In this document: positions 1 through 64,000 of the stretch, one piece after another
Position numbering within the stretch: position 1 is the stretch's first letter
Layout of the letters: each line of letters begins with the position of its first letter
NCBI GenBank assembly: GCA_965248055.1
Contig: CBDFIJ010000004.1
Span: 1,756,299-1,820,298 of the forward strand
Direction: 5' to 3'
DNA length: 64,000 bases
Origin: Candidatus Multivoradales bacterium
Lineage (GTDB): Bacteria; Acidobacteriota; Thermoanaerobaculia; Multivoradales; JAHEKO01
Translations under genes and position numbers: made by a program
Notes under the pieces: model-generated
What the model saw: only the letters and a program-made list of their open reading frames with translations
What the model was told of the DNA's origin: nothing
Databases searched by the model: none

Positions 1-1010
1 TCGCTGCGAGCGAGTCGTTCGTGGTCCGGATGCGGATGCCCGATAAACCGATCGTGGTCCACGACTTAGTGCGTGGCGATGTCGAGTTTCCTCCCGAGGC
101 GGTCGACGACTTCATCCTGTTGCGCTCCGATGGCACCCCGACCTACCACTTGTCGGTGGTCAGCGATGACATCGACATGGGCGTGACGTTGGTCATGCGC
201 GGCGAAGATCATCTCTCCAACACCCCCAAGCACATCGCCCTGTTTCAAGGTCTGGGAGCGGAGTTGCCGCAGTTTGGTCACCTACCTCTCATCTTGGGGC
301 CCAACAAAAAGCGCCTCTCCAAACGTACCGGTGCCACCTCGGTCGAGGAATTTCGCGATCAGGGCATCTTGCCCCAAGCGCTTTACAACCACCTGGCGCT
401 ACTCGGTTGGTCCCCCGGCGACGACCGCGAAGTGATGACCCAGGAAGAGATGGTCGCCGCCTTCACCGTCGAGCGCCTCAACGACTCGGCAGCCGTCTTT
501 GACTACGAAAAACTCGCCTGGATCAATGGCAGAACGATCTCTTCTCTCGAATATGCAGATCTGCTCCCGCACCTCCAACCATTCTTGGAAGCGGCCGGGC
601 TGGCTGATGTCGACCCAACCAGACTGCAAGCAGTGGTCGACCTACAACGCACCCGGGCCTCCACCTTGGTCGAACTCGCTGAGCGCTCCGTTCCCTACTT
701 TATCGACCAACTCGACTACAACCCGGAAGCCTGCGCCAAATTCTGGAACGACCCAGAACTGAAATCTGAACTCGAGCAACTGACCGAACGCCTCGCCGCC
801 TTGCACCCCTGGACCGAAGAATCCATCGAGGCCACCCTGCGCACCTGCGCCGACGAGCTCGAAGTCAAAGCCGGCCGCCTCATCCACCCCGTGCGCATGG
901 CCTTAACCGAAGCCAAAGCCGGCCCGTCATTGTTCGCGTTGGTGGAGGTTATGGGGAAAGACGCCAGTCTCAAACACCTGCGTAACTTCTTAGCCGGCTG
1001 CGTCGGCTAG
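1..1010 (+). CDS. gltX: Glutamyl-tRNA synthetase, C-terminal part; the 5' end lies before the window
   Basis: The continuous ORF ends at 1010. It carries the class-I 'KLSKR' (KMSKS-type) motif in '...PNKKRLSKRTGAT...' and the GluRS-like segment 'HLSNTPKHIALFQGLG', followed by an anticodon-binding-like C-terminus. Confidence 0.8.
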   Translation, partial: AASESFVVRMRMPDKPIVVHDLVRGDVEFPPEAVDDFILLRSDGTPTYHLSVVSDDIDMGVTLVMRGEDHLSNTPKHIALFQGLGAELPQFGHLPLILGPNKKRLSKRTGATSVEEFRDQGILPQALYNHLALLGWSPGDDREVMTQEEMVAAFTVERLNDSAAVFDYEKLAWINGRTISSLEYADLLPHLQPFLEAAGLADVDPTRLQAVVDLQRTRASTLVELAERSVPYFIDQLDYNPEACAKFWNDPELKSELEQLTERLAALHPWTEESIEATLRTCADELEVKAGRLIHPVRMALTEAKAGPSLFALVEVMGKDASLKHLRNFLAGCVG

Positions 1011-1297
1011 GAATCAAAGAAAGTAAGCTGCACCGCCAAGCCATCTCAAAATAAGCGGGATCACAAAACACCCTTCAACTGACGATAGAAGTGGTCGTTT
1101 CGTTTGTGAAAGAGTTCCCTAAGCTCAGAAAGTTCCTCGGGAGTGTGCAACAGACCCCATAATTCCCAAGAGTCAGCAATGACTGTTGTAGAAAGCCTCG
1201 GTACTACTTTGTGCCTAAGATCCCACTCATCCAACCGACGCTCCGCATCTACCGCAACCCGCGTGGCTATGAATAATAGCGAGCTACAACGAATGAG

Positions 1298-1372
1298 TCG
1301 GCCGGAGGCAGGGATTAATGCACTAATTCGACAGGTCAGAGCTGTGTGTTCTACCACTGAATGACCTTCCAA
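1298..1372 (-). pseudogene. Degenerate tRNA-Gln-like remnant, about 78% identical to the tRNA-Gln at 5363..5437
   Basis: Direct alignment to the intact tRNA. The D-arm and the anticodon arm are retained, with the same CTCTGAC loop and compensatory stem changes. The T-arm (GTTCGAATC becomes an ATTAATCC-like sequence) and the acceptor stem no longer pair. Confidence 0.6.
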
Positions 1373-1828
1373 GCGCCGCGCGGACGAACCCGGACCGCGA
1401 ATACTCAGCAGCAACAAGAAAAGTGCCAAATGACCCGTTCCTCCCTCCGCACCTCAACCGTGTGGGTTCCAAGACTTCTAGCTCTAGCCCATATGTGCCC
1501 TTAGAACCTTCGTTGATTTGGCGCACATACGGATCGGCACTTCACCTTCTAGGGCGGGAGGTCAGCGCTGGCGCACAAGTTCGTCTATTCTTCTGGGGCC
1601 ACCAATCTTAACTTCTTGTGTTTCTTTCCAACATATGGATCGACCAACTCTGGGCATGCAACCGGGGGAGCACCCGCCCCATCAGGCCTCCGCCTAATGG
1701 GGCCTCTCAGGGGTACTGGACAAATACAACCTCTTGGCAGTACACCTTTCGTCGTGATGTTGTGATAAGATTTTTGACTACTAGGAAAACTAGTCGCCCA
1801 GGGGGCGCCGACCAAAAGGAGGGGTTTT

Positions 1829-2605
1829 ATGCGACTTTGTCTGGCCGGGCTGTTAACCATCGTGTTGATTGTGATGGTGCCGCACTTGGGCGCTTCCGCT
1901 CAAGAGGTTCCAATGGAGATTGATGCTCCTGCGGCCTCCGCGCAACGCTTGGGGGTCGTAGGCTACACGGGGTATCAACGCGATGGCACCAACTTTGTTA
2001 TCGAAGTTGAGACTAAGGCTGGCTTCTTTGACGTTGTGCTTTCGTATCTTGAAAACGGATCGACCGCTGTAAAAATAACCGATGGCCGAGACGTGTTAAT
2101 AATCGAATTCAACGGCCCGGAAGGTACCTTCTCGGTTGAGCATATCGGTTCGATGCGAGCCTATAAAAAGACCCTCGACAAGACAAGTAAGAAGTGGCGA
2201 GAACACCCTGGAAGCGACAAGGGCCTACTTCGTCGATTTGATAAGCTAATCAAGGTTGGTGCTGAAACGGCGGCTGCTGTTCAGAACAGCCTGCTCGTCG
2301 ACTTAGATGAGCGCTCGACCGCCGACAAAGAGAGTCGCGGCGTGAATACCACTTCGTCATTGTCGCAGGGCGGATGCTACATTCCATGCAACGGTCCATG
2401 GGTGCGGGGTAGCGCGTCCATTTATTGGACCCGCTCTGCGTGTTGTGCTTCAGCTTTACAAGATGCCCACAATCAATGTTGGACGCAGTACTGTATCGGC
2501 TGCTGCGAGTTGCGCTCATGTGATGCAGCCTGCGGCTTTGATGACTACTTTTGTGCGACCTGTGGGGTCTCCGGTAGAAATTGTGGATTGTTGTGTTGCA
2601 CCTAG
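1829..2605 (+). CDS. Secreted protein with a C-terminal domain very rich in cysteine
   Basis: Signal-peptide-like N-terminus (MRLCLAGLLTIVLIVMVPHLGASA) and an RBS 'aaggagg' 7 nt upstream. The last roughly 80 residues contain about 16 Cys, including CC, CxxC and CxxCC clusters. Confidence 0.65.
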   Translation: MRLCLAGLLTIVLIVMVPHLGASAQEVPMEIDAPAASAQRLGVVGYTGYQRDGTNFVIEVETKAGFFDVVLSYLENGSTAVKITDGRDVLIIEFNGPEGTFSVEHIGSMRAYKKTLDKTSKKWREHPGSDKGLLRRFDKLIKVGAETAAAVQNSLLVDLDERSTADKESRGVNTTSSLSQGGCYIPCNGPWVRGSASIYWTRSACCASALQDAHNQCWTQYCIGCCELRSCDAACGFDDYFCATCGVSGRNCGLLCCT

Positions 2606-2827
2606 TCAGGTGAATTTCGTTTTTCGCGGATTGTTGTGTTAGCTGCTGATATTGGTTTTACCGAAGTTGTCCTCGTGGTCTCGCTTGCGGTAGCGAAGCT
2701 GGGCTTATTTGCGGCCGTAGCGCTGTGGGTGGTCAGGGTGTTGAGAAAGAGAGGTTCGAGCCGAGAAAACCCTTGAGGCAAAGCGGTTTTTGCTGGGGTT
2801 CCTTCATTTGGCGCCGCTTGGGCCACC

Positions 2828-3196
2828 CTATATTTTTATTTTTCGGCGCCGATTTTCTTCGCGGCGCTTCTGTCTCTCCGGTGTATCTTCAAGCCGTTTT
2901 TCAAGGTGGTCGGCTAGTTCGCCGAAGACGTCATCAACTTTCTCAAATGGTATTTTTTTGATGAGAAGCTGCTTGCGAACCGCAGGGGGCGACAGGACCC
3001 AGGTGATTACTTGTTGGTCGTTCATGTTGGTCAAGCGAGTCAGGTCTTCACCCGAAAGGCCTTCGACCGCTTTTTCGTAGGCACCCTTAAACTCAGGGTC
3101 TTCAAGTTTCTCCAGAAGCTGTTTTGCTCCTTCGCGATTCTTTACTAGTTCGGCTGTTGTCGCTCCTGCTTCCTTCCATCCTCTACCTTGACTCAT
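2828..3196 (-). CDS. Hypothetical charged helical protein
   Basis: Clean 122-aa ORF with plausible coding composition. I did not recognise it. Confidence 0.45.
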   Translation of the reverse strand: MSQGRGWKEAGATTAELVKNREGAKQLLEKLEDPEFKGAYEKAVEGLSGEDLTRLTNMNDQQVITWVLSPPAVRKQLLIKKIPFEKVDDVFGELADHLEKRLEDTPERQKRREENRRRKIKI

Positions 3197-3296
3197 TTTT
3201 CACTACCTCTTCTTCCTGGGTTTCCCTGGGCCTAGGAGCTTGCTGAAAAACCCCACCACCGGACCATAACGATTCTATAATTGGGAATAGGAGATT

Positions 3297-4367
3297 TTGA
3301 TGCGTGGATCGGATCAAGGTCAGGGATCAATGTTCAGCTACGTTGACCTGGAACGGCGAATTCCTCGGTCTCATCCGTTGCGGCGGATCCGAAGTTTGAT
3401 GGACGAAGCTCTTGTAGAGCTATCGGAGCGTTTTGAGACGGTCTACGCTTCGAGTGGTCGTCCTTCGATTCCCCCCGAGCGTCTGCTCCGAGCATTGCTG
3501 CTTCAAGTGCTCTTCAGCGTGCGTAGTGAACGCCAGCTGATGGAGCAACTTGAGTACAACCTTCTATTTCGCTGGTTTGTCGGTCTTGGTATCGACGAGC
3601 GGGTGTGGGACGCGACGACGTTTTGCAAGAACCGAGAGCGCTTGCTCGAAGGTTCGATCGCGGAAGAACTGTTTGCAGCGGTGCTGTCTCAAGCCGAGGA
3701 CCGTGATCTGCTGTCACCGGATCACTTCAGCGTTGATGGCACACTGATCGAGGCTTGGGCTTCGCACAAGAGCTTTCGGCCAAAGGACGAAGAGGTTAAA
3801 CCTCTGGACGGTGGAGCGGACTTCCGAGGCCAGAAGCGGTTGAACCAAACGCACGCTTCGACGACCGACCCCGAGTCTCGGCTGTCGCGAAAAGGCCGTG
3901 GTAAGGAAGCAAAACTAAGCTACCGGGGCAACATTCTGGTCGAGAACCGGCACGGGATGATTGTCAACACCGAGGTCAACATCGTCACCGGCAACGGTGA
4001 GACAACAGCGGCTCTGGCCATGCTGGAGCAGCGGGCTAGCAATCATCGCGTCACGGTGGGTGCTGACAAGGGCTATGACAACCGAGCGTTTGTAGAGAAT
4101 GCGAGGAAGCTGAATGCGACACCTCACGTAGCGCAAAGCACCAAGAATCGCCGCAGCCGGATTGACCGACGCACCACTCGCCACGCAGGTTACGAGATCA
4201 GCTTGGCGAGACGACCCAGAGTCGAGGCACCCTTCGGCTGGCTCAAACAGTACGGACTGCAACGCAGACCGATGTTTCGAGGCGTAGCCCGCATCGGTTG
4301 GTCTTTCACTTTTGCGGCAACAGCGTTTAACTTGCTCCGAATAGCCAATCTGAGCGCGCCAACATGA
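3297..4367 (+). CDS. IS5/IS1182-type DDE transposase
   Basis: N-terminal 'LLRALLLQVLFSVRSERQLMEQLEYNLLFRWFVGL' and the typical IS5-family DDE organisation. I could not define terminal inverted repeats. Confidence 0.75.
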   Translation: MMRGSDQGQGSMFSYVDLERRIPRSHPLRRIRSLMDEALVELSERFETVYASSGRPSIPPERLLRALLLQVLFSVRSERQLMEQLEYNLLFRWFVGLGIDERVWDATTFCKNRERLLEGSIAEELFAAVLSQAEDRDLLSPDHFSVDGTLIEAWASHKSFRPKDEEVKPLDGGADFRGQKRLNQTHASTTDPESRLSRKGRGKEAKLSYRGNILVENRHGMIVNTEVNIVTGNGETTAALAMLEQRASNHRVTVGADKGYDNRAFVENARKLNATPHVAQSTKNRRSRIDRRTTRHAGYEISLARRPRVEAPFGWLKQYGLQRRPMFRGVARIGWSFTFAATAFNLLRIANLSAPT

Positions 4368-4648
4368 CGAATTTCTATCCCAAGTGCTCCTCAAATCGCT
4401 CGAATCACCCGGTAGGGCGAATCGAAGAGCTGACCCAAGGGGTCACCAACACCCTCAACTCGCCAGCCACCTTGATTCGTCTCCACATTCAAAGTACTTC
4501 GACCGTTATGACCACTGAAATTAGCTCCGTTGCCCTTTTTTCAGCAGGCTGCTAGGGCACCGCAGCTCGACCTCGGGCCTGGTTCATCCCGCTGTTACTG
4601 TACCCCTCAGCCCTCCACCACGACAACCTGGGGCGGTAGAATCTAGTA

Positions 4649-4888
4649 ATGACCAAGGCTGAACTGAGCAAGGCGGCGATGAACCTCTCCCCTGCCGAGC
4701 GGTTTGAACTGGCACAGAGACTTTGGGAAAGCCTAGAGCCAAACAAAGAAGACGGTGCGATTCCATTCTATGAATGGCAGCGAGAAGCGATCGATCTGGC
4801 GCTTACCAACTACGAGGCCAACCCCGACTCTGCCGTTCCCGCTGAAGAAGCCGAAGCCGAGATTCGAACTCGACTCGGCCTCGAATGA
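4649..4888 (+). CDS. Type II antitoxin of the 'putative addiction module component' family
   Basis: 'MNLSPAERFELAQRLWESL' signature. Its stop overlaps the start of the downstream toxin ORF (ATGA). Confidence 0.7.
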   Translation: MTKAELSKAAMNLSPAERFELAQRLWESLEPNKEDGAIPFYEWQREAIDLALTNYEANPDSAVPAEEAEAEIRTRLGLE

Positions 4889-5184
4889 ATTCACTCTTTG
4901 CCCAAGAAGCACTCGACGATATCGAACGCGCGGCAACCTATTATCTTGAGAGCGCCAGCAAGGCCGTCGCCTCTGCTTTCTTTCGTGGCCTAACCGAAGC
5001 GCGATCGTTTGTGGAGGACCATCCACTCGGCGCTCCTCTGCTCTTTCTCCAAGTTCGCCGCAAGCGGCTCACCAAGTTTCCTTTTCTGCTGTTCTACGTC
5101 GCTGAACCGGACCGCGTGGTCATCCTGCGAGTTCTCCACTCCGCCCAAGATCCTGCACGCTGGCCGATCACGGATCGAAAATGA
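4885..5184 (+). CDS. RelE/ParE-family toxin
   Basis: 99 aa and translationally coupled to the antitoxin, with a ParE/RelE-like C-terminus 'VVILRVLHSAQD'. Confidence 0.65.
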   Translation: MNSLFAQEALDDIERAATYYLESASKAVASAFFRGLTEARSFVEDHPLGAPLLFLQVRRKRLTKFPFLLFYVAEPDRVVILRVLHSAQDPARWPITDRK

Positions 5185-5288
5185 GTCGTCGCAAAAACTA
5201 CTAAATCGATTACCCGATCTGGGATTGAGTTACACGAGCTGCTAGTTGAGCTCCCTAAAGACTTTTGAGAATCAGGGATTCGCTCCAA

Positions 5289-5307
5289 GCCGGTCCGCCG
5301 CTGGCGG
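5289..5307 (-). terminator. GC-rich hairpin (8-bp stem GGTCCGCC/GGCGGACC) downstream of tRNA-Gln, with no U-tract
   Basis: A perfect inverted repeat is visible in the sequence. Calling it a terminator is tentative. Confidence 0.25.
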
Positions 5308-5362
5308 ACCGAGCACGACCGAACCCTGGCTACCAGCAACGACTGAGCTGAAAGCGAAGGAA

Positions 5363-5437
5363 TGGCTGGGAGGCAGGGATTCGAACCCCGATTCTACGGG
5401 TCAGAGCCGTATGTCCTACCATTGAACGACCTCCCAA
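5363..5437 (-). tRNA. tRNA-Gln, anticodon CTG
   Basis: The reverse complement folds as a cloverleaf: acceptor UGGGAGG/CCUCCCA plus G and CCA, D-arm AGUGGUAG-like, anticodon stem UACGG/CCGUA with loop CUCUGAC, and T-loop GGTTCGAATCC. It matches bacterial tRNA-Gln, which starts UGGGG and ends CCCCAGCCA. Confidence 0.9.
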
Positions 5438-5446
5438 CACCGGTTG

Positions 5447-5482
5447 GTGAAGCTAGCAGATGGGGAGAAAGAGGGTCAATTA
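5447..5482 (-). promoter_or_regulatory. Putative sigma70-type promoter for tRNA-Gln: TTGACC, then 18 nt, then TAGCTT, with an upstream A/T tract
   Basis: Read on the minus strand just 5' of the mature tRNA end. This is by eye only. Confidence 0.3.
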
Positions 5483-5812
5483 AAAAATGTTGACTCAGCT
5501 CGTCGAGCACTTCAATGGCTTTGATTCACTCGGGCAGTTCTCGTTCCCTTTGGTTAATACTTCTTACCCCCCAGCAAAAATTCGTTCCTACCGTCACAAC
5601 TGGGTGTACGTCAGATTTGTGAGATGAGCGTTGGGTGTGGCGATTGCTAGGCGGATTTGCGCGCTGGCGATGAGGGGTTCCAGAAGCGGTCGAACGCCAG
5701 CTCAATGCCGATCTCTCGGATCACTTGGGTGCGACGACGCCCTGCGGCGGTGGAAAGTCGGCTCGTTATGCGGGACGTCGCTCCAAACACTTCCAGACCG
5801 CCTCGGGGCCAA

Positions 5813-6226
5813 TCAGCTCGTCGACTTCTGCTGTGACCTCGGTCTCGAGGATCGTCTGGAGCCCTTTTTTTTCTCCGCGTTTGTGCTTTCAAACTCGGGG
5901 TCGGTCAGCTCTGCATCGGCCAATTGCTCACAAGCCTGCCAATAAGCCTCCAGGTGCTGGCGAAACTTTCGACCTACGGCGATCTGTTGGCTTACTCTTT
6001 CGGCCTGTTGCGCCGTCAGACGCCGCGATTGTGTCCGGCCCCCCACCGCGCGAGTGAGGCTGAAGTAGGGACCGTGGCGGGCTTCTTCACTGCTGGCGCA
6101 CTTACAGTTTGACTTGCCACACTTGAGAAAGCGCTCTCCGAGCGAGCCTCGTCGCATCGGCTTGGGGTGGCTGAAGCTCTCGACCACCTTTCGGACTGTT
6201 TCGGGGATCATTTTGGGTTTCGCCAT
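5813..6226 (-). CDS. Small basic zinc-ribbon protein (Cys-x4-Cys and 'HGPYFSLTR' motif), function unknown
   Basis: The start at MAKPK has an RBS 'aggagg' 7 nt upstream. The motif is 'CGKSNCKC...HGPYF'. Confidence 0.55.
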   Translation of the reverse strand: MAKPKMIPETVRKVVESFSHPKPMRRGSLGERFLKCGKSNCKCASSEEARHGPYFSLTRAVGGRTQSRRLTAQQAERVSQQIAVGRKFRQHLEAYWQACEQLADAELTDPEFESTNAEKKKGSRRSSRPRSQQKSTS

Positions 6227-6496
6227 GGCGTCCTCCTGTCGGCTATAATAGCCGACAGATAGATCCCCATGCAACCCAAGTCGCTTGAACATTCTCAGCT
6301 TCTCACACTGATGTCGTACACCCGTCACAACTTTGCGCCTTCACGAGATAGCTTTTTTCAAGTACGCTTTATCTCTGCATTCGTTGACTGAGCGGTGTCA
6401 ACCTAGGTTGTCGCTAATGTAGGGGCAACCTCCGATACGAATGATCCCGTAGCGAAAATATCGCTGCTTAGACCGTTCTAAAAGGAACTCTCCATC

Positions 6497-7213
6497 GTGC
6501 CCAAAGACACTCCTAACCCAAAAGCCAGTCAGGCTGTCACCGCTCTCGACTCCCGTTGTGACAGCGATGATAGTCGTTCTAATTGTTCGGCACCAACAGG
6601 TTCTCTCCATAGAGAAACACGTTGCTTAACTTGTTGCACACTTATTGAGCCCGGAGCAACAAAGTGCATCCACTGCAACAGCTACCAAAACTACAAAAGA
6701 TACTTTTCAATTGGGCTACCCTTCTTGTCGCTTCTGGTTGCTCTAGCTTCAGTTTTCACCGTTATGATTTCCGAAGTTAGCAAGCTTCCGAGGTCTGAAG
6801 TTCAGATTCGGGTAGTCAAAGTGGAAGTTCGAGACTTTCCCGAGAACTCTCGAAGCACATACGTCCGCCTTTGGATGCAGAACCGCGGAAATCGGCCAGC
6901 AACTGTTCGCAGTATTCACGTTGCTTGGAAGAGCGCTGAGCAGAAAAATAACACCCTGCGCAATCCTGACTACTTCAACGTAGAGACTGCTACCCATCCA
7001 TATCCAGATGGTGGCCGCGCTATTCCGATTGTGCTCTTGTCCGGTGTGACGGGCGTCTTTGAGGTAGTCTGGGAAAGTCATGAAGAGATAATAGAAACCA
7101 CCCCTTGTAGAGTCAGACTTCAAGTACTCAACTGGCGTGGTCAAGCGGAAAAGATGGAACTAGATTGCTGGTCTTGGGGTCACGATGTGGATTCCGATGT
7201 CTGGTCAAGCTAG
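6497..7213 (+). CDS. Low-GC hypothetical protein: a cytoplasmic Zn-ribbon (CLTCC...CIHC), one transmembrane helix and an extracytoplasmic domain
   Basis: GTG start. The composition is well below the window average. The domain order was read directly from the translation. Confidence 0.5.
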   Translation: MPKDTPNPKASQAVTALDSRCDSDDSRSNCSAPTGSLHRETRCLTCCTLIEPGATKCIHCNSYQNYKRYFSIGLPFLSLLVALASVFTVMISEVSKLPRSEVQIRVVKVEVRDFPENSRSTYVRLWMQNRGNRPATVRSIHVAWKSAEQKNNTLRNPDYFNVETATHPYPDGGRAIPIVLLSGVTGVFEVVWESHEEIIETTPCRVRLQVLNWRGQAEKMELDCWSWGHDVDSDVWSS

Positions 7214-7405
7214 AGTGAAATCGTCCTGTGTTCGCAGTTAGGCCACTGTTGTGGAGGCAGAGCCCGGGGCGAAGCTCCAAGATTTTGGGCGTTTGTTTTC
7301 TTGACCCCATCAGGCGGTGGAAAAACCAAGGAAGGAGGCCCTATCTGCCAACGTAGCTGAGACACTTGGCCCCCTGATAATTAGAGGGCGGAAGGAGGTT
7401 TCAGT

Positions 7406-7885
7406 ATGTTTCAGAATCAGCCCATATTGCCCGTCTCGCCGAAGGCGACCGAGGAGCGTAGCGACGAGGGATCCGGAGGGGAGACGGCGCAGTTGTCCTC
7501 GACCCCCGAATCGGTACCCGACCCTGAGATCGAGGCTCGACCCGCCAGACGGCGGTTTACGGCAAAGTACAAGCTGGCGATCTTGGAGCAGGCCGACGCT
7601 TGCTCCAGCCGAGAGGAGGTCGGGTCCCTGTTGCGCCGGGAGGGTCTCTACTCATCTCATCTATCTAACTGGCGCCTAGCTCGGCGACGGGGATCGCTTG
7701 CCGCGCTAGGCAAGAGGCGCGGACGCAAACCCAAAAGGCACCCGTTGGAAAGCAAGGTTGCTCGACTAGAGCGGGAGAAGACTCGGCTTGAGAACGAATT
7801 GCACAGGGCACAGCTGATCATCGATGTGCAAAGAAAAGTAGCCGGGCTGCTGGGTATCCCCTCAGAGGGCGAGAAGAACTCGTGA
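7406..7885 (+). CDS. IS3-family transposase OrfA, with a helix-turn-helix and a leucine zipper
   Basis: 'RRFTAKYKLAILEQAD...' is a typical IS3 OrfA. Its stop overlaps the orfB start. Confidence 0.75.
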   Translation: MFQNQPILPVSPKATEERSDEGSGGETAQLSSTPESVPDPEIEARPARRRFTAKYKLAILEQADACSSREEVGSLLRREGLYSSHLSNWRLARRRGSLAALGKRRGRKPKRHPLESKVARLEREKTRLENELHRAQLIIDVQRKVAGLLGIPSEGEKNS

Positions 7886-8895
7886 AAGCGGCCAGGACGC
7901 TGGCTCCGTGGGTCGGTATCGCACCGGCCTGCCGGAGCCTGAGCGTCAGTCGTGCAACGTTCTATCGTCGGCTTCGGCCGAGATCAACCGAGCCTCAGCA
8001 GCCTCGACCGACTCCAGCTCGGGCACTGACAGTCAGCGAAAAACAACAGGTCCTTGACCTACTCAACGGGCCGCGCTTTGTCGACGCTGCACCGGCGGCC
8101 GTGGTGGCCACCCTTCTCGACGAAGAACGCTATCTGTGCTCGGAGCGCACCATGTACCGACTCCTGGCAGCTGAGAAGACGTTGCAGGAGAGACGGCGCC
8201 AACGCCGCCATCCGGTCTATACCAAGCCAGAGCTACTCGCCACAGCGGCAAACCAAGTCTGGAGCTGGGATATCACCCGGCTGCGAGGTCCGCAGCCGGG
8301 ATGGTGGTTCTATCTCTACGTTGTCCTCGATATCTTCAGCCGCTATGTGGTCGGCTGGATGCTCGCCGAGCACGAACGCGAGGCCTTAGCCCAAAGGCTT
8401 CTCAAGGAGACCTCAACCAAGCAAGGCATTCCCAAGAATCAGCTAACCCTACACAGTGATCGGGGCTCGCCGATGACCGCCAAGGACACCGGACGACTCC
8501 TCGTACGGCTTGGTATCTCTCAGTCGTTCTCGCGGCCTCGCATCTCCAACGATAATCCCTTCTCCGAAGCCCAATTCAAGACCCTCAAGTATCACCCGAG
8601 CTTTCCCGATCGGTTCGGCTCGATCGAGGACGCTATCGCCTTTTGCAGGTCGTTCATTATCTGGTACAACACCCAGCACCGTCACGCCGGCATCGCCATG
8701 CTGACACCCGAAGATGTCCACTACGGCAAGGCCGACCACAAGCTCAAGATCCGTCAACTAGCCCTCGATGAAGCCTGGCGAAACAACCCGCAGCGCTTTG
8801 TCCGAGGAAGACCGACCATTCAGCTACTACCCAGAGCCGTATGGATCAATCCACCCGAACGTCAACATGCCAAGGAGGTCGTCCCGATACACTAA
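7882..8895 (+). CDS. IS3-family transposase OrfB, with a DDE integrase core
   Basis: 'WSWDITRLRG...YLYVVLDIFSRYVVGW...HSDRGSPMTA...YNTQHRHAGI' is an rve-type catalytic core. Confidence 0.85.
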   Translation: MKAARTLAPWVGIAPACRSLSVSRATFYRRLRPRSTEPQQPRPTPARALTVSEKQQVLDLLNGPRFVDAAPAAVVATLLDEERYLCSERTMYRLLAAEKTLQERRRQRRHPVYTKPELLATAANQVWSWDITRLRGPQPGWWFYLYVVLDIFSRYVVGWMLAEHEREALAQRLLKETSTKQGIPKNQLTLHSDRGSPMTAKDTGRLLVRLGISQSFSRPRISNDNPFSEAQFKTLKYHPSFPDRFGSIEDAIAFCRSFIIWYNTQHRHAGIAMLTPEDVHYGKADHKLKIRQLALDEAWRNNPQRFVRGRPTIQLLPRAVWINPPERQHAKEVVPIH

Positions 8896-9120
8896 TTAAT
8901 TCTGCCAACTGTCTCAAAGTTGTTGACAGGTTCCGAGGAGCCAAGAGGCAATCTAGAATCAAACCGCCAGGGAAACGCTTCCAGCGTTAATACTGTGTTT
9001 GTACACGCAGCCGAAAAAGAATTTGGCGTTGGACGAATTGCTATCGGCGCAAAGGTTCAGACACTGAATGGCCGCTGGAATGAGTGCTTTGATAATTTCT
9101 CAGCGTCCGTCAGGTAAGCA

Positions 9121-9990
9121 CTAACTCGGATGCCACCCTTGCCAGATTTCTAGATAAACAACAATGCTACTTTGCGCTATATCTTCTTCAAATCGCCATT
9201 CGCGTTGATAAAGCATCCCGACATCAAAGTATCCTGCTACAAACTTGCTACGATAAAACTTTAATCCCAAGCCCAAGACGGCCCGATTGTTCCAAGAGAA
9301 TCCCTCTGAGTCGACACTACTGTAGACCTTTCCGACGGCTCGAAATGAGCCGGCTTCGGTTACCTTCAAGGTAATTGCCTGCTGGACATCCAATCCCACC
9401 GTAGCGTTACCTGGTTCTGTTGGATATTGATTGCCTCCACCAATCCAGAAACTTCCTGAGGTCCGCCCTGGAATGTCAGCCTCATCTCTTGCTTCAGCAC
9501 CCCAACGCTTCCAGGCTTCAAAGAAAAAAAGAAGTTGGTCTTCCTGTATTCCGTTTTGGAATCGGTGCTCGGACACATATCCAACTCCAGTCTCCAAATA
9601 ATGGTTGGCGCGAGATCTCCGTAATTCGAAACCAGTTTTGAGAATAGCTCGATTGTTCCAATCAAAATTCTGTCGGTCCCCACTAACACTCAGTGACGCA
9701 AACGGCTCGAAGCACAGCTTGCCGAGACTCCACCGTGGCCATCTCTTCTTAATCAACGCACTGCCGATGACATTGTTTTCCTCGGTTGGAAAAGGGTTGC
9801 CCACTCGACTCCATAGCGTTAGCGCATATCCTTCACCGCATGCATTTTTTTCTGTCGCAGCAAATACATTTACAGGAAAGAATAGGCACACAGAAATTAC
9901 TATGACTAGAACCAAACCGAACGACCAGGGAACAGCAGTTCTTCTCGGTCTGTGCTCTTCGTGAAAGAGAGTATTGAGAGCTTTCTTCAT
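9121..9990 (-). CDS. Low-GC secreted protein, probably a beta-rich outer-membrane protein; function unknown
   Basis: N-terminal hydrophobic segment followed by alternating amphipathic beta-strand-like runs. It has no canonical C-terminal Phe. Confidence 0.45.
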   Translation of the reverse strand: MKKALNTLFHEEHRPRRTAVPWSFGLVLVIVISVCLFFPVNVFAATEKNACGEGYALTLWSRVGNPFPTEENNVIGSALIKKRWPRWSLGKLCFEPFASLSVSGDRQNFDWNNRAILKTGFELRRSRANHYLETGVGYVSEHRFQNGIQEDQLLFFFEAWKRWGAEARDEADIPGRTSGSFWIGGGNQYPTEPGNATVGLDVQQAITLKVTEAGSFRAVGKVYSSVDSEGFSWNNRAVLGLGLKFYRSKFVAGYFDVGMLYQREWRFEEDIAQSSIVVYLEIWQGWHPS

Positions 9991-10034
9991 AGCAAATCAC
10001 CGCCAATGCCGCTGCTCCTGGAGCTCGATGCAAA

Positions 10035-10064
10035 CTATTCAATATCTTAATGACTATTGAATAG
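10035..10064. promoter_or_regulatory. Perfect 10-bp inverted repeat CTATTCAATA, 10-nt spacer, TATTGAATAG, in the divergent intergenic region
   Basis: Read directly from the sequence. It is AT-rich in a GC-rich background and lies between divergently oriented genes. Confidence 0.35.
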
Positions 10065-10143
10065 TAGCACAAAGGGACCTCCTGAAGCGGGCCATCGAAA
10101 CCCATAAGGACGATGTATCCTTGAGAACTTCGCGCTTAGCAGG

Positions 10144-11031
10144 ATGTACATGAAGCGATCTCAGGCCCACTCGCTCCTCTTGCTCGCCGCCGCGATCTGG
10201 GGCTTCTCGTTTGTCGGTCAAGAACGGGCGATGGAGCACCTCAGCCCCTTGGCGTTCAACGCCGTACGTTTTGCAATTGGCGGTTTGGTACTGCTGCACT
10301 GGGCAGGGAAGATCGCGCTGCGACGTGACCTGCTATCGACGCTCAGAGCGGGGTCGGTGCTGGGGGTGATTCTGTTTGCCGGCTCATGGCTGCAACAGGC
10401 CGGCATCCAAGACGTGGATACCGGCGCCGGCGATGCTGGATTTATCACCGGCCTCTATGTGGTTTTGGTACCTATCTTGGGGCTGGCGTTCGGGCGCAAG
10501 ACCACTCGTTGGATTTGGGTAGGGGTGGTGTTCGCCTTCGTCGGGCTGTATTTCTTGAGTGTCCGCGACGGCTTGACCATGAGCCGCGGCGATCTGCTGG
10601 TGCTGCTGGGAGCCTTCTGTTGGACCTTTCACATTTTGCTGATCGACAAATACACCCGGCATCATCAACCGTTGCATCTAGCTGCTGTGCAGTTTCTGGT
10701 TTGCTCGGCTTTGAACGGAGTCTTCATGGTTGCGCTTGGGGAGTCGATCGCTTGGCAAGCTGCCACAGCGGCTTGGTTGCCGATCCTTTACTGCGGTTTA
10801 TTTGCCACGGCGATTGGGTTCACCCTGCAAATTGTTGCTCAAGAGCACGCCCATCCGTCGACCGCCGGAATCTTGCTCTCCGGCGAAATGATCTTCGCCG
10901 CAATCGGCGGCTGGCTACTCCTTGGCGAGAGGATGGACGCACGTGCAGCGCTCGGGGCGGCGTTGATGATGATCGGAATCTTGCTAGCCCAGCTGCCGTG
11001 GCGATCTACCGTTTCGGTCTCGGATAGTTAA
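10144..11031 (+). CDS. EamA/DMT-family transporter with 10 transmembrane helices
   Basis: Two repeated EamA-like halves, hydrophobic throughout. Confidence 0.75.
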   Translation: MYMKRSQAHSLLLLAAAIWGFSFVGQERAMEHLSPLAFNAVRFAIGGLVLLHWAGKIALRRDLLSTLRAGSVLGVILFAGSWLQQAGIQDVDTGAGDAGFITGLYVVLVPILGLAFGRKTTRWIWVGVVFAFVGLYFLSVRDGLTMSRGDLLVLLGAFCWTFHILLIDKYTRHHQPLHLAAVQFLVCSALNGVFMVALGESIAWQAATAAWLPILYCGLFATAIGFTLQIVAQEHAHPSTAGILLSGEMIFAAIGGWLLLGERMDARAALGAALMMIGILLAQLPWRSTVSVSDS

Positions 11032-11128
11032 CCTATCTTTCTGGGAACCAGCCGGACGCGGTCTCAGACCTGTACTGAGGGGTACAATCCGCCAGCAGTC
11101 GGACCACCAAAAACCGGGACGCTAAACC

Positions 11129-12145
11129 ATGAGACTCGCACCTCTTTGCACCGTTATCGTTCTTGCCCTCGCCGCTTGCGGCGATGGTCGAACCCCTTTG
11201 TTGGTCTATTCGCCGCACGGCAAGGAGATTCTGCTTCCGGTGGAGCAGCGATTTGAACAACTGCACCCCGATATCGACCTGCGTTGGTTGGATATGGGAT
11301 CGCAAGAAGTTCTGGATCGCATCCGCTCGGAGCGCGCCAACCCACAAGCTGATGTTTGGTACGGCGGACCACACACAATCTTCGAGCAGGGGATCGAGAT
11401 CGATTTATTGGCGCCTTATCGACCAGCATGGGCAGATCAGTTGCCCGCAGGAACGGCACAGGCCGATGATCTCTATTTCGCCATCTACCGTGCGACACCG
11501 GTCCTGGTCTACAACCAAGACCTAGTGACCGAGGAAGAGGCCCCGGCAACCTGGGATGACCTGCTCGACCCCAAGTGGAATCAGAAAGTGGTTCTGCGCG
11601 AGCCCCCAGCGAGTGGCACCATGCGCACATTGTTCGGCATGGTGCTTTCTGACTCGGTGCGCAATACCGGTGACGAAAAACAGGGCTTTGAGTGGCTGCT
11701 CGCTTTGGACCGTCAAACCAAGGAGTACGTGCCCAACCCAACCCTGCTGTTTGAGAAATTGGCGCGCGGTGAAGGACTCGTGTCGATGTGGGAGATCACC
11801 GATATCTTGGCGTTAGCCAAGAAAGGCTCGCCGCTCGCCTACAAGCTTTCCGCCAGCGGTACTCCGTTCATCTTGGATGCGGTCGGCATCGTCAATGGCG
11901 CCCCCCACCCCGAGGCGGCAAAGCGTTTTCTGGATTGGGTGGGTACCGACGAAGCTCTGTTGCTGGTGCTGGATAATGGCTACCGTTTGCCTGCCCGCAG
12001 CGACCTCGACAGCGACGACCTGCCGGACTGGGCGCGAGAAGCGTTGACCGCGGCAACCCCTGCCGAGATCGATTGGGATCTGGTCACCGAGCGCGGTAAC
12101 CAGTGGATGGTGCACTGGGATCGTGAGATCCGTGGTCGCGGATAG
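11129..12145 (+). CDS. ABC transporter periplasmic substrate-binding protein, Fe(III)/FbpA-like
   Basis: Lipoprotein-type signal (LALAACG). It has a family-1 solute-binding fold and is followed by the ATPase and the fused permease. Confidence 0.65.
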   Translation: MRLAPLCTVIVLALAACGDGRTPLLVYSPHGKEILLPVEQRFEQLHPDIDLRWLDMGSQEVLDRIRSERANPQADVWYGGPHTIFEQGIEIDLLAPYRPAWADQLPAGTAQADDLYFAIYRATPVLVYNQDLVTEEEAPATWDDLLDPKWNQKVVLREPPASGTMRTLFGMVLSDSVRNTGDEKQGFEWLLALDRQTKEYVPNPTLLFEKLARGEGLVSMWEITDILALAKKGSPLAYKLSASGTPFILDAVGIVNGAPHPEAAKRFLDWVGTDEALLLVLDNGYRLPARSDLDSDDLPDWAREALTAATPAEIDWDLVTERGNQWMVHWDREIRGRG

Positions 12146-12161
12146 TTCGTAAGGATCCAGC

Positions 12162-13220
12162 GTGGCCTATCTATCGATACAAAACGTATCCAAGCACTTC
12201 GACCAACCGGTCTTGCAAGATGTTTCTCTGGAGATCGAAAAAGGGGAAGTCGTTGCTCTCTTAGGACCCAGCGGCAGCGGTAAGACCACGTTATTGAGAA
12301 TTGTCGCTGGCTTTGAGACCCCGGACCAGGGCTCGATCATCGTCGATAACCAGGACATCACCGCCCAGACTCCAGCCAGTCGTCGCTGTGGCATGGTGTT
12401 TCAGCACTACGCGCTGTTCCCGCATCTAAGCGTCGGCGAGAACGTCGCTTTTGGTTTGGCCGGCAGATCCCGCTCAGAAGTCGACACCCGGGTCGAAGAG
12501 ATGCTTCAGGTGGTCGGACTGGATGGCCTTGCGGCGCGTGGGGTCGACCAGATCTCGGGAGGTCAACAGCAGAGAGTGGCGCTAGCTCGTGCCTTGGCGC
12601 CCTCGCCGCGAGTGCTACTACTGGATGAGCCGCTCTCCAACTTGGACCCTGAGCTGCGCGAACGAACCCGTAGACAACTGCGCGAGATCGTACGCGCCAC
12701 CGGAATCACCACCCTGATCGTGACCCACGAACAGGAGGAGGCATTCCATATTGCCGATCGCACAGCGGTGCTCGGCACCGGTCGATTGCGGCAGATCGGT
12801 CGCGCCGAAGAGCTTTACTACCAGCCTGCTGACCGCTTTGTCGCCCGATTCGTTGGCCGTGGATCGGAAGTGCCTGCTACGCCGGACAAAAACTCACCGA
12901 GTGGTTGGGCTCTGGGCTGGCAGCCATCGGTGATGCCGACCACGGTGCGCATCCTCGATGCACAGACACCAAACCGAGCCTGGATTCGACCTGAGTCTTT
13001 GGCGATAGGTCCGATAGGCGCAAAGGGCTGGGGAGGCATGGTGGTTGAGATCCGTTGGCACCCCAGGTCTACGGTAGTCACCGTCGAGTTGAGCACGGGC
13101 GCTGAAATAGAAGCGGCCGCTGAATCTCGCTTGGCCGAAAGCTTGTCGCTGGGCGACAAAGTCAGCGTCAATTGGCGGGCACAAGGCCCCGAGGCGCTGC
13201 TGTTCGAGGTCGATTCTTGA
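12162..13220 (+). CDS. ABC transporter ATP-binding protein with a C-terminal TOBE domain (FbpC/PotA-like)
   Basis: Walker A 'GPSGSGKTT', signature 'LSGGQQQRVALARAL' and Walker B 'LLLDEP', plus a regulatory C-terminal domain of about 120 aa. Confidence 0.9.
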   Translation: MAYLSIQNVSKHFDQPVLQDVSLEIEKGEVVALLGPSGSGKTTLLRIVAGFETPDQGSIIVDNQDITAQTPASRRCGMVFQHYALFPHLSVGENVAFGLAGRSRSEVDTRVEEMLQVVGLDGLAARGVDQISGGQQQRVALARALAPSPRVLLLDEPLSNLDPELRERTRRQLREIVRATGITTLIVTHEQEEAFHIADRTAVLGTGRLRQIGRAEELYYQPADRFVARFVGRGSEVPATPDKNSPSGWALGWQPSVMPTTVRILDAQTPNRAWIRPESLAIGPIGAKGWGGMVVEIRWHPRSTVVTVELSTGAEIEAAAESRLAESLSLGDKVSVNWRAQGPEALLFEVDS

Positions 13221-14890
13221 TCGCACCCCTGCGTCGTGTCCCATGGCCAGGGCTGTTGTTGGCCGGATTCCTGTTGTGGCTGGTCGGTTATCCAATCCTG
13301 GTCACGCTAGGAGAGGCGCTCGGTTGGGGTGGCGGTAGTTCGGGAAGGTTTAGCGAATTCCTGCATCGACCCGACGAGCGTTTGGCGCTTTGGCGAAGTC
13401 TTTGGATTGCTGGAGCCAGCGTCGGGCTGTCAGCGGTGGTTGGTATCCCGTTGGCATTTCTCTTCACCCGGGCGTCCTTTCCCGGACGCACCTGGTTGGC
13501 GGGATTGGTGCCTTTGCCGATCGCTCTGCCTCCACTGGTGGGCACGGTGGCGCTGTACTTCTTGTGCGGAGAGAGCGGAATCGTCGCCAACTGGATTCGA
13601 TCCCTAGCGGGAATGACCCACGCACCATGGACATTTGAGGGCCCGAGGGCCATTTTGTTGGTCCATACGTATTCCATGTTCGTGTACTTCTATCTCTTTG
13701 TCCGCTCAGCGTTGTTGGGCATGGATCCGTCTCAAGAAGAAGCCGCTGCAAGCCTAGGCGCCGGTCGGGTGCGGACTTGGCTGCGGGTGGTGTTGCCACA
13801 ACTGGCGGCTCCGATCGGGGCCGCAGCCTTGTTGACCTTTATGACTTCCCTGGCGTCCTTTTCCGCCCCCTACCTTTTTGGCGGCACCTTTCGCGTCATG
13901 ACCACACAGATCGTCACCTCGAAGCTCAACGGGGATCTGCAGATGGCACAGGTGGAAACCGCAGTCTTGGCGATGCTGGCGCTGGCTGGCTTGATTTTGT
14001 CGTTGCGGTGGACCGCGCGATCGGTGTCCTCGGGGCACGGCGTAGCCCCTCGACGGGTGAGGACTTCCAGCGGATGGAAACGTTGGGGGTTGGCATTCGT
14101 AGGTTGGGGAGTGACTTTGCTGCTGCTTACCCCTCACTTGACCCTGTTGCGCATCGCCCTATCCGGCAATGGCCCTTCGTTGCAGCCCGGTTGGTCGCTG
14201 CAGAACCTGGTTCGCTTGGCCAGCGGTGGCGAGATCTTGCGACCGATGAGCAACTCGCTGTGGATGGCAACGGTGGCGACGATCTTCGCAGTGTTGATTG
14301 GGTTCACTACCGCACGGGTCGCCCTCGCACACAACCAGAAACGCCCACACCAATCGACGATCTTGGGCAAGGCTCTGGAGTTTCTAATTTCGGTACCTTG
14401 GGCAATCCCCGGCACGGTGCTGGCCCTGGCGTTGATTACCACTTTCAGCGTCGATCGGCCGTTGGCAGGGCGAGCGGTGTTGGTGGGAACCGCCGTAATT
14501 CTGCCTTTGGCCTACCTGCTGCGCGGGCTACCTTTGGTTGGGCAAGCGGTCTTCGCCGGCCTCAAGCAGATGGACCCAGCACTTGAAGAAGCGGCAGCGA
14601 GTCTCGGTGCTGGTCGCTTTCGGCGTCTATGGGCGGTGGTGGTGCCGATCGTTCGCCCCTCTCTGTTGGCCGGTGCAGCGTTGGCTTTCTTAACTGCGCT
14701 GGGAGATTTCGTCACTTCGATCGTGCTCTACACCTATTCCACCCGTCCCACTGCGGTCGAGATCTGGTCAGCGTTGCGCACCAAAGATGTCGGCTTGGCA
14801 GCTGCTTACGGTGTCGTGCTGATGGTCATCTCGATAGTAGTCTTCATGTTCTGGGGACGTGAGCGGCACAGCGTTCGGGAGACCGCCTGA
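13172..14890 (+). CDS. ABC transporter permease, a fused double transmembrane domain (FbpB-like). The true start is probably TTG at 13217.
   Basis: Two EAA-loop repeats ('EEAAASLGAGRVRTWLRVVLP' and 'EEAAASLGAGRFRRLWAVVVP'). The ORF-track start overlaps the ATPase. Confidence 0.8.
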   Translation: MAGTRPRGAAVRGRFLIAPLRRVPWPGLLLAGFLLWLVGYPILVTLGEALGWGGGSSGRFSEFLHRPDERLALWRSLWIAGASVGLSAVVGIPLAFLFTRASFPGRTWLAGLVPLPIALPPLVGTVALYFLCGESGIVANWIRSLAGMTHAPWTFEGPRAILLVHTYSMFVYFYLFVRSALLGMDPSQEEAAASLGAGRVRTWLRVVLPQLAAPIGAAALLTFMTSLASFSAPYLFGGTFRVMTTQIVTSKLNGDLQMAQVETAVLAMLALAGLILSLRWTARSVSSGHGVAPRRVRTSSGWKRWGLAFVGWGVTLLLLTPHLTLLRIALSGNGPSLQPGWSLQNLVRLASGGEILRPMSNSLWMATVATIFAVLIGFTTARVALAHNQKRPHQSTILGKALEFLISVPWAIPGTVLALALITTFSVDRPLAGRAVLVGTAVILPLAYLLRGLPLVGQAVFAGLKQMDPALEEAAASLGAGRFRRLWAVVVPIVRPSLLAGAALAFLTALGDFVTSIVLYTYSTRPTAVEIWSALRTKDVGLAAAYGVVLMVISIVVFMFWGRERHSVRETA

Positions 14891-16092
14891 TGACGCGCGC
14901 CGAACGCCGCAGCCTAGCGGCGCTGATGCCGATCAGCTTTGTCGACATGATCGGATTCTCGATGTTGCTGCCGTTGATCCCGTTCTATGCCGAAGAATTC
15001 GGCGCTAGCTATTGGTTGATCGGTGTCTTGGTCGCCACCTACGCCTTGGCTGAACTCCTCACTGCTCCGTTCTGGGGTCGGGCCTCCGATCGCTTGGGGC
15101 GACGAAGACTCATCTTGATCGGAATTTCGGTCTCGGCCGCATCCTACGTGCTGTTCGGTTTGGCCAGCTCGGTGGTGGTGTTGTTTGTTTCGCGATTTGT
15201 TCAAGGAGTCGGGGGAGGAAAGGTCTCAGCGGTTCAAGCTTATGTCGCCGATTCGGTGCGCCCCGAGGTGCGAGCCCAAGCACTCGGCTGGCACACTGCT
15301 GCCACCAGCGCGGGAGTGATCATCGGTCCGGCTGTGGGGTCGTGGATGGCGAGTTACGATCGCTCGGCACCGGGCTTATTTGCAGCCGCACTGTGTCTAA
15401 CGAATCTGTGGGCAGCCTGGAAGTGGCTACCGGAATCCAAACAAACGCGGTCGTCCAAGAAAAATGCGGTCTTGCCAGCCTGTATGCGGGTGCTGACTCA
15501 TCCTCTGCACCCAGTGTGTACTCCGATCATCGTCTACGCGCTCGGGATGATGGCATTCATGGCCATGAACACCATGTTCGCTCTCTACTTGGGGCAACGG
15601 TTCGGAGTCACCAAAATCACCATTTGGCCCTTCTACACCTACGTAGCCTCGATCACCATGCTCTGCCGGCTGTTCGTTATCGGGCCGATCGTTCGACGCT
15701 TTGGTGAAATTCGCACCCTTCGGCTCGGAGCGGGGTTCTTGGCCCTCGGGTACCTGTTGATTCCATTATCTTTTGACGTTTGGTCTTTTGCTCTTGCCAT
15801 CTTGTGGATCCCCGTCGGCACCGCTCTGTTGTTTCCCACCACCACCGCCTTGGTCAGTCGGCGGGTTGAGGAGCATGAGTTGGGAGCTACTCTGGGGGTG
15901 CAGCAAGCCTATGGCGGGGTCGCACGCTTGATTGGCCCGCTATGGTCTGGCCTGGCCTTTCAACAGCTTGGTGTGGATGCCCCGATGTGGATCGCCGGCG
16001 CGGTCATGTTGGTTGCTTTCGCTGTCTCTTTCACCATTCACCGGGGCGAGGGTCAGAACTCGATCCTCAACCCGATCCCTACCAGTAATTGA
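14890..16092 (+). CDS. MFS transporter
   Basis: 12 transmembrane helices, with the 'GRASDRLGRRRLIL' MFS loop motif. Its ATGA overlaps the permease stop. Confidence 0.8.
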   Translation: MTRAERRSLAALMPISFVDMIGFSMLLPLIPFYAEEFGASYWLIGVLVATYALAELLTAPFWGRASDRLGRRRLILIGISVSAASYVLFGLASSVVVLFVSRFVQGVGGGKVSAVQAYVADSVRPEVRAQALGWHTAATSAGVIIGPAVGSWMASYDRSAPGLFAAALCLTNLWAAWKWLPESKQTRSSKKNAVLPACMRVLTHPLHPVCTPIIVYALGMMAFMAMNTMFALYLGQRFGVTKITIWPFYTYVASITMLCRLFVIGPIVRRFGEIRTLRLGAGFLALGYLLIPLSFDVWSFALAILWIPVGTALLFPTTTALVSRRVEEHELGATLGVQQAYGGVARLIGPLWSGLAFQQLGVDAPMWIAGAVMLVAFAVSFTIHRGEGQNSILNPIPTSN

Positions 16093-16169
16093 TCTAACAC
16101 TGCGATTTTGCCTCTCCAGAAGAGGTTTGCCTTGTGCTATATAAGTATTTATATATAATAACTGACACT

Positions 16170-16742
16170 ATGGCGCTCGAACACATCCTGCTCGGCCTAC
16201 TCCGCCAGCCTGCCAGTGGCTATGATCTGAAGAAAACCTTCGACGGCAGCGTTCGCCACTTCTGGCCAGCGAACCTGAGCCAGATCTACCCAACCTTGAA
16301 ACGCCTTGAGGCCGAGGGGTTGCTAACCAGCCGCATGGGGCCCTCAGAACGAGGCCCACAACGCAAGATCTACGCACTAACTCCGTCTGGACGAGAAAGG
16401 CTGCATCAGTGGCTGCTGTCCGGGCCGGAGGTGGGTACCGAAAGGTTTGGTTATCTAGCCCAGTTGTTCGTCATGGACGACCTCGCCGACGAGCAACAAA
16501 CGCTCGACTTCATGCGGCAACTGCAACGCCACATGGTGCAGTGGTTACAGCACTTAGAGCAGCAAGAAAAAAAGGCTGGCGCCAAAGGAACCTGGCTCAA
16601 TGCACCCAGCAAGTCGTTCCACCGATATGCCGGGCTGCGCATGGGAGTTCACTCTTTGCGCGCCAAGGTTGCGTGGTGCAACGAAACCGTCGACCGCCTA
16701 GAGCAACGCCTAGCTCTGATCGCCGAGGAGGCAACAAAATGA
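16170..16742 (+). CDS. PadR-family transcriptional regulator
   Basis: 'MALEHILLGLLRQPASGYDLKK...LTSRMG' is a winged helix-turn-helix of PadR type. The start was chosen at MALEH. The upstream AT-rich tract is probably a promoter or operator. Confidence 0.8.
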   Translation: MALEHILLGLLRQPASGYDLKKTFDGSVRHFWPANLSQIYPTLKRLEAEGLLTSRMGPSERGPQRKIYALTPSGRERLHQWLLSGPEVGTERFGYLAQLFVMDDLADEQQTLDFMRQLQRHMVQWLQHLEQQEKKAGAKGTWLNAPSKSFHRYAGLRMGVHSLRAKVAWCNETVDRLEQRLALIAEEATK

Positions 16743-17491
16743 TGGATATCCTTCATACTGCAATTCGCTTCATCCATATCGGACTTGGATTCGTCGGGTT
16801 GGTGGTCTTCTGGTTTCCGGTGATCGCCAAAAAGGGCGGCAAGTTTCACGTGTCGGCTGGCAAAGTATTCGTGGTCTGCGCCTACGGAGTCACTGTTTCG
16901 GCGTTCTTTTCCAGCATCTACTACTTAGCCGATCTGATCTCTCACGGGGTCGCGGTCAGCGACGACCCCAACTACTCCTTTCTGGTCTTTCTCGCCTACT
17001 TGTCGATCGTCACCTTCACTTCGGTGCGCCACGGGGTTGTGGTCTCCCAGACCAAAAAAGACCGGAGTAAGGCAAATACCGTGTTTCACCGTACTCTTGC
17101 TTGGCTATCGTTTCTAGGGAGCGCCACCGTGATTCTGTTCGCCGTCGTTTTCTGGAACTCTTTGTCAATTATTCTTCTGGCTTTGAGCCCCATCGGGCTC
17201 GGCAATGGTCGGGGCATTTTGCGCTATCTCAGTACTCGCCCGATGATCAGGAGAGCTTGGTTCTATGAACACATGAGCGCGATGATCGGATCAGGGATCG
17301 CTTTCCACACGGCGTTTTTCGTCTTTGGTGGTCGTAATTTGTTCGGCGTCCACTCGACCGGAATTTGGGGCATGGTGCCCTGGGTGCTGCCGGCGGCAAT
17401 CGGTATCCCAGCGTCCATCCTGTGGGACCGCTACTACCGCAAGGAGTTCGGCGATCCAAAGCGGTCGGATCAAGTCCCCGCTATTACTTGA
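16739..17491 (+). CDS. Integral membrane protein, function unknown
   Basis: The ATG overlaps the PadR stop. It has about six hydrophobic helices. The longer ORF-track version (from 16409) runs back through padR and is an artefact. Confidence 0.55.
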   Translation: MMDILHTAIRFIHIGLGFVGLVVFWFPVIAKKGGKFHVSAGKVFVVCAYGVTVSAFFSSIYYLADLISHGVAVSDDPNYSFLVFLAYLSIVTFTSVRHGVVVSQTKKDRSKANTVFHRTLAWLSFLGSATVILFAVVFWNSLSIILLALSPIGLGNGRGILRYLSTRPMIRRAWFYEHMSAMIGSGIAFHTAFFVFGGRNLFGVHSTGIWGMVPWVLPAAIGIPASILWDRYYRKEFGDPKRSDQVPAIT

Positions 17492-17536
17492 GTAAGTAGC
17501 AGCTAGCAGGCGGTCAACTGATGGAGAGACAAGACG

Positions 17537-18373
17537 ATGAGAATTAGCAAGACCACAGCGGTCGTAACGGGAGCTTCTGCGGGGATTGGTCGTGCGGTGG
17601 CTCTTTGCCTCGCAAAGCGAGGGGCAAAGGTTGCACTTGTCGCTAGACGAGAGCCTGTCCTACAGGAACTTGTCGGGCAGATCGAGGAGCAAGGCGGCAA
17701 AGCCCTCGCTGTTGCGTGTGATGTTGCGGCTGCGGAGCAAGTCAAAGGCGCATACCAGGTAATTCGAGACACCTTTGGTCCACCGGACATCTTGGTCAAT
17801 GCTGCGGGGGTTGGGATCTGGAAGCCGTTCGCAGACGTTTCCGAAGCCGAGCATCAGGAAATGATGGCCGTCAACTATTGGGGTACATTCCATTGGATAC
17901 GCCAAGCCTTGCCGGATATGCGTTCCCAACAACGAGGGCGAATTGTGAATATCGCCGCTGGTTCAGGGCTCTTCGCATTGGCTGTCACCAGTGGCTACAG
18001 TGCCTCCAAGTTTGCTGTCGTCGGCTTGTCCCAGGCGCTCCACCGTGAGCTCATCGGCACCGGAGTCGGCGTCTCAGTGGTTTGCCCAGGATCGGTCAAA
18101 ACTCCATTCTGGAACGAGCGGGACACCCCAACGAAACTAATACCGCCCTTGGTCCGCTATTCGCCAAAATTGTCGCCTGCTTCTGTGGCTCGAACTGTTC
18201 TCGGATGCATTTGGCTTGGGTTTCCGGTCCGCACCGTGCCGATCTTCGTGAACCTTCTCGCCAAGCTCAACGGACTCTGGTTTCGTCTTGGTGATCTCTT
18301 CCTCTGGCGATGGTTCGTCCCTACTTTGTTAGCGCTGATCCTAATTCGGGTCCTCGCCGGATTGTGGAGTTAG
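17537..18373 (+). CDS. SDR-family oxidoreductase
   Basis: 'TGASAGIGRA' Rossmann motif, a catalytic 'YSASK' and 'NAAG'. Confidence 0.85.
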   Translation: MRISKTTAVVTGASAGIGRAVALCLAKRGAKVALVARREPVLQELVGQIEEQGGKALAVACDVAAAEQVKGAYQVIRDTFGPPDILVNAAGVGIWKPFADVSEAEHQEMMAVNYWGTFHWIRQALPDMRSQQRGRIVNIAAGSGLFALAVTSGYSASKFAVVGLSQALHRELIGTGVGVSVVCPGSVKTPFWNERDTPTKLIPPLVRYSPKLSPASVARTVLGCIWLGFPVRTVPIFVNLLAKLNGLWFRLGDLFLWRWFVPTLLALILIRVLAGLWS

Positions 18374-18379
18374 ATAGCC

Positions 18380-18856
18380 GTGGCATACAAAATTTGGCTG
18401 TTCACCCATATCGTAGGAGTCATCGCCTTTCTGGGAACTTTCCTGTTGGCGTTTGTCGCCAAGGCGACGGCCGAGCGCTCAGGCCAACCTGTACTTATCG
18501 CCTTCGCCTTCAAGATGATGAACTGGAGCGACCGTAGAATCATGCCATGGACCGTTGTTCTTATTGTGACAAGCGGTGTGAAACTGGCAATGATGGCTGG
18601 GCTACCGATGCTACGAACCGGCTGGATATTCTGGGCGATTGTGGCGTTCAGTGCGTCTGGATTGCTGTTTCTTTTGGTAGCACCTCTCCAGAATCGAATC
18701 GAGCACCATGCCCAGTCGCATTCAGCTGAATCGTTTAATTGGAGCAGCTATTGGTCACAAGCTTACCGATGGAATCTGTGGGCTGCGCTCGCACTTTGTG
18801 CAACTCTAGGGGCTCTTGCTTTGATGGTTTTCAAGCCAGCACTATCTAGCTTATAG
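18380..18856 (+). CDS. Small integral membrane protein with four transmembrane helices
   Basis: Hydrophobic profile only. Confidence 0.5.
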   Translation: MAYKIWLFTHIVGVIAFLGTFLLAFVAKATAERSGQPVLIAFAFKMMNWSDRRIMPWTVVLIVTSGVKLAMMAGLPMLRTGWIFWAIVAFSASGLLFLLVAPLQNRIEHHAQSHSAESFNWSSYWSQAYRWNLWAALALCATLGALALMVFKPALSSL

Positions 18857-18871
18857 TTGACAAATTCTCGT

Positions 18872-18893
18872 ATTAATCTGACGGCAGATTAAT
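18872..18893. promoter_or_regulatory. Inverted repeat ATTAATCTG, 4-nt spacer, CAGATTAAT, in the leader region upstream of acnA, next to TTGACA at 18858
   Basis: The two 9-bp arms are a perfect palindrome. It is an AT-rich island 200 bp upstream of the aconitase start. Confidence 0.4.
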
Positions 18894-19088
18894 AATTCCT
18901 CGAACCTGAGTTGTTGAAGCGCGTGGGATCGTCGAGAACACATCAACGCGACAAAATCCGATCTTGCCGAAAGGTCACCTCGCGGAGACCTAAAATATCT
19001 ACTCCCTCCGGTGCGATAGGCTCAGCCAGACGTGCCTAAGACTGGCAGCAATTATCGGTCGGGGCCGCTTTTCTGATCAGGGGGTTTC

Positions 19089-21788
19089 ATGGATTCGTTT
19101 GATAGTCACAGCACACTCCAAGCCGGCGGACAGAGCGTCCGCATTGCCCGATTGTCCGCACTCGCCGCAGCCGGACATGACCTCGACCGACTGCCGTTCA
19201 GTCTGAAGATTCTGCTGGAAAATTTACTACGACGAGAAGACGGCAAGATCGTTCCCGCAGCCGATATCGAGGCTCTCTTGGCCTGGGATTCCAAGGCCGA
19301 ACCGGCCACCGAAATTGCTTTCATGCCAGCACGCGTGTTGCTGCAAGACTTTACCGGGGTTCCGGCAATCGTCGACCTCGCTGCGCTACGCGACGCGATG
19401 CACGAACTGGGTGGTGACCCCAAAAAGATCAACCCTCTACAGCCGGCAGAGCTGGTGATCGACCACTCAGTACAGGTAGACGAGTACGGTTCTGACGCGG
19501 CCTTCCTGCTCAACGTCGAGCGGGAATTCCAACGCAATGGCGAGCGCTACGCGTTCTTACGTTGGGGGCAATCTTCGTTTGACAACTTCAGAGTGGTACC
19601 TCCCGGCACCGGGATTGTTCACCAGATCAATATTGAATACCTAGCGCGGGTGATCATGACCGGAGAGGGTGACACCCCGTGGGCCTATCCCGACACCCTA
19701 GTCGGCACTGACTCCCACACCACCATGGTCAATGGCTTGGGAGTGCTGGGTTGGGGAGTTGGTGGCATTGAGGCCGAAGCCGCAATGTTGGGCCAACCGG
19801 TGAGCATGCTAATTCCCCAAGTGGTCGGTTTTCGCTTGGTCGGGGAGCTGGCCGAAGGAGCCACCGCTACCGACCTAGTATTGACGGTTACCGAGATGCT
19901 GCGCGCCCACGGGGTGGTTGGCAAGTTCGTCGAGTATTTTGGGCCTGGCTTGGCCGGACTGCCACTTGCGGATCGGGCCACCATCGCCAACATGGCGCCC
20001 GAATACGGCGCAACCTGCGGCATCTTCCCGATCGACAACGCGACCTTGGACTACCTCCGGCTTACCGGCCGCAGTCAATGCCAAATCGAGTTGGTCGAGG
20101 CCTACGCTCGGGAGCAGGGCATGTTTCACACTGCAGACACTCCCGAAGCGGAGTACTCCGACACTATGGAGCTGGATCTATCCACGGTACAACCCAGCTT
20201 GGCGGGGCCCAAACGGCCACAAGATCGGATCGCTCTGGGAGACGTCAAAGACTCGTTCCTGGCTGGCATCGACAAGCTAGTCCCTCCGGGTCGCGACGTT
20301 CAGGTGGACGACATCTCCGCCTCTCTCGATGGTCAGGATTTCTCTCTCAACGACGGCTCGTTGGTGATCGCAGCCATCACCAGTTGCACCAACACCTCCA
20401 ATCCTTCAGTGATGGTAGGCGCCGGCCTCTTGGCCAAGAACGCCGTCGCCCGCGGTTTGACCCGCAAACCCTGGGTCAAGACTTCCTTGGCACCAGGATC
20501 TAAGGTGGTGACTCGCTATCTGGAGCGCGCCGGGTTGATGGAGCCGCTGGAGGCTTTGGGCTTTCATCTGGTTGGCTACGGTTGCACCACTTGTATCGGC
20601 AACAGCGGCCCGCTGCCCGAGCCGATTCGTGAAGCGATCCATCAAGGCGATTTGGTCACCGCCGCGATTCTCTCGGGCAATCGCAATTTCGAAGGCCGCA
20701 TCAGCCCAGATATTCGCGCCAACTATCTGGCTTCGCCGCCTCTTGTGGTGGCGTTCGCTCTTGCTGGCCGTATCGATGTCGACGTTTACAACGAACCCTT
20801 GGAAGTCGGCTCCGATGGTCAAGATGTCTACCTGCGAGACATTTGGCCCAGCCAATCCGAGATCGCCGCCACCGTCGCCGACGCAGTCCGCGGCGAAATG
20901 TTCAGCGAAGAGTACGCCGGAGTGTTCGACGGTGACGAGCAGTGGAACTCGCTGGAGATTCCTTCCGGGGACACCTATTCCTGGGCGCCAGACTCCACTT
21001 ACATCAAACTGCCACCGTTCTTTCAAGGTATCGGCTTGGACCTGGAACCAACAGTCGATATCGAGGGCGCACGGTGCTTAGCGTTGCTCGGCAACTCGGT
21101 AACCACCGATCACATTTCCCCGGCGGGGGCGATCAAGGTGGACAGCCCAGCGGGGCACTACCTGACCGAGCATGGTGTGAGTCCTCGCGACTTCAACTCC
21201 TACGGCTCGCGGCGAGGTAACCATGAGGTGATGATGCGCGGCACCTTTGGCAATGTCCGACTGCGCAACCTACTAGTGCCTGGAGTTGAGGGCGGCTTCA
21301 CTCGTTATCTGCCAACCAACGAATCGACCTCGATCTATGACGCAGCCATGCGCTATCAAGAAGATGGCACTCCGCTGGTGGTAATCGCTGGGACCGAATA
21401 CGGCACCGGGTCGTCGCGCGATTGGGCAGCCAAAGGATCGGCATTGCTTGGCATCAAGGCGGTAATCACCGCGAGTTACGAACGCATCCATCGCTCCAAC
21501 CTCATCGGCATGGGGGTCTTACCCCTCGAGTTCTTGGCCGGAGAGTCTGCGACCACCCACGGACTCACCGGAGAAGAGACGTTTGCCATTCAAGGTTTGG
21601 CGGCGATGATGAATCAAGAGTTTAAGAAAGGCACGCAGGTAACGGTCAGCGCCACCAACGCCGACGGTGAGACCAAAAGCTTTCCGGTCCAGGTTCGACT
21701 CGACACCCCTCAGGAGGCCGAGTACTACCGCCACGGAGGCATCCTGACCTATGTGTTGCGCCATCTGGCTGCGGGTGAGCGGAGCTAA
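19089..21788 (+). CDS. acnA: Aconitate hydratase A
   Basis: 899 aa. It has the aconitase 4Fe-4S ligand region 'SCTNTSNP' and '[11 protein letters not shown]', and a swivel domain of AcnA/IRP type. Confidence 0.95.
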
Positions 21789-21927
21789 GACAAGCTGTGA
21801 GCAGGTCAGGCGCCAAGCGTGGGGCAGATTCGGCCCAGCCGCAAGCCGCGACCGAACTAGGCGTACTGGTTTGTACGTCGCAGGTCGGGAGCGGTGAGGA
21901 CAGGCCGAGATTGCGTGCGATCGGCGT

Positions 21928-22920
21928 ATGAAGATCTTTCTCACCGGTGGTACCGGCTACATCGGCGGCTTGCTCGCCAAGCGGCTCCACGCGGACCAAC
22001 ACCAGCTCTCATGTCTGGTGCGCGCCACCAGTCGACCCGAGACAGTCGCCGCACTTCGCGATCTAGGAGCTGAGATCCATATCGGAGACCTGGATGACCG
22101 CGAGTCGTTGCGGCCCGGCATGCGAGAGGCTGATTGGGTGGTTCACGCTGGAGCAGAGCTCAACCGCGACGGAGATATGGACCGAGCCAACGTCAACGGC
22201 TCCACTCATATCGCTTCACTGGCCGTCGAACTGGCAATCCCCCGCTTTTTCTCGGTCTCGTCGATAGCCTTTTGGGGTGGAAGCCCAGCGGATGGATCCC
22301 CAGGAAATGAAGACTCACCGGTTCAAGACTTTCCCACCGCCTATAGCGCGACCAAGAATGCCGGAGAGCTAGCGATTCGCGCCCACCAAGAGCGAGGACT
22401 CAACGTGGTCAGCGTGCACCCAAGTCTGGTTTACGGGCCCCCGGGCAAGAAAAACGGCGCCAACTTTTTTCTCTACCAAATCGTCCACCAGAAACTCCCG
22501 GCGCTGATGGCCGCAGATCGCATCGTCAGTTGGATCTATATCGATGATGTGGTCGAAGCCATAGTGCGCATCATCGACCTAGACCTCACCGAGGGTCGCT
22601 ACCTACTCGCCGGCGAAGGCATCACACTCGCCGACACGGCAGCAAAACTCGGAGAGTTGGCCGGATCTAAAGTCCCCAAGGTTCATCTTTCGGTACCTAC
22701 CGCAAAAGCCCTACTCCACATTGCCTCGCCCTTTTTTCGCCTAGCCGGCAAACGACTCCCTGTCGAACCCGTGCGACTCGACTACCTAGCCAAGCATTGG
22801 CACTTCTCCGACGCCAAAGCTCAGCGAGACCTCAGCTGGTATCCCCGGGGGTTGGATCAAGGACTGCCGCCGACGGTGGAAATGTTGATGGCAAACGATC
22901 CCCGATTCGAGACTGTCTAG
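21928..22920 (+). CDS. NAD-dependent epimerase/dehydratase-family protein
   Basis: 'MKIFLTGGTGYIGG' Rossmann motif and 'YSATK' catalytic motif. Confidence 0.8.
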   Translation: MKIFLTGGTGYIGGLLAKRLHADQHQLSCLVRATSRPETVAALRDLGAEIHIGDLDDRESLRPGMREADWVVHAGAELNRDGDMDRANVNGSTHIASLAVELAIPRFFSVSSIAFWGGSPADGSPGNEDSPVQDFPTAYSATKNAGELAIRAHQERGLNVVSVHPSLVYGPPGKKNGANFFLYQIVHQKLPALMAADRIVSWIYIDDVVEAIVRIIDLDLTEGRYLLAGEGITLADTAAKLGELAGSKVPKVHLSVPTAKALLHIASPFFRLAGKRLPVEPVRLDYLAKHWHFSDAKAQRDLSWYPRGLDQGLPPTVEMLMANDPRFETV

Positions 22921-25900
22921 CTAGTCCGAGTTATATATATCTTGAGATGTAGCGTCCCTACTGACAGGTCGACACTTCACCTGCTTTCCAGTGACAGGAT
23001 CCACATCGCATTCAATGGTACGGGCAAAGTCTTGCCCTTCGTCTTCAAATAGAAATAGCATTCCCTCATCCGTACCTGGCTCGACTTGGCCCTCGACAAA
23101 ATCAAGGACATCTTGATCGGGGAATTCTTCCCCCATCGCAGCTTTCACCAGACCCAAATGGTGTTGAGCTGACTTGTAATCGTTTCGACCTGCGGCCAAT
23201 AAACCCAAACCCCGATGTGCCAACATATCGGTACCATCTTGCTTCAGTGCTTGCTCTAAAGCACGTTTGCTCTCCGGTCTCCGATCCAAGTGGAAAAGCA
23301 GCGTCCCCAAATGAGAAAGCGCAGACGGATACTCTGAATTCTTGTCGACGAGTTGCTGCAAAATTTCCACTGAAGATTCCAGCCCCTCAGAGGCTTCCGC
23401 AACGCCAGATAGAGCCAAAGTAGCGAGCCCTGGATGCGCTGTCTCCTGAACAGTCTCGCTAAATCCAGTAAGCGTCATCGCACCATCTGTAGCCTGTTGC
23501 CATGCTGCGTTGCGCACAATGTGGGTGACGTATGTGTACGCTTCTACCGCTGGTTCGAGGGCTGCGAGTGCCCTTTCCCATTGATCGTGTTCTATGTAGA
23601 TACGAAATATAGTTATTCGATCATCGACATCGTCTGCATCAATGTCCAGATGGGTATCGAAGCTATCCCAAGCCGCATCGAGCCGGCCAAGCTCGACAAG
23701 AACCAGCCCTCGATTCAAATGTGCCCATTGATCGCGACTAGAAATCTCAATCTGACGGTCGAGCTGAACTAACGCTTCCTCAAAACGTCCGAGCTGCTTC
23801 AACGCTCGACCGTAGTTGTTGAAAGCCGCTTTATGTTCTGGCTCGATTTCAACCACATGTTCAAACAGCGGGAGCGACTCCTCCGCAAAGCCATTTTCTA
23901 GAAGGGAGTACCCCGCTCGGTGAAGCTCCCAATCATCGTTCGACATCGAGTTCAGGCGGGACAGGACCTCCTTTGCACGCCCGTCACGCTCTAAAGAAAA
24001 GGCACATTCCCCTATCCGCAACCACGCTCGTGTGTCATCTGGGTCAACCGCAATAGCTCGCTCCAGGAACTGGGTCGCCTCGCCGCAACGATCTTCCTCC
24101 GTATGAATCCTGCCGATTTCAGCAAGGGCGTAGTCGTCTAAAGGAAAGAACTTCAAGTGGTCCAAATAGGCTTCGATTGCTTCGTCATTGCGATCGGACT
24201 CCGAAAAAGCCCAGCCGATGTACTTGCGGGCTTTGTCATCGTAGGGCTTGACCTCCAAGTGCTTTCTCATCGTTTCGATGCTGTCTTCGAAGCGACCCAT
24301 CTCGCTGTAACAACGACCTAGGTAGTACCAAGCAGAGTCGTGTTCTGGCGATTGCTCAGTGATCCTTTGATACAAGTCCACGGCGGTCGCATAGTTATCT
24401 GATCTCCACGCGGCCATCGCAGCGTTCTCCAAAGTCTCAAGGCTAGCTTCCGAGGCTCTGGCCTCCGCATCCCCAGTGAAGCGAGCCGAAACTGTTTGTT
24501 TCGCGTCGGCGAGCGCTGCACTACGTAGTACGCCAAAGGCTCCAGGGTCGGAAGGTAGCGTATCGACAACCAGATGGCGGGTGGCTCTGAGTGTCCCGTT
24601 ATCGAACGAATACTCCGAAGAATAATTGCCGAACTCCCACGTCGAGTCGACCGGTAGAGGAAGCCTCACCTCGACACCTTCTGATATCTGAAGTTCCATC
24701 GTGAACTTCTGCGAGTTAGTTGTCCAGCGCCGCCGAAGCCATTCTTTTTCAAAAACCTCGTCAGAGATCACGGTTGGGCGACGCAGCGGGAACCGAACGG
24801 ACTGCTCACTGGTTAGAGGGTTAAGAAAATTCTTGAGGGTTAGATCGTATTCAATACGCAGCGGTTGGTCCGTATTGGTGGGTTCCCCGACAGTCAGGTT
24901 TGAGATGTCTCCTTCGGTGGGTTCCAGTCCATCAAAAACCATCTTCGTCCAGTTCGCTTTTGGTACGAACATAAAAGCCTGCCTCAACTCGAACTCGTCG
25001 TCCCCCCGCAATTCGAACACCACACGTGCGGTCAAGGTTCCGTTTTCGTCAACTTCGCCCTCCAGCTTTTGTTCCAATACCTCCGACACCAAGGAGCGCT
25101 CCGGGGTTCGAACAATGCGACTGTCCTCTCCGTCGATCACCAAAGCGTTTTTGTCGATTAACGCTTGAGATAAATACTGGTAAGGGGTCACCTGAGACGT
25201 ACTGTCCAGCCACACCGACCCCTTCTCCGTCGGCACCATCGTGATCATGTGGTTGAATTGCCCTGGTGAGGGCACTTCCGGTTCAATGGCGGTAGACGAA
25301 CCAATCAACACCGCCTTTGACTCGAACCCAGCGGTCAAGAGCATCGCGGCTAGAAGAGAGTGTTTATCTTTGCAATCGCCATATCCATTGGAAAGCACTT
25401 CCGACGCGAAATGAGGTTGGTAGCGACCTACGCCGTAGCTGATGCTCAAATAACGAAATTCACGGGCGACAAAATTGTAGATACGTTCGATTTTTTCCGC
25501 TGGTGATCCCGCGTCTGCGATCAGCTCCCGCACCCTATTCTCAATCGTTGGATCTGGAACTCCTCTTCCTTGTAACAAATCAGATGCCCAGCTCCCAACT
25601 TCGCTCCACGACAAGAAACTAGACAACTGCACATCTGGCTGCTGCGTTTCATAAGGTGATAATCCCTCGTCTTCTTCTTTTTCTTCACCTTTTGAAGTGT
25701 GCGTCCAACGATAGACCTGTTGAGGGCCAGCCTCCGTCACTTCTGGTTCAGTGACAGACTTGAAACGTACCTCTCGTTTCTTGGGAAAGCTAACAGTCAG
25801 CGATTCGCTGATAACGGGAAACAAGGTAGTGAACGCATGAGTCATCCAAAACTGGCCCGGTGCTTCTGGCTCCAGAATTTCAGTGCTGGTCTGCACTTCC

Positions 25901-26337
25901 AGGATGTTCCCACGCGCCAACGGTGGAGCCGTGGCATGAACGATGTGAAGGTCAGTGTAGGACGGAAATTGGGTAGTAACCGGCGCCGGAAGATCTTTGA
26001 TCTCAGAAGCGCTCTCATGGAGAAGACTCCCCTCTGAATCAAAAACAGCGATTCGATCCACAGAGAATGACTCCCGACCTTTTAGGTAGGGAAAAAGGAG
26101 TTGCCCGAATTCTTGCGCTGCGCCATCCGATTGCAAACGAACCTTCAGCAAGTTCGTCTTCTTTCCAGTGCCATCGTTGTTAAAAGAGTACGAGATGTCG
26201 ATCGACTCAAAGACCAAAGGCTCGCTGTCCAAATCCTCTTCTGCGTACATTGCTGTCGACGCAGCACTTGCCGCTAGAACAATCACACCAGCCCATCGAA
26301 ACAAGAACCCTAGTTGCACGGTAATTCCCCCAATCAA
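22921..26337 (-). CDS. Large secreted protein with an N-terminal DUF3857/transglutaminase-like cysteine-protease core and a long C-terminal TPR array
   Basis: 'GYGDCKDKHSLLAAMLLTAGFESKAVL' is a transglutaminase-like core. There are multiple TPR repeats and a signal peptide. Confidence 0.8.
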   Translation of the reverse strand: MIGGITVQLGFLFRWAGVIVLAASAASTAMYAEEDLDSEPLVFESIDISYSFNNDGTGKKTNLLKVRLQSDGAAQEFGQLLFPYLKGRESFSVDRIAVFDSEGSLLHESASEIKDLPAPVTTQFPSYTDLHIVHATAPPLARGNILEVQTSTEILEPEAPGQFWMTHAFTTLFPVISESLTVSFPKKREVRFKSVTEPEVTEAGPQQVYRWTHTSKGEEKEEDEGLSPYETQQPDVQLSSFLSWSEVGSWASDLLQGRGVPDPTIENRVRELIADAGSPAEKIERIYNFVAREFRYLSISYGVGRYQPHFASEVLSNGYGDCKDKHSLLAAMLLTAGFESKAVLIGSSTAIEPEVPSPGQFNHMITMVPTEKGSVWLDSTSQVTPYQYLSQALIDKNALVIDGEDSRIVRTPERSLVSEVLEQKLEGEVDENGTLTARVVFELRGDDEFELRQAFMFVPKANWTKMVFDGLEPTEGDISNLTVGEPTNTDQPLRIEYDLTLKNFLNPLTSEQSVRFPLRRPTVISDEVFEKEWLRRRWTTNSQKFTMELQISEGVEVRLPLPVDSTWEFGNYSSEYSFDNGTLRATRHLVVDTLPSDPGAFGVLRSAALADAKQTVSARFTGDAEARASEASLETLENAAMAAWRSDNYATAVDLYQRITEQSPEHDSAWYYLGRCYSEMGRFEDSIETMRKHLEVKPYDDKARKYIGWAFSESDRNDEAIEAYLDHLKFFPLDDYALAEIGRIHTEEDRCGEATQFLERAIAVDPDDTRAWLRIGECAFSLERDGRAKEVLSRLNSMSNDDWELHRAGYSLLENGFAEESLPLFEHVVEIEPEHKAAFNNYGRALKQLGRFEEALVQLDRQIEISSRDQWAHLNRGLVLVELGRLDAAWDSFDTHLDIDADDVDDRITIFRIYIEHDQWERALAALEPAVEAYTYVTHIVRNAAWQQATDGAMTLTGFSETVQETAHPGLATLALSGVAEASEGLESSVEILQQLVDKNSEYPSALSHLGTLLFHLDRRPESKRALEQALKQDGTDMLAHRGLGLLAAGRNDYKSAQHHLGLVKAAMGEEFPDQDVLDFVEGQVEPGTDEGMLFLFEDEGQDFARTIECDVDPVTGKQVKCRPVSRDATSQDIYNSD

Positions 26338-26555
26338 TCAACTTCTGCCCAGCCACCAGATTATAGCGACGCCGAAATAGCTCGTTGATCAGGATGACCA
26401 AAACTAGAACCAACAACGACGACGACACACCGTAAACGCCTCGCGGAAGCCAGAGTTTGAAGCGGTTGAAATGGTAACCAGTTAGAGTCGGCCCACATTC
26501 AACCGCTTGCAGGTATGCTTAATCTCACTTTTGGTTTCCGCAAAGGAGCATTGTC

Positions 26556-27074
26556 ATGCGCATTTTGATCTGTTGTTTGCTGCTCGCTCTCATCATTCCC
26601 CAGGCAGCTCTTGCGGTAGTCAGCTTTACCCAACTCGACGAAGACACTTTTGTTGTTAGTCACCGCATCAAGGGCATCGGACTGCGCGGAAAGGCCATCA
26701 AGCTGGTCTATACCAAGGCGGCATCGCTGTGTATTGCAGCGGGATACTCCCACATGCGGATCGTCAACGAGGAGTCGGAAAGCGGGCAATCCGATGACAC
26801 TGCCAACGCCAGCATGCGGGTACAGTTCTATTTTCAAGATGGAGAGGATCGCCTCGACTGCGACCGGCAATCGGATCCAGAGTACATCCTTCAAGCTCGA
26901 GAGAAACTGGCGAAGCGTGGTTACCAGTGGCCAGAGGAACCGTCGCAAGAAATGCTCACGACCGAAGCAGAGGGCGAGGGTGGTGACACCGGCTCCTGCT
27001 CGATCCCCCAAATCGCCGCGATGGCCCGTACCGGCCTCAACGATGAACAGATCATCGCCGCTTGCGGGGGTTGA
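26556..27074 (+). CDS. Secreted hypothetical protein
   Basis: Signal peptide 'MRILICCLLLALIIPQAALA'. I did not recognise it. Confidence 0.5.
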   Translation: MRILICCLLLALIIPQAALAVVSFTQLDEDTFVVSHRIKGIGLRGKAIKLVYTKAASLCIAAGYSHMRIVNEESESGQSDDTANASMRVQFYFQDGEDRLDCDRQSDPEYILQAREKLAKRGYQWPEEPSQEMLTTEAEGEGGDTGSCSIPQIAAMARTGLNDEQIIAACGG

Positions 27075-27135
27075 TATCGATACAAGAAATCCCAATGACC
27101 GGAGGAGTCGCTAGAAAACTATTCTTGACCTAGAA

Positions 27136-27831
27136 TTGAGAAGTCCTAACGAACGATGGCACCAATTGCATCCATCGAGAGAGGTTTTTTTGTTCAAGAA
27201 GGCGGGAAAAACCAACAATTGCGTCCCCGTCTCAAGGGTTCAAACGCCGACTCAACACGTCACTTTCGAACGGTTCATCTCAACACCGGCAAGAATCCTG
27301 GCTGGGTCTCCCAGTCAATATCAGCGCTGCGAAGCGCTCATACTTCTATATATCAAGACCGAAGAACAACTTCGAAAGCTCTTTTGTTTCCTGGCCAGAA
27401 CAGAACCGCATTGCGTGGATTGGGCGCATATCGCTAGGTACGTGTCTGAGCACAAAGATTGGCAACCATCAAAGTGGATCAATTCGATCGATCGTCTCCA
27501 CTCAAAGGGGTTTTTTCACCGTGCTGTTTCTGCTGTGGACGAGGACTTTCGGGCTATGCGAAAAGAGCTGGAGGGCTATAAGCCTCATCGAGATAGGTTG
27601 TTTCACGGCGTCACCGTGAATAAAACTTTCTACCGTTGGCTAGAAAACAGAAATCGCTGTGGGTTCCTAATTCATTGGCTGGAAACGGTCGGCGCAGCGA
27701 TGACTAAATCCATCAACTACGATGGAATCCAGATGATCAGTGCGTTGAAGCGTAAACCGTTGTGCAAGTTCCCCCGCTCGACGGATTACCTTGAAGTCAA
27801 GGAATACCTCAACGAGTATCGCTACGATTGA
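27136..27831 (+). CDS. Low-GC orphan hypothetical protein
   Basis: Long ORF with atypical composition and no recognisable motifs. It could be shorter than called. Confidence 0.35.
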   Translation: MRSPNERWHQLHPSREVFLFKKAGKTNNCVPVSRVQTPTQHVTFERFISTPARILAGSPSQYQRCEALILLYIKTEEQLRKLFCFLARTEPHCVDWAHIARYVSEHKDWQPSKWINSIDRLHSKGFFHRAVSAVDEDFRAMRKELEGYKPHRDRLFHGVTVNKTFYRWLENRNRCGFLIHWLETVGAAMTKSINYDGIQMISALKRKPLCKFPRSTDYLEVKEYLNEYRYD

Positions 27832-27912
27832 CGAGCACTAGCGTAGATCTACTCAAGAGAAAACGAGCCTCTCGCCAGAGTGGCTCTCCGTTATTGGTCG
27901 ATGACCTCGGCG

Positions 27913-28524
27913 CTAGGCGTCGTACTTCACCGAGCAACCGTAGGGACGTGTGGTCGCTGGATCAGCAGCACTGTCCATCGCCAGCGCCGTCAGCGCCCCA
28001 TCGACATAGTTGTCGCGCTCGTAGGAGCTAAGGCGGCCTCGGGGGTCGTCGTCGATTGCACCGTTGTAGAGAATCGTACCCTCGCCATTGATGACATACA
28101 TGTGTGGTGTGGTCTTGGCATTGTAAGCGTGGCCGACTTCGCCCGAAGCATCATAGAGCACCGCATAGTCGACGCCGTTCTTTTGATTGAACGCTAAGTG
28201 CTCGGCGGGCTGCAAATAGTCGCTGTGATCAGCGGCGGTGCTGTTGATCGCCAGCCAGGCGACATCGCCGTACTTGGCCGTTAAATCCACCATGGTTTGT
28301 TCTCGAGTGTGGCGTAAGGAATATGGGCAGTTGGGGTTAATCCACTCCAGGACCACCACCTGTCCAGCATAGTCCGACAAGGTGTGGACACTGCCATCGG
28401 CTGCGGTAAGGGTGAAATCCGGGGCGGCGGTACCAACCGCACCACTTGCCGCCAACGGAGCAACCGCAAAGAGGGCAACCAAAGCCCATAGCAAGCGGGT
28501 CCGGACAAAGTCATTCTGAGTCAT
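27913..28524 (-). CDS. Periplasmic thioredoxin-fold protein (redoxin/TlpA-like) with a monothiol CPYS motif
   Basis: Signal peptide, then 'VLEWINPNCPYSLRH'. The start was chosen at MTQNDF. Confidence 0.65.
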   Translation of the reverse strand: MTQNDFVRTRLLWALVALFAVAPLAASGAVGTAAPDFTLTAADGSVHTLSDYAGQVVVLEWINPNCPYSLRHTREQTMVDLTAKYGDVAWLAINSTAADHSDYLQPAEHLAFNQKNGVDYAVLYDASGEVGHAYNAKTTPHMYVINGEGTILYNGAIDDDPRGRLSSYERDNYVDGALTALAMDSAADPATTRPYGCSVKYDA

Positions 28525-28686
28525 TGTTCTCTCCAGGGTAGATGTCAGTTTCGAGATAGCTTGTTCTCGACACAACTGCAATACGGATTCTTGAGACTCG
28601 TGGTTCAACCGTCGGCAGACCGCAGTAATACGAAGCGTCATGAGTCTGGCCCGCGCACCAAGAATGCAGGCCGGTAAGACACATAG

Positions 28687-30219
28687 CTAGACAACAAAGT
28701 ACAGCACCCCGACCGCCCCAGCCAACGCGAGTAACCAGCCCAAGGTCTTCGCGAAGTTTCCTCGTGCTCTCACCGCCATCCAAGCGCCAGCGACCGAAAC
28801 CAAGAGGGCCAATTGAACTCCCGCCAAAGGGGTGGGGGCGATCAATCCGCCGAGCAAGTAGAACCTCGCGACCACCGCGACCAGAGCGAGGAAGCCGGCG
28901 ATTCCCAGCGCCAGTCGAGACGGAGCTTCTCGATTGGAGCGGGTTGCGATCACGGCGAGAACCAACAACCCAGTACCGACCCAGCCGATCCCGGGGGCTG
29001 CGGGAAGTAAGGAAACGGTAAACCCGGCCGCGGCAACCGCCAGTGGAGTCGTTCCGCTGAATTTCCTGCCAGCGAAAGCGACAGCGGCCCCGACCAACAG
29101 CAGCCAAGCTCCGATCGCGATCACCGGCGGCGAAATTTCCTGGGTTCCAGAACCAACCCAGAACCAGATCAATCCGATTGCCGCAATCCCAGCAATCCAC
29201 GCGGTGCGCAAGACCCCAGAGCGAGCGGTCAACGCACCAGAGCCCAGGTAGAAAAAAGCGGCCAAGACCACTGGAAGCCAGTACCACCATAAACCCGGAG
29301 AAGCGGTTGGCGTCATGGCTTTCGAAGGCACTGCCTCCGACGCCGCTACGTCCAGATCAGTCGTCGGCTCGGTTTGCCACTCTGTGGGAACCGAAACCGC
29401 CAAGCTCGCGGCCAATGCGTCCGTTCCAGGTTCAGCAACCCCCGTCGCGGTCCAGGTTAGATCCAACGTCCCAGGCAGCACTTGGGTCAGGTCGAGTCTA
29501 GAAACTGGAATCTCAACCCGAGACTGGGAGGCAGCACCGGCAGCTGTGGTGTCGATTGTTGGCACGCCCATGCCCAGCGCTTCGACCACCTCAAAGAATA
29601 AGTCCTGAACTGAAAAAGGAAGATCGATCACCAATCGACCCTCTTGTGAATCGACCCTTTCAATTCGACCCTCCAGATTGGGCCCGAGTGCAGGAACCAG
29701 ACCCCGCCAAGAAGCCAAACGTGTTTGCTGGGTCGAGTCGAACTGGATCTCCCCCAGGGCTTGAGTCAGTTCTAGATCATGTCGATAGGGGATGCACTCG
29801 GCTTCACAAACTACGTAGTCAACATTGACCAGTAGCTCAAGAGACAACCCTTCAGCTTGAATCTTCGATCGGACCGGGTAGATCACCTGGTCGCTGTAGC
29901 CAAACGCGACCAGACCTCCAGCCAAGTTGTAACGATGCGGTGCAGGAAACAGCAACTCAGCTTGGGTTACTTCTGCGGTTGCCGATAGATCAAGAGCGGG
30001 GGGGTAACCCGCATCGCCGGCGTTTTTCCAGTAAACGTGCCACCCCGGAGCCAGCTCAAACTCAACCCCGAACCAGTATTCACCCTCCGGGCTGGCGACC
30101 TCATACGGTGTGACCAAGCGCAAGGAAGACTGCTCATTGCGTTGCCATGGCCCTTCCGCGGCAAGAACCGGCGCAGCCAGAAACAGGACCGCCATGCAAA
30201 ATAGAATCATCTTCATCAA
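28687..30219 (-). CDS. Protein with a DsbD N-terminal (alpha) domain fused to a cysteine-free polytopic membrane domain
   Basis: 'GWHVYWKNAGDAGYPP' DsbD-alpha signature and a 'CEAEC' pair. The C-terminal roughly 200 aa form a Gly/Ala-rich transmembrane bundle with no Cys. Confidence 0.65.
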   Translation of the reverse strand: MMKMILFCMAVLFLAAPVLAAEGPWQRNEQSSLRLVTPYEVASPEGEYWFGVEFELAPGWHVYWKNAGDAGYPPALDLSATAEVTQAELLFPAPHRYNLAGGLVAFGYSDQVIYPVRSKIQAEGLSLELLVNVDYVVCEAECIPYRHDLELTQALGEIQFDSTQQTRLASWRGLVPALGPNLEGRIERVDSQEGRLVIDLPFSVQDLFFEVVEALGMGVPTIDTTAAGAASQSRVEIPVSRLDLTQVLPGTLDLTWTATGVAEPGTDALAASLAVSVPTEWQTEPTTDLDVAASEAVPSKAMTPTASPGLWWYWLPVVLAAFFYLGSGALTARSGVLRTAWIAGIAAIGLIWFWVGSGTQEISPPVIAIGAWLLLVGAAVAFAGRKFSGTTPLAVAAAGFTVSLLPAAPGIGWVGTGLLVLAVIATRSNREAPSRLALGIAGFLALVAVVARFYLLGGLIAPTPLAGVQLALLVSVAGAWMAVRARGNFAKTLGWLLALAGAVGVLYFVV

Positions 30220-30270
30220 CTCCTGACGTTATCAGTGTCGTTAGTCATAAGATCATCGACGGAGGTACGC

Positions 30271-31512
30271 ATGAAGAAAGTTTCCAGTCTGCTCGTTGCA
30301 ACGATCTTGGTCGCACCCATGTGGGCCGGTGAGTCAGCCAAACTGAAAGATGCCCTACTCGGAGAGACCCCCTTCGAACAAGACCTGCGTCATCTGACCG
30401 ACTCGATCGGGGGACGACCCACCGGCTCTCTGGAGAACCTTGCTTCTGTGGATTGGGCTCTAAATCGGCTTCGTGGAGCCGGGGTTGAAGCCTGGAAAGA
30501 GGGCTTCACGATGTCCGAATTGTGGTTGGAAAGCAGTGCCACCGGCACCATCACCGGCGAAGTCGGCTTCCCGGTACGGTCCCGGCCGGAAGACGTCCTC
30601 CATCGTCACAATGCCTCCCTAGGAATCGATAACGAACACCTGTTATTGATCATGGACCGCGTTTCGGCCAAGCGAGCCATGCGACTGCTCCGTCAAGACA
30701 ATGCCCTATCCCTTGAAGTAGTAGTTGATATCGTCTCCTCTGGACCCTATGAGAGTTTCAATGTTCTGGCTGAGATTCCTGGAAGCGACTTGGCAAAAGA
30801 GGTCGTCTTGATCGGGGCCCACCTGGACTCCTGGGGACTTGGAACCGGCGCGCTCGACAACGGCTGCAACGTGGCGATGTTGATTGATATCGCTCGGCAG
30901 ATGAGACGACTCGATTTGAAGCCTCGCCGGACGATCCGCTTTGCGTTGTGGAATGGCGAAGAACAAGGTCTCCAGGGTTCCTGGGGGTACGTCCAACGAC
31001 ATGCTGGCGAGTTAGACCACCACTTGATGGCATCGTCCTACGACATCGGAGCCGGTCGCATCAGCGGTTTTTTCACCGGTGGACGACCGGACACCGCCGC
31101 TGCGGTTGAATCCTCTGTGGCAAGATTGGATGACCCCGAGTCTTTTTCTGTGCTCGATGTACCGGTCGTTGGTACCGACAACTACGACTTCATGCTTGAG
31201 GGCATCGCCAACTTAGTCGCCAATCAAGAGTCCTCCAATTACGGGCCGCACTACCATGCATCCACCGACACCTTTGACAAAGTAGATTTGGAGCAGGTCA
31301 AACGCAACGCTGTGATCGCCGCCACGGTCACCTGGGCTTTCGCCAATCAAGATTTCGATTTGCCGCGTCAAAGTCGCACGGAGGTCGAGGAATTGGTCAA
31401 GAACACCAGCTTGGGCGAGCAAATGCGAACGTTTCATATGTACCACCAATGGCAGCAAGGGAAACGGGGTCGAAGCTCCATTACCCTGCAGCCCGTCACC
31501 GCCCGAGACTGA
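30271..31512 (+). CDS. M28-family zinc peptidase (aminopeptidase)
   Basis: 'GAHLDSW...DNGCN' and 'WNGEEQGLQGS' are M28 metal-ligand motifs. It has a signal peptide. Confidence 0.85.
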   Translation: MKKVSSLLVATILVAPMWAGESAKLKDALLGETPFEQDLRHLTDSIGGRPTGSLENLASVDWALNRLRGAGVEAWKEGFTMSELWLESSATGTITGEVGFPVRSRPEDVLHRHNASLGIDNEHLLLIMDRVSAKRAMRLLRQDNALSLEVVVDIVSSGPYESFNVLAEIPGSDLAKEVVLIGAHLDSWGLGTGALDNGCNVAMLIDIARQMRRLDLKPRRTIRFALWNGEEQGLQGSWGYVQRHAGELDHHLMASSYDIGAGRISGFFTGGRPDTAAAVESSVARLDDPESFSVLDVPVVGTDNYDFMLEGIANLVANQESSNYGPHYHASTDTFDKVDLEQVKRNAVIAATVTWAFANQDFDLPRQSRTEVEELVKNTSLGEQMRTFHMYHQWQQGKRGRSSITLQPVTARD

Positions 31513-31513
31513 C

Positions 31514-31894
31514 GTGTATCGCATCTGTAAGGACTTCACTTTCGCCGCTGCCCACTCGATCCGCGGACACACCGGTGGCTGCGAGCGTCTGCACGGACAC
31601 AACTACCGAGTGCGTATTCACCTCGCTTCACGGGAGCTGAATGAGCTGGGAATGGTGATGGACTTTGCCGATCTCAAGCAGATCGCCGAGGAGGTCCTCG
31701 GCCCATTTGACCACCAAGTGATCAACGACATACCGCCCTTCACCGAGCGTAATACCACCGCTGAGTTGTTCGCTCAGTATATTTTCGAGCAAGTAAACCA
31801 TCGACTCGCAAGGGAGCAGGCAGAGGTGGTCCAGGTCGAGATGTGGGAAAACGAACGATCTGGAGCCAGCTACCAGCCGGAGGCCAAACCCTGA
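31514..31894 (+). CDS. queD: 6-carboxy-5,6,7,8-tetrahydropterin synthase
   Basis: 'CERLHGHNY' Cys-x3-His-Gly-His zinc motif, about 126 aa. Confidence 0.9.
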   Translation: MYRICKDFTFAAAHSIRGHTGGCERLHGHNYRVRIHLASRELNELGMVMDFADLKQIAEEVLGPFDHQVINDIPPFTERNTTAELFAQYIFEQVNHRLAREQAEVVQVEMWENERSGASYQPEAKP

Positions 31895-32598
31895 CCCCTC
31901 CAGTCGGCGAGACTAGGCCCGCCGACCCGCATCTCCGGCTACCTGCCCAAGAGCGGCTGCGGATCAACGAAATCTTTTTCTCGATCCAGGGCGAGTCAAC
32001 CCAAGTGGGCCGGCCTTGCATCTTTGTCCGCCTGACTGGCTGTCAGATGCGTTGCATCTGGTGCGACAGCGAACACTCCTTCTACCAAGGCGACTGGTTG
32101 AGCATCGACGAAACTCTCGACCGCTTGAAGGACTTTGACTGCGACTTGGTGGAAGTGACCGGCGGCGAGCCGTTGTTGCAACCCAGTGCCTTGACGCTCA
32201 TGAAACGACTGTGCGATCAGGGCTACGAAGTGATGCTGGAAACCGGGGGTGGCGTTCCTATTGACCCGGTCGACTCGAGGGTACGGCGAATCGTCGATGT
32301 CAAATGCCCTGGCAGTGGCGAGTCGGAAAACAACTGCTGGCCTAACTTGAGTCAACTCACCGACCGTGACGAATTGAAGTTCGTGATCGCCGACCGAAGG
32401 GATTTTGTGTGGGCGGTAGGCGTGGTTCAGGAGTACCACCTAGTGGACCTTTGCTCGGTATTGTTCTCACCGGTAGAAGTCGGGAGCGCTGCCTTCAATC
32501 CAACCGTGCTCGCCGAATGGATCCTCAAATCTTCGCTGCCGATTCGCATGCAACTTCAATTGCACAAGTCCCTTTGGAGAGGCGCGCGCGGCACATAG
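31843..32598 (+). CDS. queE: 7-carboxy-7-deazaguanine synthase (radical SAM). The true start is uncertain, probably a non-ATG start near 31930 to 31960.
   Basis: 'FFSIQGES...GRPCIFVRLTGCQMRCIWCDS' is the QueE cluster motif. The ORF-track start overlaps queD in another frame. Confidence 0.85.
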   Translation: MGKRTIWSQLPAGGQTLTPPVGETRPADPHLRLPAQERLRINEIFFSIQGESTQVGRPCIFVRLTGCQMRCIWCDSEHSFYQGDWLSIDETLDRLKDFDCDLVEVTGGEPLLQPSALTLMKRLCDQGYEVMLETGGGVPIDPVDSRVRRIVDVKCPGSGESENNCWPNLSQLTDRDELKFVIADRRDFVWAVGVVQEYHLVDLCSVLFSPVEVGSAAFNPTVLAEWILKSSLPIRMQLQLHKSLWRGARGT

Positions 32599-32735
32599 TC
32601 GAAATTCTGAGCTCGATTCACACAATCAGCTTGCATTAGGATCACGTTTCATGCTTTCGCACCGATTATAATTTCTCCCGGTGGCGAAGTTTATTAGGTT
32701 GCGGCTTCGCGATCGTTTGGATCAAAAAGGGCAAA

Positions 32736-33245
32736 TTGATGGGAGCTGCATTTCCTCCAGTCAAAACGGTTGAGATCGCCGACAGTGGTGCGCTGCTGGC
32801 GGTCGCGGTGATCTTGGCTGGCCTGCTGGCGACATTTCTGCTTCTCTGGTTGCGAGAACGGAAGCTTCGCGCCTTGCGAGCAAGAACATCACTGCGCTCT
32901 CGATACTTTTCGCAAACTCAAACCGAAGGCGCAGTCAAGGTTCTCGACCCGGTAACGGTCGAAATTGCCGAGGAATCCCGGCAAGTAGCCCATAGATTCG
33001 TCCGCGGTGGTGATCTCTCAGTTGAACTAGCCGTCAACCAACAAGATTCTGGCTCCACGGAGTATCAAGTTTGGGGGGTCTGGACCGAGCGCGACGGCGC
33101 ATGGACCGATCAACTTGGCCACTTGTCCAGTTCGACGGCTGGCAACCTTCTCCGCAAAGCAAATCACGGCGAAATCTCAGCCACCCTGGTGTCGGTCATA
33201 CCCTCTGATCCACCGGTGATCAAGCTCGCACTGTGGTCTAAGTAA
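32736..33245 (+). CDS. Membrane-anchored hypothetical protein
   Basis: One N-terminal transmembrane helix. I did not recognise it. Confidence 0.45.
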   Translation: MMGAAFPPVKTVEIADSGALLAVAVILAGLLATFLLLWLRERKLRALRARTSLRSRYFSQTQTEGAVKVLDPVTVEIAEESRQVAHRFVRGGDLSVELAVNQQDSGSTEYQVWGVWTERDGAWTDQLGHLSSSTAGNLLRKANHGEISATLVSVIPSDPPVIKLALWSK

Positions 33246-33388
33246 GGATCGCGATCACAGGCTACGGAGAAATGCGCCTCACGGCTATTGTCGTTGAGGT
33301 TTGCCACGCTAGAATCAGTGGGCCACTCGGTCTGTCTTTTGGACAATCTTGAGCGGACAAGACGCTACTACTGAAATAGAGGGCATCA

Positions 33389-34642
33389 ATGTCTACAGCA
33401 AAGTTACTCTTCAACGAACAAGAAGTTGACCTTCCGATCGAAGTCGGATCCGAAGGGGAAGTTGGTCTGAGCATCGGCCAGCTGCGCAAACAGACTGGCG
33501 TGATTACGCTGGATTCCGGGTACGGGAATACCGGCTCGTGCAAGTCCGCGATCACCTTTATCGACGGCGAGAAAGGGATCCTGCGCTACCGCGGTTACCC
33601 AATCGAAGATCTCGCCACCAAAGCGCGGTTCGTTGAGGTTTGTTACTTGTTGATCTACGGCGAATGGCCGTCAACTGAAGAACTTGGGCAGTTCAAGCGG
33701 AGCTTGACCCAACACACGTTATTGCACGAAGACATGAAGAAATTCTTCGAAAGCTACTCTCCGAGTGCTCATCCGATGACCATTCTTTCGTCGATGATCG
33801 CCTCCTTGTCGGCCTACTACCCAGACGGCGATAGCGCGGTCGACGACAACATTGTCCGCTTGTTGGCGAAGGCCAAAACCATCGCCGCTTTCTCGTACAA
33901 GAAATCGATTGGCCAGCCGTTCATCTACCCGCGCAACGAACTGAGCTACACCCAGAATTTTCTGCACATGATGTTCGCGGTTCCGGCTGAATCGTATGAA
34001 GTTCCGGAAGTGATCGACGAGTCTCTCAACATGCTGCTGATCCTGCACGCCGACCACGAGCAAAACTGCTCAACCTCTACGGTGCGCATGGTCGGTTCTT
34101 CGGAAGCGAACCTGTTCGCCTCTATCTCGGCGGGGATCAGCGCTTTGTCGGGGCCACTCCACGGCGGCGCCAACCAAAAAGTTATCGAAATGCTAAAGAT
34201 GATCCGCAATGACGACAGCAACTACAAGAAATATGTCGACCTGGCGAAAGATCGAGACAGTGGCTTTCGGCTTATGGGGTTCGGGCACCGGGTGTACAAA
34301 AACTTTGACCCGAGGGCGATTCTGCTACGCAAGGCTGCTGCCCGGGTCCTCGACGAACTGGGTGCTAACGACCCACTGCTCGATATCGCCCAAAATCTTG
34401 CCGAGGTTGCTCTCAAGGATGACTACTTCATCGAACGCAAGCTCTATCCCAATGTCGACTTTTACAGCGGCATCATTTACCGAGCAATGGGAATTCCAAC
34501 CAACATGTTCACGGTGATGTTCGCTCTGGGGCGGCTACCCGGTTGGATCGCCCATTGGCGCGAGATGCGCAGCGATCCCTCCACCCGAATCAACCGCCCG
34601 CGCCAGATCTATACCGGCTCCGGCGAACGTCACTTAGCCTAA
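33389..34642 (+). CDS. gltA: Citrate synthase
   Basis: 'GFGHRVYKNFDPRA' citrate-synthase signature, 417 aa. Confidence 0.95.
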   Translation: MSTAKLLFNEQEVDLPIEVGSEGEVGLSIGQLRKQTGVITLDSGYGNTGSCKSAITFIDGEKGILRYRGYPIEDLATKARFVEVCYLLIYGEWPSTEELGQFKRSLTQHTLLHEDMKKFFESYSPSAHPMTILSSMIASLSAYYPDGDSAVDDNIVRLLAKAKTIAAFSYKKSIGQPFIYPRNELSYTQNFLHMMFAVPAESYEVPEVIDESLNMLLILHADHEQNCSTSTVRMVGSSEANLFASISAGISALSGPLHGGANQKVIEMLKMIRNDDSNYKKYVDLAKDRDSGFRLMGFGHRVYKNFDPRAILLRKAAARVLDELGANDPLLDIAQNLAEVALKDDYFIERKLYPNVDFYSGIIYRAMGIPTNMFTVMFALGRLPGWIAHWREMRSDPSTRINRPRQIYTGSGERHLA

Positions 34643-34663
34643 TTGTCGTTGCTCACAAGCTGT

Positions 34664-35101
34664 TCACCCCCGGGAAACCCAGGAGTGAATCTTGGCCCGC
34701 AGACGTTCGACCCGAGCAAGAACTCCCGGCCAGCGGCTGAGCGCCCGAAGAATAATTCGGTAGACCAACTCGCTGGCCAGAGAAAGAACCGCCGCTCCGG
34801 CAACAATAGTCAAAATCCCCTGGATACCTGGGAGAACTAGGCCGGCGATTCCAATCAGTAGCAACAACCAGCCGACGATCAGCAAGAGCACCCTGGTGAC
34901 CGTCGACAGCGGAGACAGCTTGCGATCCCCATCCGGCTTCACCGCCAGCTCCAAGGGAGAGTCCTCTGGATTCCCTCCAAAACTATTTTCCGGTACGGAC
35001 GGATCAGAGGTACCCAATTGGGTATCAGGGGACTCTTCGGTGCCATGGGCTGAAGAGGGCTGGGTTGCTGGCGGCCGGGTTGTTGGGGGTTGGCTCATTT
35101 G
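34664..35101 (-). CDS. PGPGW-type small transmembrane protein
   Basis: 'LVLPGIQGILTIVAGAAVL' is a PGPGW-family motif. The start was chosen at MSQPP. Confidence 0.5.
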   Translation of the reverse strand, partial: QMSQPPTTRPPATQPSSAHGTEESPDTQLGTSDPSVPENSFGGNPEDSPLELAVKPDGDRKLSPLSTVTRVLLLIVGWLLLLIGIAGLVLPGIQGILTIVAGAAVLSLASELVYRIILRALSRWPGVLARVERLRAKIHSWVSRG

Positions 35102-35235
35102 CAGTTTGCATCCTACGCACGAAATTCCATTCATCCAAGCGAAACCAACCTAATCGACGTCAGCTATTTTCCTCGCTTGGTTCCATCAACTTGTCTGTTG
35201 ACATCCTTTTTAGAAGTCGAAAGAATGTGTCAGGA

Positions 35236-35260
35236 CTTATTGAGATTGTTTCTCAATAAG
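35236..35260. promoter_or_regulatory. Perfect 10-bp inverted repeat CTTATTGAGA, 5-nt spacer, TCTCAATAAG, 14 bp upstream of the Fur-family gene
   Basis: Read directly from the sequence. Its position and dyad symmetry fit an operator for autoregulation by a metalloregulator. Confidence 0.45.
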
Positions 35261-35273
35261 CAAATAACGGCAA

Positions 35274-35741
35274 ATGCACACTACCCGCGAACGACAACAG
35301 TTCATCCGAGGACTGCAGCAAAGGGGACACCGGGTCACTCCAGAGCGACTGGCTGTCTTCGACGCTGTCTTCGCTTTGCACGGCCATCTGGAGGTAGACC
35401 AGATCTATCAAAGGATGCAGCTGCACAACCATGGTGTCTCGCGCGCAACCTTGTATCGCAATCTTGAGGTACTGGAGCGTCTGGGTTTGGTGCGCAAGAT
35501 TCAAGCTGGCAACCGTCGGGTGCTCTACGAGCATCTACACGCTGGTCAAGATCATGGTCATTTGATCTGCCGCGAGTGTTCCCAAGTGATCGAATTCTTG
35601 AGTCCGGATGTCACACAAGCACTGGCTGCTCTTTGTCGCGAGCATGGCTTTGAAGAAAATGAAAACCAAGTCACCGTCCAGGGGTTGTGCGGAATCTGCG
35701 CAAGCTGGAGCGGTGAGACAAATCGAGCAGCTAGCGCCTAA
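35274..35741 (+). CDS. Fur-family metalloregulator (Fur, Zur or PerR type)
   Basis: 'HAGQDHGHLICRECSQVIEF' and C-terminal 'CGICAS' are Fur-family metal-site motifs. Confidence 0.8.
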   Translation: MHTTRERQQFIRGLQQRGHRVTPERLAVFDAVFALHGHLEVDQIYQRMQLHNHGVSRATLYRNLEVLERLGLVRKIQAGNRRVLYEHLHAGQDHGHLICRECSQVIEFLSPDVTQALAALCREHGFEENENQVTVQGLCGICASWSGETNRAASA

Positions 35742-35771
35742 CTCGACCCTGAAATCTGAGGAAGAGGAAGA

Positions 35772-37970
35772 ATGGATCTCGCAACTTGGGCATTGTTGAC
35801 CGCACTCGCGGCGAGCTCTGGCGCCACAGGAGAAGCCCCAGAGGCTCCCGTCGAGGAATCGATCGGAGAGGTACACGCTGTCTTTGACAACTTGACGGTG
35901 GTCGGCAGTGCCGAGACAGCGGGCGGCTCCGCCCATGTCATCGGGCAAGCCCAGTTGGAGGTACACAACTACAACGACGTTCACCGAGTGCTGCGGCAGG
36001 TTCCTGGAGTCAACATTCAAGAAGAAGATGGATTTGGTCTTCGACCCAACATTGGTATTCGAGGAACCGGCGTCGAACGGTCGCAAAAAATCACGTTGAT
36101 GGAGGACGGTGTCCTGATCGCCCCGGCGCCCTATGCAGCACCGGCCGCTTACTACTCTCCGACGGTCGGGCGGATGGAGAGCCTCGAGGTACGCAAAGGC
36201 ACCAGCGCCGTGCGGCAGGGTCCACACACAACCGGGGGGGTGATCAATTATCGTTCGACCAGTATCCCGGAGTCGTTTTCTGGAAAAGCGGAGCTAGCAC
36301 TCGGAACCGATGGTCTGCTCCGAACCCACGCCTATGCGGGCGACAGCAACCAGCGGCTTGGCTGGCTGGTCGAGGGATATCAACTATCCAGCGATGGCTT
36401 CAAGCAGCTCGATACCGCCGACAGTACCGGGTTTGACCTGACCGATCTGGTTGCCAAGTTTCGTCTCTCTTCTCGATCCGATGCCAAGATCTATCAAGCG
36501 GCTGAACTCAAGCTGGGCTGGAATCAGCAAGACGGAGCCGAGACCTATCTCGGTCTTACCGCCGAAGACTTTGAACGCACTCCGTATCGGCGTTACGCCG
36601 GTTCGTCGGCCGATCGCATCGACACGGAACACAATCAGTTTCAGCTATCGTATTTCGCTCAGCTCTCGCCTCGTTTCGACCTAACCGCGGTCGTCTATAA
36701 CAATGAATTTTCGCGCAACTGGCACAAGTTGCAGTCGGTAAATGGACTTGGATTGAATGCCGTCTTGAACGATCCGCAGAACCACTCGGCGGAGATTTCC
36801 GTTCTTCGTGGAGATCTCAACGCGGTCGACAGTCTCTCGGTACGCAACAACCGGCGCGACTACTTCTCGCGCGGCGTGAGCGCATCGCTAGGAGCACACG
36901 TTGACGGACGGATTCGCCACGACCTGGAAGTTGGCGTACGAGTGCATCGCGATGAAGAGGATCGTTTTCAAGAGGAAGACCTCTACAACATGAGCTTTGG
37001 ACAACCCTTGTTGTCTTCACTGGGGGCCCCCGGGAGTCAGTCCAACCGAGTTGCCTCCGCCAACGCAATCGCGGTTTTTTTTGAAGATAGCTTTTCTTTT
37101 GGAAAATGGACCGTAACGCCAGGAGCCCGCTACGAGGTCATCGATCTGGAGCGCCAGGACTATGGACGATCCGATCCCGTTAGAGGAAGTGAGCCAAGGT
37201 CGACGACCAATCGGGTCCGCCAACTGGTTCCCGGAGTCCGGGTGCAACACGTAGTCAATGAACGCAATTTGTGGTTCGCCGGCCTCTACCAAGGTTTCTC
37301 TCCGCCAACCCCGGGATCGAACGAACGGGTCGAGCCCGAGGAAAGCGACAACATTGAAATCGGCTGGCGCTATTCCGGACGCAAGCTAGCGGCCGAAGTC
37401 ACCGGTTTCTACTCAAACTATGGCAACCTGCTTGGCACCGACACGCTCTCAAGCGGTGGTGATGGCACCGGCAACCAGTTCAACGGCGGCAGTGCCTTGG
37501 TGCAAGGACTGGAAGCCGCCGCGACGTGGGAACTGCGACCTTCCCAGTCGGCGCAAGTGCCTCTTCGCTTGGTCTATACCTACACCGACACGGAGTTTCT
37601 CTCCAGTTTTGAAACCAACTTTGCCGACTGGGCGCCTCAAGTGGAACGTGGAGACGAACTCCCGTATGTGCCCAAGCATCAACTGACCCTGGGGGCTACC
37701 TGGAATAGCCCACGTTGGTCGGTTGGCATCGACGGTAACTTGAACGGGGCGATGCGTACCCTTGCTGGCGCTGGCGCAATCCCGTCTGACAGTGGGATCC
37801 CCAGTCGTTGGACCTGGGATCTGGCGATCGAGCGCGACCTGAGCTCTTACCGTCTGTTTCTCCAGGTGCGCAACCTAACCGATAACACCTATTTGGTGGC
37901 GCGGCGACCCGCCGGACTCCGCCCGGGGATGCCAAGAACCGTGGTGGTCGGAGTAAAGGTCGACTTCTAG
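35772..37970 (+). CDS. TonB-dependent outer-membrane receptor
   Basis: Plug domain and a 22-strand barrel with a C-terminal '...VVVGVKVDF' aromatic terminus. The start lies 30 bp after the Fur-family gene. Confidence 0.9.
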   Translation: MDLATWALLTALAASSGATGEAPEAPVEESIGEVHAVFDNLTVVGSAETAGGSAHVIGQAQLEVHNYNDVHRVLRQVPGVNIQEEDGFGLRPNIGIRGTGVERSQKITLMEDGVLIAPAPYAAPAAYYSPTVGRMESLEVRKGTSAVRQGPHTTGGVINYRSTSIPESFSGKAELALGTDGLLRTHAYAGDSNQRLGWLVEGYQLSSDGFKQLDTADSTGFDLTDLVAKFRLSSRSDAKIYQAAELKLGWNQQDGAETYLGLTAEDFERTPYRRYAGSSADRIDTEHNQFQLSYFAQLSPRFDLTAVVYNNEFSRNWHKLQSVNGLGLNAVLNDPQNHSAEISVLRGDLNAVDSLSVRNNRRDYFSRGVSASLGAHVDGRIRHDLEVGVRVHRDEEDRFQEEDLYNMSFGQPLLSSLGAPGSQSNRVASANAIAVFFEDSFSFGKWTVTPGARYEVIDLERQDYGRSDPVRGSEPRSTTNRVRQLVPGVRVQHVVNERNLWFAGLYQGFSPPTPGSNERVEPEESDNIEIGWRYSGRKLAAEVTGFYSNYGNLLGTDTLSSGGDGTGNQFNGGSALVQGLEAAATWELRPSQSAQVPLRLVYTYTDTEFLSSFETNFADWAPQVERGDELPYVPKHQLTLGATWNSPRWSVGIDGNLNGAMRTLAGAGAIPSDSGIPSRWTWDLAIERDLSSYRLFLQVRNLTDNTYLVARRPAGLRPGMPRTVVVGVKVDF

Positions 37971-38077
37971 CGCCGCTCCCCACTTGTCCTGGGACGCCGG
38001 CTCAAGCTGGTTGTGGCAAGATGCCAATTCTTCAGCAACCGGCTTGAAGAGACTGCCGATTCCTCGGGATCGCGATT

Positions 38078-39688
38078 ATGACGAAGAGTCCATCAAAACC
38101 CCGCAAGAGAGCCCCCTATTGGTTGGCAGTGTTCGGCCTGGCGCCAATCTTATTTGCGCCCGTTCCAGCTTTTTTGCGATACCACGGCTGGTCTGTCCTC
38201 ACCATAGATGGACTTGTCCTGGGTCTCATCTGTTTCGCAACTGCCGCATTTTTGTTTCTTATACCTGGCACTCGACGACGCCTATCGTTGAGCGGTGTTT
38301 ACGCTCTCGCGACTCTCTTTTTTTTCGACTTCCAGTTTCAAGCTCTTACCGGTTGGATCACTCTTGCCGGAGCCTTCGGCCTTGTTTTCACAGTCTGTTT
38401 CGGGCTGTTTGAAAAACTTCCGCAATTGACCACCTTTGTCTTCGGCTTGATGAGTCTTTTGGCTTTGTTCTCAGTTCCTAATAGTGACCATCGCGCTGTC
38501 GCTGGGGACCCAAACCTGCCACCGATCGTTTACTTGATCGTCGATGAGCACCTCGGAGTTGGCGGAATTCCAGCACTGGGTCGAGGTCCGGAAATCCAAG
38601 AAATGTTGCGCGATGCGTACATCCAACGGGGATTTAGGATCTACGAAAATGCATACTCTCTCCACGATATGACCCAACACTCCATTGCCTCCATCCTCAA
38701 CGGCTCGGACCGATCCGACGGGTTGGTTGAACCGGGACAGACCTCGAAGTGGAAGGTGACGAAGTCCCGTTTATTGAAACGTTGGGCCGACCAGGGTTAC
38801 CGGATCAATGTCTACCAATCAGACGCGCTCAACCTTTGCGATCTGCGAGAGGTAGAAATCGATTCCTGCTACACCTACAGCGTTTGGAGCCTGACCGGAA
38901 TCCTGGAAGGCTTGCCGTGGTATTCCCGGGAGCGGACCACTAGTGTCCTGTTGGCGATGGCGAACAGATCGCAGATCTTCTCCAAAGCGCGTAGTCAATA
39001 TAACAAGTTCGCGGAGCGTTCTCCGTCACTACCCGAGTGGCCCATTCGTGCTCGACCCCCAGGACCTCTGGCGATTCTTTCAGCCACCAAGGCCCTCCGC
39101 CAAGACTTGGCAAGGCAACCTAGGGGCCATGTCTTTCTTGCTCACTTGCTCCATCCACACTTTCCTTATGTCTACAACCAAGACTGCAGTGTTAAGCCAA
39201 AAGACGAATGGACTGCGCCGAAATGGAACAGGAAGGGCCGGATGCGTGACATGCGCAAAATTAGAGAAGATAACTACCCTGCTTACTTCGATCAGTTGGA
39301 GTGCGCCACGGTGATGGTAAACAAGTTGATTGATGAGATCGGAGAGCAGCCGGAGTTCCACGACGCAACGTTGATCGTTCATGGCGACCATGGCTCCCGT
39401 ATTTGGGTCAAAAAACCACTCACCTATAACAGACCAAGCGAACAAGACCTTATCGATAGCTTTTCCACCCACTTGGCGATCCGGGGCCCAGGCGTTACGC
39501 CTGGCGCCAACCTTCAGCCGGTGTCTGTCAACCAGGCAATCGCCAAGCACTGGGGTCTTCCTCTAAGACTTGAAGATAAGCCCGGGCTGTACGCAAGGCC
39601 GAACCGGAACCAGTTTCCAAGACCCAAGCTTGCTCTACCAGAAATCTGGCGTGACTCAATCACCGATACAATGGATCAGCCAGACTAA
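38078..39688 (+). CDS. Membrane enzyme paralog A: five transmembrane helices plus an alkaline-phosphatase-superfamily (LtaS/EptA/sulfatase-like) catalytic domain
   Basis: Five N-terminal transmembrane helices. Then 'PIVYLIVDEH' (metal-site acidic residue), 'YENAYSLHDMTQHS' (candidate Thr nucleophile about 45 residues later), 'LLHPHFPY' and 'IVHGDHGSR' (Asp-His metal site). Confidence 0.7.
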   Translation: MTKSPSKPRKRAPYWLAVFGLAPILFAPVPAFLRYHGWSVLTIDGLVLGLICFATAAFLFLIPGTRRRLSLSGVYALATLFFFDFQFQALTGWITLAGAFGLVFTVCFGLFEKLPQLTTFVFGLMSLLALFSVPNSDHRAVAGDPNLPPIVYLIVDEHLGVGGIPALGRGPEIQEMLRDAYIQRGFRIYENAYSLHDMTQHSIASILNGSDRSDGLVEPGQTSKWKVTKSRLLKRWADQGYRINVYQSDALNLCDLREVEIDSCYTYSVWSLTGILEGLPWYSRERTTSVLLAMANRSQIFSKARSQYNKFAERSPSLPEWPIRARPPGPLAILSATKALRQDLARQPRGHVFLAHLLHPHFPYVYNQDCSVKPKDEWTAPKWNRKGRMRDMRKIREDNYPAYFDQLECATVMVNKLIDEIGEQPEFHDATLIVHGDHGSRIWVKKPLTYNRPSEQDLIDSFSTHLAIRGPGVTPGANLQPVSVNQAIAKHWGLPLRLEDKPGLYARPNRNQFPRPKLALPEIWRDSITDTMDQPD

Positions 39689-39745
39689 GACGCCGCGTCG
39701 GCTGGACGCTAACGCACTCCAAAGAAACTCCCGACTAAGAGAATC

Positions 39746-39943
39746 ATGATGAGATTCGACACCTCAAGAAACACTGCGTTTGTGATCGCAGCAGTGCTGA
39801 CCATCTGCTTGTTAATTCCGACGCCAAGCTACGCATATCTAGGCCCTGGCACCGGAGGTAGGACCTGGGATCTGGCGATCGAGCGCGACCTGAGCTCTTA
39901 CCGTCTATTTCTCCAGGTGCGCAACCTAACCGATAACACCTAG
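39746..39943 (+). pseudogene. Truncated mini-gene: signal peptide and YLGPGTGG, then fused in-frame to a duplicated copy of the TonB-receptor 3' end
   Basis: The first 38 codons parallel the intact mini-gene at 41769. After 'GTGG' the sequence becomes the copy of 37810..37970 and reads '...RTWDLAIERDL...'. Confidence 0.6.
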
Positions 39944-40021
39944 TTGGTAGCGCGGCGACCCGCCGGACTCTGCCCTGGGATGCCAAGAACCGTGGTGGCC
40001 GGAGCAAAGGTCGACTTCTAG
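39861..40021 (+). repeat. 161-bp duplicate of the 3' end of the TonB-receptor gene (37810..37970), 154 of 161 nt identical
   Basis: Direct nucleotide comparison shows 7 mismatches, one of which creates a premature stop (tatttgg to tagttgg). Confidence 0.9.
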
Positions 40022-40121
40022 ACGCCTGCAAGCGATTGTCGCGAAGCGATCCGTATCTGTGGCAAAATCGAGCGGTTCGGATATTTTGAATAGGGACGCC
40101 CCCGTCCTTGGGATCGCGATT

Positions 40122-41750
40122 ATGACGAAAATGCCATCAATGGCCATAAGGCAGGCACCCTTTAGGTTGGCAGTCGTTGGCCTAGCGCTGATTCTCTTTG
40201 CCCCGATTCCAGCCTTTCTGAGGCATCAAGAGTGGTCCGCGATCAATATCGACGGGGCCATCCTAGGACTACTTTGTCTCGCGATAGCCACACTGGTATT
40301 TCTTATCCCTGGAAGTCGGGGGCGAATCGGATTGAGCACTATCTATGCTCTAGCCATTCTCTGGTTCGTAGATTTTCAATTCCAAATGTTTTCGAGTTGG
40401 ATAGCCTTCGCTGCAGGGTCTGTCGTTGCTTTCGCAGTCTGCGTTGCCCTGTTTGAAAAGCTATCGGAACTAGCAACATTCGTCTTCGGCTTGATGATTC
40501 TTCTGTCATTGATTCCTGTGCGCAGCCGTGACCGCGAGGTAGGCGTAAGCGATCAACGGCTCCCACCGATTGTCTATTTAATCCTTGACGAACACATTGG
40601 GGTTGCAGGTGTTCCCGCTATCGAGCGTGGCCCCGAGATTCAAGAATTATTGCGTCGCGAGTACCTCCAGCGCGGGTTTCGAATCTACGAGAACGCGTAT
40701 TCACTACACGACTTCACTCACCATTCGCTCGCTTCGGTTCTCAACGCCAGTGACCGCAGCGATGGTTTCCTTCTGCCAGGAAAAAAAACCTGGCAGTGGG
40801 GAGTCCGCAAATCTAGTGTGTTGAGACACTGGGTAGATCAAGGATACCGCCTCCGAATCTATCAATCAGACTGGCTGGATCTATGTAACTTGGAGGGAAT
40901 CAAAGTGGAATCTTGCTTCACCTACAGTGCCTGGAGTATTAGCAATCTGGTGGAATATCCGTGGAATTCGGTTGAACGAACTAGTGGGATTCTTGTCGTC
41001 ATAGCGAATCGCTCACAAATTCTTCTTAAGATTCGCGGTTGGTATGACAGCCTTTCCAAGCAGGGTTTTGGAGGCTTGAACCTTCCAATGTGGCCGGTAC
41101 GAGCTAGCCGACCGGGTGCCTTGGTCGTCCGTTCCGCGACCAAGGTATTGCAACACGATCTTGAGTCCAATCCGCGGGGAACCGTTTTTCTCGCTCACCT
41201 GCTACATCCTCATTCTCCTTATGTATATGACGCCAACTGTGGGGTAAAGCCCAAAGGTGATTGGGCGGCACCATCGCTAGATCGAAAAGGTAAGGTAAGG
41301 GCTCTGCGGGAGAGCCGGACGACTCACTATCGTGATTACTTCGATCAGCTCGAGTGTCTAACCACCCAGATAGGAGAGCTAATTGATGCGATTGGTGAAA
41401 GTACCGAGTTGAGAGATGCGACTGTTCTAATCCACGGTGATCATGGGTCTCGTCTTTGGGTCAAACCACCGCGTACCTACAACAAGCCTACTGAAAGAGA
41501 CTTGTTGGATACTTTCTCAACTTTTCTTGCTGTTCGCGGCCCAATGATCCAGCCCGAACTCAATATTGAACCTGTACCCGTAAATCAAATTGTCGCCGAA
41601 CTCGCGGAGGTTCCGTTTGTTCTTCATGACGGTCCCGCGCCATACTCACGACCGAACTACTATGATCCTCCTCGTCACAAGTTGCCCCTTCCGTCGATCT
41701 GGCGGACATCGAACAACACACCTAAGGTCCGTCCGAAAACCCTCAACTAG
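40122..41750 (+). CDS. Membrane enzyme paralog B, same architecture as A (about 55 to 60% identical)
   Basis: Same motifs: 'PIVYLILDEH', 'YENAYSLHDFTHHS', 'LLHPHSPY' and 'LIHGDHGSR'. The start was chosen at MTKMPS, because the sequence gggatcgcgattATGACGAA is conserved with paralog A. Confidence 0.7.
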   Translation: MTKMPSMAIRQAPFRLAVVGLALILFAPIPAFLRHQEWSAINIDGAILGLLCLAIATLVFLIPGSRGRIGLSTIYALAILWFVDFQFQMFSSWIAFAAGSVVAFAVCVALFEKLSELATFVFGLMILLSLIPVRSRDREVGVSDQRLPPIVYLILDEHIGVAGVPAIERGPEIQELLRREYLQRGFRIYENAYSLHDFTHHSLASVLNASDRSDGFLLPGKKTWQWGVRKSSVLRHWVDQGYRLRIYQSDWLDLCNLEGIKVESCFTYSAWSISNLVEYPWNSVERTSGILVVIANRSQILLKIRGWYDSLSKQGFGGLNLPMWPVRASRPGALVVRSATKVLQHDLESNPRGTVFLAHLLHPHSPYVYDANCGVKPKGDWAAPSLDRKGKVRALRESRTTHYRDYFDQLECLTTQIGELIDAIGESTELRDATVLIHGDHGSRLWVKPPRTYNKPTERDLLDTFSTFLAVRGPMIQPELNIEPVPVNQIVAELAEVPFVLHDGPAPYSRPNYYDPPRHKLPLPSIWRTSNNTPKVRPKTLN

Positions 41751-41768
41751 CAATCGCAGGAGAATAAA

Positions 41769-42014
41769 ATGACGTCCTTCAGCTCAAGGAATATGACAGC
41801 CCCAACCTTGGTAGCAGTTGCCCTGTGTCTACTACTATCCCCTACCCCTGGGCATGCATATCTAGACCCTGGCACCGGAGGTATGGCGATTCAGGCGTTG
41901 ATCGCCATCCTCGCCGGAACCTGGCTCGCCATCCGGCTTTTTTGGTCGAGAATCGTTAGATTTTTCAAGCCAAAAGGATCTGATTCGGCATCGCCAGATT
42001 CAGAATCATCGTAG
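41769..42014 (+). CDS. Mini-protein: signal peptide, Y-L-D-P-G-T-G-G, one transmembrane helix, then a basic and acidic tail
   Basis: 81 aa. 'MTAPTLVAVALCLLLSPTPGHA' followed by 'YLDPGTGGMAIQALIAILAGTWLAIRLFWSRIVRFFKPK'. There is a paralogous truncated copy after paralog A. Confidence 0.55.
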   Translation: MTSFSSRNMTAPTLVAVALCLLLSPTPGHAYLDPGTGGMAIQALIAILAGTWLAIRLFWSRIVRFFKPKGSDSASPDSESS

Positions 42015-42057
42015 CGGAAGACTCTGGTTTTCAAGCCTTTCTTGATTCTCTTCCTCA

Positions 42058-43455
42058 ATGTATAACCCTGTGGAAACTGGCCTCCCTGAAGCTGAAGGGG
42101 GATCGTTTCGCGACCCTCGCGGCCACGTTCATATTGCCAACGGGCGGGTTTTTCGCACCATCTCTCCAGCCGCTTTGGACGACTTCCGTATGGTTGTCGA
42201 ATCCGGAGTGGTCGCCAAGCTCGAAGAGTCTGGCGATCTGGTACCGACCTGGGAGACGGATCAAGCAACCCCGAACACTACCGGTGACGCCAGTGTGGTC
42301 GTTGAGCATCCCTGCTTACCACTCATCAGCTACCCCTACGAATGGCCTTTTCAGCTGCTCAAACGAGCCGCATTGTTTCATCTCGACTTTCATCTCAAGT
42401 GCTTGGAGCACCGGGTGACCCTGACCGATGCGACGGCCTACAACGTCCAGTTTGTCGGGGTACGACCCGTTTTCATCGATCGCTTAGCTCTCAAACCCTA
42501 TTTCGAGGGCGAGTACTGGGCTGGGTATCGTCAGTTTTGCGAGCAGTTTCTCAATCCGCTGCTCCTGTCGTCTTTTCACGGAATCCCAATCCATCAGTGG
42601 TATCGGGGCTCGATTGAGGGAATCTCTGCTCGTGATACCGCCACCCTACTTCCACTGAAACGACGACTATCTCCTCGAGCTTGGATGCACGTGACACTTC
42701 AGGCCCGCCTCAATCGCGAACAGACTGCCCAAGTCTCCGACCGGGTCATCAAGCAACGCCCCTTGCCGCTCCCCGCTCTTCAGAGCATGCTACGGAGCTT
42801 CCACAAGTGGATCTCCCGATTGCAACCTCCTCAACGACCCACCGTTTGGGCAGACTACGACTCCACCCACGGATATACCGATACCGAGCAAGAGAAGAAA
42901 GCTAAAGCGATCGCGCGGTTTATCGAGGGCCACAAGCCAACAACCGTTTGGGACCTGGGTTGCAATACCGGGTTTTACTCGCAGATCGCATTGCAGCACG
43001 GAACGTCCTCAGTGATCGGACTGGACCTGGATGAAGGGGCCTTGGGAGGGGCTTTTGATCGCGCTCAATCCGAAAACCTAACCCTGACACCTTTGTTGTT
43101 CGACGCCGCCAACCCAACCCCGGCACAAGGATGGCGTCTGCGGGAGCGCAGCAGACTCGCTGAACGCTCAACCCCGGATGGCATTCTTGCCTTGGCAGTC
43201 CTGCACCATATGGTCTTAGGCCGCAATATCCCGCTACCGGAGGCGATCAAGTGGCTGGTGGGTCAAGCGAAGTGTGGCGTCATCGAGGCGGTACCCCGCA
43301 CCGACCCACAAGTGAAGCGGATGATGGTCTTTCGAGACCATCATCATGAATATGGGGTTGAAGAGATACGCCAGGAGCTGGCAAGGCAAGCCACCGTCAC
43401 AGAAACCGTCGTGGTATCGGAGTCAGGTCGAGAGTTGTTGTTTTTCAAGCGCTAG
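42058..43455 (+). CDS. Uncharacterised 465-aa protein with a C-terminal class-I SAM-dependent methyltransferase fold
   Basis: 'VWDLGCNTGFYS' is motif I, followed by 'VIGLDLDE'. The N-terminal roughly 270 aa are unrecognised. Confidence 0.6.
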   Translation: MYNPVETGLPEAEGGSFRDPRGHVHIANGRVFRTISPAALDDFRMVVESGVVAKLEESGDLVPTWETDQATPNTTGDASVVVEHPCLPLISYPYEWPFQLLKRAALFHLDFHLKCLEHRVTLTDATAYNVQFVGVRPVFIDRLALKPYFEGEYWAGYRQFCEQFLNPLLLSSFHGIPIHQWYRGSIEGISARDTATLLPLKRRLSPRAWMHVTLQARLNREQTAQVSDRVIKQRPLPLPALQSMLRSFHKWISRLQPPQRPTVWADYDSTHGYTDTEQEKKAKAIARFIEGHKPTTVWDLGCNTGFYSQIALQHGTSSVIGLDLDEGALGGAFDRAQSENLTLTPLLFDAANPTPAQGWRLRERSRLAERSTPDGILALAVLHHMVLGRNIPLPEAIKWLVGQAKCGVIEAVPRTDPQVKRMMVFRDHHHEYGVEEIRQELARQATVTETVVVSESGRELLFFKR

Positions 43456-44681
43456 AATGCGGAGTCCACGACCACTTTGACAAATCGCCTCTTGCCCACC
43501 TTGACCACATAACCGGAGAGATTGTCTGGCAATTCAACCCGAGGGTCTTGGGCTCTTTCACCGTCGATCGACACCGCGCCCTGCTGAACCAACCGTTGAG
43601 CCTCTTTGTTGGAGGACGCCAGCCCCGCGAAGGTAAGTGCTTTAAACAGTTGCATCGGAACGATCGAGACCTGTGGAATGTCTTCCGGAATGCCTCCGTC
43701 GGAAAACACTTCGCCAAACTCTCGGGCCGCTTGGTCCGCCACCGAATCGCCATGCAGATCTGCAGTTAGCGTCTGCGCCAATTGACGCTTGGCGTCCATC
43801 GGATGGAGATCGCCCTCGGAGACTCGATCCTTCAAGGCTTCAATCTCCACCTCTTGTAGATCGGTCAATAATAGCCACCAATCCCACATCTGCTGATCGG
43901 AGATCGACATCGTCTTGCCATAGACCTCCGCCGGCGGGTCGGTCAACCCGATCGCATTGCCGAGACTCTTGGACATTTTGTCGACGCCGTCAGTGCCTAC
44001 CAACAGCGGCACAGTCAAGACCACTTGAGGTTCCATGCCTTCCTCTTTCATCAACTGACGACCTACCAGTAGATTGAAGATCTGGTCGTGACCGCCCAAC
44101 TCAACGTCTGCTTTCATGGCAATCGAGTCGTAGCCTTGAACCAAGGGATAGAGCAACTCGTGGATACTGATCGGCTGGTTTGCCGCGAAACGAGTACGAA
44201 AGTCGTCACGCTCCATCATCCGCGCCAAGGTGTAGCGACCAGCGAGCCGAATCAGCCCTTCTGACCCCAACTCGTCGAGCCACCTGGAGTTGTAGTCAAT
44301 CGTGGTTTGCTCTCGATCCAGAATGCGCACCACTTGCTCTTCATAGGTGCGGGCGTTGGTTAGCACCTCTTGGGCAGTGAGTTGAGGCCGGGTGGCCTTC
44401 TTGCCCGTCGGGTCGCCTATTCGTGCAGTGAAGTCGCCAACCAGAAAGACCACTGAGTGTCCTAAATCTTGGAAGTGCTTCATCTTGCGCAGCAAGACGG
44501 TGTGCCCGAGATGAAGATCAGCCGTTGAAGGATCAAAGCCAGCCTTGATCGTCAGCGGCTGGCCAGACTTGCGCGACGCCTCCAGCTTGCGCGCAAACTG
44601 CTCGGAATTAATCAGGTCAACCGAACCCCGACTGAGCAGGGCTAGCTGCTGCTCAACTGGAAGAAACTCCGAATTAGACAC
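43452..44681 (-). CDS. tyrS: Tyrosyl-tRNA synthetase
   Basis: 'HLGH' and 'KMSKSLGN' class-I motifs, with a C-terminal S4-like domain. 409 aa. Confidence 0.9.
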   Translation of the reverse strand: MSNSEFLPVEQQLALLSRGSVDLINSEQFARKLEASRKSGQPLTIKAGFDPSTADLHLGHTVLLRKMKHFQDLGHSVVFLVGDFTARIGDPTGKKATRPQLTAQEVLTNARTYEEQVVRILDREQTTIDYNSRWLDELGSEGLIRLAGRYTLARMMERDDFRTRFAANQPISIHELLYPLVQGYDSIAMKADVELGGHDQIFNLLVGRQLMKEEGMEPQVVLTVPLLVGTDGVDKMSKSLGNAIGLTDPPAEVYGKTMSISDQQMWDWWLLLTDLQEVEIEALKDRVSEGDLHPMDAKRQLAQTLTADLHGDSVADQAAREFGEVFSDGGIPEDIPQVSIVPMQLFKALTFAGLASSNKEAQRLVQQGAVSIDGERAQDPRVELPDNLSGYVVKVGKRRFVKVVVDSAF

Positions 44682-44901
44682 CGCAGGAGCTTAGCATCGG
44701 CCAAGCAAATCACTACCAAGAGGAACAGATACGTCGGCTACAGGTACGTGAACACCATTGGGATGTCGAGCCTAGATCCAGAGCCTGAGGTGCTGGGTCT
44801 ACGACGACTGTCGAGTGTGCTGACGATATTACCAAGCGAAGAGTCGGGACCGTTCGCGGGGACATTGATTAGCAGCGATAGCTCCTGAGGCAGAGGCAAC
44901 G

Positions 44902-46270
44902 GAGTTATTGTCAAAAGTTGTGTATTGAGCCATCAGGCGGCGATCTGTTTTTGTTTTTCTCCGTCCACGAACTGGAGACCTTCAACGACTTCGGCAATGC
45001 GCCTGTAGCCCTGTAGCCTCCGCCATCGTTTTTCTGCGCTTTGGCACAGCTTGAAGACCATCGAGAGCATGGTTTCTCGCGACAGACAGCCCCGGGTTTT
45101 GGAGGTTCTCAAGCGTACGGTAGCAAAAGTTGATGCGATTGGGTTGGTGGTCCTCAAATGCACCCAGTGCTCAGCCGGGAAATCGTAGAAAGCGAGTAGC
45201 TGGACGCGATCTTTGACCAAGCACTGGACTGCTTTCGGATATTTAGCTTGGTAGATTGCCTGGAATGCATCAAAAGCCCTCTCGGCATCGTGACGTGTCT
45301 GCGCCATCCAGATTTGGTGGATTGCCTGCTTGGCCTTGGGCTGGATCGCCTTGGGGAGCTTATTCAAGACGTTGGCCGTCTTGTGGACCCAGCAGCGCTG
45401 GGTCTTGGTATTTCCCCACACCTGAGCCAGAGCCTTCCAGAAACCCAGATTGCCGTCACCGATTGCGATCTTAGGCTCGAATGTAAGGCCTCTTGCTTCC
45501 AGGCCTCGCAACAGCTCCAGCCATGACGCCTCACTCTCCCGGTAACCGTCTTCAACAGCGATCAGTTCTTTGTTGCCGTCCGCAGTGGCACCAATTAACA
45601 CCAGCAAGCAGAGCTTGGCGTTATCCAGGCGAGCCTTGCAGTAAATGCCGTCAGCCCATACATAGACGTAGCGCTTGGACGAAAGATCGCGCTGCCGCCA
45701 TTCGCTGTACTCCTGGCCCCAGACGCGTTTGAGGCGGCTCACCGTCGAAGACGAAAGACCTGGCGCTTCAGGGCCCACCAAAGCTTCCAGAGCTCGTGAG
45801 AAGTCCCCGGTAGAAATCCCCCGTAAGTATAGCCAGGGCAAGAGATCCGCGATGCTCTTGGACCGGCGCAGATACGGTGGCACTAGATTGGAGCGAAAAT
45901 GAAGCTCACCCTGGCGATCCCGCACCCGTGGCACTTTGACCGAAATGCCGCCGATTCCGGTCTGGATCTCCCGCTCTGGCATGTAGCCGTTTCTCACCAA
46001 CCGCCGGTGACCGACCGCCGTACGTTGATCTTGGTACTCAACCAAAAAACTCTCCACCTCTGCCTCGATTGCTTCGCAAAGAAGCAACCGTGAACCTCGG
46101 CGCAAGACCTCGGTCAGAGCGTCCTCAGGACGCTCTACTTGATCGATTGAAACTACGTTACTCTTGCTCAACGGCGTGTCCTCCTTTTGGGATGATTGAA
46201 CCCAGCTTTGAAAACCGGGCTCAGGATACGCCGCCTTCAAACTCTCATACACAACTTTTGGTTATATCTC
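44902..46270 (-). mobile_element. IS256-family insertion sequence, intact, flanked by a 9-bp direct repeat GAGGCAACG (44893..44901 and 46271..46279)
   Basis: Terminal inverted repeats GAGtTATtgtCAAAAGTTGTGTAT and ATACACAACTTTTGgttATAtCTC. A perfect 9-bp flanking duplication is visible in the sequence. Confidence 0.85.
44933..46252 (-). CDS. IS256-family (mutator-type) transposase
   Basis: 439 aa, with an '...WADGIYCKAR...' DDE region and an IS256-like N-terminus. Confidence 0.85.
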   Translation of the reverse strand: MYESLKAAYPEPGFQSWVQSSQKEDTPLSKSNVVSIDQVERPEDALTEVLRRGSRLLLCEAIEAEVESFLVEYQDQRTAVGHRRLVRNGYMPEREIQTGIGGISVKVPRVRDRQGELHFRSNLVPPYLRRSKSIADLLPWLYLRGISTGDFSRALEALVGPEAPGLSSSTVSRLKRVWGQEYSEWRQRDLSSKRYVYVWADGIYCKARLDNAKLCLLVLIGATADGNKELIAVEDGYRESEASWLELLRGLEARGLTFEPKIAIGDGNLGFWKALAQVWGNTKTQRCWVHKTANVLNKLPKAIQPKAKQAIHQIWMAQTRHDAERAFDAFQAIYQAKYPKAVQCLVKDRVQLLAFYDFPAEHWVHLRTTNPIASTFATVRLRTSKTRGCLSRETMLSMVFKLCQSAEKRWRRLQGYRRIAEVVEGLQFVDGEKQKQIAA

Positions 46271-46496
46271 GAGGCAACGTGGTTGACCCCACATGCACAA
46301 CATCTCTTAACTATCGTTGCATTCCGCGGCACCACGGTTACATCTCGGTACAATTAATCAAGGATCTGGCAATATGTGTAGTGGACCTGCATGAAAACCA
46401 ATCGCCGGTTCGCCCGTCTTCGTCCGTTGCAGACATTCCAAGTGCGAGCACTAATAAGGTTCTTCGTCTTGATGCCAAGGTCTCCTAGGAGTCCCG

Positions 46497-48068
46497 TTGA
46501 CTGACAGCAAACGTAGCTCCACTTCACCGAAGATCTCCTTCTGGACAGCTGTTCTCGCGCTAGCCCTGATTCTTTTCGCTGTCTTCCCACCGTTTTTTCG
46601 TCACCATGGCTTGTCGTTTCTAAGCCTGGAGCTTGTCGCTTTCGCCTTGATCTGCGGTTTTTTATCTAGCGTACTTCACCTCATCCCCGCGACTAGAACG
46701 CGGTGGTTTTCAAGCACAATCTTGGGTGCTGCCTTGACTCTGCTTATCGACATTCAATTCGGTTCGATCTCAAGCGAGCTTTCTCTGATCGGACATCTCT
46801 TCGTCACAACGGGTGTTTGCGTACTTTTGTTTCCCCATGCTCATCGAGTGCTCACGGCGTTCGCTGGAGTTCTTATCCTGCTTTCTCCAACCGTGGCCAC
46901 CAAAAGCACCAGCACTCCCAGTCACCACCAGATCGAACGAGACACTTCGTTGCCGCCGATTGTCTATCTGATTCTCGATGAACACATCGGCATAGGAGGT
47001 ATCTCCAATCAGTTTGTACAAGAGCGCACCAAGATTCTCGGTGAATACATACAACGGGGATTCCTAGTCTACGAAAACGCTTACTCACTGCACGACATGA
47101 CTCTTGCATCCATGGGATCTCTTCTTAATGCCCGCCCGACAGTTGAGCATGCGATCGAAGGCAATCGTCAAGAAGGCTTCTCTTTATCGAAATCTGTACT
47201 CTTTCGGTATTGGGCAGATCTAGGATATCGCTTCTCTATCTATCAATCTGAGTATCTTGATTACTGCTCTGCAGCAAAACCGGCGGTCGACCTCTGCATA
47301 ACCTACGATCAATACATTGGGCTCGACGTTCTGAAACCTCTTGAGACCATCGACTACACGGTCACCGCACTATTCTCAAGATCCGAGATTGCTATGAAAG
47401 GAAGGGTCCGTTACAACTTTCTACGTAACAAGGTACCCCAGTCGATACGGCCGCCACGATTGCCTCCGCCGCCAACCGGCTCTTGGGCGGCAAGATCTCG
47501 TGTCGCATTGGATGAGATGCGCAAACAGGCGCTTGTCGACCCAGAAGGAAGAGTATTCTTTGCACACCTACTCCATCCGCACAAACCGCACATCTATGAC
47601 CAGGAGTGCCGCCCAAGGAGGTCGACGAGGTCGTCGATCCTTTCGTCTTCGCATTACATGGACCAAGTGTTGTGCATTACAAAGCAGCTCGGCGAAACCC
47701 TTGACGAATTGCTCTCGCTCCCTTCATTCAAAGATGCTGTGGTAGTTGTCCACGGAGATCACGGTCCTAGGCTTATGGGGGATCTTGCGCTCAATGGTGA
47801 CAAGGAGATCCCACAGGAATTCATCATTGATAGGTTTTCAACATTCCTTGCGATAAAGACACCTGAAGTTGCTTCTGGTATAACTCGGTTTCCCACTTCG
47901 ATCAACTCAGAAATTCCTGCAATTTGGTCTATACCCAACTCCGTACCCCACAAACCTATGCTTCAATTGACCCAAAACCTTATGACGGTTGAGTCACTGA
48001 CAGATCGGAAAGTGCAGGCCATCAACCTTCCGGATTTTTGGGGTTTATCGGTGTCCATGAAGCCTTGA
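46497..48068 (+). CDS. Membrane enzyme paralog C (about 35 to 40% identical to A and B), TTG start
   Basis: 'PIVYLILDEHIGIGG', 'YENAYSLHDMT', 'LLHPHKPH' and 'VVHGDHGPR'. RBS 'aggag' 8 nt before the TTG. Confidence 0.65.
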   Translation: MTDSKRSSTSPKISFWTAVLALALILFAVFPPFFRHHGLSFLSLELVAFALICGFLSSVLHLIPATRTRWFSSTILGAALTLLIDIQFGSISSELSLIGHLFVTTGVCVLLFPHAHRVLTAFAGVLILLSPTVATKSTSTPSHHQIERDTSLPPIVYLILDEHIGIGGISNQFVQERTKILGEYIQRGFLVYENAYSLHDMTLASMGSLLNARPTVEHAIEGNRQEGFSLSKSVLFRYWADLGYRFSIYQSEYLDYCSAAKPAVDLCITYDQYIGLDVLKPLETIDYTVTALFSRSEIAMKGRVRYNFLRNKVPQSIRPPRLPPPPTGSWAARSRVALDEMRKQALVDPEGRVFFAHLLHPHKPHIYDQECRPRRSTRSSILSSSHYMDQVLCITKQLGETLDELLSLPSFKDAVVVVHGDHGPRLMGDLALNGDKEIPQEFIIDRFSTFLAIKTPEVASGITRFPTSINSEIPAIWSIPNSVPHKPMLQLTQNLMTVESLTDRKVQAINLPDFWGLSVSMKP

Positions 48069-48111
48069 ATACTCGTGTTGCTGCCCAAAGCCACTTCGTT
48101 ACCTTAGTTCG

Positions 48112-48888
48112 CTAGTTGCAAATCTCACCCTGCGCCAATAACCGAGCATCGCCTCGCAGGTACGCCTGGCCATCGGCAAACTCGGCAATCAGTTCAAAGC
48201 CGGCCGCTGTCACCACAGTGAAGGGCTCGGAACCGCTGGCAAGGCACCAAGCGGTGGCAATGACTCCAGTTCCAGAGGCTAAAGTCTCGTCTTCGACCCC
48301 CCGCTCAAAGCTACGCATGTCCACCACGCTCTTCAACCGCTCCTGGACAAATGCGACGTTGGCTCCTTCAGGCTTCAAGTCTTGATGGCCACGGATTGCC
48401 GCGCCCAAGTGAACTACCGGGACTTCCTGCAGTGGACCCTCCCAGGGCAGTACCGCGTAGGGTACGCCGACATCCACTAGGTGGACGGTGAATTCGCCAT
48501 CCTCCACGGCGAGGGGCCTGACCTCAATCTGTGGTGATTGCCATTCCCAGTTGAGGGCCACGGTCTCAGGGTCCAATACCTGGCCGCTCACCGGACCACT
48601 GTCTGTGGCAATCGTCAGAGAATCACCCCAATCTAGCTCTGAGGCCAATCGCACAGCGCAACGGACACCGTTGAGGCACAGCTCAGCCCGCCCTCCATCA
48701 GCGTTGAAATGGACCATCCGCACCTGGATATCTTGACGCCTGAGAACGAACACCCCGTCTGCTCCCAGTGAGACGCCTCTGCGGCATACCTGCTGGACCC
48801 ACCGTGCATCCGGGTCTTCTTTTGGCTCGACCAGGACGATGAAGTCGTTGCCCGCACCAGAAAGCTTGTAAAACGGTGTCCGCGCCAT
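48112..48888 (-). CDS. dapF: Diaminopimelate epimerase
   Basis: 'KLSGAGNDFIVL' N-terminal motif and a second 'G.G' active-site half. 258 aa. Confidence 0.85.
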   Translation of the reverse strand: MARTPFYKLSGAGNDFIVLVEPKEDPDARWVQQVCRRGVSLGADGVFVLRRQDIQVRMVHFNADGGRAELCLNGVRCAVRLASELDWGDSLTIATDSGPVSGQVLDPETVALNWEWQSPQIEVRPLAVEDGEFTVHLVDVGVPYAVLPWEGPLQEVPVVHLGAAIRGHQDLKPEGANVAFVQERLKSVVDMRSFERGVEDETLASGTGVIATAWCLASGSEPFTVVTAAGFELIAEFADGQAYLRGDARLLAQGEICN

Positions 48889-48901
48889 CGCGTTCTTTAG
48901 A

Positions 48902-50107
48902 TCACGGCGCCAATACGTCGACCAACTCGCTCGGATCGCTGGCGTTTCCTGATCGATCCACTGCTGTTACTTGGTAGCTGTACTGCTGGCCCGATGACGC
49001 CGTTTGGTCGGTGAACTCGAGGCTAGAAACCAGCGTCTCGTTCAAAGTTTGAGAGAGCCCACCCTGCGATCGAATCACCGCATAGCCGTCGTGGTCACTG
49101 GGTGGTTGATGGCGCCAGAGCAAGCGGATGCCGGTTGAATCTGGAATCGCTACCAAGGCCGTGGGGGCGTCGGGTGGAAAAACGTCACGATAGAAAACCT
49201 CCCGTTGGCTACCCCAGGCGCTCTCAACCCCTCGGGGCCCAACGGCGGTAACCGCGTACACCCAACGCTGACCCATTTCGGCCGTAGTGTCGAGCAACGA
49301 CGGTGCTTCGGAAGCGGCGACCGCTTGAAAAGGCGCTCCAAATTGAGGATTCTCGGCCCCTCGGCGGTAGATCTTGTAGCCGGTGACCGACTCGTCAGCC
49401 AAGAGATCCCAAGAAATCCGTATTCCCTCGGCGGTTGCCTCGGCCCGCAAACTGACGATCGACTCTGGCGGGGCAATCGGATGGACAGACGTGATATTGG
49501 AAGTTGCCGAATTTCGGTCGTTGGCTTTGACCACCACAGCATACGAATAGATCCACGGGTCCTGTGGAAGCGCCTCGTCGCGCATGCGAATCACGATCTG
49601 GTCGCCGTCAATCAAACGCCCGACATCACTTTGACCATATTCTTTGATGGTCCCGGCAAAACTCTCAAACATACGCTGGTCGACCCCAGGTAATTCGATC
49701 ACCTCTTCACCATCCAGGTCGTTCTCAGCCGACTCCAAGGTCGCAGCGGCATCATCTTCAGCAGGTTCGATTTCAGACGCTGATTCCTCTTCGCCGGCCG
49801 CCTCTAGGGTTTCCTCAGTGAGTTCCCCAGAATCTAGCGCAGCCGACTCCAACAGCTCGGGGGCTTCCTGGTCAAAGCGCAAAATGTTGATTCCTTGCAC
49901 CTCGGTGATCGGCAAACCGCTTTCGGTGACCGACGGATAGCTGAACCGCAGCACGATCTCTGGGCCCTGTTGACTCGCCTGAAGATCGTGAACCGCTGCC
50001 GGAGCCAGCGATGGCGGTGGGACCGGATTGCCTTTGCGACCACAACTCGCTGCCATCAACAGTAAGGCGGAAGCCCAAAGTACTGATTTTGAATACTTAA
50101 AGAACAT
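48902..50107 (-). CDS. Lipoprotein with an acidic linker and fibronectin-III-like repeats
   Basis: Lipobox 'LLMAASC', and repeated 'Y.Y.V.AV...G.ES' beta-sandwich-like segments. Confidence 0.6.
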
Positions 50108-51488
50108 AACGGCTCAAATCTTGGTCGTGAACGATATCGCTGAGCGCCTTGCGCACCGCGGCACCGTCGAGGTTGAGTTCTACTCCGTCCATATCGGGAG
50201 CCTCGAAGGACACTTCTTCCAGTAGCTTTTCCATCAATGTTGCCAGTCTGCGGGCGCCAATATTTTCTGTCGAGTCATTGACCGCAACCGCCAGTTGCGC
50301 CAACTCACGAACCGCATCGTCGCCAAAGGTAACGGTCAATCCTTCGGTCGCCAGCAGCGCCTGATATTGCCGGGTGAGCGCGTTCTCGGGTTCGGTGAGG
50401 ATGCGGAAAAACTCCTCCTCACCCAGCGCCGACAACTCGACTCGGATCGGAAAGCGACCTTGCATTTCGGGAATCAGGTCCGATGGCCGCGCGACGTGGA
50501 ACGCCCCTGCAGCGATAAACAAAATGTGATCGGTGCGTACTGGTCCATACTTGGTGGAAACCGTCGAGCCCTCCACGATCGGTAGCAGGTCGCGCTGCAC
50601 CCCTTCTCTGGAAACATCCGGGCCGCGGCCGTCTTCTCGGGTCGCAATCTTGTCGATCTCATCCAGGAAAACGATCCCGGTTTGTTCCACCCGGTGTCGA
50701 GCTTCGCGCTGAATCTGGTTGCGGTCGATGATGGCGTCCGATTCCTGCTGCAAGAGGACTTCTCTGGCTTGCGAAACCGGCATCGAGGTCTTGCGTCGTC
50801 GGGAGAACAAGTTCGGCATCATGTCCTTGAGACCGGAGCCGATATCTTCGCCACCCCCGGGACCGAAAATCTGAAATGCAGAGCCGGTATCTTCTTCAAC
50901 TTCAATATCGACCTGGGTGTCGTCCAGGCGACCGTCGCGCAAACGCTTACGGTACTTTTCCCGGGTCGAAGAAAGGTCTTGTGGAGCCGCGCCCGGTGGC
51001 GGGTGGGTTGGCGGGGGCGGGCCGGGCACCAAGATCTCCAACAATCGCTCCTCCGCTCGACGTTCGGCTTCTTCCGCCACTTCAGAGCGCATCTCTTCTT
51101 TGACCATCGCCACCGCGATCTCCACCAAGTCGCGAACAATCGACTCGACGTCACGGCCAACATAACCAACCTCGGTAAATTTGCTCGCCTCTACCTTCAA
51201 GAATGGCGCTCTGGCCAGACGCGACAGTCGGCGCGCGATCTCCGTCTTGCCCACTCCGGTGGGGCCAATCATCAAGATATTCTTGGGAACGATCTCGTCG
51301 GCCAAAGACCCTTCGACTCGCTGTCGACGCCAGCGGTTGCGCAAGGCGATCGCCACAGCCCGCTTAGCAGCCGCTTGGCCAATAACATACTTATCCAACT
51401 CCTCGACCGTCTGGCGTGGCGTCAGATCTTCGATCTTCAGAGGTCGCTGGTCGCGACTGGTCAGAGTGTCGACCGGTGCGTCAGTCAT
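50097..51488 (-). CDS. hslU: ATP-dependent protease ATPase subunit HslU
   Basis: '[19 protein letters not shown]' Walker A, and '[15 protein letters not shown]'. The start was chosen at MTDAPV. Confidence 0.95.
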
Positions 51489-52020
51489 CTGCTGAGAGCA
51501 CCTCAATGGTGAGCTGGTCGTTGGTGTAGACACAAATCGAAGCGGCAATCGTCAGAGCTTCGACCGCGATCTCTTGGGCCGATAAATCGGTGTGTTTGAT
51601 CAATGCGCGGGCGGCCCCCAGTGCAATGTTGGAGCCGGAACCGATCGACAGCAGGCCATCTTCATCCGGCGCCATCAGGTCGCCGTTTCCCGAAACCAAG
51701 AAACTCTGACCGGCGTCGGTGACGATCATTTGCGCCTGCAGTTGGCGCAGAGCGCGATCGGTCCGCCAATCTTTGGCCAATTCTACCGATGCTCTCTCCA
51801 GGTTTCCTTGATACTCCTGGAGCTTGCCTTCAAACCGGGAAAACAAGGCCAATCCGTCCGCCGCTCCACCAGCAAACCCCACCAAAGCCTCGTCATTTTG
51901 GGTTCGTAACACCTTGCGTGCACCCGACTTAACAACCGTGTCATTCATCGTCACCTGGCCGTCTCCCGCCAGGCACACCTCACCCTTACGGCGAACCAGC
52001 AAGATGGTGGTCGATCTCAA
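51481..52020 (-). CDS. hslV: ATP-dependent protease subunit HslV. The N-terminus is uncertain, and it may have a propeptide.
   Basis: '[21 protein letters not shown]...GFAGGAADG...GSGS' matches HslV over its full length. No ATG lies directly before Thr-Thr. The candidates are TTG at 52020 or an in-frame ATG about 30 codons upstream. Confidence 0.85.
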
Positions 52021-52246
52021 GCGTGGGGGATCTGGATTTCCGAAGTGGGCGTTTCCCGAGTCAGCGTTGCCAAAGTTAGGGTTTCCAAGAGTACTGTTCA
52101 TAGACTGAAGTTCATTTGATTGGGCATTTCTCTCACCGCTCGGGATACCAGCGTCAAGCGCGAACTGCGATTGATCACTGTAACCGGTACGGGCGCCGGA
52201 TTGTAACAACCCTTGGCTTCCCGTGGCCGCTCAAAGCTCCCGGAGA

Positions 52247-52783
52247 TTACGCGACCGGTGCATGGTGCGCTTGTACCAAATCTACCAATCCCTGCGCATC
52301 ATCGGGCGTAACTACTACTCCTTCTTCTTGCCAGCCCAGCAACACCGGTCGATCCAAATTGCTGGTGTAGAGCTCAATTTCCCCCAACAGCCGTGAGTCA
52401 TAGCCCCCGGTGGCCACTTGAAATCCAGACCATCGAGTCAACCTGCGCAGATGCTCTGCTTCTTCGTCGGTCAGGTGCCGTGCGAAGTCAGGAAACGGTC
52501 GACGCAGTCGACGGTGGCGCAACTGCAGTGTCACCTCTTCGCCCTCTTTGCCTTTGGACTCCAGCTCGATCCACATCAGATCCAGATCCCGAGACATGCG
52601 AGCGGCATACGCAGTGAGTAAACCAACCAGAGTCATGATCACCGCTGAACCGTACACTCCTTTAATTAACAGCAGAATCGCCACAGCAAGAACCACGATC
52701 GACAGTAGGGTCAAACCTCGACCGAGTCGCCGACGATTGGTCTCTACTGAACCTCTGGGACTGCAGACAAACTTCTTGGCCAT
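52247..52783 (-). CDS. Membrane protein with two transmembrane helices, function unknown
   Basis: Hydrophobic N-terminus. I did not recognise it. Confidence 0.45.
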   Translation of the reverse strand: MAKKFVCSPRGSVETNRRRLGRGLTLLSIVVLAVAILLLIKGVYGSAVIMTLVGLLTAYAARMSRDLDLMWIELESKGKEGEEVTLQLRHRRLRRPFPDFARHLTDEEAEHLRRLTRWSGFQVATGGYDSRLLGEIELYTSNLDRPVLLGWQEEGVVVTPDDAQGLVDLVQAHHAPVA

Positions 52784-53758
52784 CTAACTTTCCTTCACCG
52801 TCATGGTTTCCGCTATCGAATTCACGGTGGGTTCCGGTTCAATCTTGGCGCGCGGATGACTCTTGCGATACACGTGTAGCAGCCGGTCGATATCGACATG
52901 GGTGTAGCGTTGCGTGGTGCTCAAGGAGGCGTGGCCCAACAACTCTTGAATGGTGCGCAAATCCGCGCCTGCTTCCAGCAAGTGAGTGGCAAAACTATGG
53001 CGCATGGTGTGAGGGTGGACTCCCCCAGCTAGCGACGAGGACTCCACATACTGATCGAGAATGCGCCGTACCGAGCGCGCTGTCAACCGCCCACCACGTT
53101 GATTGACGAAGACGCATTGATCATCGTCCCAAGGTCGGCCGGCTAGCACCTGCCATGCTTCCTGCCATTGGCGCAGAGTTTGCGCAGCCGGTTTGCCATA
53201 GGGGACCATGCGTTCCTTGCCACCTTTCCCCACCACCCGCAACGTCCTGCCTCCGGGCTCAAGATCTTTCCAGTTGAGGGAAACCAATTCGCCAACGCGT
53301 AGACCGGTGGCATAGAGCAACTCCAACATAGCTCGATCGCGCCGCGAAACAGGCAGATCCCCCTCGGGAGCCTCGAGCAGCACATTCATCTCAGCGGGTC
53401 GCAAATGGCGTGGCAACTTGCGTTCGCTACGTGGCGTCTTGATGGCTTCGGCTGGACTGGCCTCAAGCACCCCTTCGCGACAGGCAAAGCGAAACACCCC
53501 CTTGAGCGCTGACAAGGTCCGGCCCTGGCTGCTGCGAGCGTTTCCGGAAAGGGCCAAATGAGCCAGAAATGCCCGCAGCGCCATCGCGTCGACTTCCACC
53601 ACCTTGATCTCGGTCAGCTTCTTCTCAAAGTAGTCCCGAGATAGAAATTTCGACAATCGGCGCAGATCACCTTCGTAGGCACGAATGGTGTTTTCTGCCA
53701 GGCGGCGTTCTCCTGCCAAATAATCCAAATAGCGAAATACCAACCGGGGAAGATTCAT
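52784..53758 (-). CDS. xerC: Tyrosine site-specific recombinase XerC/XerD
   Basis: '...RRDRAMLELLYATGLRVGEL...HTMRHSFATHLLEAGADLRTIQELLGHASLSTTQRYTHV' carries the R-H-R-Y catalytic residues. The start was chosen at MNLPRL. Confidence 0.9.
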   Translation of the reverse strand: MNLPRLVFRYLDYLAGERRLAENTIRAYEGDLRRLSKFLSRDYFEKKLTEIKVVEVDAMALRAFLAHLALSGNARSSQGRTLSALKGVFRFACREGVLEASPAEAIKTPRSERKLPRHLRPAEMNVLLEAPEGDLPVSRRDRAMLELLYATGLRVGELVSLNWKDLEPGGRTLRVVGKGGKERMVPYGKPAAQTLRQWQEAWQVLAGRPWDDDQCVFVNQRGGRLTARSVRRILDQYVESSSLAGGVHPHTMRHSFATHLLEAGADLRTIQELLGHASLSTTQRYTHVDIDRLLHVYRKSHPRAKIEPEPTVNSIAETMTVKES

Positions 53759-55137
53759 GTTTGGACCGCTCGCACAGGTTGCTCGACAGCACTGTCCGTC
53801 TCCACCGCAAAATGGTAGGGCAGGCCGTTGGTCGCAGCCCACTGCGCCAGGTGCTGTCGGGCGCGGGCGGCATATGCCGGCCTTCGATCTCGCTTGCGCA
53901 ATCGCTGATTGAGCGCGGGAAACAGACCGAAGTTGATATTGGACGGCTGGTATCTCTGCGGTGAAGAAAGGGTCAGATGCCGCGCTAGAGCCCCGAGTGC
54001 GGTCTCATCAGGAATCAAAGGCAACCGCGTCCCGGCAAGCTCGGCTGCCAGATACAGGCCGACCGCCAGCCCGGTGGCGGACGATTCCAGATAGCCCTCG
54101 ACACCGGTGATCTGTCCGGCAAAGCGGATCTGTGGTTGCGCCTGCAGAGCATACCTGGGGCCAAGATGACGCGGTGCGTTGATGTAGGTGTTGCGATGCA
54201 CCTGCCCCATGCGCACAAACTCCGCCGACTCCAGCCCAGGGATCATCCGTAGCACGCGTTTCTGATCCCCCCACTTGATGCGGGTCTGAAACCCCACTAG
54301 GTTGAACTGGGTTCGGGCGACATCCTCGCGCCGCAACTGAACCACCGCGTAGGGCTTGGACTCACTATCCCAAACATCGTCCGGTGGCTCCAGTCCCACC
54401 GGTTTCATCGGGCCAAAACACAGCGTCTGCACTCCCCGGCGAGCGATCTCTTCCAGCGGCAAGCAACCCTCAAAAAAGAGCTTGGCCTCAAAGTTATGAA
54501 GTTCCGCAGTTTCAGCTCGTAATACAGCGTCAACAAACCGCTGGTAAAGATCCTGGTCCATCGGGCTATTCAGGTAGTCATCACCGTTGCCTTTACCGTA
54601 GCGCGAGCCCCAAAACATCTTCGACAGATCTAAAGACTCGGCGCTGACGATCGGCGCGATCGCGTCATAGAAATAGAGCGACTGCTCGCCCAGAAGCTCC
54701 CGCAATTGGCTGCTCAACGCTTCGCTGGTCAGTGGTCCGGTGGCGATCACCACCGGCCCGTCAGGAATCTCGGTCAGCTCTTCACGCCGCAGCGTGATCC
54801 GAGGATGATTATCGATCGCTGCAGTGACCTTCGCGGAAAATTGGTAGCGGTCCACCGCCAACGCCCCACCAGCTGCCACCGCTGATTGACGCGCCGTCGG
54901 AATCACCAGCGACCCCAACGCCTCCATCTCTCGCTTCAACAGCCCAGCAGGGTGGTTGGGATCATCTGAGCGCAGTGAATTCGAACACACCAACTCCGCC
55001 AAATCCCCGGTCTTGTGTGCTGGCGTCGACCGCTCGGGTCGCATCTCCCACAGATCCACCTCAAACCCGCGCTCAGCAACCTGAAACGCGCACTCCGTCC
55101 CGGCCAACCCGCCGCCGATAATAGTGAGATCAGGCAT
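53755..55137 (-). CDS. trmFO: Methylenetetrahydrofolate-tRNA-(uracil54-C5)-methyltransferase TrmFO
   Basis: 'LTIIGGGLAGTECA' FAD motif and the GidA-related TrmFO core. About 460 aa. Confidence 0.85.
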   Translation of the reverse strand: MPDLTIIGGGLAGTECAFQVAERGFEVDLWEMRPERSTPAHKTGDLAELVCSNSLRSDDPNHPAGLLKREMEALGSLVIPTARQSAVAAGGALAVDRYQFSAKVTAAIDNHPRITLRREELTEIPDGPVVIATGPLTSEALSSQLRELLGEQSLYFYDAIAPIVSAESLDLSKMFWGSRYGKGNGDDYLNSPMDQDLYQRFVDAVLRAETAELHNFEAKLFFEGCLPLEEIARRGVQTLCFGPMKPVGLEPPDDVWDSESKPYAVVQLRREDVARTQFNLVGFQTRIKWGDQKRVLRMIPGLESAEFVRMGQVHRNTYINAPRHLGPRYALQAQPQIRFAGQITGVEGYLESSATGLAVGLYLAAELAGTRLPLIPDETALGALARHLTLSSPQRYQPSNINFGLFPALNQRLRKRDRRPAYAARARQHLAQWAATNGLPYHFAVETDSAVEQPVRAVQT

Positions 55138-55194
55138 ATCGGGATTATGCCACCCGAGTGACTTACCCCTTGACACCAGAGACTGTAGGTATTG

Positions 55195-57774
55195 CTACCG
55201 CTTGCGCGCTTTGCGCTTCGGGGCCTTACCGCGTTCGGCGAGAATCGCCACCGCTTGTTCTTTGGTCATGGTCTCAGCGTCATCGCCTTTGCGCAGCGAT
55301 GCGTTGACCTCACCGTTGGTTAGGTAGGGGCCGAAACGACCGTCGAGCAGGCGCACGGAAAGCTTGTCGTGCTCACCGAAGTCGTTGAGCACTTTGGCTG
55401 TTGCCCGGCCGCGGGTCTTGGGTTGAGCCAGGATGACCAGAGCACGGTCGAGTTCGACAGTGTAGATGTCGTCTTCGACAGACAACGAGCGAGTTTCTTT
55501 GCCAGCTTTGAGATAGGGACCGTAGCGGCCTGAGGCCGCCACCACTTCTTCTTCTGTTTCCGGGTGGACTCCCAGGGTCCGGGGTAGCGAAAGCCACAGC
55601 AACGCATCGTCTAGGGTCACGCTGTCTTCGGTGCGGCCCTTGGGTAGGGATGCGCGCTTGGGCTTGGGTTCCTTAGTTCCTTTTTCTGGTGTTTCGCCCA
55701 ATTGCACGTAGGGCCCGAAACGACCGGTCGCCAGGTAAATCGGTTCTCCGTCCTGGTGCCCTAAGATCTGCGGCCCATCGCTCTGGGTTTCCAGAATCTC
55801 GCGCGCCATCTCGAGTGTCAGATCCGCCGGAGCAAGGCCATCGGGCAACGAAGCGCTTTGCTTGCCGTCACCTTCCCCACGCTGCAAGAACGGTCCGTAT
55901 CGACCAATTCTGACTACCACCGCTCGACCTTCTTCGTCTTCGCCCAGCTCCATGGCTGGGTAGTTGATGAGGTCGGTTTCTTTCTCCAGTCGAGCCTTCA
56001 AGCCCGGGTCGTTGGCGCCACCGAAGTAGAACCCATGTAAGTGATCCAGCCACGGGATCTGACCACTGGCAACATCGTCCAGGGACTGCTCCATAGTGGC
56101 GGTAAAACCCGTGTCAACGTAGTCTCGGAAATGCTTTTCCAACAACAAGGTTACGGCGTGAGCAGTGAAGGTCGGGACCAGGGCGTTGCCTTGTTTTTCG
56201 ACATAACCGCGCCGTTGGATGGTCTCGATAATCGGTGCATAGGTGGACGGTCGGCCGATCCCGAGTTCTTCCAGCAGTTTGACCAAGGTCGCCTCGGTGT
56301 AGCGGGCCGGCGGTTTGGTTTGCTTACCCACCGCGTCGACCAATTGCGGATCGATCGAGCCACCAATGGTCAACGAGGGCAGCAGGGATTCGTCATCTTC
56401 TGTGGAGCGTCCATAGGCGGCCATCCAGCCTGGAAAGTCAATCACCTGACCAGTGGCTTGAAAGACCGCTTCTTTGCCACCGGATTGAACCATTGGGTGC
56501 AAGGTCACTGCGGTCCGCGAGAGCTTGGCGTCGCTCATCTGGCTCGCCATCGTCCGGCGCCAAATCAAGTCGTAGAGTTTGAGTTCGTCATCCTGTAGGT
56601 GGGCTTTGAGGCTGTCTGGAGTGCGCTCCAAACTAGTGGGTCGAATCGCTTCATGGGCCTCTTGAGCGCCTTTGGATTTGGTCTTGTAGCGCCGCTCGCC
56701 AGTAGCGTAGTCCTTGCCGAAGTGACTACCGATGACCTTCTGTGCCTCAGCCAGGGCGCGCTCGGATAGAGTCATGGAGTCGGTTCGCATATAGGTAATG
56801 AGACCTTCATGTCCGCTGCCTAAATCGATCCCTTCATACAGCCTCTGAGCCGCCCGCATGGTGCGCGAAGCACCAAACCCCAGACGCCCGTTGGCTGCCT
56901 GCTGCAGGGAAGAGGTGGTAAACGGAGGCGATGGACGGCGGGTTACCGGCTTGGTTTCGACGTTGGCGACGGTCCAGGGCGTCGACCAGCCGAGCAACAA
57001 CTCGAGAGCTTCTCCCTCTTGCTTGAGCCACAAACGTTTCTCAGGGTTCTTGAGCTCGCCGGACTCGGGATCAAAATCACGACCGGTTGCTAGCGGCTCA
57101 CCAGCCACCGACTTCATCTGCGCCTGAAACGAAATTCCGTCCTTTTCGAGGGTGGCCTCCAAGGACCAGTATCCGGCAGTCATAAATCGGTGGCGATCAC
57201 GCTCGCGTAAAACGCAAAGCCGTACCGCCACACTTTGTACCCGACCCGCCGACAATCCGCGCTGTACTTTCTTCCACAAGACCGGCGAGAGCTCGTAGCC
57301 ATACAACCGATCAATGATGCGCCGATTCTCTTGCGCCCGGATCAGTTGGTAGTCGAGTTCTCGCGGGTTCTCCAGCGCCTCACGCACCGCGTCTTCGGTG
57401 ATCTCGTGAAAAGCAATGCGCTTGACCGGAACTTTGGGCTTGAGCACTTCGACAATATGCCAGCCAATCGATTCGCCTTCGCGATCTTCATCAGTCGCCA
57501 GAATCAATTCGTCGGCGCCAACTAATGCCTTCTTGAGCGTTTGGATGTGTTTCTTGCGATCCGCAGAGATGACATAGATCGGATCAAACTTGTGGTCGAC
57601 GTTGACCCCGAGTCGAGCCCATGGCTCGCCTTTGTGGCGTGCAGGAATCTGGCTGGCACTACCCGGAAGGTCCCGAATATGGCCATAGCTGGCTTCGACC
57701 CGGTATTCGGATCCCAGAAACCGGGCGAGAGTCTTGGCTTTGGCTGGTGATTCAACAACAACAAGTGACGGCAT
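55195..57774 (-). CDS. topA: DNA topoisomerase I
   Basis: Toprim 'LVVVESPAKAKT', catalytic Tyr region 'GLITYMRTDS', and a C-terminal Lys-rich tail. Confidence 0.95.
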   Translation of the reverse strand: MPSLVVVESPAKAKTLARFLGSEYRVEASYGHIRDLPGSASQIPARHKGEPWARLGVNVDHKFDPIYVISADRKKHIQTLKKALVGADELILATDEDREGESIGWHIVEVLKPKVPVKRIAFHEITEDAVREALENPRELDYQLIRAQENRRIIDRLYGYELSPVLWKKVQRGLSAGRVQSVAVRLCVLRERDRHRFMTAGYWSLEATLEKDGISFQAQMKSVAGEPLATGRDFDPESGELKNPEKRLWLKQEGEALELLLGWSTPWTVANVETKPVTRRPSPPFTTSSLQQAANGRLGFGASRTMRAAQRLYEGIDLGSGHEGLITYMRTDSMTLSERALAEAQKVIGSHFGKDYATGERRYKTKSKGAQEAHEAIRPTSLERTPDSLKAHLQDDELKLYDLIWRRTMASQMSDAKLSRTAVTLHPMVQSGGKEAVFQATGQVIDFPGWMAAYGRSTEDDESLLPSLTIGGSIDPQLVDAVGKQTKPPARYTEATLVKLLEELGIGRPSTYAPIIETIQRRGYVEKQGNALVPTFTAHAVTLLLEKHFRDYVDTGFTATMEQSLDDVASGQIPWLDHLHGFYFGGANDPGLKARLEKETDLINYPAMELGEDEEGRAVVVRIGRYGPFLQRGEGDGKQSASLPDGLAPADLTLEMAREILETQSDGPQILGHQDGEPIYLATGRFGPYVQLGETPEKGTKEPKPKRASLPKGRTEDSVTLDDALLWLSLPRTLGVHPETEEEVVAASGRYGPYLKAGKETRSLSVEDDIYTVELDRALVILAQPKTRGRATAKVLNDFGEHDKLSVRLLDGRFGPYLTNGEVNASLRKGDDAETMTKEQAVAILAERGKAPKRKARKR

Positions 57775-57894
57775 AAGTCGAGTAGCTCCACGGAGAGTAG
57801 ATTGGCAAAGCAGTGGTGATGGGCGAATAACAACGCATCGGCGCGGAACTCTCGGGGAAATCATCGCGTTCGTCAACCCATGGCACTCTCCGCG

Positions 57895-59013
57895 CTATCG
57901 CACCAAGCGCCCAAAACGATCTCCTGGTTGCCGACTGATCAAGCCCAATAGCTCCAACTTAGACAACTCCACCAGGAGTTCTTCTATGCGCCGCTCTAGG
58001 GCCTTAGAGAGTTGCTCCACAGATATCGATTCACCCAATGGCGGCAACGCTTCCCACAGTTTTCGGTCGACCTCTTTGGGGATCGCTGAGGAGGCGTCTT
58101 CGGGGAGCTGCAAGCCAGGGATAAAGTCGATCAGGTCCCGGGGTCGATGGGCCACGCCAGCTCCGTCTGAGATCAAGGCATGACAACCCTGAGATCTAAC
58201 ATCAAATATCGACCCGGGGACAGCAAAGACGTCTCGACCGAGATCGAGTGCGAGCCGGGCCGTGATCAGAGATCCAGAGCGAAAGGTCGCTCGCACGACC
58301 AGCACGCTTCGAGCTAGAGCAGAGATCAGATGGTTACGAATCGGGAAGTTGCGAGCCAGGGGTGGTGTTGCGATCGGAAACTGGCTGATCACCGCTCCTT
58401 GACCGGCAATCTGATCGGCCAAGGATCGATGGTGGCGCGGATAAGCGACATCGATACCGCACCCCAAGACCGCGACCGTCTTGCCAGAGGTTTCGAGGGC
58501 TCCTCGGTGCGCCGCACCATCAACTCCGGTCGCCATGCCCGACACCACGGTGGCTCCCGCAGAAGCGAGGCGACGTCCAAATCGCTTTGCTGCTTGGCGT
58601 CCATAGTCGCCGCACCGGCGTGAGCCGACGATCGCGATCGCTAACGTTGGATTCTGCAGACAGGTCGGTGGAAGGCTTCCTCTGACGTACAGCACCGGCG
58701 GAGGAAGCTCAAGGTCAAAAAAAATTGGAGGATAGCCACGGTCATTCCAGGTCAAGATCACGGCCTTGGCGCGATCCGCACCCACTCGTTGTTGTTTGGC
58801 GAGCGAGGCGGCTTTGTCTAAAGCCTGCTCTACTTGCGACCTGCCTTTGAATTGGTTCCAGGCATCGGAACGGAGAAGTTCCGGATCGGCGGCGATTTGG
58901 TAGATGCGATCCAGCGAGATCGACCTCAGGGTGTTGATCGCGATCAATTGATCATCGGACAGCGAGGCATTGGCCAGTAGGTCATCGGACTGCGGTTTAT
59001 CGGAATAATGCAT
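57895..59013 (-). CDS. dprA: DNA-processing protein DprA/Smf
   Basis: 'AIVGSRRCGDYG...VVSGMATGVDGAAHRGAL' is a Rossmann-like DprA core. Confidence 0.85.
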   Translation of the reverse strand: MHYSDKPQSDDLLANASLSDDQLIAINTLRSISLDRIYQIAADPELLRSDAWNQFKGRSQVEQALDKAASLAKQQRVGADRAKAVILTWNDRGYPPIFFDLELPPPVLYVRGSLPPTCLQNPTLAIAIVGSRRCGDYGRQAAKRFGRRLASAGATVVSGMATGVDGAAHRGALETSGKTVAVLGCGIDVAYPRHHRSLADQIAGQGAVISQFPIATPPLARNFPIRNHLISALARSVLVVRATFRSGSLITARLALDLGRDVFAVPGSIFDVRSQGCHALISDGAGVAHRPRDLIDFIPGLQLPEDASSAIPKEVDRKLWEALPPLGESISVEQLSKALERRIEELLVELSKLELLGLISRQPGDRFGRLVR

Positions 59014-59356
59014 CTTTCAAGGTTGGTCAGCGAGGGAGTCGTCCACACTAGGAGACGACCGCCTCTTAAGATGAGACGAAAAGCTCTACCGTGACCTTGC
59101 CGGCGGCGCAATATCAATAACCACAAGCGAAAACTTGAGGCACTGGGTGGCGTATTCAAGGTACGGCACCGCCCTTGCAGCCCCTCGGCCTGCCGACCGA
59201 GCGCTGGGGTTCCGGTTGGCTCAAACTAGATCTACGACAGTGATTGAAACAAGCCCATTGTCAAATTCGGCAGATTCACTGAACCATTTTCGTGTGATGC
59301 GCCCGTATATACTGCCGATGGGTAGTCTTTCGTCACGCACCTGGAGATTTTTTTCC

Positions 59357-59878
59357 ATGGGTAATTACCAATCTTGGCTCTTGGTCCGCAGGCTGGGAGC
59401 GCTTTTCGTTGTTGCGTTCTTAGCACTGCCGATCGGGATCCAAGCAAAACCGGTCGGTCAACTTGGGTTCGGCGCACAGATGGCGTCGCGCGGGCTGTGG
59501 AGCGAAGCCTTGTTTCGTTTTCGTCAGGCGGAAAAAAGCGACCCGGACAACCCGCGCATCCTCAACAACATCGCAGTCTCGCTTGAAGCTCTCGGCCTCT
59601 ACGATGAAGCCCTGGAGCAATATCGCAAAGCGGTCGAGGTAGCGCCCAATTTGGATCACGCCAAGAAAAACTACGCTCGTTTCGTCGACTTCTATCAAGC
59701 CTTCAAAGGCGGTGAGGTCGAGTTATCCGACGACGAAAACGCCGGTGCGCTAGCGGAAGCTGATCCGGAGGCGGCCCAAACAGCCGCGAGTGCTCAGGAA
59801 AGCGGCGAACCTACAGATGGCCAACAGGACGCTGAAGGCAAGCCGGGCAATCTATCGTTGGATGGGGACTTATCATGA
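59357..59878 (+). CDS. Secreted TPR-repeat protein
   Basis: The signal peptide begins at MGNYQSW. There are TPR motifs ('ALFRFRQAEKSDPDNPRILNNIAVSLEALGLYDEALEQYRKAVEVAP'). The 3' end overlaps the next gene. Confidence 0.6.
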   Translation: MGNYQSWLLVRRLGALFVVAFLALPIGIQAKPVGQLGFGAQMASRGLWSEALFRFRQAEKSDPDNPRILNNIAVSLEALGLYDEALEQYRKAVEVAPNLDHAKKNYARFVDFYQAFKGGEVELSDDENAGALAEADPEAAQTAASAQESGEPTDGQQDAEGKPGNLSLDGDLS

Positions 59879-60588
59879 CCATTCGCAGACCAGGTCGGAA
59901 CCGCTCGCTGTTGTTGGGGACGCTTGCGCTCATTGTAGGAAGTATGGATTTTCCACTGGCAGCCTCGGAAGTTGAAGTCCATATCGTGCTACCCGTGCGG
60001 GCGCGCATTGCCCTGGAGAACCGAGGCACGGTGACCCTTGCACCCTGTTTGATCTTTGATGAAGAAGGCGAAGAGAACGCCTACGATATTGATCTGGTCA
60101 AAGAGTTCGAACGCTACTTCAGTCGCTTGCTCGGACGTAAGACCGACCTCAAGTTCATCGAATCGGGACCAATCGACTACCCATCTTTTGATTTGGGACA
60201 ACTGGGCAATGACTCTGATTTTTGGGCCTTCGTGGGTTCACAGACACAAGCTGACTTGGTGCTCGCTTGTAGCTTGGATTTTGATGTTCAAGAGCGAAGC
60301 GGATACCGTTCTCAACCTTACGTCTCTCCTTACGACGGACGAACCTACGAGCGTCAAGTCTTGATTGAAAACACCGGATTTGAATTCGATATTGTGCTCC
60401 AGGTTTATGAAGGCGCCACTGGCGAACAGCTCTATACCGAGAACTTCAAAGATTTTCGAGAGTTTCCCACTGACAGCGCCGACCCCATCACCGGAATGTT
60501 CGCCAATTTGCAGGCGTTAGAAGATCGCATCGCTGGAATTTTTGTCCAGCGAGAGGTTCCCGCCAGCCGCACCCTCTACACTGAATGA
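59875..60588 (+). CDS. Secreted hypothetical protein
   Basis: Signal-like N-terminus. It is translationally coupled on both sides (ATGA overlaps). Confidence 0.55.
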   Translation: MTIRRPGRNRSLLLGTLALIVGSMDFPLAASEVEVHIVLPVRARIALENRGTVTLAPCLIFDEEGEENAYDIDLVKEFERYFSRLLGRKTDLKFIESGPIDYPSFDLGQLGNDSDFWAFVGSQTQADLVLACSLDFDVQERSGYRSQPYVSPYDGRTYERQVLIENTGFEFDIVLQVYEGATGEQLYTENFKDFREFPTDSADPITGMFANLQALEDRIAGIFVQREVPASRTLYTE

Positions 60589-63557
60589 CAGCTCCCCTCT
60601 CGATCGAAAAAGGAGTCACCGTGACTAAGAACCTTCGCTTGATGAACCTTCGTTTGCCTCTGGCCTGCGCGCTCTTGGCGCTGATGGCGGTTTCTCCAGT
60701 TACTGCCCAATTCGGCAAGAACTCGAAGATCCAATATCGAGATTTCAACTGGAAGATCTACCATGCCACCCATTTCGATGTTTATTACTACGAGGACGAG
60801 AAACACCTTCTCGACCGGGTGGTGTCGTTCGCAGAATCAGCCTACGACCATCTGTCGCGCGAGTTCGACTACCAGATCCCAAAACCGACGCCGCTGATCT
60901 TTTACCGCACCCACAATGAATTCCAACAGAACAACATCATCCTCAACTACATTCCGGAAGGACTGGGTGCATTCGCCAGTTCGGTGCGTAATCGCATGGT
61001 GCTACCGGTGGACATGCCGGATGACCAGCTGCTCAACCTCATCCTTCACGAACTGACCCACATTTTTCAGTACCACATCCTCTATGGAGGTAGCGCCGGG
61101 AAAGGCATTACCTCTTCCGCGCCCCAGTACATCAACGAAGGCATGGCGAGCTACTACGCCGCCGACGAAGACGCCCGCGACAAGATGTATCTGCGCGATG
61201 CAGTGGTCAACGACAACATTCCCGAGATCGGTGGTGATTCTCAGCCGCAAGGGTTCTTCGCCTATCGCTACGGCCACGCCTTTTTTGACTACGTAGAAGA
61301 AACCTACGGCAAAGAAGGTGTACTCGCTTTCTTACTAGAACTACGCACCACGCTCGGCTCGCGCGTTGGGCCCGCCATTGAACGTGCTTTTACCGAGAAG
61401 CCTGAGGATTTTTCCGCCGACTTTCGTCGCTGGTTGCGGCGTAAGTACTTGCCAGAGTTAGTGGTCACCGGTGAGCCCGGCGACTTTGGTCGCCGTTTTC
61501 GTCAAGAAAAGGGCAAGGCTCCGGTCAACGCGGCTTCACCGATCGCCTCTCCTTCCGGAGACCTGATCGCGACCTTTGTCCGGGATCGTGGCGAAGTCGA
61601 CATCGTGCTCTACGACACTAAGACCCGCGAGAAGGTCAAGAACCTCACCAAGGGGTTTACCACCGACGTTCAGTACTTCATCGCCCAAGAGATCGGCGAA
61701 GTGCCGCGTAAGATGGGTCGAGACTTGGCTTTTTCGCCGGACGGCAATCAGTTGGCAGCCTTTGTGCGCAAGGAAGACTCGCGCAAACTAGCCTTCGTCG
61801 ACGTACTGCGCGGTGGCGTGCGCCGGCTTATCGACGTAGGCGTTGACCAAGCGTTGAATCCTGCTTGGTCTCCAGACGGAACCAAGATCGCTTTCGCCGG
61901 TCATCGCGATGGTCAGTTCGACATCTTCGAGTACGACTTGAATGCCGACGTAGTCACCAATTTGACCAACGACAAGGTCTACGACGGCGCGCCATCTTAC
62001 AGCCCCGACGGTTCGTCGTTGGTGTTTTCCTCCGCAGCAGGCGACACCATTCGCATCTACCGCATTGATCGCAGCGACCCATCGGTGCGTTATCCGCTCA
62101 CCGACGGAGAGGACAATGCCACCGATCCAATTTACTCGCCCGACGGCAGCCGACTGTATTTCACCTCCGACTACACCGGCGCCAACAACATCTTTTCCAA
62201 AGACTTGGCGACCGGAGAGACGGTACAGCACACCAACTCGGTCACCGGCAGCTATATGCCGGTTCCGTTGTCCAATCCAGCCGGGGATGACCGTCTGGTG
62301 TTCACCGCTTTCTGGCGTGGTCGGCATGATCTTTACCTGCTGGATGAGGCGAAGCCTATCTCTGACCCCATCATCATCGTCGAACCGGATCAGCAAGCTC
62401 CCGAGGGAGCTGGTCTCCGGCTCACCGAGCTACCGGAATTTGAACCGACCATTGAGGCCGCGCTAGACGACGCCAATATTGGTCCCTACAAGCGCAAGTT
62501 CTTTATCGAAGGCTTCTCAGGAACGTCGATCGCGGTAACCGACGACCAACGCTATATCGGTACCGTCGCCGTCTCGCTGTCCGACTTTCTTGGCGACCAT
62601 CGCATTTTGGCCCAATTTCAAACCGTGGATTCGTTCCGGAATTTCAACATCGTCTACGCGGACCTCAAGAAGAGACTGCAAAAGCAAGTGAACCTGTTTG
62701 ACAACCGGACTTTTCGAGTCGTTGGTCGCGATCAGTTTGGCGGTCGCGCGATCCAACAAGAAGTTCGCTACGAAACCTTGGGGCTGTTTGGCTCGTTGGT
62801 CTATCCGTTGGACTTCAACCATCGAATCGAGGGCGGAGTTGGATATATCCAACGGAAATTCGAACTGGCGCTGTCGGAATTTGAAAGAAATCCGTTCGGC
62901 TTACCAGGGGAGACGCTGGATACCCTCACACTCTTCGAGGATGATTTCCCTTTCGTTCAAACCAAGTTTGTCGGGGATAGCTCGGTTTGGAGCGGTTTTG
63001 GTCCGATCAGTGGTCGTCGTTACTCGCTACAAGCAACTTACGCTTCCGACACTGGAGGCAGCGGTGACTTGTTCACCACCTTCGAAGCTGATTTCCGCCA
63101 GTACGTCCCCCTGGGACGTCGGGGGTCCTTTGCTATTCGTGGCTACGGCTTCACAAGTGATGGCAACCAACCCGGCATCACCTACTTTGGGGGTCTGGAT
63201 ACCGTGCGTGGGTTCAACTTTCGCAGTATCTCGGGCGACAACGGTTTTTATACCAACTTCGAGCTGCGCTTTCCGTTTATCGATTACTTGATTACTCCCT
63301 CTAGGGCTTTGTCTTTCCAGGGAATCCAAGGAGTCGTCTTTCTAGATATGGGCGGTGCTTGGTTTGATGGCGTTCAGGATTTCAACTTCTACGACTCCGA
63401 GAACAGTCGACTTGACGACGGAGTTGCCTCTTATGGGTTTGGACTTTCGACCCGAGTCTTCGGCTATCCCGTCAACTGGAATTTCGCCAAGCAATGGAAT
63501 TTCGACACTTCCGCCGATGGCTACGAAACTTCCTTCTGGATCGGTTTCCGCTTTTAG
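60585..63557 (+). CDS. 990-aa outer-membrane fusion protein: gluzincin-type metallopeptidase, TolB-like beta-propeller and an Omp85/surface-antigen-like C-terminal barrel
   Basis: Signal peptide, then 'HELTHIFQYH...NEGMASYY' (HExxH plus a downstream Glu). There are at least four 'SPDG(S/T/N)' propeller-blade repeats, and the C-terminus ends '...SFWIGFRF'. Confidence 0.75.
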   Translation: MTAPLSIEKGVTVTKNLRLMNLRLPLACALLALMAVSPVTAQFGKNSKIQYRDFNWKIYHATHFDVYYYEDEKHLLDRVVSFAESAYDHLSREFDYQIPKPTPLIFYRTHNEFQQNNIILNYIPEGLGAFASSVRNRMVLPVDMPDDQLLNLILHELTHIFQYHILYGGSAGKGITSSAPQYINEGMASYYAADEDARDKMYLRDAVVNDNIPEIGGDSQPQGFFAYRYGHAFFDYVEETYGKEGVLAFLLELRTTLGSRVGPAIERAFTEKPEDFSADFRRWLRRKYLPELVVTGEPGDFGRRFRQEKGKAPVNAASPIASPSGDLIATFVRDRGEVDIVLYDTKTREKVKNLTKGFTTDVQYFIAQEIGEVPRKMGRDLAFSPDGNQLAAFVRKEDSRKLAFVDVLRGGVRRLIDVGVDQALNPAWSPDGTKIAFAGHRDGQFDIFEYDLNADVVTNLTNDKVYDGAPSYSPDGSSLVFSSAAGDTIRIYRIDRSDPSVRYPLTDGEDNATDPIYSPDGSRLYFTSDYTGANNIFSKDLATGETVQHTNSVTGSYMPVPLSNPAGDDRLVFTAFWRGRHDLYLLDEAKPISDPIIIVEPDQQAPEGAGLRLTELPEFEPTIEAALDDANIGPYKRKFFIEGFSGTSIAVTDDQRYIGTVAVSLSDFLGDHRILAQFQTVDSFRNFNIVYADLKKRLQKQVNLFDNRTFRVVGRDQFGGRAIQQEVRYETLGLFGSLVYPLDFNHRIEGGVGYIQRKFELALSEFERNPFGLPGETLDTLTLFEDDFPFVQTKFVGDSSVWSGFGPISGRRYSLQATYASDTGGSGDLFTTFEADFRQYVPLGRRGSFAIRGYGFTSDGNQPGITYFGGLDTVRGFNFRSISGDNGFYTNFELRFPFIDYLITPSRALSFQGIQGVVFLDMGGAWFDGVQDFNFYDSENSRLDDGVASYGFGLSTRVFGYPVNWNFAKQWNFDTSADGYETSFWIGFRF

Positions 63558-63568
63558 CTGGAGCGTCA

Positions 63569-64000
63569 TTGAAGATTGAGGTTTTAGGCGCCTATGGAGG
63601 AGTCGGCCCAGGTATGCGACCGACTTCTTTGTTGATTGAAGACAGAGTCGTGTTGGACGCTGGGTCGATTGCCAGAAGTATCGATTTCGATCGCCAACAG
63701 AGAATCGAAGCGGTAGTTCTCACCCATGCTCACGCCGATCACATCTGCGAACTACCTTTTTTCCTAGAGAACATTGCCTCCGCTCTACGTCCTCCGGTAC
63801 GCATCTACGGCTCGGTCGCAACCTTGTATGCCGTCCGCCGTCATTTGATCAACAATCACATCTGGCCCGATCTAGACGCCTCAACCATCCGACCCAGGAT
63901 GATGGAGTTTGTTGAAATAGAAACCGAGCAGCCCTTCGTCGCTGGCGGCGTGCAATGGACGCCTTTCGCGGTCGATCACACGGTACCCACTTTCGGTTAC
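63569..64000 (+). CDS. MBL-fold metallo-hydrolase; the 3' end lies beyond the window
   Basis: TTG start 'LKIEVLGAYGG', then 'VVLTHAHADHICELPF' (HxHxDH motif). The ORF runs off the window end. Confidence 0.7.
   Translation, partial: MKIEVLGAYGGVGPGMRPTSLLIEDRVVLDAGSIARSIDFDRQQRIEAVVLTHAHADHICELPFFLENIASALRPPVRIYGSVATLYAVRRHLINNHIWPDLDASTIRPRMMEFVEIETEQPFVAGGVQWTPFAVDHTVPTFGY

Follow-up and report, generated by a model that had tools for sequence, protein, structure and literature searches.

In the 64,000-nt stretch of DNA analysed here (the window), an intact tRNA-Gln(CUG) gene and a decayed copy of it are separated by a segment of about 3.9 kb, or 2.6 kb without the insertion sequence that it carries. 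Beyond the decayed copy, convergent with both tRNA genes, lies the 3' part of gltX, and on the opposite side of the intact gene there is a second stretch of lineage-specific DNA (Table 1). The closest record to this DNA is labelled Candidatus Multivoradales, class Thermoanaerobaculia. The nearest relatives are referred to here as L001 and L034; the glutamyl-tRNA synthetase (GluRS) encoded in the window, with the Pfam domains tRNA-synt_1c (E 1.9e-44) and Anticodon_2 (E 2.2e-31), is 84% identical to that of L001 and 79% identical to that of L034.

Table 1. Features of the gltX to tRNA-Gln region, in window coordinates
Feature	Position	Strand	Basis
gltX, 3' part (glutamyl-tRNA synthetase)	21..1010	+	Pfam
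DUF7674 gene relic, 5'-truncated, C-terminal ~46-56 residues left	1061..1243	-	phmmer, BLASTP
Pseudo-tRNA-Gln, full-length decayed copy of tRNA-Gln(CUG) gene	1298..1371	-	Repeat search, nhmmer
258-aa orphan protein, signal-peptide-like N-terminus, Cys-rich C-terminus	1829..2605	+	ORF
122-aa orphan hypothetical protein	2828..3196	-	ORF
IS5-family element (3236-4551) with its target duplication	3232..4555	+	Inverted repeats, Pfam
Antitoxin, Unstab_antitox family	4649..4888	+	Pfam PF09720, E 2.9e-12
ParE-family toxin	4885..5184	+	Pfam PF05016, E 3.2e-9; PHROG 2455, E 3e-6
tRNA-Gln 3' flank, long terminator-like hairpin	5275..5362	-	BLASTN, folding
Functional tRNA-Gln(CUG)	5363..5436	-	ARAGORN; Rfam RF00005, 59.3 bits, E 2e-11
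Conserved tRNA-Gln upstream region, promoter-like box TTGACC...TAGCTT	5437..5481	-	Alignments with L001, L034
Second lineage-specific insert, 4.7 kb	5490..10143	.	Synteny breaks, Pfam

The intact tRNA-Gln gene and its flanks

ARAGORN calls a single tRNA over the 64 kb, the intact tRNA-Gln(ctg), and all 21 of its 21 stem pairs are present by hand count. The gene sits in a conserved block, with window positions 5275-5481 being 83.7% identical to L001 and positions 5273-5481 being 78.8% identical to L034 (BLASTN). The 88 nt downstream of the tRNA are orthologous in both relatives, and variable DNA begins only beyond the hairpin found there. This flank folds with z -4.5, -3.0 and -2.6 in the three genomes, and the inner-stem sequences differ among them. 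Downstream of the gene, the tRNA 3' end recurs in short inverted copies. These were first read as att scars, a reading that was dropped because the tRNA-Ser(GCT) of the relatives shows the same feature; they belong to a hairpin that generally follows tRNA genes and are not recombination scars.

On the other side of the gene, the conserved TTGACC...TAGCTT box would, judging from its sequence, be the promoter of tRNA-Gln. When 5' flanks are compared, the intact gene matches L001 with z 12.2 and the decayed copy with z 0.0, and both this comparison and alignment show the promoter-like region to be missing upstream of the decayed copy. Past this region, where the relatives have about 0.3 kb followed by an EamA gene, the window carries the second insert: a DUF6788 gene inside 23-nt inverted repeats, a 238-aa ORF, an IS3-family element (orfA/orfB, 7406-8895) and a 289-aa ORF. 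It is unrelated to the segment between the tRNA copies. A candidate third tRNA remnant near 8812-9073 was rejected, as its repeat and nhmmer matches are weak (E 4-7) and show no tRNA layout.

A decayed full-length copy

Aligned ungapped, the two copies are identical at 55 of 74 positions and at 53 of 68 (78%) over positions 1-68, in agreement with the earlier note, which had described a same-orientation copy of about 78% identity. A repeat search pairs 1290-1372 with 5355-5437 (83 nt, 75% identity). An nhmmer profile built from five intact tRNA-Gln genes finds the decayed copy at E 5.1e-10 (37 bits) as the sole extra match across the window and seven related loci, and at E 2.4e-12 once flanks are included in the profile. 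Such values (5e-10 and 2.4e-12) make a chance resemblance next to inconceivable, and the same holds for an assembly artefact, as 19 differences in 74 positions do not fit a collapsed or duplicated assembly repeat.

ARAGORN does not call the decayed copy, and Rfam finds no tRNA in the latter at E<=10, even when just 131 nt are searched. The anticodon loop CUCUGAC is intact and G18G19 is kept, while the T-loop has been destroyed (UUCGAAU to CAUUAAU). It had been claimed that the T-arm and acceptor pairing were lost; this is true of the T-loop, but the T-stem keeps 4/5 and the acceptor stem 5/7 of its pairs, with 16 of 21 stem pairs kept and 5 broken overall (hand count from the sequences). Likewise, the compensatory changes attributed to the anticodon arm come down to a single one, G29:C39 to A:U, as the double change of U26:A42 to C:C breaks the pair. 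The 19 substitutions comprise 12 transitions and 7 transversions, with G-to-A and C-to-T together making up 8 of the 19, a pattern that looks neutral.

The features kept, together with the compensatory pair, are what one would expect if the second copy were an unusual but working tRNA-like RNA, or a regulatory element. This is very improbable for a sequence that neither Rfam nor ARAGORN recognises, that folds no better than its shuffles on either strand (z +0.73 and +0.74), that lacks the conserved promoter, that is absent from all relatives and whose substitutions appear neutral. More improbable still is that the copy was recruited to act as antisense sensor or sponge in the 3' UTR of the gltX mRNA, linking synthetase expression to tRNA-Gln. 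A simple scan found no terminator on the gltX (+) strand from 1010 to 1298, so a read-through gltX mRNA would carry a stretch 74-78% complementary to tRNA-Gln, with exact blocks of 13 and 9 nt; tRNA-Gln would be a substrate of the window's GluRS if this enzyme is non-discriminating, as we assume. No positive evidence speaks for such a role, and the absence of the copy from all relatives and its neutral-looking decay argue against it.

Five sites vary among the five intact orthologues, four of them falling in the 5' part of the decayed copy and the fifth further 3', and at all five it has the state of the window's own tRNA. It thus arose within the lineage. The longest exact block shared by the copies is 13 nt (AATCCCTGCCTCC, T-stem and acceptor 3' strand), a run to be expected at 78% identity (by our own estimate, 0.78^13 is ~0.04 per start, with ~0.5 such runs expected over the gene). 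Firm homology reaches ~15 nt beyond the 5' end of the tRNA and 8 nt beyond its 3' end, and stops so close to the borders that the promoter was never copied. The 3' flank of the decayed copy shows no folding (z -0.06).

The segment between the copies

The cargo that the earlier note had listed, namely an IS5-type transposase, a toxin-antitoxin pair, a hypothetical gene and a Cys-rich protein of secreted type, is confirmed by Pfam and the ORFs. The 258-aa orphan follows a Shine-Dalgarno sequence, AAAGGAGGGG, and 15 of its 16 Cys lie within the last 76 residues. Neither it nor the 122-aa orphan has a Pfam or PHROG match, and each retrieves only itself in a protein cluster search (5.8e9 clusters for the former). 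The assignment of the mobile element to the IS5 family is based on its DDE transposase (ORF 3297-4367; DUF772, E 3e-27; DDE_Tnp_1, E 1.5e-9), its terminal inverted repeats (GAGCTTGCTGAAAAA at 3236-3250 and TTTTTCAGCAGGCTG at 4537-4551; 20 nt and 90% complementary by repeat search) and a 4-bp duplication at a CTAG-type site (CTAG at 3232-3235 and 4552-4555). There is one copy of it in the window. As its own target duplication is intact, the element arrived later than the DNA around it. The antitoxin stop and toxin start overlap by 4 nt, and the pair at 4649-5184 has the layout of a predicted type II toxin-antitoxin module of the ParE/RelE superfamily. Both this module and the IS5-family element are ordinary members of their kinds.

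The G+C content of the segment is 0.50-0.54, against 0.59-0.60 in gltX and in the conserved genes from ~10.2 kb onwards. The segment is a mosaic and not one element. The absence of an integrase, noted previously, holds up in a wider search: Pfam and PHROG detect no integrase, excisionase or relic of either in the ORFs or unassigned frames of 1011-5362, and nine ORFs from 1011-1923 and one from 2602-2826 give no integrase relic at Pfam E<=1. In 5437-10143 there is no Phage_integrase match either, and DDE transposases are the only finds. A viral origin was considered and rejected: the PHROG matches have no phage functions, the 5' half of the decayed tRNA has no match at all, and for the tRNA 3' end the sole match is a phage with 18 tRNAs in an array, which has no bearing here.

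The gltX side and the related genomes

The segment had been thought to begin directly after the gltX stop codon. This is not so, as the decayed copy lies 287 nt past the stop (1010) and the DUF7674 relic lies between. The relic was recognised by a phmmer match (E 7e-5; 1.84e9 representatives) to P0126, a 139-aa protein that is itself DUF7674 (E 1.4e-17), and in pairwise BLASTP it is 54% identical to residues 87-131 of this protein over 46 aa (E 1e-12). Two further phmmer matches, P0124 and P0125, are repetitive proteins that look, from their sequence, like translated repeat DNA and were disregarded. A mechanical ORF (1061-1429) runs from the relic through the decayed tRNA only because stop codons are absent there, and automatic annotation may in this way fuse the pseudo-tRNA and the truncated gene into a false 122-aa ORF.

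L001 and L034 each have one tRNA-Gln, and both lack the cargo and the second tRNA copy. Different, unrelated genes fill the slot, encoding a 217-aa PG-binding protein and a 523-aa MopE-like protein, and a clean empty site was seen in neither. Two functional tRNA genes with the same intervening genes, the arrangement that would have spoken against an inserted or decaying copy, were found in neither relative. Metagenome scans with GluRS peptide patterns and with a DNA pattern of the tRNA-Gln promoter plus gene yielded no closer relative, nor did exact look-ups of the window's proteins, and no GluRS in the protein database exceeds 84% identity. What lies between gltX and tRNA-Gln is different in each related genome, and the interval is a hot spot of recombination. 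Apart from annotation, the locus is of minor importance; it flags a gene-turnover hot spot beside the tRNA-Gln of an uncultured and little-known acidobacterial lineage.

Origin of the segment

The window has two tRNA-Gln copies, one of them dead, around mosaic, lineage-specific content that an insertion sequence joined later. The reading that we prefer, with a probability of roughly 0.45, is that an insertion by recombination at tRNA-Gln duplicated its target and that the promoterless copy then decayed. After the lineage split from its closest sequenced relative, a circular molecule with a tRNA-Gln-like sequence would have recombined within or at tRNA-Gln in a Campbell-type event, site-specific or homologous, leaving two direct copies. 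The copy joined to the conserved promoter and the EamA side (5363-5436) would have stayed functional, while the distal one (1298-1371) would have drifted neutrally, losing its T-loop and five stem pairs. The recombinase gene, if there was one, would have been lost later. The IS5-family element would then have landed between the genes for the 122-aa protein and the antitoxin, and a deletion would have truncated the DUF7674 gene beside the dead copy. We infer both the former presence of a recombinase and the unity of insertion and duplication as one event.

Several observations argue for a tRNA-targeted insertion: the island-like geometry of an intact tRNA, a segment on its 3' side and a direct cognate copy; the high significance and uniqueness of that copy; relatives that have a single tRNA-Gln and fill the slot with unrelated genes; the lower G+C of the segment; a cargo of two orphans, a toxin-antitoxin pair and an insertion sequence; and homology confined to the tRNA borders with the promoter left uncopied. 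The lack of homology in the DNA that follows each copy (1011-1197 shows no similarity to 5001-5262) also argues for it and led us to reject a tandem duplication of a larger block. Against it stand the absence of any integrase, excisionase or relic, an exact block no longer than the overall identity predicts, and the lack of an empty-site allele among the relatives. The earlier note had offered an old tRNA-targeted integration or a decaying duplicate. The lineage-specific copy and the single tRNA-Gln of the relatives agree with either. The full length of the copy, the lineage's own states at four variable sites in its 5' part, and the orthologous 88-nt flank, which leaves the near boundary of the variable DNA outside the tRNA, argue against a classical integrase-built island and also weigh against the insertion that we prefer.

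Some of the same evidence can be turned towards a local duplication of tRNA-Gln with little or no flank, by unequal crossing-over or slippage, after which the promoterless copy decayed and independent insertions came between. This history is possible and, with the fill-in, nearly as likely as insertion at tRNA-Gln. It would account for the agreement at 5/5 variable sites and for the missing integrase; the three tandem 105-133-nt units that adjoin the tRNA-Gln of L001 show that such events occur at this locus, the insertion sequence came separately with its CTAG duplication intact, and the 4.7 kb on the tRNA's other side indicates that insertions are taken up here even when recombination is not directed by the tRNA. 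It would, however, make a coincidence of two unit ends that both fall within ~15 nt of the tRNA ends if breakpoints were random, it requires every later insertion to land exactly between the copies, and homologous DNA does not follow them.

A third history, an unlikely one, is the additive import of an allele, in which DNA from a close relative entered by a crossover in gltX and an illegitimate join, stacking a donor DUF7674 gene and tRNA-Gln beside the resident segment. On its gltX side the dead copy is indeed physically linked to the truncated relic of DUF7674, its tRNA states are those of the sub-clade, and its 3' flank has weak, colinear similarity to the flanks of L001 and the resident gene (global z 3.4 and 3.1; scores reached by 3/2000 and 6/2000 shuffles). 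Yet this similarity is weak and lies partly over the DUF7674 coding relic, as does the marginal one to the hairpin flank (local z 1.9-4.2); the donor order gltX - DUF7674 - tRNA-Gln occurs in no relative seen, and an extra deletion is required.

Comparison with known systems

Islander islands lie in tRNA genes and are bounded by the regenerated tDNA and a displaced fragment; the segment extends from the 3' side of an intact tRNA to a cognate copy that has the same orientation (PMC4383910). The window has the same intact tRNA at one end and a direct cognate copy at the far end on the 3' side, and its segment is likewise lineage-specific, lower in G+C and made up of accessory or selfish genes. 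It differs from them in lacking a tyrosine integrase, in its small size, and in having a complete copy diverged by 22-26% in place of a 3' fragment with an exact core. Moreover, its DNA starts past the orthologous hairpin flank and not inside the tRNA. A tRNA-bounded segment is thus not necessarily a classical integrase island.

The decayed copy resembles tRNA pseudogenes that arise by duplication, being full length, promoterless and neutral-looking in its decay, with the same anticodon and same-lineage states. Unlike these, the two copies here lie at a distance of 4 kb, unrelated DNA separates them, and the duplicated unit stops at the tRNA borders. The variable content of gltX ... tRNA-Gln ... 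EamA among relatives, and the presence of inserts on both sides of the tRNA, are also features of core-gene integration hot spots as generally known, from which this locus differs in that one edge is marked by a dead tRNA copy. The segment is an ordinary recombination scar and no new kind of element, and both leading histories involve known kinds of event.

A full-length, decayed copy of tRNA-Gln

ARAGORN called a single tRNA in the 64-kb window, a tRNA-Gln(ctg) that scores 59.3 bits against the Rfam tRNA model. A second, full-length copy lies on the same strand near gltX. The two are identical at 55 of 74 positions without gaps and at 53 of 68 (78%) across positions 1-68, and a repeat search pairs 1290-1372 with 5355-5437 (83 nt, 75%). 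A profile built from five intact tRNA-Gln genes of the window and its relatives recovered this copy at E 5.1e-10, and no further tRNA-Gln copies were found with it in the window and seven related loci. With flanks included, the profile gave E 2.4e-12 and an alignment spanning 1387-1290. That the resemblance is chance or artefact is hardly conceivable, and the intact gene with a directly oriented copy, as described in the earlier note, is confirmed with small corrections.

The copy is nonfunctional as a tRNA. It drew no ARAGORN call and no Rfam match at E<=10, even with a search space of 131 nt, and shuffled sequences fold just as well. Counted from the sequences, the copy keeps 16 of 21 cloverleaf pairs (acceptor 5/7, D 3/4, anticodon 4/5, T 4/5) and the intact gene all 21; the earlier statement that T-arm and acceptor pairing had been lost is thus incorrect. 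The T-loop is altered (CAUUAAU for UUCGAAU), and the anticodon loop (CUCUGAC) is identical in both. The 19 differences include 12 transitions, eight of them G-to-A or C-to-T, and this spectrum looks like neutral decay. The changes in the anticodon arm had been read as compensatory, which is true of one pair, but one double change broke its pair; together this is about what chance would produce. It is very unlikely that the copy is a functional tRNA-like RNA.

Features of the window and of related loci
Feature	Locus	Position	Strand	Remarks
gltX	window	ends 1010	plus	convergent with tRNA genes
DUF7674 gene relic	window	1061 to about 1243	minus	5'-truncated; by protein similarity
tRNA-Gln, decayed copy	window	1298-1371	minus	
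258-aa protein	window	1829-2605		signal-peptide-like N-terminus; 15 Cys within last 76 residues
122-aa protein	window	2828-3196	minus	
IS5-family element	window	3236-4551		15-nt terminal inverted repeats; CTAG target duplication flanking both ends
Unstab_antitox/ParE pair	window	4649-5184		genes overlap by 4 nt
tRNA-Gln hairpin flank	window	5275-5362		
tRNA-Gln(CUG), intact	window	5363-5436	minus	
DUF6788 gene	window	5813-6328	minus	bracketed by 23-nt inverted repeats 5602-5624 / 6301-6323
IS3-family element	window	7406-8895		within 5490-10143 insert
238-aa ORF and 289-aa ORF	window			within 5490-10143 insert; 289-aa ORF without family
tRNA-Gln hairpin flank	L001	12114-12196		
tRNA-Gln hairpin flank	L034	13269-13358		
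tRNA-Ser(GCT) flank with complement	L001	about 6926-7052		
tRNA-Ser(GCT) flank with complement	L034	7315-7332		
tRNA-Ser(GCT) flank with complement	L035	77-94		
tRNA-Gln(CUG)	L036	11491-11564	gltX strand	42 nt past gltX; GluRS 70%
tRNA-Gln(CUG)	L039	6047-6120	gltX strand	48 nt past gltX; GluRS 67%

The segment between gltX and the intact gene

The claim that the segment starts directly at the gltX stop is refuted by the DUF7674 relic, which lies between gltX and the decayed copy. The minus-strand ORF 1061-1429 matches a DUF7674 protein of 139 aa, C-terminal part against C-terminus, at 54% identity across 46 residues. As mechanically called, the ORF is a false fusion of this gene fragment with translated pseudo-tRNA; public collections list it (122 aa) among their predicted proteins (P0123, 100% self-match). 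The truncated relic places a rearrangement junction directly beside the dead tRNA. The one unusual reading, by which a read-through gltX mRNA would contain sequence antisense to tRNA-Gln in its 3' part, is extremely improbable.

Beyond the decayed copy, the 258-aa and 122-aa (2828-3196) proteins have no Pfam or PHROG match and matched only themselves among 5.8 billion protein clusters. The stretch 1000-3400 has a G+C of 0.50-0.54; gltX and the conserved genes that lie beyond about 10.2 kb have 0.59-0.60. The IS5-family element, single-copy within the window, came in separately and recently. As had been noted earlier, no integrase remains: scans of the ORFs and of the unassigned frames turned up neither a gene nor a relic.

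The slot in related genomes

In the close relatives L001 and L034 (GluRS identity 84% and 79%), gltX is followed by one minus-strand gene, tRNA-Gln (minus), EamA and an ABC transporter. Each carries one tRNA-Gln, so that two functional genes enclosing the same cargo are not seen. In the slot L001 has a PG-binding protein of 217 aa and L034 a MopE-like protein of 523 aa; the two are unrelated, and neither resembles the window cargo. The arrangement in which gltX directly precedes tRNA-Gln is found in L036 and L039 but not in L001 and L034. In these more distant Thermoanaerobaculia the two genes may be co-transcribed, and in L036 toxin-antitoxin and other accessory genes come after tRNA-Gln. In the window's clade tRNA-Gln is inverted and apart from gltX, and the difference in orientation points to an inversion in the ancestor of that clade.

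A 4.7-kb insert (5490-10143) lies 5' of the intact tRNA-Gln where L001 and L034 have about 0.3 kb; its DUF6788 unit resembles a small mobile element. Together with the differing slot genes, this second insert marks the whole interval as a hot spot of gene turnover. In L001 (11031-11130, minus), the last 30 residues of the PG-binding ORF share 47% identity with the N-terminus of the window antitoxin. By this similarity the stretch, which adjoins gltX, may represent a piece of an antitoxin gene that became fused, and if so would hint at a former toxin-antitoxin module in that lineage's slot.

In this clade, the complement of a tRNA gene's own T-stem and acceptor 3' strand comes next downstream, for tRNA-Gln as for tRNA-Ser(GCT). 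The tRNA-Gln complement sits in a long hairpin whose structure is conserved across three genomes while the inner stems differ; this could be a terminator or a processing signal able to pair with the tRNA 3' end. Directly downstream of tRNA-Gln in L001 are three tandem units of 105-133 nt (11829-12196). On inspection, each has a GGAGG..CCTCC hairpin and one hairpin leads into a T-run, so that the units resemble a terminator that has been multiplied.

Origin of the duplication

The five intact orthologues of tRNA-Gln differ among themselves at five positions, and at each of these the decayed copy has the window's state; it agrees with L001 at three, with L034 at three, with L036 at one and with L039 at none. 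As judged by these sites it therefore came from the gene of its own lineage or of a very close relative, and most likely arose once L001 had branched off, though convergent G-to-A and C-to-T changes could conceivably have produced the matching states. It is unlikely that an allele from a relative was imported additively, with gltX as the anchor. The copies are firmly homologous over the tRNA itself and, outside it, over about 15 nt on the upstream side and 8 nt on the downstream side, but no further. The upstream box TTGACC...TAGCTT, common to the window, L001 and L034, is missing upstream of the decayed copy, which was probably without a promoter from the outset. The 88 nt 3' of the intact tRNA have orthologous counterparts in L001 and L034 and fold as the long hairpin, with a different inner-stem sequence in each of the three genomes, and variable DNA begins only past them. 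The corresponding flank of the decayed copy has marginal colinear similarity, does not fold and soon meets the DUF7674 relic.

We tentatively prefer, at a probability of roughly 45%, a Campbell-type insertion. DNA would have inserted at tRNA-Gln by site-specific or homologous recombination, duplicating the target; the promoter-linked copy would have kept its function and the other decayed, after which the recombinase would have been lost, the IS inserted and DUF7674 truncated by deletion. The geometry fits the Islander principle (PMC4383910), the cargo is low in G+C, lineage-specific and orphan, the duplication borders lie near the tRNA ends, and the DNA after the two copies is without homology. 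Against this stand the missing integrase, a copy that is full-length with an unconvincing exact core, same-lineage states in the portion expected from a foreign attP, and the orthologous hairpin flank adjoining the intact tRNA. Those same-lineage states also speak for a local duplication of tRNA-Gln, after which DNA was inserted independently between the copies, a possible though less probable history, as do the tandem duplications adjoining tRNA-Gln in L001 and the evidently permissive site. Both histories fit and the data do not separate them; the earlier note's choice between tRNA-targeted integration and a decaying duplicate is to that extent partly supported.

Comparison with known tRNA-bounded elements

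Two defining features of an integrase-built tDNA island are missing here, the integrase and an island start inside the tRNA, and the locus is therefore not assigned to that family. The parts that can be identified (IS5-family IS, ParE/antitoxin, pseudo-tRNA) are ordinary. The locus is a further instance of a known feature type, and it looks and works like a degraded tRNA-bounded islet.

What the first reader, a model, noticed from the sequence alone, without database searches (positions are those of the whole stretch)
1829..2605. Secreted protein whose last roughly 80 residues contain about 16 cysteines
After a signal peptide and an unremarkable domain of about 170 aa, the C-terminus turns extremely Cys-dense (CYIPC, ACCAS, QCWTQYCIGCCELRSCDAACGFDDYFCATCG, NCGLLCCT). 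Such tails are seen in metal-binding modules and in disulfide-knotted adhesins or toxins. They are also seen in precursors of cysteine-cross-linked ribosomal peptides. The gene lies inside the tRNA-bounded island.
Basis: seen in the sequence. Interest (0 to 1): 0.55.

Follow-up and report, generated by a model that had tools for sequence, protein, structure and literature searches.

The report
Undescribed exported protein with disulfide-knotted tail
This is an intact gene for an exported two-domain protein whose tail is a tightly disulfide-cross-linked mini-domain; it belongs to a widespread family of soil and sediment bacteria that no database describes, and it may be a self-contained antimicrobial precursor, though its function is untested.

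Summary
ORF 1829-2605 (+) encodes 258 aa with a strong ribosome-binding site and a Sec-type signal peptide. The last 76 residues carry 15 Cys; the 16th is in the signal peptide.

It is not an orphan. Exhaustive HMMER finds 107 cluster representatives with the same layout: signal, divergent N-domain (17% identity), Gly/Pro/Ser linker, conserved C-terminal Cys module (45%). Pfam, NCBIfam, PADLOC and PDB sequences and folds give no significant match. Both AlphaFold models are confident (pLDDT 88-90).

The Cys are disulfides, not metal ligands or RiPP cross-link sites:
- ten Cys are near-invariant;
- accessory Cys appear and vanish strictly in pairs (192/216, six independent events);
- one partner migrates (205 to 233, both pairing with 245);
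- 71 of 77 tails have an even Cys count;
- no maturase gene recurs nearby.

The only recurrent neighbour is a small membrane protein, either PLDc_N type or a single-TM mini-ORF. The window has a 46-codon candidate at 2636-2776.

The layout parallels the halocin C8 precursor, but homology was tested and rejected (hhalign probability 0.07%). Best reading: a new family of exported disulfide-knotted proteins, possibly bacteriocin-like. Function is unproven.

The parts
1816..1824 (+). Shine-Dalgarno site (AAGGAGGGG), with GGAGG 6 nt before the ATG
   Evidence: Read from the sequence.
1829..2605 (+). Gene for the 258-aa exported two-domain Cys-tail protein (stop codon included)
   Evidence: ORF list and translation. 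Full-length homologues exist, e.g. P0002 at E=4e-23 over residues 12-253. The AlphaFold2 model has pLDDT 88.5 and pTM 0.81.
1829..1900 (+). Predicted Sec signal peptide, residues 1-24 (…GASA|QE)
   Evidence: Read from the sequence: n-region MR, hydrophobic core, A-x-A motif. 68 of 77 family members have a comparable hydrophobic N-terminus. pLDDT is low here.
1934..2329 (+). N-domain, residues ~36-167: eight-strand beta-meander (43-125) plus a long helix (138-167). Poorly conserved across the family.
   Evidence: DSSP on the model, pLDDT 91-97. Mean pairwise identity is 17% for the sheet and 16% for the helix. No Pfam or NCBIfam match. No significant PDB fold match.
2330..2374 (+). Flexible linker, residues ~168-182
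   Evidence: pLDDT drops to 63-72. In the family the linker between the helix and the first core Cys (residues 168-186 in the window protein) is 7-51 aa long and rich in G/P/S/D, with no conserved cleavage motif.
2375..2599 (+). Cys-rich module, residues 183-257. It has ten core Cys (187, 206, 217, 222, 225, 226, 231, 235, 242, 252), the accessory pair 205/245, and extras 183, 256 and 257. The fold is beta-hairpin, helix, beta-hairpin.
   Evidence: Column conservation. Pairwise Cys covariation and partner migration. Domain-only model with pLDDT 90. No PDB sequence or fold match. The core DNA pattern hits once, at 2492-2554, with 0 expected by chance.
2599..2622 (+). Weak terminator-like hairpin (CACCTAGTCAGGTG) plus a T-rich run, overlapping the stop codon
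   Evidence: Consensus scan only. The number of such sites in the region is not above the shuffle expectation.
2636..2776 (+). Candidate partner gene: a 46-codon GTG-start ORF 30 nt after the stop, encoding a hydrophobic membrane peptide with a basic tail (MLAADIGFTEVVLVVSLAVAKLGLFAAVALWVVRVLRKRGSSRENP)
   Evidence: Its position and character match the small membrane ORFs enriched downstream of family genes: 6/18 versus 13/267 controls, p=4e-4. Homology to those partners is NOT supported, so it remains a candidate only.
1290..1372 (-). Decayed copy of tRNA-Gln (pseudo-tRNA), the left boundary of the 4-kb segment that carries the gene
   Evidence: 75% identical over the whole length to 5355-5437. 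Not called by ARAGORN or by Rfam even at E<=1.
5363..5436 (-). tRNA-Gln(CUG), the right boundary of the segment
   Evidence: ARAGORN and Rfam, 59.3 bits.

Best explanation
What it is (shown or well supported).
- The gene is intact and encodes a Sec-exported two-domain protein.
- It belongs to an undescribed family found in Acidobacteriota, Chloroflexota, Desulfobacterota and Bacillota.
- After signal-peptide removal, a fast-evolving beta-sheet/helix N-domain is joined by a flexible Gly/Pro/Ser linker to a ~70-aa C-terminal alpha/beta mini-domain.
- That mini-domain is locked by five core disulfides, plus one to three accessory ones. The window protein probably has seven disulfides and one free Cys.
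- The Cys module is the conserved 'business end' of the protein.

How it most likely works (inferred).
- In the oxidising extracytoplasmic space the module folds into a rigid knot that presents conserved polar and aromatic residues (R193, R202-S203, D212-A-N214, N219, D232, D239-Y240) to a conserved target.
- The N-domain packs against the module as a carrier, chaperone or masking domain.
- A small inner-membrane protein encoded alongside acts as partner or immunity factor. This is the PLDc_N type in about a third of loci, and a single-TM mini-ORF in others, including a candidate in the window.
- This is the logic of a self-contained bacteriocin precursor, analogous to halocin C8 (immunity or carrier N-part plus a 10-Cys C-terminal peptide) but not homologous to it.

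My confidence is about 0.85 that this is an exported disulfide-knotted domain of a real, new family. It is about 0.35 that the role is antimicrobial or competitive.
For: Gene reality: strong SD site, ATG start and signal-like N-terminus.

Family: 107 representatives at E<=1e-3, 31 at E<=1e-10, most 240-290 aa with the module at the C-terminus. There are 43 further loci in genomes and metagenomes.

Disulfides:
- Ten Cys are invariant or nearly so.
- Pair 192/216 co-occurs 11/0/0/66, with six independent joint changes on a tree.
- Pair 205/245 co-occurs 40/0/6/31. All six exceptions carry a replacement Cys at 233.
- 71 of 77 tails have an even Cys count.

Fold: full model pLDDT 88.5, pTM 0.81. 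A pTM that high despite a floppy linker implies a confidently packed two-domain unit, which is my inference. The module alone gives pLDDT 90.

Conservation: module 45% (35% at non-Cys columns) versus N-domain 17%.

Partner: PLDc_N small two-TM proteins (PF13396, E 1e-7 to 2e-9) lie adjacent on the same strand in ~12 of 33 dereplicated loci. Three of them abut or overlap the stop codon. Single-TM mini-ORFs lie downstream in 6/18 remaining loci versus 13/267 control ORFs, p=4e-4.

Conflict-like context: the gene sits in a 4-kb segment with an IS5 transposase and a ParDE-like toxin-antitoxin pair. Its GC3 is 0.57, against 0.745 for gltX and 0.64-0.69 for most of the long ORFs sampled. The family is spread patchily across phyla.

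Halocin C8 parallel: the architecture and evolutionary pattern match the description in bioRxiv 10.64898/2026.07.27.741052.
Against: - There is no experimental data on function anywhere.
- No homology to halocin C8: TIGR04449 and PF22862 are not hit, and hhalign probability is 0.07%. The Cys spacing differs, and the module is polar (GRAVY +0.10) whereas HalC8 is hydrophobic (+0.80).
- The linker has no conserved cleavage motif, so release of the module is unsupported.
- The host is a diderm, since the window encodes a TonB-dependent receptor. A Sec signal alone therefore reaches only the periplasm.
- A sizeable subfamily is membrane-anchored, with a cytoplasmic DCC-like CxxC domain. That fits a diffusible toxin poorly.
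- About half of the loci with adequate flanks show no small membrane partner.
- The window's 46-codon ORF is not demonstrably homologous to any partner, and a weak terminator-like hairpin lies between it and the gene.
Confidence: 0.4

Rival explanations
1. A protective or binding protein of the cell envelope. It stays in the periplasm, or on the outer face of the membrane. Its rigid disulfide knot binds and neutralises or senses an incoming factor, in the manner of periplasmic lysozyme inhibitors or effector-immunity proteins. The small membrane protein tethers or partners it.
For: The host is a diderm and the protein carries only a Sec signal. Membrane-anchored variants exist. An inner-membrane partner recurs. 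The conserved polar surface residues suggest a specific binding site. The module is neither cationic nor hydrophobic, unlike many membrane-active bacteriocins.
Against: There is no similarity to any known inhibitor or immunity family in Pfam, NCBIfam, PADLOC, or PDB sequences and folds. No cognate toxin or effector gene recurs nearby.
Confidence: 0.25
2. An extracytoplasmic thiol-redox sensor or relay. The many disulfides are redox-active, and the module communicates envelope redox state. In the fused subfamily it signals to a cytoplasmic DCC-type (DxxCxxC) thiol-disulfide oxidoreductase domain across one TM helix.
For: There are recurrent in-frame fusions to an N-terminal 'LLFDSGCxxC' domain. 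That domain weakly matches DCC1-like PF04134 (E 0.006-0.017) and is followed by a Tat-signal-like or TM segment. The fusions occur in at least eight divergent members: L001, L004, L016, L039, P0051, P0062, P0079 and P0100.
Against: Most members, including the window protein, have only a cleavable signal peptide and no cytoplasmic domain. The DCC matches fall below Pfam's gathering threshold. Strict pairwise conservation, with compensating partner migration, is typical of structural disulfides rather than catalytic ones. There is no conserved CxxC in the module itself.
Confidence: 0.1
3. A metal-binding (metallothionein- or zinc-cluster-like) tail that sequesters or senses metals.
For: Very high Cys density, 15 of 76 residues. 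The conserved Asp and Asn could contribute ligands.
Against: The protein is exported. There are no conserved His. Cys counts are even in 71/77 tails, and accessory Cys are gained and lost as distant pairs (24-40 residues apart), with a single-partner migration. That pattern fits disulfides, not four-ligand metal sites. The domain models confidently as a compact alpha/beta fold without metal.
Confidence: 0.05
4. A precursor of a Cys-cross-linked ribosomal peptide (sactipeptide, ranthipeptide or lanthipeptide-like).
Against: No radical-SAM, SPASM, YcaO or Lan gene appears among the recurrent or top-listed families of 89 neighbouring ORFs, and no neighbour other than the small membrane protein is conserved in 44 loci. 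The precursor is 258 aa with a Sec signal, and the tail is a folded 70-aa domain. One search lists only the first 25 of 63 families, so a single sporadic maturase cannot be excluded, but a conserved one can.
Confidence: 0.02

Closest known systems
Halocin C8 precursor ProC8 (Natrinema; TIGR04449 halocin_C8_dom plus PF22862 Hac8_like_N)
   Same: One gene of ~260-283 aa. It has an export signal, then a ~150-200-aa N-part, then a ~70-76-aa C-terminal peptide with 10 Cys. The C-terminal peptide is conserved while the N-part diverges. Gene neighbours are not conserved in bacterial homologues, and those homologues use Sec signals (paper read).
   Different: There is no detectable homology. Neither model is hit by any of the 77 members, at E<=10 for TIGR04449 and E<=0.01 for PF22862. 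hhalign against a verified HalC8 domain gives 0.07% probability. Cys spacing is 18-10-4-2-0-4-3-6-9 versus 2-7-3-7-13-7-8-8-5. The module is polar, whereas HalC8 is strongly hydrophobic. Cleavage and activity are unknown here. A separate small membrane partner gene is frequent here.
Bacteriocin plus small membrane immunity gene pairs (general class II/III bacteriocin organisation; from established knowledge, not tested here)
   Same: A secreted protein gene is followed at 11-30 nt, or overlapped, by a gene for a 35-85-aa membrane protein on the same strand.
   Different: There is no dedicated ABC exporter or peptidase, no double-glycine leader and no regulatory genes. The partner is absent from about half the loci. 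The partner family (PLDc_N, PF13396) is a generic membrane hairpin, and I found no described immunity role for it.
Cysteine-stabilised alpha/beta mini-proteins such as defensin-type folds (recalled from knowledge; a lead only)
   Same: A small helix packed on beta-hairpins and stapled by multiple disulfides.
   Different: Foldseek found no such structure, or any other, at E<0.7 in the PDB. The module is twice as large, has 5-8 disulfides, and lacks the CxxxC…CxC signature.
Sactipeptide and ranthipeptide RiPP precursors
   Same: A Cys-dense C-terminus.
   Different: No maturase genes, a Sec signal, a long folded precursor, and covariation typical of disulfides.

Membership tests
Halocin C8 family | C-terminal domain matches TIGR04449 (halocin_C8_dom) | tested here: not met
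   No hit at E<=10 for the window protein or any of the 77 members. The positive control P0108 hits at E=1.1e-13.
Halocin C8 family | Profile-level similarity of the Cys module to a verified HalC8 domain | tested here: not met
   hhalign of the 58-sequence module alignment A3 against P0108 gives probability 0.07% over 13 aligned columns. The HalC8 side was a single sequence, which limits sensitivity.
Halocin C8 family | N-part matches the HalI immunity domain (PF22862 Hac8_like_N) | tested here: not met
   No Pfam hit for the window protein at E<=10, or for the 77 members at E<=0.01. A structural comparison with HalI could not be run.
Halocin C8 family | Architecture: signal, then N-part, then a ~70-76-aa C-terminal peptide with 10 Cys | tested here: met
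   compared with the description read.
Halocin C8 family | Proteolytic release of the C-terminal peptide, antimicrobial activity, and immunity conferred by the N-part | not testable with these tools
   This needs expression, mass spectrometry and inhibition assays.
Exported disulfide-rich (structural disulfide) domain | N-terminal export signal | tested here: met
   Signal-like N-terminus with an A-S-A motif. 68/77 members have a hydrophobic N-terminus. No dedicated signal-peptide predictor was available.
Exported disulfide-rich (structural disulfide) domain | Cys conserved in even numbers, gained and lost as pairs | tested here: met
   71/77 tails have even counts. Pair 192/216 shows six joint events. 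Pair 205/245 shows partner migration to 233. The window protein itself has 15 Cys, so one is unpaired.
Exported disulfide-rich (structural disulfide) domain | S-S bonds physically present | not testable with these tools
This needs MS disulfide mapping or a crystal structure.
RiPP precursor (sacti-, ranthi- or lanthipeptide) | Dedicated maturase (radical-SAM/SPASM, YcaO, LanB/C/M) encoded nearby | tested here: not met
   None among the recurrent or top-listed Pfam families of 89 neighbour ORFs. No conserved neighbour other than a small membrane protein in 44 loci.
RiPP precursor (sacti-, ranthi- or lanthipeptide) | Short leader-core peptide without a Sec signal | tested here: not met
   The protein is 258 aa, has a Sec-type signal, and consists of two confidently folded domains.
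Metal-binding Cys cluster (metallothionein or zinc-ribbon type) | Ligand sets (CxxC knuckles, His) conserved as units of three or four | tested here: not met
   No conserved His. The co-varying Cys are single pairs 24-40 residues apart.
PLDc_N small membrane partner (PF13396), for the window ORF 2636-2776 | Sequence match to the partner HMM | tested here: not met
   No hit at E<=1 in the window. It is not in the top 8 of the window's six-frame translation with three HMMs built without it. Only its position and hydrophobic character match.
Any curated family (Pfam-A, NCBIfam, PADLOC, PDB sequences, PDB and BFVD folds) | Significant match | tested here: not met

The most novel reading that the evidence does not exclude
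This is the founding example of a new class of single-gene, Sec-dependent bacteriocin precursors in Acidobacteriota and Chloroflexota. It would be convergent with halocin C8. A novel 5-8-disulfide alpha/beta knot would be released from a carrier or immunity N-domain to attack a conserved envelope target, and small PLDc_N-type or single-TM membrane proteins would act as the immunity factors. That would also give PLDc_N mini-proteins their first assigned role.
Probability: 0.25. Interest if true: 0.75.

Novelty: new variant of a known kind. Interest (0 to 1): 0.5.

Why it matters
Acidobacteriota and Chloroflexota dominate soils and sediments, yet almost nothing is known about their secreted effectors.

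This work defines a family of at least 107 sequence clusters that no domain database covers. It has:
- a confidently modelled fold with no relative in the PDB by sequence or Foldseek;
- an evolutionary signature that effectively maps several of its disulfides;
- a recurrent small membrane partner.

If the halocin-C8-like logic holds, this would be a new, compact and very stable (5-8 disulfides) antimicrobial scaffold from under-explored phyla, and an example of convergent evolution of 'toxin plus carrier in one gene'.

If the function turns out to be different, the family is still a well-defined target for structural genomics and a new entry for domain databases.

There is also a methodological lesson. 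The word-indexed search called the protein an orphan, while exhaustive HMMER found over a hundred relatives.

Tried and rejected
- **Word-indexed homologue search**, with the single protein and with the 77-sequence profile. It returned only the protein itself and one fragment, so it is not usable for this family. Exact-sequence context look-ups also failed.
- **Automatic back-translation of the alignment** for locus finding. The alignment was too diverse, so I replaced it with a hand-made degenerate pattern covering 54/77 members.
- **Halocin C8 homology.** Rejected after HMM and hhalign tests against a verified HalC8 domain.
- **N-domain as an Ig, RHS or YD repeat.** P0016 and P0107 are Big/Ig-repeat proteins that match only 55-70 residues repeatedly, and the teneurin fold hits are insignificant. 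I treated this as generic beta-strand similarity.
- **RiPP maturases, defence systems and conserved operon partners.** None found.
- **Homology of the window's 46-codon ORF to the partner peptides.** The apparent 'FTE…W-V-V-R' resemblance did not survive a leave-one-out HMM ranking.
- **Literature searches** for the sequence motif, for PLDc_N immunity roles, and for Cys-rich bacteriocins in these phyla. Nothing relevant turned up.
- **Identifying the source organism.** All window proteins looked up are unnamed singletons from one 3.35-Mb contig.
Full report
**1. The observation.**
The ORF at 1829-2605 (+) is real. It has an ATG start, 258 codons, and GGAGG 6 nt upstream. The N-terminus (MRLCLAGLLTIVLIVMVPHLGASA|QE) has the n-region, hydrophobic core and A-x-A layout of a Sec signal peptide. 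I read this from the sequence; no predictor was run.

The count needs a small correction. The last 76 residues hold 15 Cys (positions 183-257). The sixteenth Cys is residue 4, in the signal peptide. With a background Cys frequency of 0.94% in the window's long open frames, 15 in 76 has a binomial probability of 7e-16. No other open frame in the window exceeds 10 in 76.

**2. It is not an orphan.**
Pfam and NCBIfam gave nothing credible. The word-indexed search of 5.8 billion clusters returned only the protein itself. An exhaustive HMMER scan of 1.84 billion representatives found 107 proteins at E<=1e-3 and 31 at E<=1e-10.

Most of these are 240-290 aa, with the Cys-rich region aligned at their C-terminus at 45-57% identity. 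Several align over the full length, for example P0002 at E=4e-23 over residues 12-253. The first 'orphan' result was therefore a sensitivity limit of the tool.

None of 77 aligned members matches any Pfam or NCBIfam model in a meaningful way. A profile of the module finds no PDB sequence at E<=10, and PADLOC is negative.

A degenerate DNA pattern built from the invariant core (C-x-G-C-C-x4-C-D-x2-C-x3-D-[YF]-x-C) is specific. It hits the window once, at 2492-2554, with none expected by chance. It retrieved 15 loci from species-representative genomes:
- nine Acidobacteriota, including two Thermoanaerobaculia;
- three Chloroflexota;
- one Desulfobacteraceae, one Bacillota and one unclassified bacterium.

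It also retrieved 28 metagenome contigs and no viral contigs. Because the pattern covers only 54 of 77 members, these counts are lower bounds.

**3. Anatomy.**
The family shares one architecture: signal peptide, N-domain, linker, Cys module.

AlphaFold2 with the 77-sequence alignment gives pLDDT 88.5 and pTM 0.81. The model shows:
- an eight-strand beta-meander (residues 43-125);
- a long helix (138-167);
- a low-confidence linker (pLDDT 63-72);
- a compact beta-hairpin / helix / beta-hairpin module (191-250).

A pTM of 0.81 across a floppy linker implies that the two domains are predicted to pack against each other. This is my inference, because the PAE was not available. The module modelled alone gives pLDDT 90.

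Evolution is lopsided. Mean pairwise identity is 17% in the N-domain sheet, 16% in the helix and 45% in the module, and still 35% in the module once Cys columns are excluded. The linker varies from 7 to 51 residues, is rich in G/P/S/D, and shows no conserved cleavage motif. Besides the Cys, the module conserves G189, R193-G194, R202-S203, A209, D212-A213-N214, N219, G224, D232, G238-D239-Y240 and G249.

**4. The Cys are disulfides.**
Ten Cys are invariant or nearly so: 187, 206, 217, 222, 225, 226, 231, 235, 242 and 252. Accessory Cys behave as bonded partners:
- Columns 192 and 216 are both Cys in 11 sequences and both non-Cys in 66, never mixed (p=1.5e-13). On a tree built without these columns the pair changed state six times, always jointly.
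- Columns 205 and 245 are both Cys in 40 sequences and both non-Cys in 31 (p=7e-16).
- The six sequences with C245 but no C205 all carry a new Cys at 233 ('CDC'). The partner has migrated, which is only expected if 205 and 233 both lie next to 245 in space.
- Flanking Cys (183/185) co-occur with Cys beyond 255. The module-only model pairs residues 183-184 with 256-257 as a beta-bridge.
- Overall, 71 of 77 tails have an even Cys count.

The window protein has the ten core Cys, the 205/245 pair, and C183, C256 and C257. That suggests seven disulfides and one spare thiol.

This pattern, together with the absence of conserved His and the exported location, argues against metal clusters. Actual S-S bonds were not measured.

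**5. Genomic context.**
Across 44 loci (33 groups after dereplication at 85% identity) no radical-SAM, SPASM, YcaO, Lan-type, peptidase-exporter or regulator gene recurs. The neighbours are a mix of housekeeping genes such as MreB/MreC, a PBP, Dus and aminotransferases. The RiPP reading is therefore not supported.

The one recurrent neighbour is a small two-TM protein of about 65-85 aa that matches Pfam PLDc_N (PF13396, E 1e-7 to 2e-9). It lies on the same strand, directly up- or downstream, in about 12 of 33 groups. These span at least three module subtypes and two phyla. In L026, L028 and L035 it abuts or overlaps the stop codon.

Among loci without it, 6 of 18 have a 36-64-codon single-TM ORF beginning 11-238 nt after the stop, four of them within 30 nt. 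The control rate for other ORFs of >=200 aa in the same DNA is 13 of 267 (odds ratio ~10, p=4e-4).

The window is one of these six. A GTG-start ORF at 2636-2776, 30 nt after the stop, encodes MLAADIGFTEVVLVVSLAVAKLGLFAAVALWVVRVLRKRGSSRENP. Its resemblance to TM1 of the PLDc_N partners looked suggestive, but HMMs built without it do not rank it among the top hits of the window's own six-frame translation. A weak terminator-like hairpin also sits at 2599-2612. It therefore stays a candidate.

**6. The 'island'.**
Only one tRNA is called in the window, tRNA-Gln(CUG) at 5363-5436 (-). However, 1290-1372 is a 75%-identical copy of that whole gene. The copy keeps the anticodon loop, but its T-stem is broken and it gives no Rfam hit at E<=1.

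The 4-kb segment between the two holds:
- the Cys-tail gene;
- the candidate mini-ORF;
- an orphan 122-aa ORF (2828-3196, -);
- an IS5-type transposase (3297-4367), flanked by 20-nt inverted repeats at 3231-3250 and 4537-4556;
- a ParDE-like toxin-antitoxin pair (4649-5184).

The gene's GC3 is 0.57. That compares with 0.745 for the adjacent gltX and 0.64-0.69 for five of the six long ORFs sampled elsewhere in the window; the 1138-aa TPR ORF is the exception at 0.54. No integrase is present. This fits an old, decayed acquired segment, but does not prove one.

The rest of the window is ordinary chromosome of a diderm bacterium: a TonB-dependent receptor, aconitase, topoisomerase I and ABC transporters. 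All proteins looked up are unnamed singletons at 90% identity from one 3.35-Mb contig. The organism could not be named.

**7. Comparison with what is known.**
The layout recalled the halocin C8 precursor. According to bioRxiv 10.64898/2026.07.27.741052 (read), ProC8 is 283 aa. [quoted passage not shown] The same preprint reports that bacterial homologues carry Sec signals, have divergent N-parts and lack conserved neighbours.

I retrieved a genuine HalC8 domain as a control: P0108 from Natrinema gari, which matches TIGR04449 at E=1.1e-13. I then tested membership:
- no family member hits TIGR04449 at E<=10, nor PF22862 at E<=10 for the window protein or E<=0.01 for the 77 members;
- hhalign of the module profile against P0108 gives 0.07% probability;
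- the Cys spacing is different;
- the module is polar (GRAVY +0.10) whereas HalC8 is hydrophobic (+0.80).

So this is not a halocin C8 family member. The resemblance is architectural and evolutionary only.

**8. Variants that constrain function.**
- A sizeable subfamily (L001, L004, L016/L019, L039, P0051, P0062, P0079, P0100) has an in-frame N-terminal 'LLFDSGCxxC' domain. It carries the DxxCxxC motif and weakly matches DCC1-like thiol-disulfide oxidoreductases (E 0.006-0.017, below the Pfam threshold). A Tat-signal-like or TM segment follows it. These proteins should be membrane-anchored, with the two-domain body outside the cell.
- In P0093 the module follows the signal peptide directly, with no N-domain.
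- P0064, P0014, P0036, P0089, L005, L024 and L043 append further small Cys-rich units after poly-Gly/Pro linkers.
- L007 has a tandem paralogue that lacks the module.

The module therefore behaves as an independent extracytoplasmic unit.

**9. Verdict.**
I am about 85% confident that this is a functional gene for an exported, disulfide-knotted two-domain protein of a previously undescribed family.

The mechanism I commit to, at about 35%, is a self-contained antimicrobial or competition factor. The conserved knot would be the active part. The variable N-domain would act as carrier, chaperone or mask. The small membrane protein would be the partner or immunity factor. This would work like halocin C8 without being related to it.

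The main rival, at about 25%, is a protective or binding envelope protein. It is favoured by the diderm host, the membrane-anchored variants, the polar character of the module, and the lack of any evidence for cleavage.

The redox-sensor (~10%), metal-binding (~5%) and RiPP (~2%) readings are progressively less likely. Everything about function is inference; nothing here has been tested experimentally.

Noticed in passing
window 1290-1372 (-): A decayed full-length copy of the tRNA-Gln(CUG) gene at 5363-5436. It is 75% identical, the anticodon loop is intact, the T-stem is broken, and it is not called by ARAGORN or by Rfam at E<=1. Together the two bracket a 4-kb low-GC3 segment that has no integrase.
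   Followed up: partly
window 3231-4556: An IS5-type element. The transposase (DUF772 + DDE_Tnp_1) is at 3297-4367 and is flanked by 20-nt inverted repeats (90% complementary) at 3231-3250 and 4537-4556. The exact transposase sequence is not in the 15-billion-protein collection.
   Followed up: partly
window 4649-5184 (+): An overlapping pair of genes: an Unstab_antitox antitoxin (PF09720) and a ParE-family toxin (PF05016). It is a type II toxin-antitoxin module next to tRNA-Gln.
   Followed up: no
window 7406-8895 (+): An IS3-family element with two overlapping ORFs, HTH_Tnp_1 then rve integrase core, overlapping at 7882-7885. Upstream lie a DUF6788 protein (5813-6328, -) and a 238-aa orphan with a CxxC…CxxC N-terminus (6497-7213). 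The first 9 kb of the window is rich in mobile elements.
   Followed up: no
L001 6637-7863, L004 4533-5630, L016 4798-5910, L039 6332-7450; P0051, P0062, P0079, P0100: A subfamily (Chloroflexota and Bacillota among the loci with a named source) in which the two-domain body is fused in frame to an N-terminal DxxCxxC domain. That domain is weakly DCC1-like (thiol-disulfide oxidoreductase, PF04134, below threshold) and is followed by a Tat-signal-like or TM segment. It is unexplained why a cytoplasmic thiol-redox-like domain would be tethered to an extracytoplasmic disulfide-rich domain.
   Followed up: partly
L009 3713-3964, L013 1376-1588, L015 1338-1556, L020 4774-5115, L030 5451-5669, L040 8945-9202 and others: Stand-alone PLDc_N (PF13396) two-TM mini-proteins are the only recurrent neighbours of the family. 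I found no function described for such stand-alone proteins in the literature searched.
   Followed up: partly
L007 2796-3503 (+): A tandem paralogue directly downstream of the family gene. It keeps the signal and the N-domain but has unrelated sequence where the Cys module should be, possibly because of a frameshift.
   Followed up: no
L005 1105-1998, L024 1635-2258, L043 996-1871; P0014, P0036, P0089, P0020, P0087, P0106: Some members append a second small Cys-rich unit after a poly-Gly/Pro linker. Examples are 'CxEGDLVTPxxCVxxCGGYVxGxYCxVP' and 'CxxxxxCPxGxxCxxxxC'. These add-on knots also have no family assignment.
   Followed up: no
whole window; The word-indexed protein search reported the protein as unique, even when given a 77-sequence profile, whereas exhaustive HMMER found 107 relatives. 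Cys-rich divergent families seem to evade the 5-mer prefilter, so 'ORFan' calls from that tool alone are unsafe.
   Followed up: yes
window, ten ORFs looked up: Every window protein found in the collection is an unnamed singleton at 90% identity from one 3.35-Mb contig. The source genome appears to have no close sequenced relative. It is a diderm, because the window encodes a TonB-dependent receptor at 35772-37970.
   Followed up: partly
window 22921-26337 (-): A 1138-aa protein that combines DUF3857, a transglutaminase-like core and many TPR repeats. Its GC3 (0.54) is below that of the other long ORFs sampled.
   Followed up: no
window 1795-1807: A GC-rich hairpin (CGCCCAGGGGGCG) about 10 nt upstream of the gene's Shine-Dalgarno site. 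On the minus strand it scores as a terminator-like site. Its role is unknown.
   Followed up: no

Follow-up and report, generated by a model that had tools for sequence, protein, structure and literature searches.

Within the 64-kb stretch of DNA that was analysed (the window), an intact gene on the forward strand (35772–37970) encodes a 732-aa TonB-dependent receptor (TBDR) with the Pfam domains Plug and TonB_dep_Rec_b-barrel; it also matches an NCBIfam siderophore-receptor subfamily, below that model's cut-off. Downstream on the same strand follows paralog A (38078–39688, 536 aa), with N-terminal membrane helices and a sulfatase-like domain of the alkaline-phosphatase superfamily (PF00884, E = 2e-9), then a truncated mini-gene, A′ (39746–39860), a second copy of the receptor's 3′ end, and paralog B (40122–41750, 542 aa), whose protein is 56% identical to A. 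Behind B lie an intact mini-gene B (41769–42014, forward strand, 81 aa; with a signal peptide, the motif YLDPGTGG, a single transmembrane helix and a basic tail) and MT (42058–43455, forward strand, 465 aa), which bears a weak class-I methyltransferase signature. MT is the third gene of an uncharacterised X–mini–MT module, composed of a sulfatase-like membrane enzyme (X), a 75-aa signal-anchored protein and a 460-aa methyltransferase-like protein, that was found again in loci L161–L170. Only the sulfatase-like and methyltransferase-like domains were recognised in the cassettes, and no toxin or immunity gene was matched by PADLOC or Pfam.

The receptor gene belongs to the backbone, where it is paired with fur (35274–35741), and its nearest homologs are 66–68% identical. 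Gene order CS–Fur–TBDR is conserved in four related loci (L001, L005, L171 and L172); in L171 and L172 the receptor is followed after 16–46 nt by dapF, in L001 by tyrS and then dapF, and X, mini and MT genes are missing from all 160 related loci. On this comparison the TBDR–dapF gap appears to be an insertion hotspot in this acidobacterial lineage, and the block from A to the methyltransferase-like gene a lineage-specific island, which the preliminary description had missed. The island (37971–43455) encodes only A, A′, B, mini-gene B and MT. A third paralog, C (46497–48068, forward strand, 523 aa), 35–38% identical to A and B by global alignment, sits in a second lineage-specific insert in the tyrS–dapF interval, near an IS256-family insertion sequence. 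This element (44902–46270, reverse strand; transposase 44933–46252, NCBIfam NF033543, E = 2e-94) is bounded by 24-nt terminal inverted repeats; it is neighbourhood context only and no part of the joint described below. A Xer-like gene at 52784–53842 is backbone, being present in L001, L171 and L172 as well. The hotspot, the insertion sequence and the nearby third paralog bear out the earlier view that the locus is prone to recombination. A, B and C are present in the source genome only, A and B being mutually closest among 5.8 billion proteins, and a protein search returned no homolog above 34% identity outside that genome. Close relatives were absent from every collection searched, no relative carries the array, and neither a donor nor a strain bearing just one cassette, A-type or B-type, was found in those collections. 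Low GC4 is a trait of the whole family, neither cassette is marked as foreign by its base composition, and A and B do not differ significantly in composition (P = 0.23).

The repeated segment was delimited in three ways. A repeat search aligned 37807–37970 with 39858–40021 (164 nt, 95% identity, offset 2051), blastn extended the match to 37807–37975 against 39858–40026 (94.7%, E = 6e-72), and a base-by-base count of 37810–37970 against 39861–40021 gave 154 identical positions out of 161, that is, 7 differences or 95.7% identity, in line with the near-identity first reported. Its content is receptor codons 680–732 plus the stop codon; the preliminary description was right about the receptor 3′ end but counted 54 codons plus stop where there are 53 sense codons plus stop. 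Tail 1 (37810–37970, forward strand) is the 3′ end of the functional receptor gene and the source or sister of the repeat; its encoded residues agree with the conserved C-terminus of homologs, and its similarity to the second copy persists weakly up to 37975. Tail 2 (39861–40021, forward strand) is that second copy, and its similarity stops at the stop codon, or 5 nt beyond if a 1-nt indel is allowed. It is decaying, since its 7 differences include a nonsense change (TAT to TAG, 39941–39943) at a universally conserved Tyr and a replacement of an invariant Arg by Cys. The first 46 nt beside the joint hold no difference at all, and blastn detected no third tail copy in the window.

At the joint (39860/39861, forward strand), read from the sequence and the alignment, the mini-gene ...GGAGGTA is fused to receptor GGACCTGG..., which places mini-gene codon 38 in frame with receptor codon 680. 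The copy does begin right behind the mini-gene's ...G-T-G-G codons, as first described, and neither the sequence nor the alignment gives demonstrable microhomology there. The resulting chimeric ORF (39746–39943) comprises 65 codons and ends, as the preliminary description had it, at a stop produced by mutation, the TAG at 39941–39943. By translation and family alignment, A′ on the forward strand retains codons 1–38, with a signal peptide and the motif AYLGPGTGG, and has lost its transmembrane helix at the joint. In codons 1–29, synonymous sites are saturated relative to mini-gene B (2 of 10 identical), yet A′ still has its start codon, an uninterrupted frame and a canonical signal peptide, and shares 11 of 29 residues, which argues that selection acted on A′ until recently. 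Immediately left of the joint, a patch that the first reading overlooked (39833–39860, forward strand) is identical to mini-gene B (41856–41883) at 27 of 28 positions; within it, in codons 30–38, the synonymous codons agree in 8 of 8 cases, where the background rate is 0.35 (P = 2.4e-4). Because the signal peptide of A′ is intact, the 28-nt patch nearly identical and the start of tail 2 unchanged, the joint is young, at about 0.04 substitutions per site on either side. Neither the receptor-tail copy nor the truncated mini-gene is functional; both are decaying by-products.

The two cassettes themselves are old. A and B share only 60% of their DNA, and 71% of their 4-fold sites differ (d ~2.3, lower bound ~1.4); dN is 0.33 with dS saturated, so that paralog A is under purifying selection. 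Within the A and B genes, identity over a 161-nt window peaks at only 69%, and no further conversion-like patches were found within the two coding regions (P = 0.135 and 0.64). Backbone divergence to island-free relatives amounts to d = 1.6–1.8, and the A/B split is, on these sequence distances, at least as old as the split from those relatives. The A–C and B–C identities are below that of every backbone ortholog (at least 53%); together with C's separate insert beside the IS256 element, this low identity points to repeated acquisition over in-place duplication. The intergenic regions are likewise far apart, as had been claimed for paralogs and spacers alike. Region igA (37971–38077, forward strand) runs from the receptor stop to the ATG of paralog A, and igB (40022–40121, forward strand) has in common with it only the motif TGTGGCAAnAT, at +42 in igA and +37 in igB from the stop, and a pre-ATG box (38061–38085 and 40105–40129; 24 of 25 identical), which before paralog A includes the palindrome ATCGCGAT directly ahead of the ATG. 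Their lengths are similar and they are weakly colinear from the stop codon (P ~0.03), while their cores scarcely exceed shuffled controls (z = 2.3). Both units open as first reported, with receptor tail, intergenic region and the box GGGATCGCGATT-ATG.

The two units, 37810–39860 (2051 bp) and 39861–41883 (2023 bp), stand head to tail and are colinear throughout, with a single joint and no extra DNA between them; each cassette consists, in order, of receptor tail, intergenic region, X and mini-gene. We considered a single tandem duplication and rejected it: the tails differ by 4.3%, whereas A and B disagree at 71% of 4-fold sites and the similarity of the intergenic regions is close to random. 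With flanks of the joint diverged by about 4% and interiors saturated, one duplication cannot explain the structure. A site-specific integrative element with att duplication was also rejected, as no integrase or recombinase is encoded in the island and neither of the only two tail copies in the window lies at the island's right end. Since the joint is young and the cassettes are at least ~1.4 synonymous substitutions per site apart, the joint did not create A and B. The comparison shows two old cassettes that were joined, or re-joined, only recently, which upholds the earlier view of a young event over an old divergence. We consider it highly probable that a young illegitimate joint lies here between old cassettes, with dead fragments beside it.

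How the cassettes came together is a matter of more tentative interpretation. We lean, with less than even confidence, towards a recent illegitimate joining event by which two old cassettes came to be stacked after the intact receptor gene. We envision that two anciently diverged versions of the X–mini(–MT) module met at the TBDR–dapF hotspot and were stacked there by additive, homology-anchored illegitimate recombination. One end of the incoming DNA would have recombined in a shared flank, either the receptor gene or the mini/MT side, and the other end would have been joined illegitimately, so that the resident cassette was pushed downstream and took along the final 161 bp of the receptor gene in a copy of its own. 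An insert in the TBDR–dapF gap must start beside the receptor stop, and therefore the identity between the tails would end there. A close variant would be a recent tandem duplication of the B unit, after which the first copy, from just past the receptor stop to mini-gene codon 29, was replaced by an A-type allele. Stacking has its costs. It requires two divergent cassette versions adjoining nearly identical receptor genes; A and B are each other's nearest relatives and their composition marks neither as foreign; the shared spacing of TGTGGCAAnAT and the similar lengths of igA and igB fit an in-place duplication of tail and intergenic region better, if weakly; and homology-facilitated illegitimate recombination is experimentally rare (PMC5361080).

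Somewhat less probable, though still a substantial contender, is an old in-place tandem duplication that included the 3′ piece of the receptor and was followed by regional gene conversion and a later deletion. A and B would have diverged under selection, while the functional gene repeatedly served as template for the receptor fragment and mini-gene B for a short part of mini-gene A; the present joint would then stem from a recent deletion between mini-gene codon 38 and receptor codon 680. Foreign DNA is not needed on this account, which is at ease with A and B as mutual nearest relatives, with the weak colinearity of igA and igB, and with three near-identical patches (a 166-nt tail, the 25-nt box and the 28-nt mini-gene patch) that all lie outside the X gene bodies. 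Bacterial gene conversion is processive, walking ~500 nt, and can reach the end of homology, so that a tract ending at a gene boundary has a precedent in tufA/tufB (PMC5485169). It demands, however, concerted evolution of a dead fragment across at least 1.4 of synonymous divergence, and cases that last so long are described as very rare (PMC6053082). The fragment is now 4.3% diverged, nonsense and R-to-C changes included, and so is not under current repair; the 166-nt tract has no anchoring homology on its left, where it meets the joint, or on its right, where the intergenic DNA is unrelated, conversion of the tract as a whole being conceivable in principle (PMC5485169); that adjoining intergenic region was not homogenised, and no patches lie inside A or B. 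The island would moreover need to be older, or only slightly younger, than the split from L171 and L172, both of which are without it. If the deletion is left out and the present joint is taken as original, the account becomes much less likely, as it then fails to explain the preserved signal peptide of A′. Of the recombination or gene-conversion scar suggested at the outset, the young recombination joint stands, and gene conversion is a less probable but live alternative.

The preliminary description had pictured a 161-bp re-insertion, and its nearest equivalent is a recent copy-and-paste of only the ~166-bp receptor tail into an old A–mini–B–mini array, by template switching during replication or by tandem duplication and then deletion, with the insert taking the place of the old spacer and of the second half of mini-gene A, its 3′ part. 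The abrupt edges of the high-identity segment on both sides and the youth of the joint would fit, and homology of igA and igB in the first ~36 nt past the stop is not established. We nevertheless judge this improbable and do not retain the re-insertion: the layout is the single joint expected of two head-to-tail units running from codon 680 to codon 38, whereas a pasted tail needs two independent recent illegitimate joints, the right one falling by chance within 0–5 nt of the receptor stop (~3% expectation over 161 nt). It also leaves the young 28-nt patch on the left unexplained and makes it a coincidence that igA and igB are nearly equal in length and in the spacing of their blocks. Less probable again, to the point of being very unlikely, is an assembly artefact, in which two strain variants or a chimeric read were stitched and the joint exists in no cell. 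The source is one contig of 3.35 Mb with unknown read support, and the relatives stem from low-coverage long-read metagenome assemblies; but the joint (GGAGGTA / GGACC...) offers no shared k-mer or overlap to mislead an assembler, and the tails differ at 7 positions in a decay-like manner, nonsense change included, where a collapsed or duplicated repeat would be identical.

The main value of the finding lies in annotation and genome history. The repeat is a dead by-product of ordinary recombination and not a new kind of element, and the 65-codon chimeric ORF and the receptor-tail copy are pseudogene fragments that should not be called genes. The 161-bp direct repeats now permit RecA-dependent loss or amplification of the A unit. 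A bolder proposal, which we hold to be rather unlikely, is that the receptor 3′ end would be used repeatedly as the homology anchor at which divergent module cassettes are stacked, the repeats acting as a reversible switch by which cassette A is lost or amplified; if this were true, displacement-type arrays, known until now from polymorphic-toxin loci, would also build paralog arrays of surface-modifying enzymes. If the two cassettes were indeed stacked by displacement, a mechanism of toxin–immunity arrays would extend to an unrelated, uncharacterised envelope-enzyme module.

Comparison with known systems places the locus among several partial likenesses. Integrative elements with att repeats at tRNA or protein-coding genes also leave a 3′-end direct repeat downstream of inserted DNA and an intact target gene, whereas an element of this sort would here end mid-gene. 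Regional concerted evolution, as in tufA/tufB (PMC5485169) and a survey of long-lasting cases (PMC6053082), likewise produces a sharply bounded similar segment ending at a gene end; the recipient here, in contrast, is a dead 161-bp fragment that has no flanking homology and is gaining inactivating changes. The join point of a tandem duplication has the same geometry, a unit end (codon 38) meeting a unit start (codon 680) with no added DNA, but the units here are unequal in age, ~4% diverged beside the joint with saturated interiors. Homology-facilitated illegitimate recombination is the proposed route to stacked divergent modules with displaced gene 3′ ends at the T6SS and Rhs loci of V. cholerae (PMC5361080, which cites de Vries & Wackernagel 2002, Prudhomme 2002 and Jackson 2009). 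Compared with such Rhs/CDI/T6SS displacement (“orphan module”) arrays, our locus is without polymorphic toxin or immunity content, the gene upstream encodes an iron-type TonB-dependent receptor that is functionally unconnected with the cassettes, and just two modules are stacked. In common with them it has an illegitimate joint, a conserved upstream gene as anchor, and the succession of intact upstream gene, module, upstream 3′ fragment and divergent second module, a layout that the order TBDR, A, A′, tail 2, B, mini-gene B, MT reproduces.

The last 53 sense codons and the stop codon of a 732-amino-acid TonB-dependent receptor (TBDR; 35772–37970, plus strand; Plug and barrel domains), which follows fur (35274–35741, plus strand), are present a second time downstream, with no further copy in the window. 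A repeat search returned this direct repeat as 164 nt at an offset of 2051 (37807–37970 versus 39858–40021, 95% identity), and blastn lengthened it to 37975 and 40026 (94.7% identity, E = 6e-72). Counted base by base, the 3′ end of the intact gene (tail 1, 37810–37970) and its copy (tail 2, 39861–40021) differ at 7 of 161 positions, confirming the near-identical copy given in the preliminary description. Along the plus strand, tail 1 is followed by an intergenic region (igA, 37971–38077), paralog A (38078–39688; 536 aa, membrane helices and a sulfatase-like domain), a 38-codon truncated gene for a small membrane protein (mini-gene A′, 39746–39860), the joint (39860/39861) and tail 2; a second intergenic region (igB, 40022–40121) then leads into paralog B (40122–41750, 542 aa), an intact mini-gene B (41769–42014, 81 aa) and a methyltransferase-like gene (MT; 42058–43455, 465 aa). 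At the joint, receptor codon 680 is fused in frame to the A′ fragment, and the resulting 65-codon chimeric ORF, which is expected to be non-functional, ends, as had been proposed, at a mutation-derived stop, a TAT-to-TAG change at 39941–39943. Alignment of the two units shows them to be colinear end to end. Two units that both extend from receptor codon 680 to mini-gene codon 38 would, in a head-to-tail arrangement, produce one new joint, exactly as seen. The earlier observations therefore stand, whereas their interpretation holds in part only: a separate “re-insertion” of the 161-bp piece is superfluous, as a single head-to-tail joint accounts for the structure.

The tails and the cassettes around them differ markedly in age. 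Paralogs A and B are 56% identical in protein sequence and 60% identical in DNA, and 71% of their 4-fold degenerate sites differ (saturation level 0.745), corresponding to a divergence of ~2.3 with a lower bound of ~1.4. With dN at 0.33 against this 4-fold divergence, both genes are under purifying selection. The best 161-nt window within the A/B genes reaches 69% identity only, and the cores of igA and igB are hardly above shuffled sequence (z = 2.3), in agreement with the earlier statement that the paralogs and the intergenic regions are far more diverged than the tail. Tail 1 and tail 2, in contrast, diverge by 4.3%, so a single duplication event is unable to explain both. The synonymous to non-synonymous ratio of the tail differences (3 to 4) was set aside as a discriminator because it fits every model.

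Both sides of the joint carry signs of youth. The nonsense change in tail 2 falls on a Tyr conserved in all homologs, another change converts an invariant Arg to Cys, and the fragment is decaying. At one V/A site, tail 2 has the state of four of the five nearest relatives, which means that tail 1 has changed too. On the other side, codons 1–29 of A′ are saturated at synonymous sites relative to mini-gene B (2/10 codons identical; 11/29 residues identical) and keep the start codon, an open frame and a canonical signal peptide; the retention of signal peptide and frame despite this saturation requires selection until recently. The joint deletes the transmembrane helix of A′, which follows the family’s most conserved motif, AYLDPxTG(S/G). 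Codons 30–38, which abut the joint, match mini-gene B at 27 of 28 nt, with 8 of 8 synonymous codons the same where the background rate is 0.35 (P = 2.4e-4). The joint itself is thus young, with young DNA on both sides between two old cassettes, and A and B did not originate through it. The earlier view of a recent event layered on an old divergence is borne out by the 4.3% in the tail against 71% at A/B 4-fold sites and by this 28-nt patch left of the joint.

The closest receptor homologs show 66–68% identity, and the collections searched yielded none above 68%, no strain- or genus-level relatives, and no ortholog of A, B or the mini-gene above 34% identity in other genomes or contigs; exact look-ups with the proteins of the window itself turned up no contig that encodes them. 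None of the 160 receptor-related loci (the first 80 loci plus the metagenome loci) encodes A, B, a third paralog C, the mini-gene or MT. At two of the closest receptor homologs, L171 and L172, on Mb-scale contigs, citrate synthase, Fur and the TBDR are followed after 16–46 nt by a convergent dapF and then by the window’s backbone genes; in L001, from a more distant acidobacterial MAG, the order is TBDR, tyrS, dapF. The receptor–dapF gap occupies 12188–12233, 12203–12218 and 9686–11048 in L171, L172 and L001, respectively, and ~10 kb in the window (37971–48111), where it holds two lineage-specific inserts on either side of tyrS: the island at 37971–43455 and, between tyrS and dapF, an IS256-family element (44902–46270; transposase at 44933–46252, minus strand, E = 2e-94; 24-nt imperfect terminal inverted repeats) directly upstream of paralog C (46497–48068), which is solitary, with neither mini-gene nor MT partner. 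As tyrS lies within the gap in L001 and is absent there in L171 and L172, the gap is a hotspot of insertion and rearrangement. An empty site of only a few tens of bases obliges any insert to start beside the receptor stop codon, a simple reason for the high identity ending there. At the island’s right end, MT (plus strand) and tyrS (minus strand) converge with a 4-nt overlap of their stop codons (43452–43455), so that the island abuts tyrS without a spacer. Upstream, citrate synthase and fur flank a small ORF (34664–35134, minus strand) that shows 59% identity over 49 aa with a conserved neighbour at the corresponding position in L005; in L171 and L172 the place is taken by a PGPGW-family gene (PF09656) of like orientation, and no direct match of the ORF to these genes was found. 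Citrate synthase, this ORF, fur and the receptor gene may together make up an iron-related block that is conserved within this acidobacterial group.

How the joint arose can be graded by likelihood. The reading that we tentatively prefer is that two old versions of the cassette may well have become stacked, not long ago, in an additive recombination event. Incoming DNA would have recombined at one end in shared flanking sequence and joined illegitimately at the other, so that the resident cassette, along with the receptor-tail copy belonging to it, was pushed downstream. In a variant, the B unit would have been tandemly duplicated in recent times, and an A-type allele would then have replaced the first copy from the receptor stop to mini-gene codon 29; this would directly explain the 28-nt patch. 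Stacking is favoured by the hotspot; by the second, separate insert carrying C beside an IS element; by A and B having diverged no later than the split from island-free relatives (backbone d = 1.6–1.8); by A–C and B–C identities lower than those of every backbone ortholog; by the lack of conversion patches inside A or B; and by the report that long-lasting cases of concerted evolution are rare (PMC6053082). The main rival, possible though somewhat less likely, is an old in-place duplication that included a receptor fragment, followed by regional gene conversion and a recent deletion making the joint; with the intact receptor and mini-gene as donors, conversion would have kept parts of the duplicate uniform. 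It requires no foreign DNA, matches the colinearity of igA and igB (which, barely above shuffles at z = 2.1–2.3, we treat as weak) and agrees with A and B being each other’s nearest relatives. However, a dead 161-bp fragment, now gathering inactivating changes, would have had to stay uniform across a divergence of at least 1.4, with flanking homology absent on either side of the tail and the adjoining intergenic region not made uniform. Conversion tracts can extend to the limit of available homology, and in tuf genes the boundaries are sharp where the gene ends in spite of long-term conversion (PMC5485169), so the argument from edge erosion against conversion was down-weighted.

The copy-and-paste insertion of the receptor tail originally put forward is improbable, as it needs two illegitimate joints, one of which must by chance hit the stop codon. 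An assembly artefact is more improbable still: no overlap is shared at the joint that could mislead an assembler, and the two tail copies differ in a decay-like pattern. An integrative element was rejected (no integrase, no third repeat), as was an IS-mediated origin, the IS256 element lying 5 kb away with its own inverted repeats.

Base composition was also considered as a marker of foreign origin. GC at 4-fold sites (GC4) in A, B and C is below the backbone (P = 1e-5 to 2e-11) by 0.14–0.20, with no significant difference between A and B (P = 0.23). Genes of the same sulfatase-like family (X) lie under their neighbours by 0.08–0.13 in all six other genomes examined (loci within L161–L169), so low GC4 is a family-wide trait and was rejected as such a marker; it suggests that these genes either are habitually transferred between genomes or have the codon usage of weakly expressed genes. 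Two boxes that extend across the A and B start codons (38061–38085 and 40105–40129) are identical at 24 of 25 positions, TCCT(C/T)GGGATCGCGATTATGACGAA, and include the perfect palindrome ATCGCGAT; outside the box, igA and igB have essentially nothing in common, and no such box precedes C. It could represent an operator common to both genes, translational or regulatory, or else a patch of micro-conversion. Neither tail contains promoter or terminator sites, with counts no higher than in shuffles, and such a function for the tail was rejected.

The cassettes belong to a conserved, uncharacterised three-gene module. Distant X homologs (24–34% identity; L161, L162 and L164–L170, in distant bacteria such as a Sphingomonadales MAG) are always accompanied by a ~75-aa and a ~460-aa protein, in varying gene order (X–mini–MT–X in L168). 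The module combines a membrane-anchored sulfatase-like enzyme (~490–600 aa), a signal-anchored ~75-aa protein that carries the motif (L/I)D(P/G)xTG(S/G) and an invariant A-Y, and a ~460-aa protein with a weak class-I methyltransferase signature. Neither partner has a Pfam family, and comparison with solved structures and defence-system models gave nothing beyond generic methyltransferase similarity. In the window (38078–43455), the complete module consists of B, mini-gene B and MT; the extra unit is A plus the broken mini-gene.

Taken together, the locus is an insertion hotspot in which a young recombination joint and two dead gene fragments lie between two old paralogous cassettes. The joint adds one more case to a known type of rearrangement scar and is not a new type of element; its value lies in annotation and in the history of the locus.

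Follow-up and report, generated by a model that had tools for sequence, protein, structure and literature searches.

The window analysed here, a stretch of 64,000 nucleotides from a Candidatus Multivoradales bacterium, contains downstream of a TonB receptor gene three diverged copies of a gene encoding a membrane enzyme, and this raises the question of which family these enzymes belong to and what function three of them might serve. According to the original prediction they are unusually compact members of the EptA or LtaS families within an envelope-modification module that was not recognised as a described system. Judged by sequence, the three genes are diverged copies of noeB, encoding membrane-anchored members of the alkaline phosphatase superfamily that are full-length homologs of S. 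meliloti NoeB. The joint explanation that we regard as best, and to which we assign a probability of about 0.6, is that of lineage-specific NoeB paralogs in a self-contained cassette with EptA/LtaS-like periplasmic chemistry.

Table 1. Features of the noeB cluster (positions within the window).
Feature	Position	Strand	Description
noeB paralog A	38078..39688	+	536 aa; BLASTP/tblastn to S. meliloti NoeB, PF00884, AF2 model
noeB paralog B	40122..41750	+	542 aa; 56% identical to A; architecture and catalytic residues as in A
noeB paralog C	46497..48068	+	523 aa; TTG start; BLASTP 2e-32 to NoeB
mini A, degenerate and probably non-functional	39746..39943	+	65 aa; family HMM 22 bits, versus 84 for mini B
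mini B, intact	41769..42014	+	81 aa; family HMM 84 bits
noeA homolog	42058..43455	+	465 aa, soluble; 41% identity over 98% of length to S. meliloti NoeA, 1e-90
Catalytic candidates of paralog A			D156/E157, T199, H356, H361, D437/H438, R441 (basis: conservation, alignment)

The three open reading frames are intact as predicted and translate without interruption. Their pairwise identities of 55.9% (A–B), 37.2% (A–C) and 34.5% (B–C) agree with the initial estimate of about 35 to 60%, and all four of the proposed motifs (LPPIVYLI(V/L)DEH, YENAYSLHD(M/F)T, LLHPH.P and HGDHG(S/P)R) were found, with 43 residues between D156 and T199. For paralog B an alternative start is present (GTG at 40059); ATG 40122 is preferred since the protein then lines up with paralog A from its N-terminus and the sequence upstream (GGGATCGCGATTATGACGAAG) is the same in both. 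The TTG start of paralog C is preceded at a distance of 6 nt by an AGGAG Shine-Dalgarno sequence, and this protein differs from A and B by lacking a 19-aa loop after C370 while every catalytic residue is kept. The gene order in the window is noeB-mini-noeB-mini-noeA, followed further on by paralog C, with tyrS and an IS256-family element lying in between. A gene for a Fur-family regulator (35274–35741; PF01475, E=3.4e-25) precedes the TonB receptor gene. However, no Fur box with three or fewer mismatches to the E. coli consensus was found, and therefore the presumed control of this receptor by Fur is not established.

In all three paralogs five hydrophobic helices are located within residues ~12–136, as is evident from AF2 helices and hydropathy, and the shared five-helix N-terminus is thus corroborated. 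The N-terminus is basic and the loop between TM2 and TM3 reads RRR; from this, the five helices and four invariant Cys of the catalytic domain we infer that the latter faces the periplasm. This domain matches PF00884 (Pfam Sulfatase) in each paralog with 30–37 bits, which is above the gathering score of 25. In the AF2 model (pLDDT 87) a helix spanning residues 199–207 begins at T199. No substitution of D156, T199, H356, H361, D437, H438 or R441 occurs in 21 homologs, and E157 is nearly invariant; hence, the predicted Glu, Thr, His and Asp-His set is conserved throughout the family, and it aligns with residues of EptA and LtaS. The domain of paralog A further contains two invariant cysteine pairs (C254/C264 and C370/C409). 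Among A, B and C, the catalytic core is the best conserved region and a helical insert (residues 271–347) the least conserved one; NoeB copies diverge most in this insert and in the C-terminal region.

PF00884 also takes in the catalytic domains of EptA and LtaS. When paralog A alone was used for a sequence search of the PDB, only marginal matches to choline sulfatases were obtained. That the paralogs are sulfatases which hydrolyze sulfate esters of a periplasmic or envelope substrate is improbable in our view. S1 formylglycine sulfatases, such as choline sulfatase BetC of S. meliloti, are devoid of a membrane anchor and use as nucleophile a formylglycine derived from C/S-x-P-x-R. By contrast, the signature C/S-x-P/A-x-R is absent from the paralogs, where the position of the formylglycine precursor is taken by an invariant Thr in (M/F)-T-x-x-S (e.g., M-T-Q-H-S) with neither Pro nor Arg. 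Moreover, no maturase gene is found nearby, and a Thr nucleophile combined with a five-TM anchor is typical of EptA/LtaS phosphotransferases and not of S1 sulfatases. The paralogs also match the fold and the architecture of PbgA/YejM (five TM helices plus an alkaline phosphatase-like periplasmic domain), and like the latter they could be non-catalytic sensors or regulators that bind LPS or a lipid such as cardiolipin. We give very little credence to this possibility since the nucleophile and the metal/phosphate ligands are invariant in the 21 diverse homologs and in the three paralogs, which argues for catalysis over a pure binding role.

A catalytic role related to that of EptA is consistent with an hhalign comparison in which E157 pairs with E244, H356 with H380, H361 with H385, D437 with D455, and H438 with H456 of the E. 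coli EptA/B/C profile, at a probability of only 29% (E=5.8e-4). In the same alignment (29% probability) T199 lies two residues off T280, the nucleophile of EptA, and the paralogs showed no counterpart of the second-zinc His of EptA/MCR-1. This three-sequence Ept profile was needed because the lone EptA sequence yielded a probability of 0.4%. None of the paralogs was matched at E≤0.01 by profiles of EptA, CptA, MCR and LtaS or by the N-terminal Pfam domain of EptA, while E. coli EptA scored 1086 bits as positive control for the EptA profile search. The proposed membership in the EptA or LtaS families is thus not borne out. Likewise, the enzymes are not unusually compact because lengths of ~500–600 aa are normal in the NoeB family, and E. 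coli EptA itself comprises 547 aa instead of the 600 to 760 aa ascribed to its class. The paralogs have in common with EptA, MCR-1 and EptC five TM helices, a periplasmic PF00884 domain, a similar length and a Thr nucleophile (predicted in the paralogs); they differ by a TM region that is ~50 residues shorter and by an HPHxP motif that is more sulfatase-like. LtaS possesses five TM helices and an extracytoplasmic domain, with E255, T300, D475 and H476 as Mn ligands. The GDHGS motif of the paralogs aligns with D475/H476; however, similarity to LtaS and the primase LtaP is limited to this C-terminal metal motif (E=1e-3), and there is no sign of an LtaS-type polymerase activity. The host is probably Gram-negative because the TonB receptor gene and further Gram-negative envelope genes are located nearby.

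Ardourel et al. reportedly named noeB in rhizobia in 1995, and the gene forms part of a nodL-orf71-noeA-noeB operon on pSymA of S. meliloti. The BLASTP match of paralog A to S. meliloti NoeB extends over residues 39–485 (1e-44; 28% over 484 aa), and a tblastn search with paralog A against pSymA hit features annotated 'nodulation protein NoeB' (1e-37). The match of paralog C to NoeB likewise covers nearly the entire length. S. meliloti NoeB (553 aa) resembles the paralogs in its five N-terminal hydrophobic segments, with the homology including the membrane region, and in the motifs IVTDE, FLFPHSP and HGDHGSR as well as a Thr at the nucleophile position. The order on pSymA is nodL, an unnamed 71-aa ORF (AHAYLDPGTGS...), noeA and noeB; thus, as in the window, noeB adjoins a NoeA gene and a mini-ORF with the YLDPGTGS motif. 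The two loci differ in that pSymA has a single noeB in the order mini-noeA-noeB, whereas the window has three copies in a different arrangement, without an adjacent nodL or nod box and with a protein identity of just ~28–30%. An exhaustive HMM search retrieved 14,307 representatives at E≤1e-3, and at E≤1e-30 the family comprises 1,368 clusters (50% identity), nearly all of them ~500–600 aa in length. The apparent rarity of the family in a word-indexed search (22 relatives; 23 with a profile) turned out to be an artefact. For no member of the NoeB family has a demonstrated activity been reported.

The module as first drawn was incomplete because its most widespread partner, the NoeA-like kinase-methyltransferase encoded between the mini B gene and paralog C, had been overlooked. 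NoeA has no hydrophobic segment in hydropathy plots. R33, D124, N129 and D141 of its N-terminal domain are invariant in 28 homologs and correspond to residues named for the kinase domain in an earlier study (PMC9758233), according to which an Arg replaces the catalytic Lys of this domain. Following the assignment made there, the domain may be described as atypical kinase-like; its profile revealed no relative by sequence in the PDB. The C-terminal part is a class I SAM methyltransferase, as supported by the motif DLGCNTG at residues 299–305, weak Pfam matches and a Foldseek search that returned mostly generic methyltransferases, including the methyltransferase domain of WbdD (4azs, 2.3e-6). 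WbdD, the chain terminator of the E. coli O9a O-antigen, is likewise a single polypeptide combining kinase and SAM methyltransferase, an analogy also drawn in PMC9758233; in NoeA, however, the domain order is reversed and a coiled coil is missing.

The third component of the cassette is a mini-protein whose family is represented by neither a Pfam nor an NCBIfam model. In mini B a signal peptide ending with PGHA is followed by the motif YLDPGTGG, a single TM helix and a tail of basic character (RLFWSRIVRFF). In a DNA alignment mini A matches mini B only in the signal peptide and in YLGPGTGG; it contains a single hydrophobic segment and has lost the TM helix and the basic tail. Of the two mini-protein copies, only one looks functional. 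The N-terminal motif YLDPGTGS is 86–100% conserved; a literature search for this motif turned up no paper.

By sequence, the mini-protein, the NoeA kinase-methyltransferase and NoeB constitute a three-gene cassette that is widespread in many bacterial phyla. Among 79 NoeB loci drawn from species-representative genomes, NoeA is encoded within 5 kb in 55 and the mini-protein gene is present in 59, and in all three NoeA loci examined the mini-protein gene is directly upstream of noeA. Pairing of the enzyme with the mini-ORF is conserved in other genomes, but the mini-protein belongs to the entire trio with NoeA. An apparent in-frame NoeB-mini fusion at one locus (L079) was dismissed as an out-of-frame read-through in GC-rich DNA. 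Contrary to the original prediction, the system is not undescribed: an in-silico survey from 2022 reported the trio as a conserved functional unit across ~1,200 species, with frequencies of 65% and 38% for the two neighbours among 816 neighbourhoods (PMC9758233). An example given there is Lani_1193/1194/1195 of Legionella anisa, encoding a ~65-aa hypothetical protein, a NoeA-like kinase-methyltransferase and a protein with NoeB-like alkaline phosphatase fold. That survey was kinase-centred; the YLDPGTGS motif, the topology and the expansions of NoeB paralogs are not described in it.

Since noeA and noeB are part of a nod operon induced by flavonoids and influence the host range, the cassette might serve to decorate a secreted signal molecule, as was suggested for the Nod factors of S. 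meliloti, and not the cell's own envelope. Location of the cassette next to the acetyltransferase gene nodL on pSymA and next to an OafA-type O-acetylase gene in Legionella would fit this idea. We nevertheless consider it unlikely because the cassette occurs in many taxa that do not produce Nod factors (Acidobacteriota, Myxococcota, Nitrospirales, Gemmatimonadota, Legionellales and others), the literature reports no change in Nod factors attributable to noeA or noeB, and decoration of Nod factors is cytoplasmic whereas the NoeB domain is predicted to face the periplasm. Furthermore, flanking genes are not conserved: gene context beyond the trio varies between loci, and apart from an ABC-F ATPase cluster (11 loci) no other recurrent neighbour was found among 85 loci, the remainder being heterogeneous. 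Hardly any weight can be given to the idea of an anti-phage system akin to BREX/Pgl, which combines the same three enzyme classes (kinase, methyltransferase and the alkaline phosphatase-fold protein PglZ). An IS element is located nearby and the methyltransferase domain of NoeA has a weak PADLOC match to mad2 (1e-10), but the latter reflects only the generic methyltransferase fold, and neither NoeB nor the mini-protein was matched in the PADLOC scan. Also, unlike the cytoplasmic PglZ, the NoeB domain has conserved Cys pairs and a predicted periplasmic location, and an ATPase, helicase or nuclease partner is missing.

In a comparison of 246 members of the family, A, B and C group together in an exclusive clade and, therefore, arose by duplication within this lineage. 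This clade, together with the retention of the catalytic residues in all three, supports the notion that the triplication is old and has been kept. Similar in-place expansions of NoeB are seen in other phyla; independent cases are the loci L056, L086, L050 and L028. The window has NoeB, NoeA and intact mini-protein in a 3:1:1 stoichiometry. NoeB thus looks like the specificity-determining component, with NoeA and the mini-protein as the common core.

Most likely, the paralogs face the periplasm, transfer phosphoryl or phosphodiester groups and have one NoeA and one intact mini-protein in common. The scheme that follows is inferred with respect to the Thr-phosphoenzyme chemistry, the transfer direction, the substrate and the parts played by NoeA and the mini-protein. 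Signal peptidase would cut the ~75-aa mini-protein precursor at a conserved A-x-A site, giving rise to a bitopic peptide of ~45–50 aa with a free N-terminus YLDPGTGS at the periplasmic membrane surface and a basic tail (KLYWxRxKxFF) in the cytoplasm. This peptide may act as the shared membrane partner of the cassette. NoeA would phosphorylate and methylate a donor or substrate on the cytoplasmic side. Each NoeB would bind a divalent metal via D156/E157 and D437/H438, and Thr199 at the N-terminus of its helix would be the nucleophile. From the resulting covalent phospho-enzyme intermediate the phosphoryl-linked group would either be passed to an acceptor on the outer side of the inner membrane or be hydrolyzed, a chemistry as in EptA/MCR-1, LtaS and OpgB. 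The presence of one NoeA and one intact mini-protein alongside three diverged NoeB proteins fits a common upstream step feeding three transferases which differ in acceptor or donor specificity. Conservation of the mini-protein motif, its predicted position level with the NoeB active site and the self-contained nature of the trio are all consistent with the processed mini-protein itself being the acceptor or primer. In this unlikely, speculative case, NoeB would place phospho-linked groups on Thr, Ser or Tyr of YLDPGTGS. These groups would come from a donor that NoeA has phosphorylated and methylated on the cytoplasmic side; one example is a methyl-phosphodiester, which would conserve energy for use in the ATP-free periplasm. 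The paralogs would write different phospho-forms or a short polymer on the 45-residue peptide.

Our analysis adds members to the already known NoeB family and does not define a new kind of system. The genes noeA and noeB have been known as host-range genes since 1995. The cassette is present in thousands of genomes from many phyla, Legionella included. The locus described here is an example of such a cassette outside any nod context, and the expansion of NoeB which it exhibits has recurred independently in several lineages. If NoeB is indeed the specificity component, as it appears to be, it may serve as a guide for finding the substrate.

The paralogs A, B and C belong to the NoeB family because both homology and gene context point there. 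In a translated search of plasmids, matches were confined to symbiotic plasmids of Sinorhizobium, Ensifer and Rhizobium, where the matched genes are annotated as 'nodulation protein NoeB' (1e-37). Direct BLASTP comparison with NoeB of Sinorhizobium meliloti gave 2e-32 for C and, for A, a match of 1e-44 that also covers part of the membrane region. The ORF just 3' of the intact gene for the mini-protein (a small YLDPGTGS-type membrane protein), left out of the module as first outlined, encodes a NoeA homolog (41% identity over 98% of its length, 1e-90). On pSymA, the symbiotic plasmid of S. meliloti, the operon order is nodL, a hypothetical ORF of 71 aa, noeA and noeB, and the 71-aa product is a clear homolog of the mini-protein (…VPAHAYLDPGTGSMLVQGLIG…). 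In the window the order is noeB-A, mini (decayed), noeB-B, mini (intact) and noeA; noeB-C is located 3 kb beyond these genes, past tyrS and an IS element. The noeA/noeB system was reportedly named in 1995. The locus is therefore a further example of a system already described, which the original prediction did not recognize as such, and not of a new kind.

Features of the noeB region (window positions)
Feature	Position	Strand	Remarks
PGPGW ORF, 156 aa	34664-35134	-	putative transmembrane domain, PF09656, 1.3e-7
Fur-family regulator gene	35274-35741		PF01475, 3.4e-25
TonB-dependent siderophore-type receptor gene	35772-37970		Fur-family gene 30 bp upstream
noeB-A	38078-39688	+	
mini A	39746-39943		decayed
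noeB-B	40122-41750	+	likely start ATG 40122
mini B	41769-42014		intact
noeA	42058-43455	+	465 aa
IS256-family element	44902-46270		complete
Transposase ORF	44933-46252	-	NF033543, 1.7e-94
noeB-C	46497-48068	+	start codon TTG 46497, AGGAG 6 nt before
401-aa ORF	48902-50107	-	C-terminal fibronectin type III domain; between dapF and hslU

All three noeB ORFs were found where predicted, translate cleanly and contain every expected motif in the expected order. Their pairwise identities in a multiple alignment (55.9% for A-B, 37.2% for A-C and 34.5% for B-C) agree with the anticipated range of about 35 to 60%. In each of them the first ~136 residues hold five hydrophobic helices, and the domain behind these scores above the gathering score of Pfam Sulfatase PF00884. 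The start of B is favored because it aligns with that of A and the upstream sequence is common to both. An exhaustive profile search returned 14,307 cluster representatives at E<=1e-3, of which 1,368 remained at E<=1e-30. The best 150 of them were all 483-597 aa long and matched end to end, so that the architecture, regarded as unusually compact, is the norm of the family; E. coli EptA itself has 547 aa. Third-position GC is 0.59, 0.51 and 0.53 in A, B and C, 0.62 in noeA and 0.64-0.70 in neighboring housekeeping genes, and the lower values of the noeB paralogs could be due to horizontal transfer or to relaxed selection on codons.

For A, AlphaFold2 (AF2) gives a confident model (pLDDT 87, pTM 0.87). 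Across 21 diverse homologs D156, T199, H356, H361, D437, H438 and R441 are invariant, as are cysteines 254, 264, 370 and 409, while E157 is nearly so; the predicted Glu/Thr/Asp/His set is thus conserved, and it is kept in A, B and C. In the model a helix starts at T199, the canonical position of the nucleophile in the alkaline-phosphatase superfamily. In the family profile GDHGS aligns with the Mn ligands D475/H476 of LtaS. When the profile is aligned with one of E. coli EptA/B/C, at only 29% probability (E=5.8e-4), E157 pairs with E244, H356 with H380, H361 with H385, D437 with D455 and H438 with H456, and T199 falls two residues off the EptA nucleophile T280. By profile tests A, B and C nevertheless fall outside EptA/MCR and LtaS, the class to which they had been likened, although they would probably work in a similar way. 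A PbgA-like role, in which the domain would bind but not turn over its ligand, is highly improbable given the invariance of the catalytic residues. It is very unlikely that the paralogs are sulfatases: the C/S-x-P-x-R formylglycine motif that defines S1 sulfatases is absent, which excludes them from that family, and there is no maturase gene nearby. Most plausibly, each NoeB is a metal-dependent phosphoryl/phosphodiester transferase or phosphodiesterase.

Based on the basic N-terminus, the five transmembrane helices, the RRR loop between TM2 and TM3 and the invariant cysteine pairs, the NoeB domain is predicted to face the periplasm. NoeA has no hydrophobic segment and retains kinase-type residues (R33, D124, N129, D141) together with the methyltransferase motif DLGCNTG. 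The mini-protein consensus is PAxA|YLDPGTGSxxLQxLLGGxAGxxVxxKLYWxRxKxFF, with Y1, D3, G7 and Q12 invariant. As A-x-A is a classical signal-peptidase site, the mature peptide is predicted to carry YLDPGTGS at its N-terminus, on the periplasmic surface of the membrane, and to leave its basic tail in the cytoplasm. Both mini-ORFs expected beside the enzymes are present, but only the second is intact: mini A matches mini B as far as the signal peptide and YLGPGTGG and has then lost the transmembrane helix. In several loci the mini gene overlaps, or is translationally coupled to, its neighbors.

The analysis shows homology, fold, the conservation and alignment of residues, the conservation of the cassette and the history of the paralogs; chemistry, direction of transfer and substrate we infer as follows. 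By analogy with WbdD, itself a kinase plus methyltransferase, NoeA would add phosphate and methyl groups to a substrate on the cytoplasmic side. NoeB would act on the periplasmic side of the inner membrane through a phospho-Thr199 intermediate, like EptA, LtaS and OpgB, and the mini-protein, in tight linkage with both enzymes, would cross the membrane between the two. That the N-terminus of the mini-protein is itself the acceptor of a NoeB-catalyzed phospho-modification appears quite unlikely.

The trio was described in 2022 in an in silico survey of Legionella kinases, in which the NoeA homolog Lani_1194 combines an atypical kinase domain with a SAM methyltransferase. Among 816 neighborhoods of Lani_1194-type kinases, 65% contain a Lani_1193-type hypothetical protein of ~65 aa and 38% a Lani_1195-type alkaline-phosphatase-fold protein (the NoeB homolog); the function of the trio was stated as unknown (PMC9758233). 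In our set of 79 NoeB loci from species-representative genomes, NoeA lies within 5 kb in 55 and a mini-protein was detected by HMM in 59, in agreement with the survey. These loci stem from Alpha-, Gamma- and Deltaproteobacteria, Acidobacteriota, Myxococcota, Gemmatimonadota, Nitrospirales, Binatia and Legionellales. No further recurrent flanking genes were found around them, and thus the trio appears as a self-contained unit in variable contexts. The mini-protein is encoded directly upstream of NoeA in all three NoeA loci examined, and a membrane-anchored alkaline-phosphatase-like enzyme downstream in two.

Decoration of secreted Nod-factor-type signals is unlikely to be the function of the cassette, which is common in non-nodulating bacteria and whose NoeB domain is predicted to be periplasmic; moreover, no Nod-factor change attributable to noeA or noeB is known to have been reported. 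A BREX-like defense role is extremely improbable, as neither NoeB nor the mini-protein has a PADLOC match.

Gene content and order vary among the loci compared. In Skermanella sp. TT6 (L006, 8391-9986) and a metagenomic contig (L008, 8536-9948) the mini/NoeA pair precedes alkaline-phosphatase-like enzymes that have a membrane anchor and no more than marginal similarity to the NoeB family (BLASTP 4e-4 against A; weak PF00884 and PF01663 matches), so more than one clade of such enzymes seems to serve as partner of the mini/NoeA core. A third gene order occurs in Acidobacteriota/Vicinamibacteria, where mini and noeB share one strand and noeA diverges from a common intergenic region (L014, L018, L025, L029, L051, L065, L070, L071, L087, L088).

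Several neighbors of the cassette deserve mention. The gene of the TonB receptor, put down as Fur-controlled, adjoins a Fur-family gene, but a search of the window for Fur boxes of the E. coli type, with up to three mismatches allowed, found none. Between the receptor stop and the start of noeB-A lie 107 bp, and the two genes may be co-transcribed. noeA and tyrS (- strand) are convergent, their 3' ends overlapping by 4 bp (43452-43455). The IS256 element has imperfect terminal inverted repeats of 24 nt and is flanked on either side by a 9-bp target-site duplication (GAGGCAACG). Its insertion, 226 bp upstream of noeB-C, divides the intergenic stretch between tyrS and noeB-C and could influence expression of the latter. 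The PGPGW ORF has the citrate synthase gene on one side and the fur-like gene on the other. The 401-aa ORF shows a weak match to a rhamnogalacturonan-lyase beta-sheet domain and an N-terminus like an LptM-type lipoprotein signal.

A, B and C group together to the exclusion of all others, as ((A,B),C), in a neighbor-joining tree of 246 members of the family. The triplication therefore arose within the lineage and all copies stayed intact, in keeping with the old, retained event that had been proposed. Identities for A-B, A-C and B-C are 64, 47 and 47% in the catalytic core, 45, 22 and 19% in the helical insert (271-347) and 48, 32 and 23% in the C-terminal region; C lacks a 19-residue loop after C370. 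In-place expansions were also found in a Binatia MAG (L056, four matches) and at L086, L050 and L028 (three matches), with copies that are mutual best matches at 37-57% identity. Two intact mini genes are present at L010 (1768-1986 and 3284-3514), where the additional copy lies 3' of a gene resembling nucleotide-sugar dehydrogenase, and at L086 (4496-4783 and 6729-6956), where the first precedes NoeB and the second NoeA. Mini-gene duplication thus accompanies cassette expansion elsewhere, whereas in the window one copy decayed. The resulting 3:1:1 ratio of NoeB, NoeA and intact mini-protein is a local peculiarity. With one intact mini gene, a single noeA and several NoeB copies, it is consistent with NoeA and the mini-protein as a common core and NoeB as the diversifying component. 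For a cassette that is very widespread, the locus adds a hint as to which component carries specificity.
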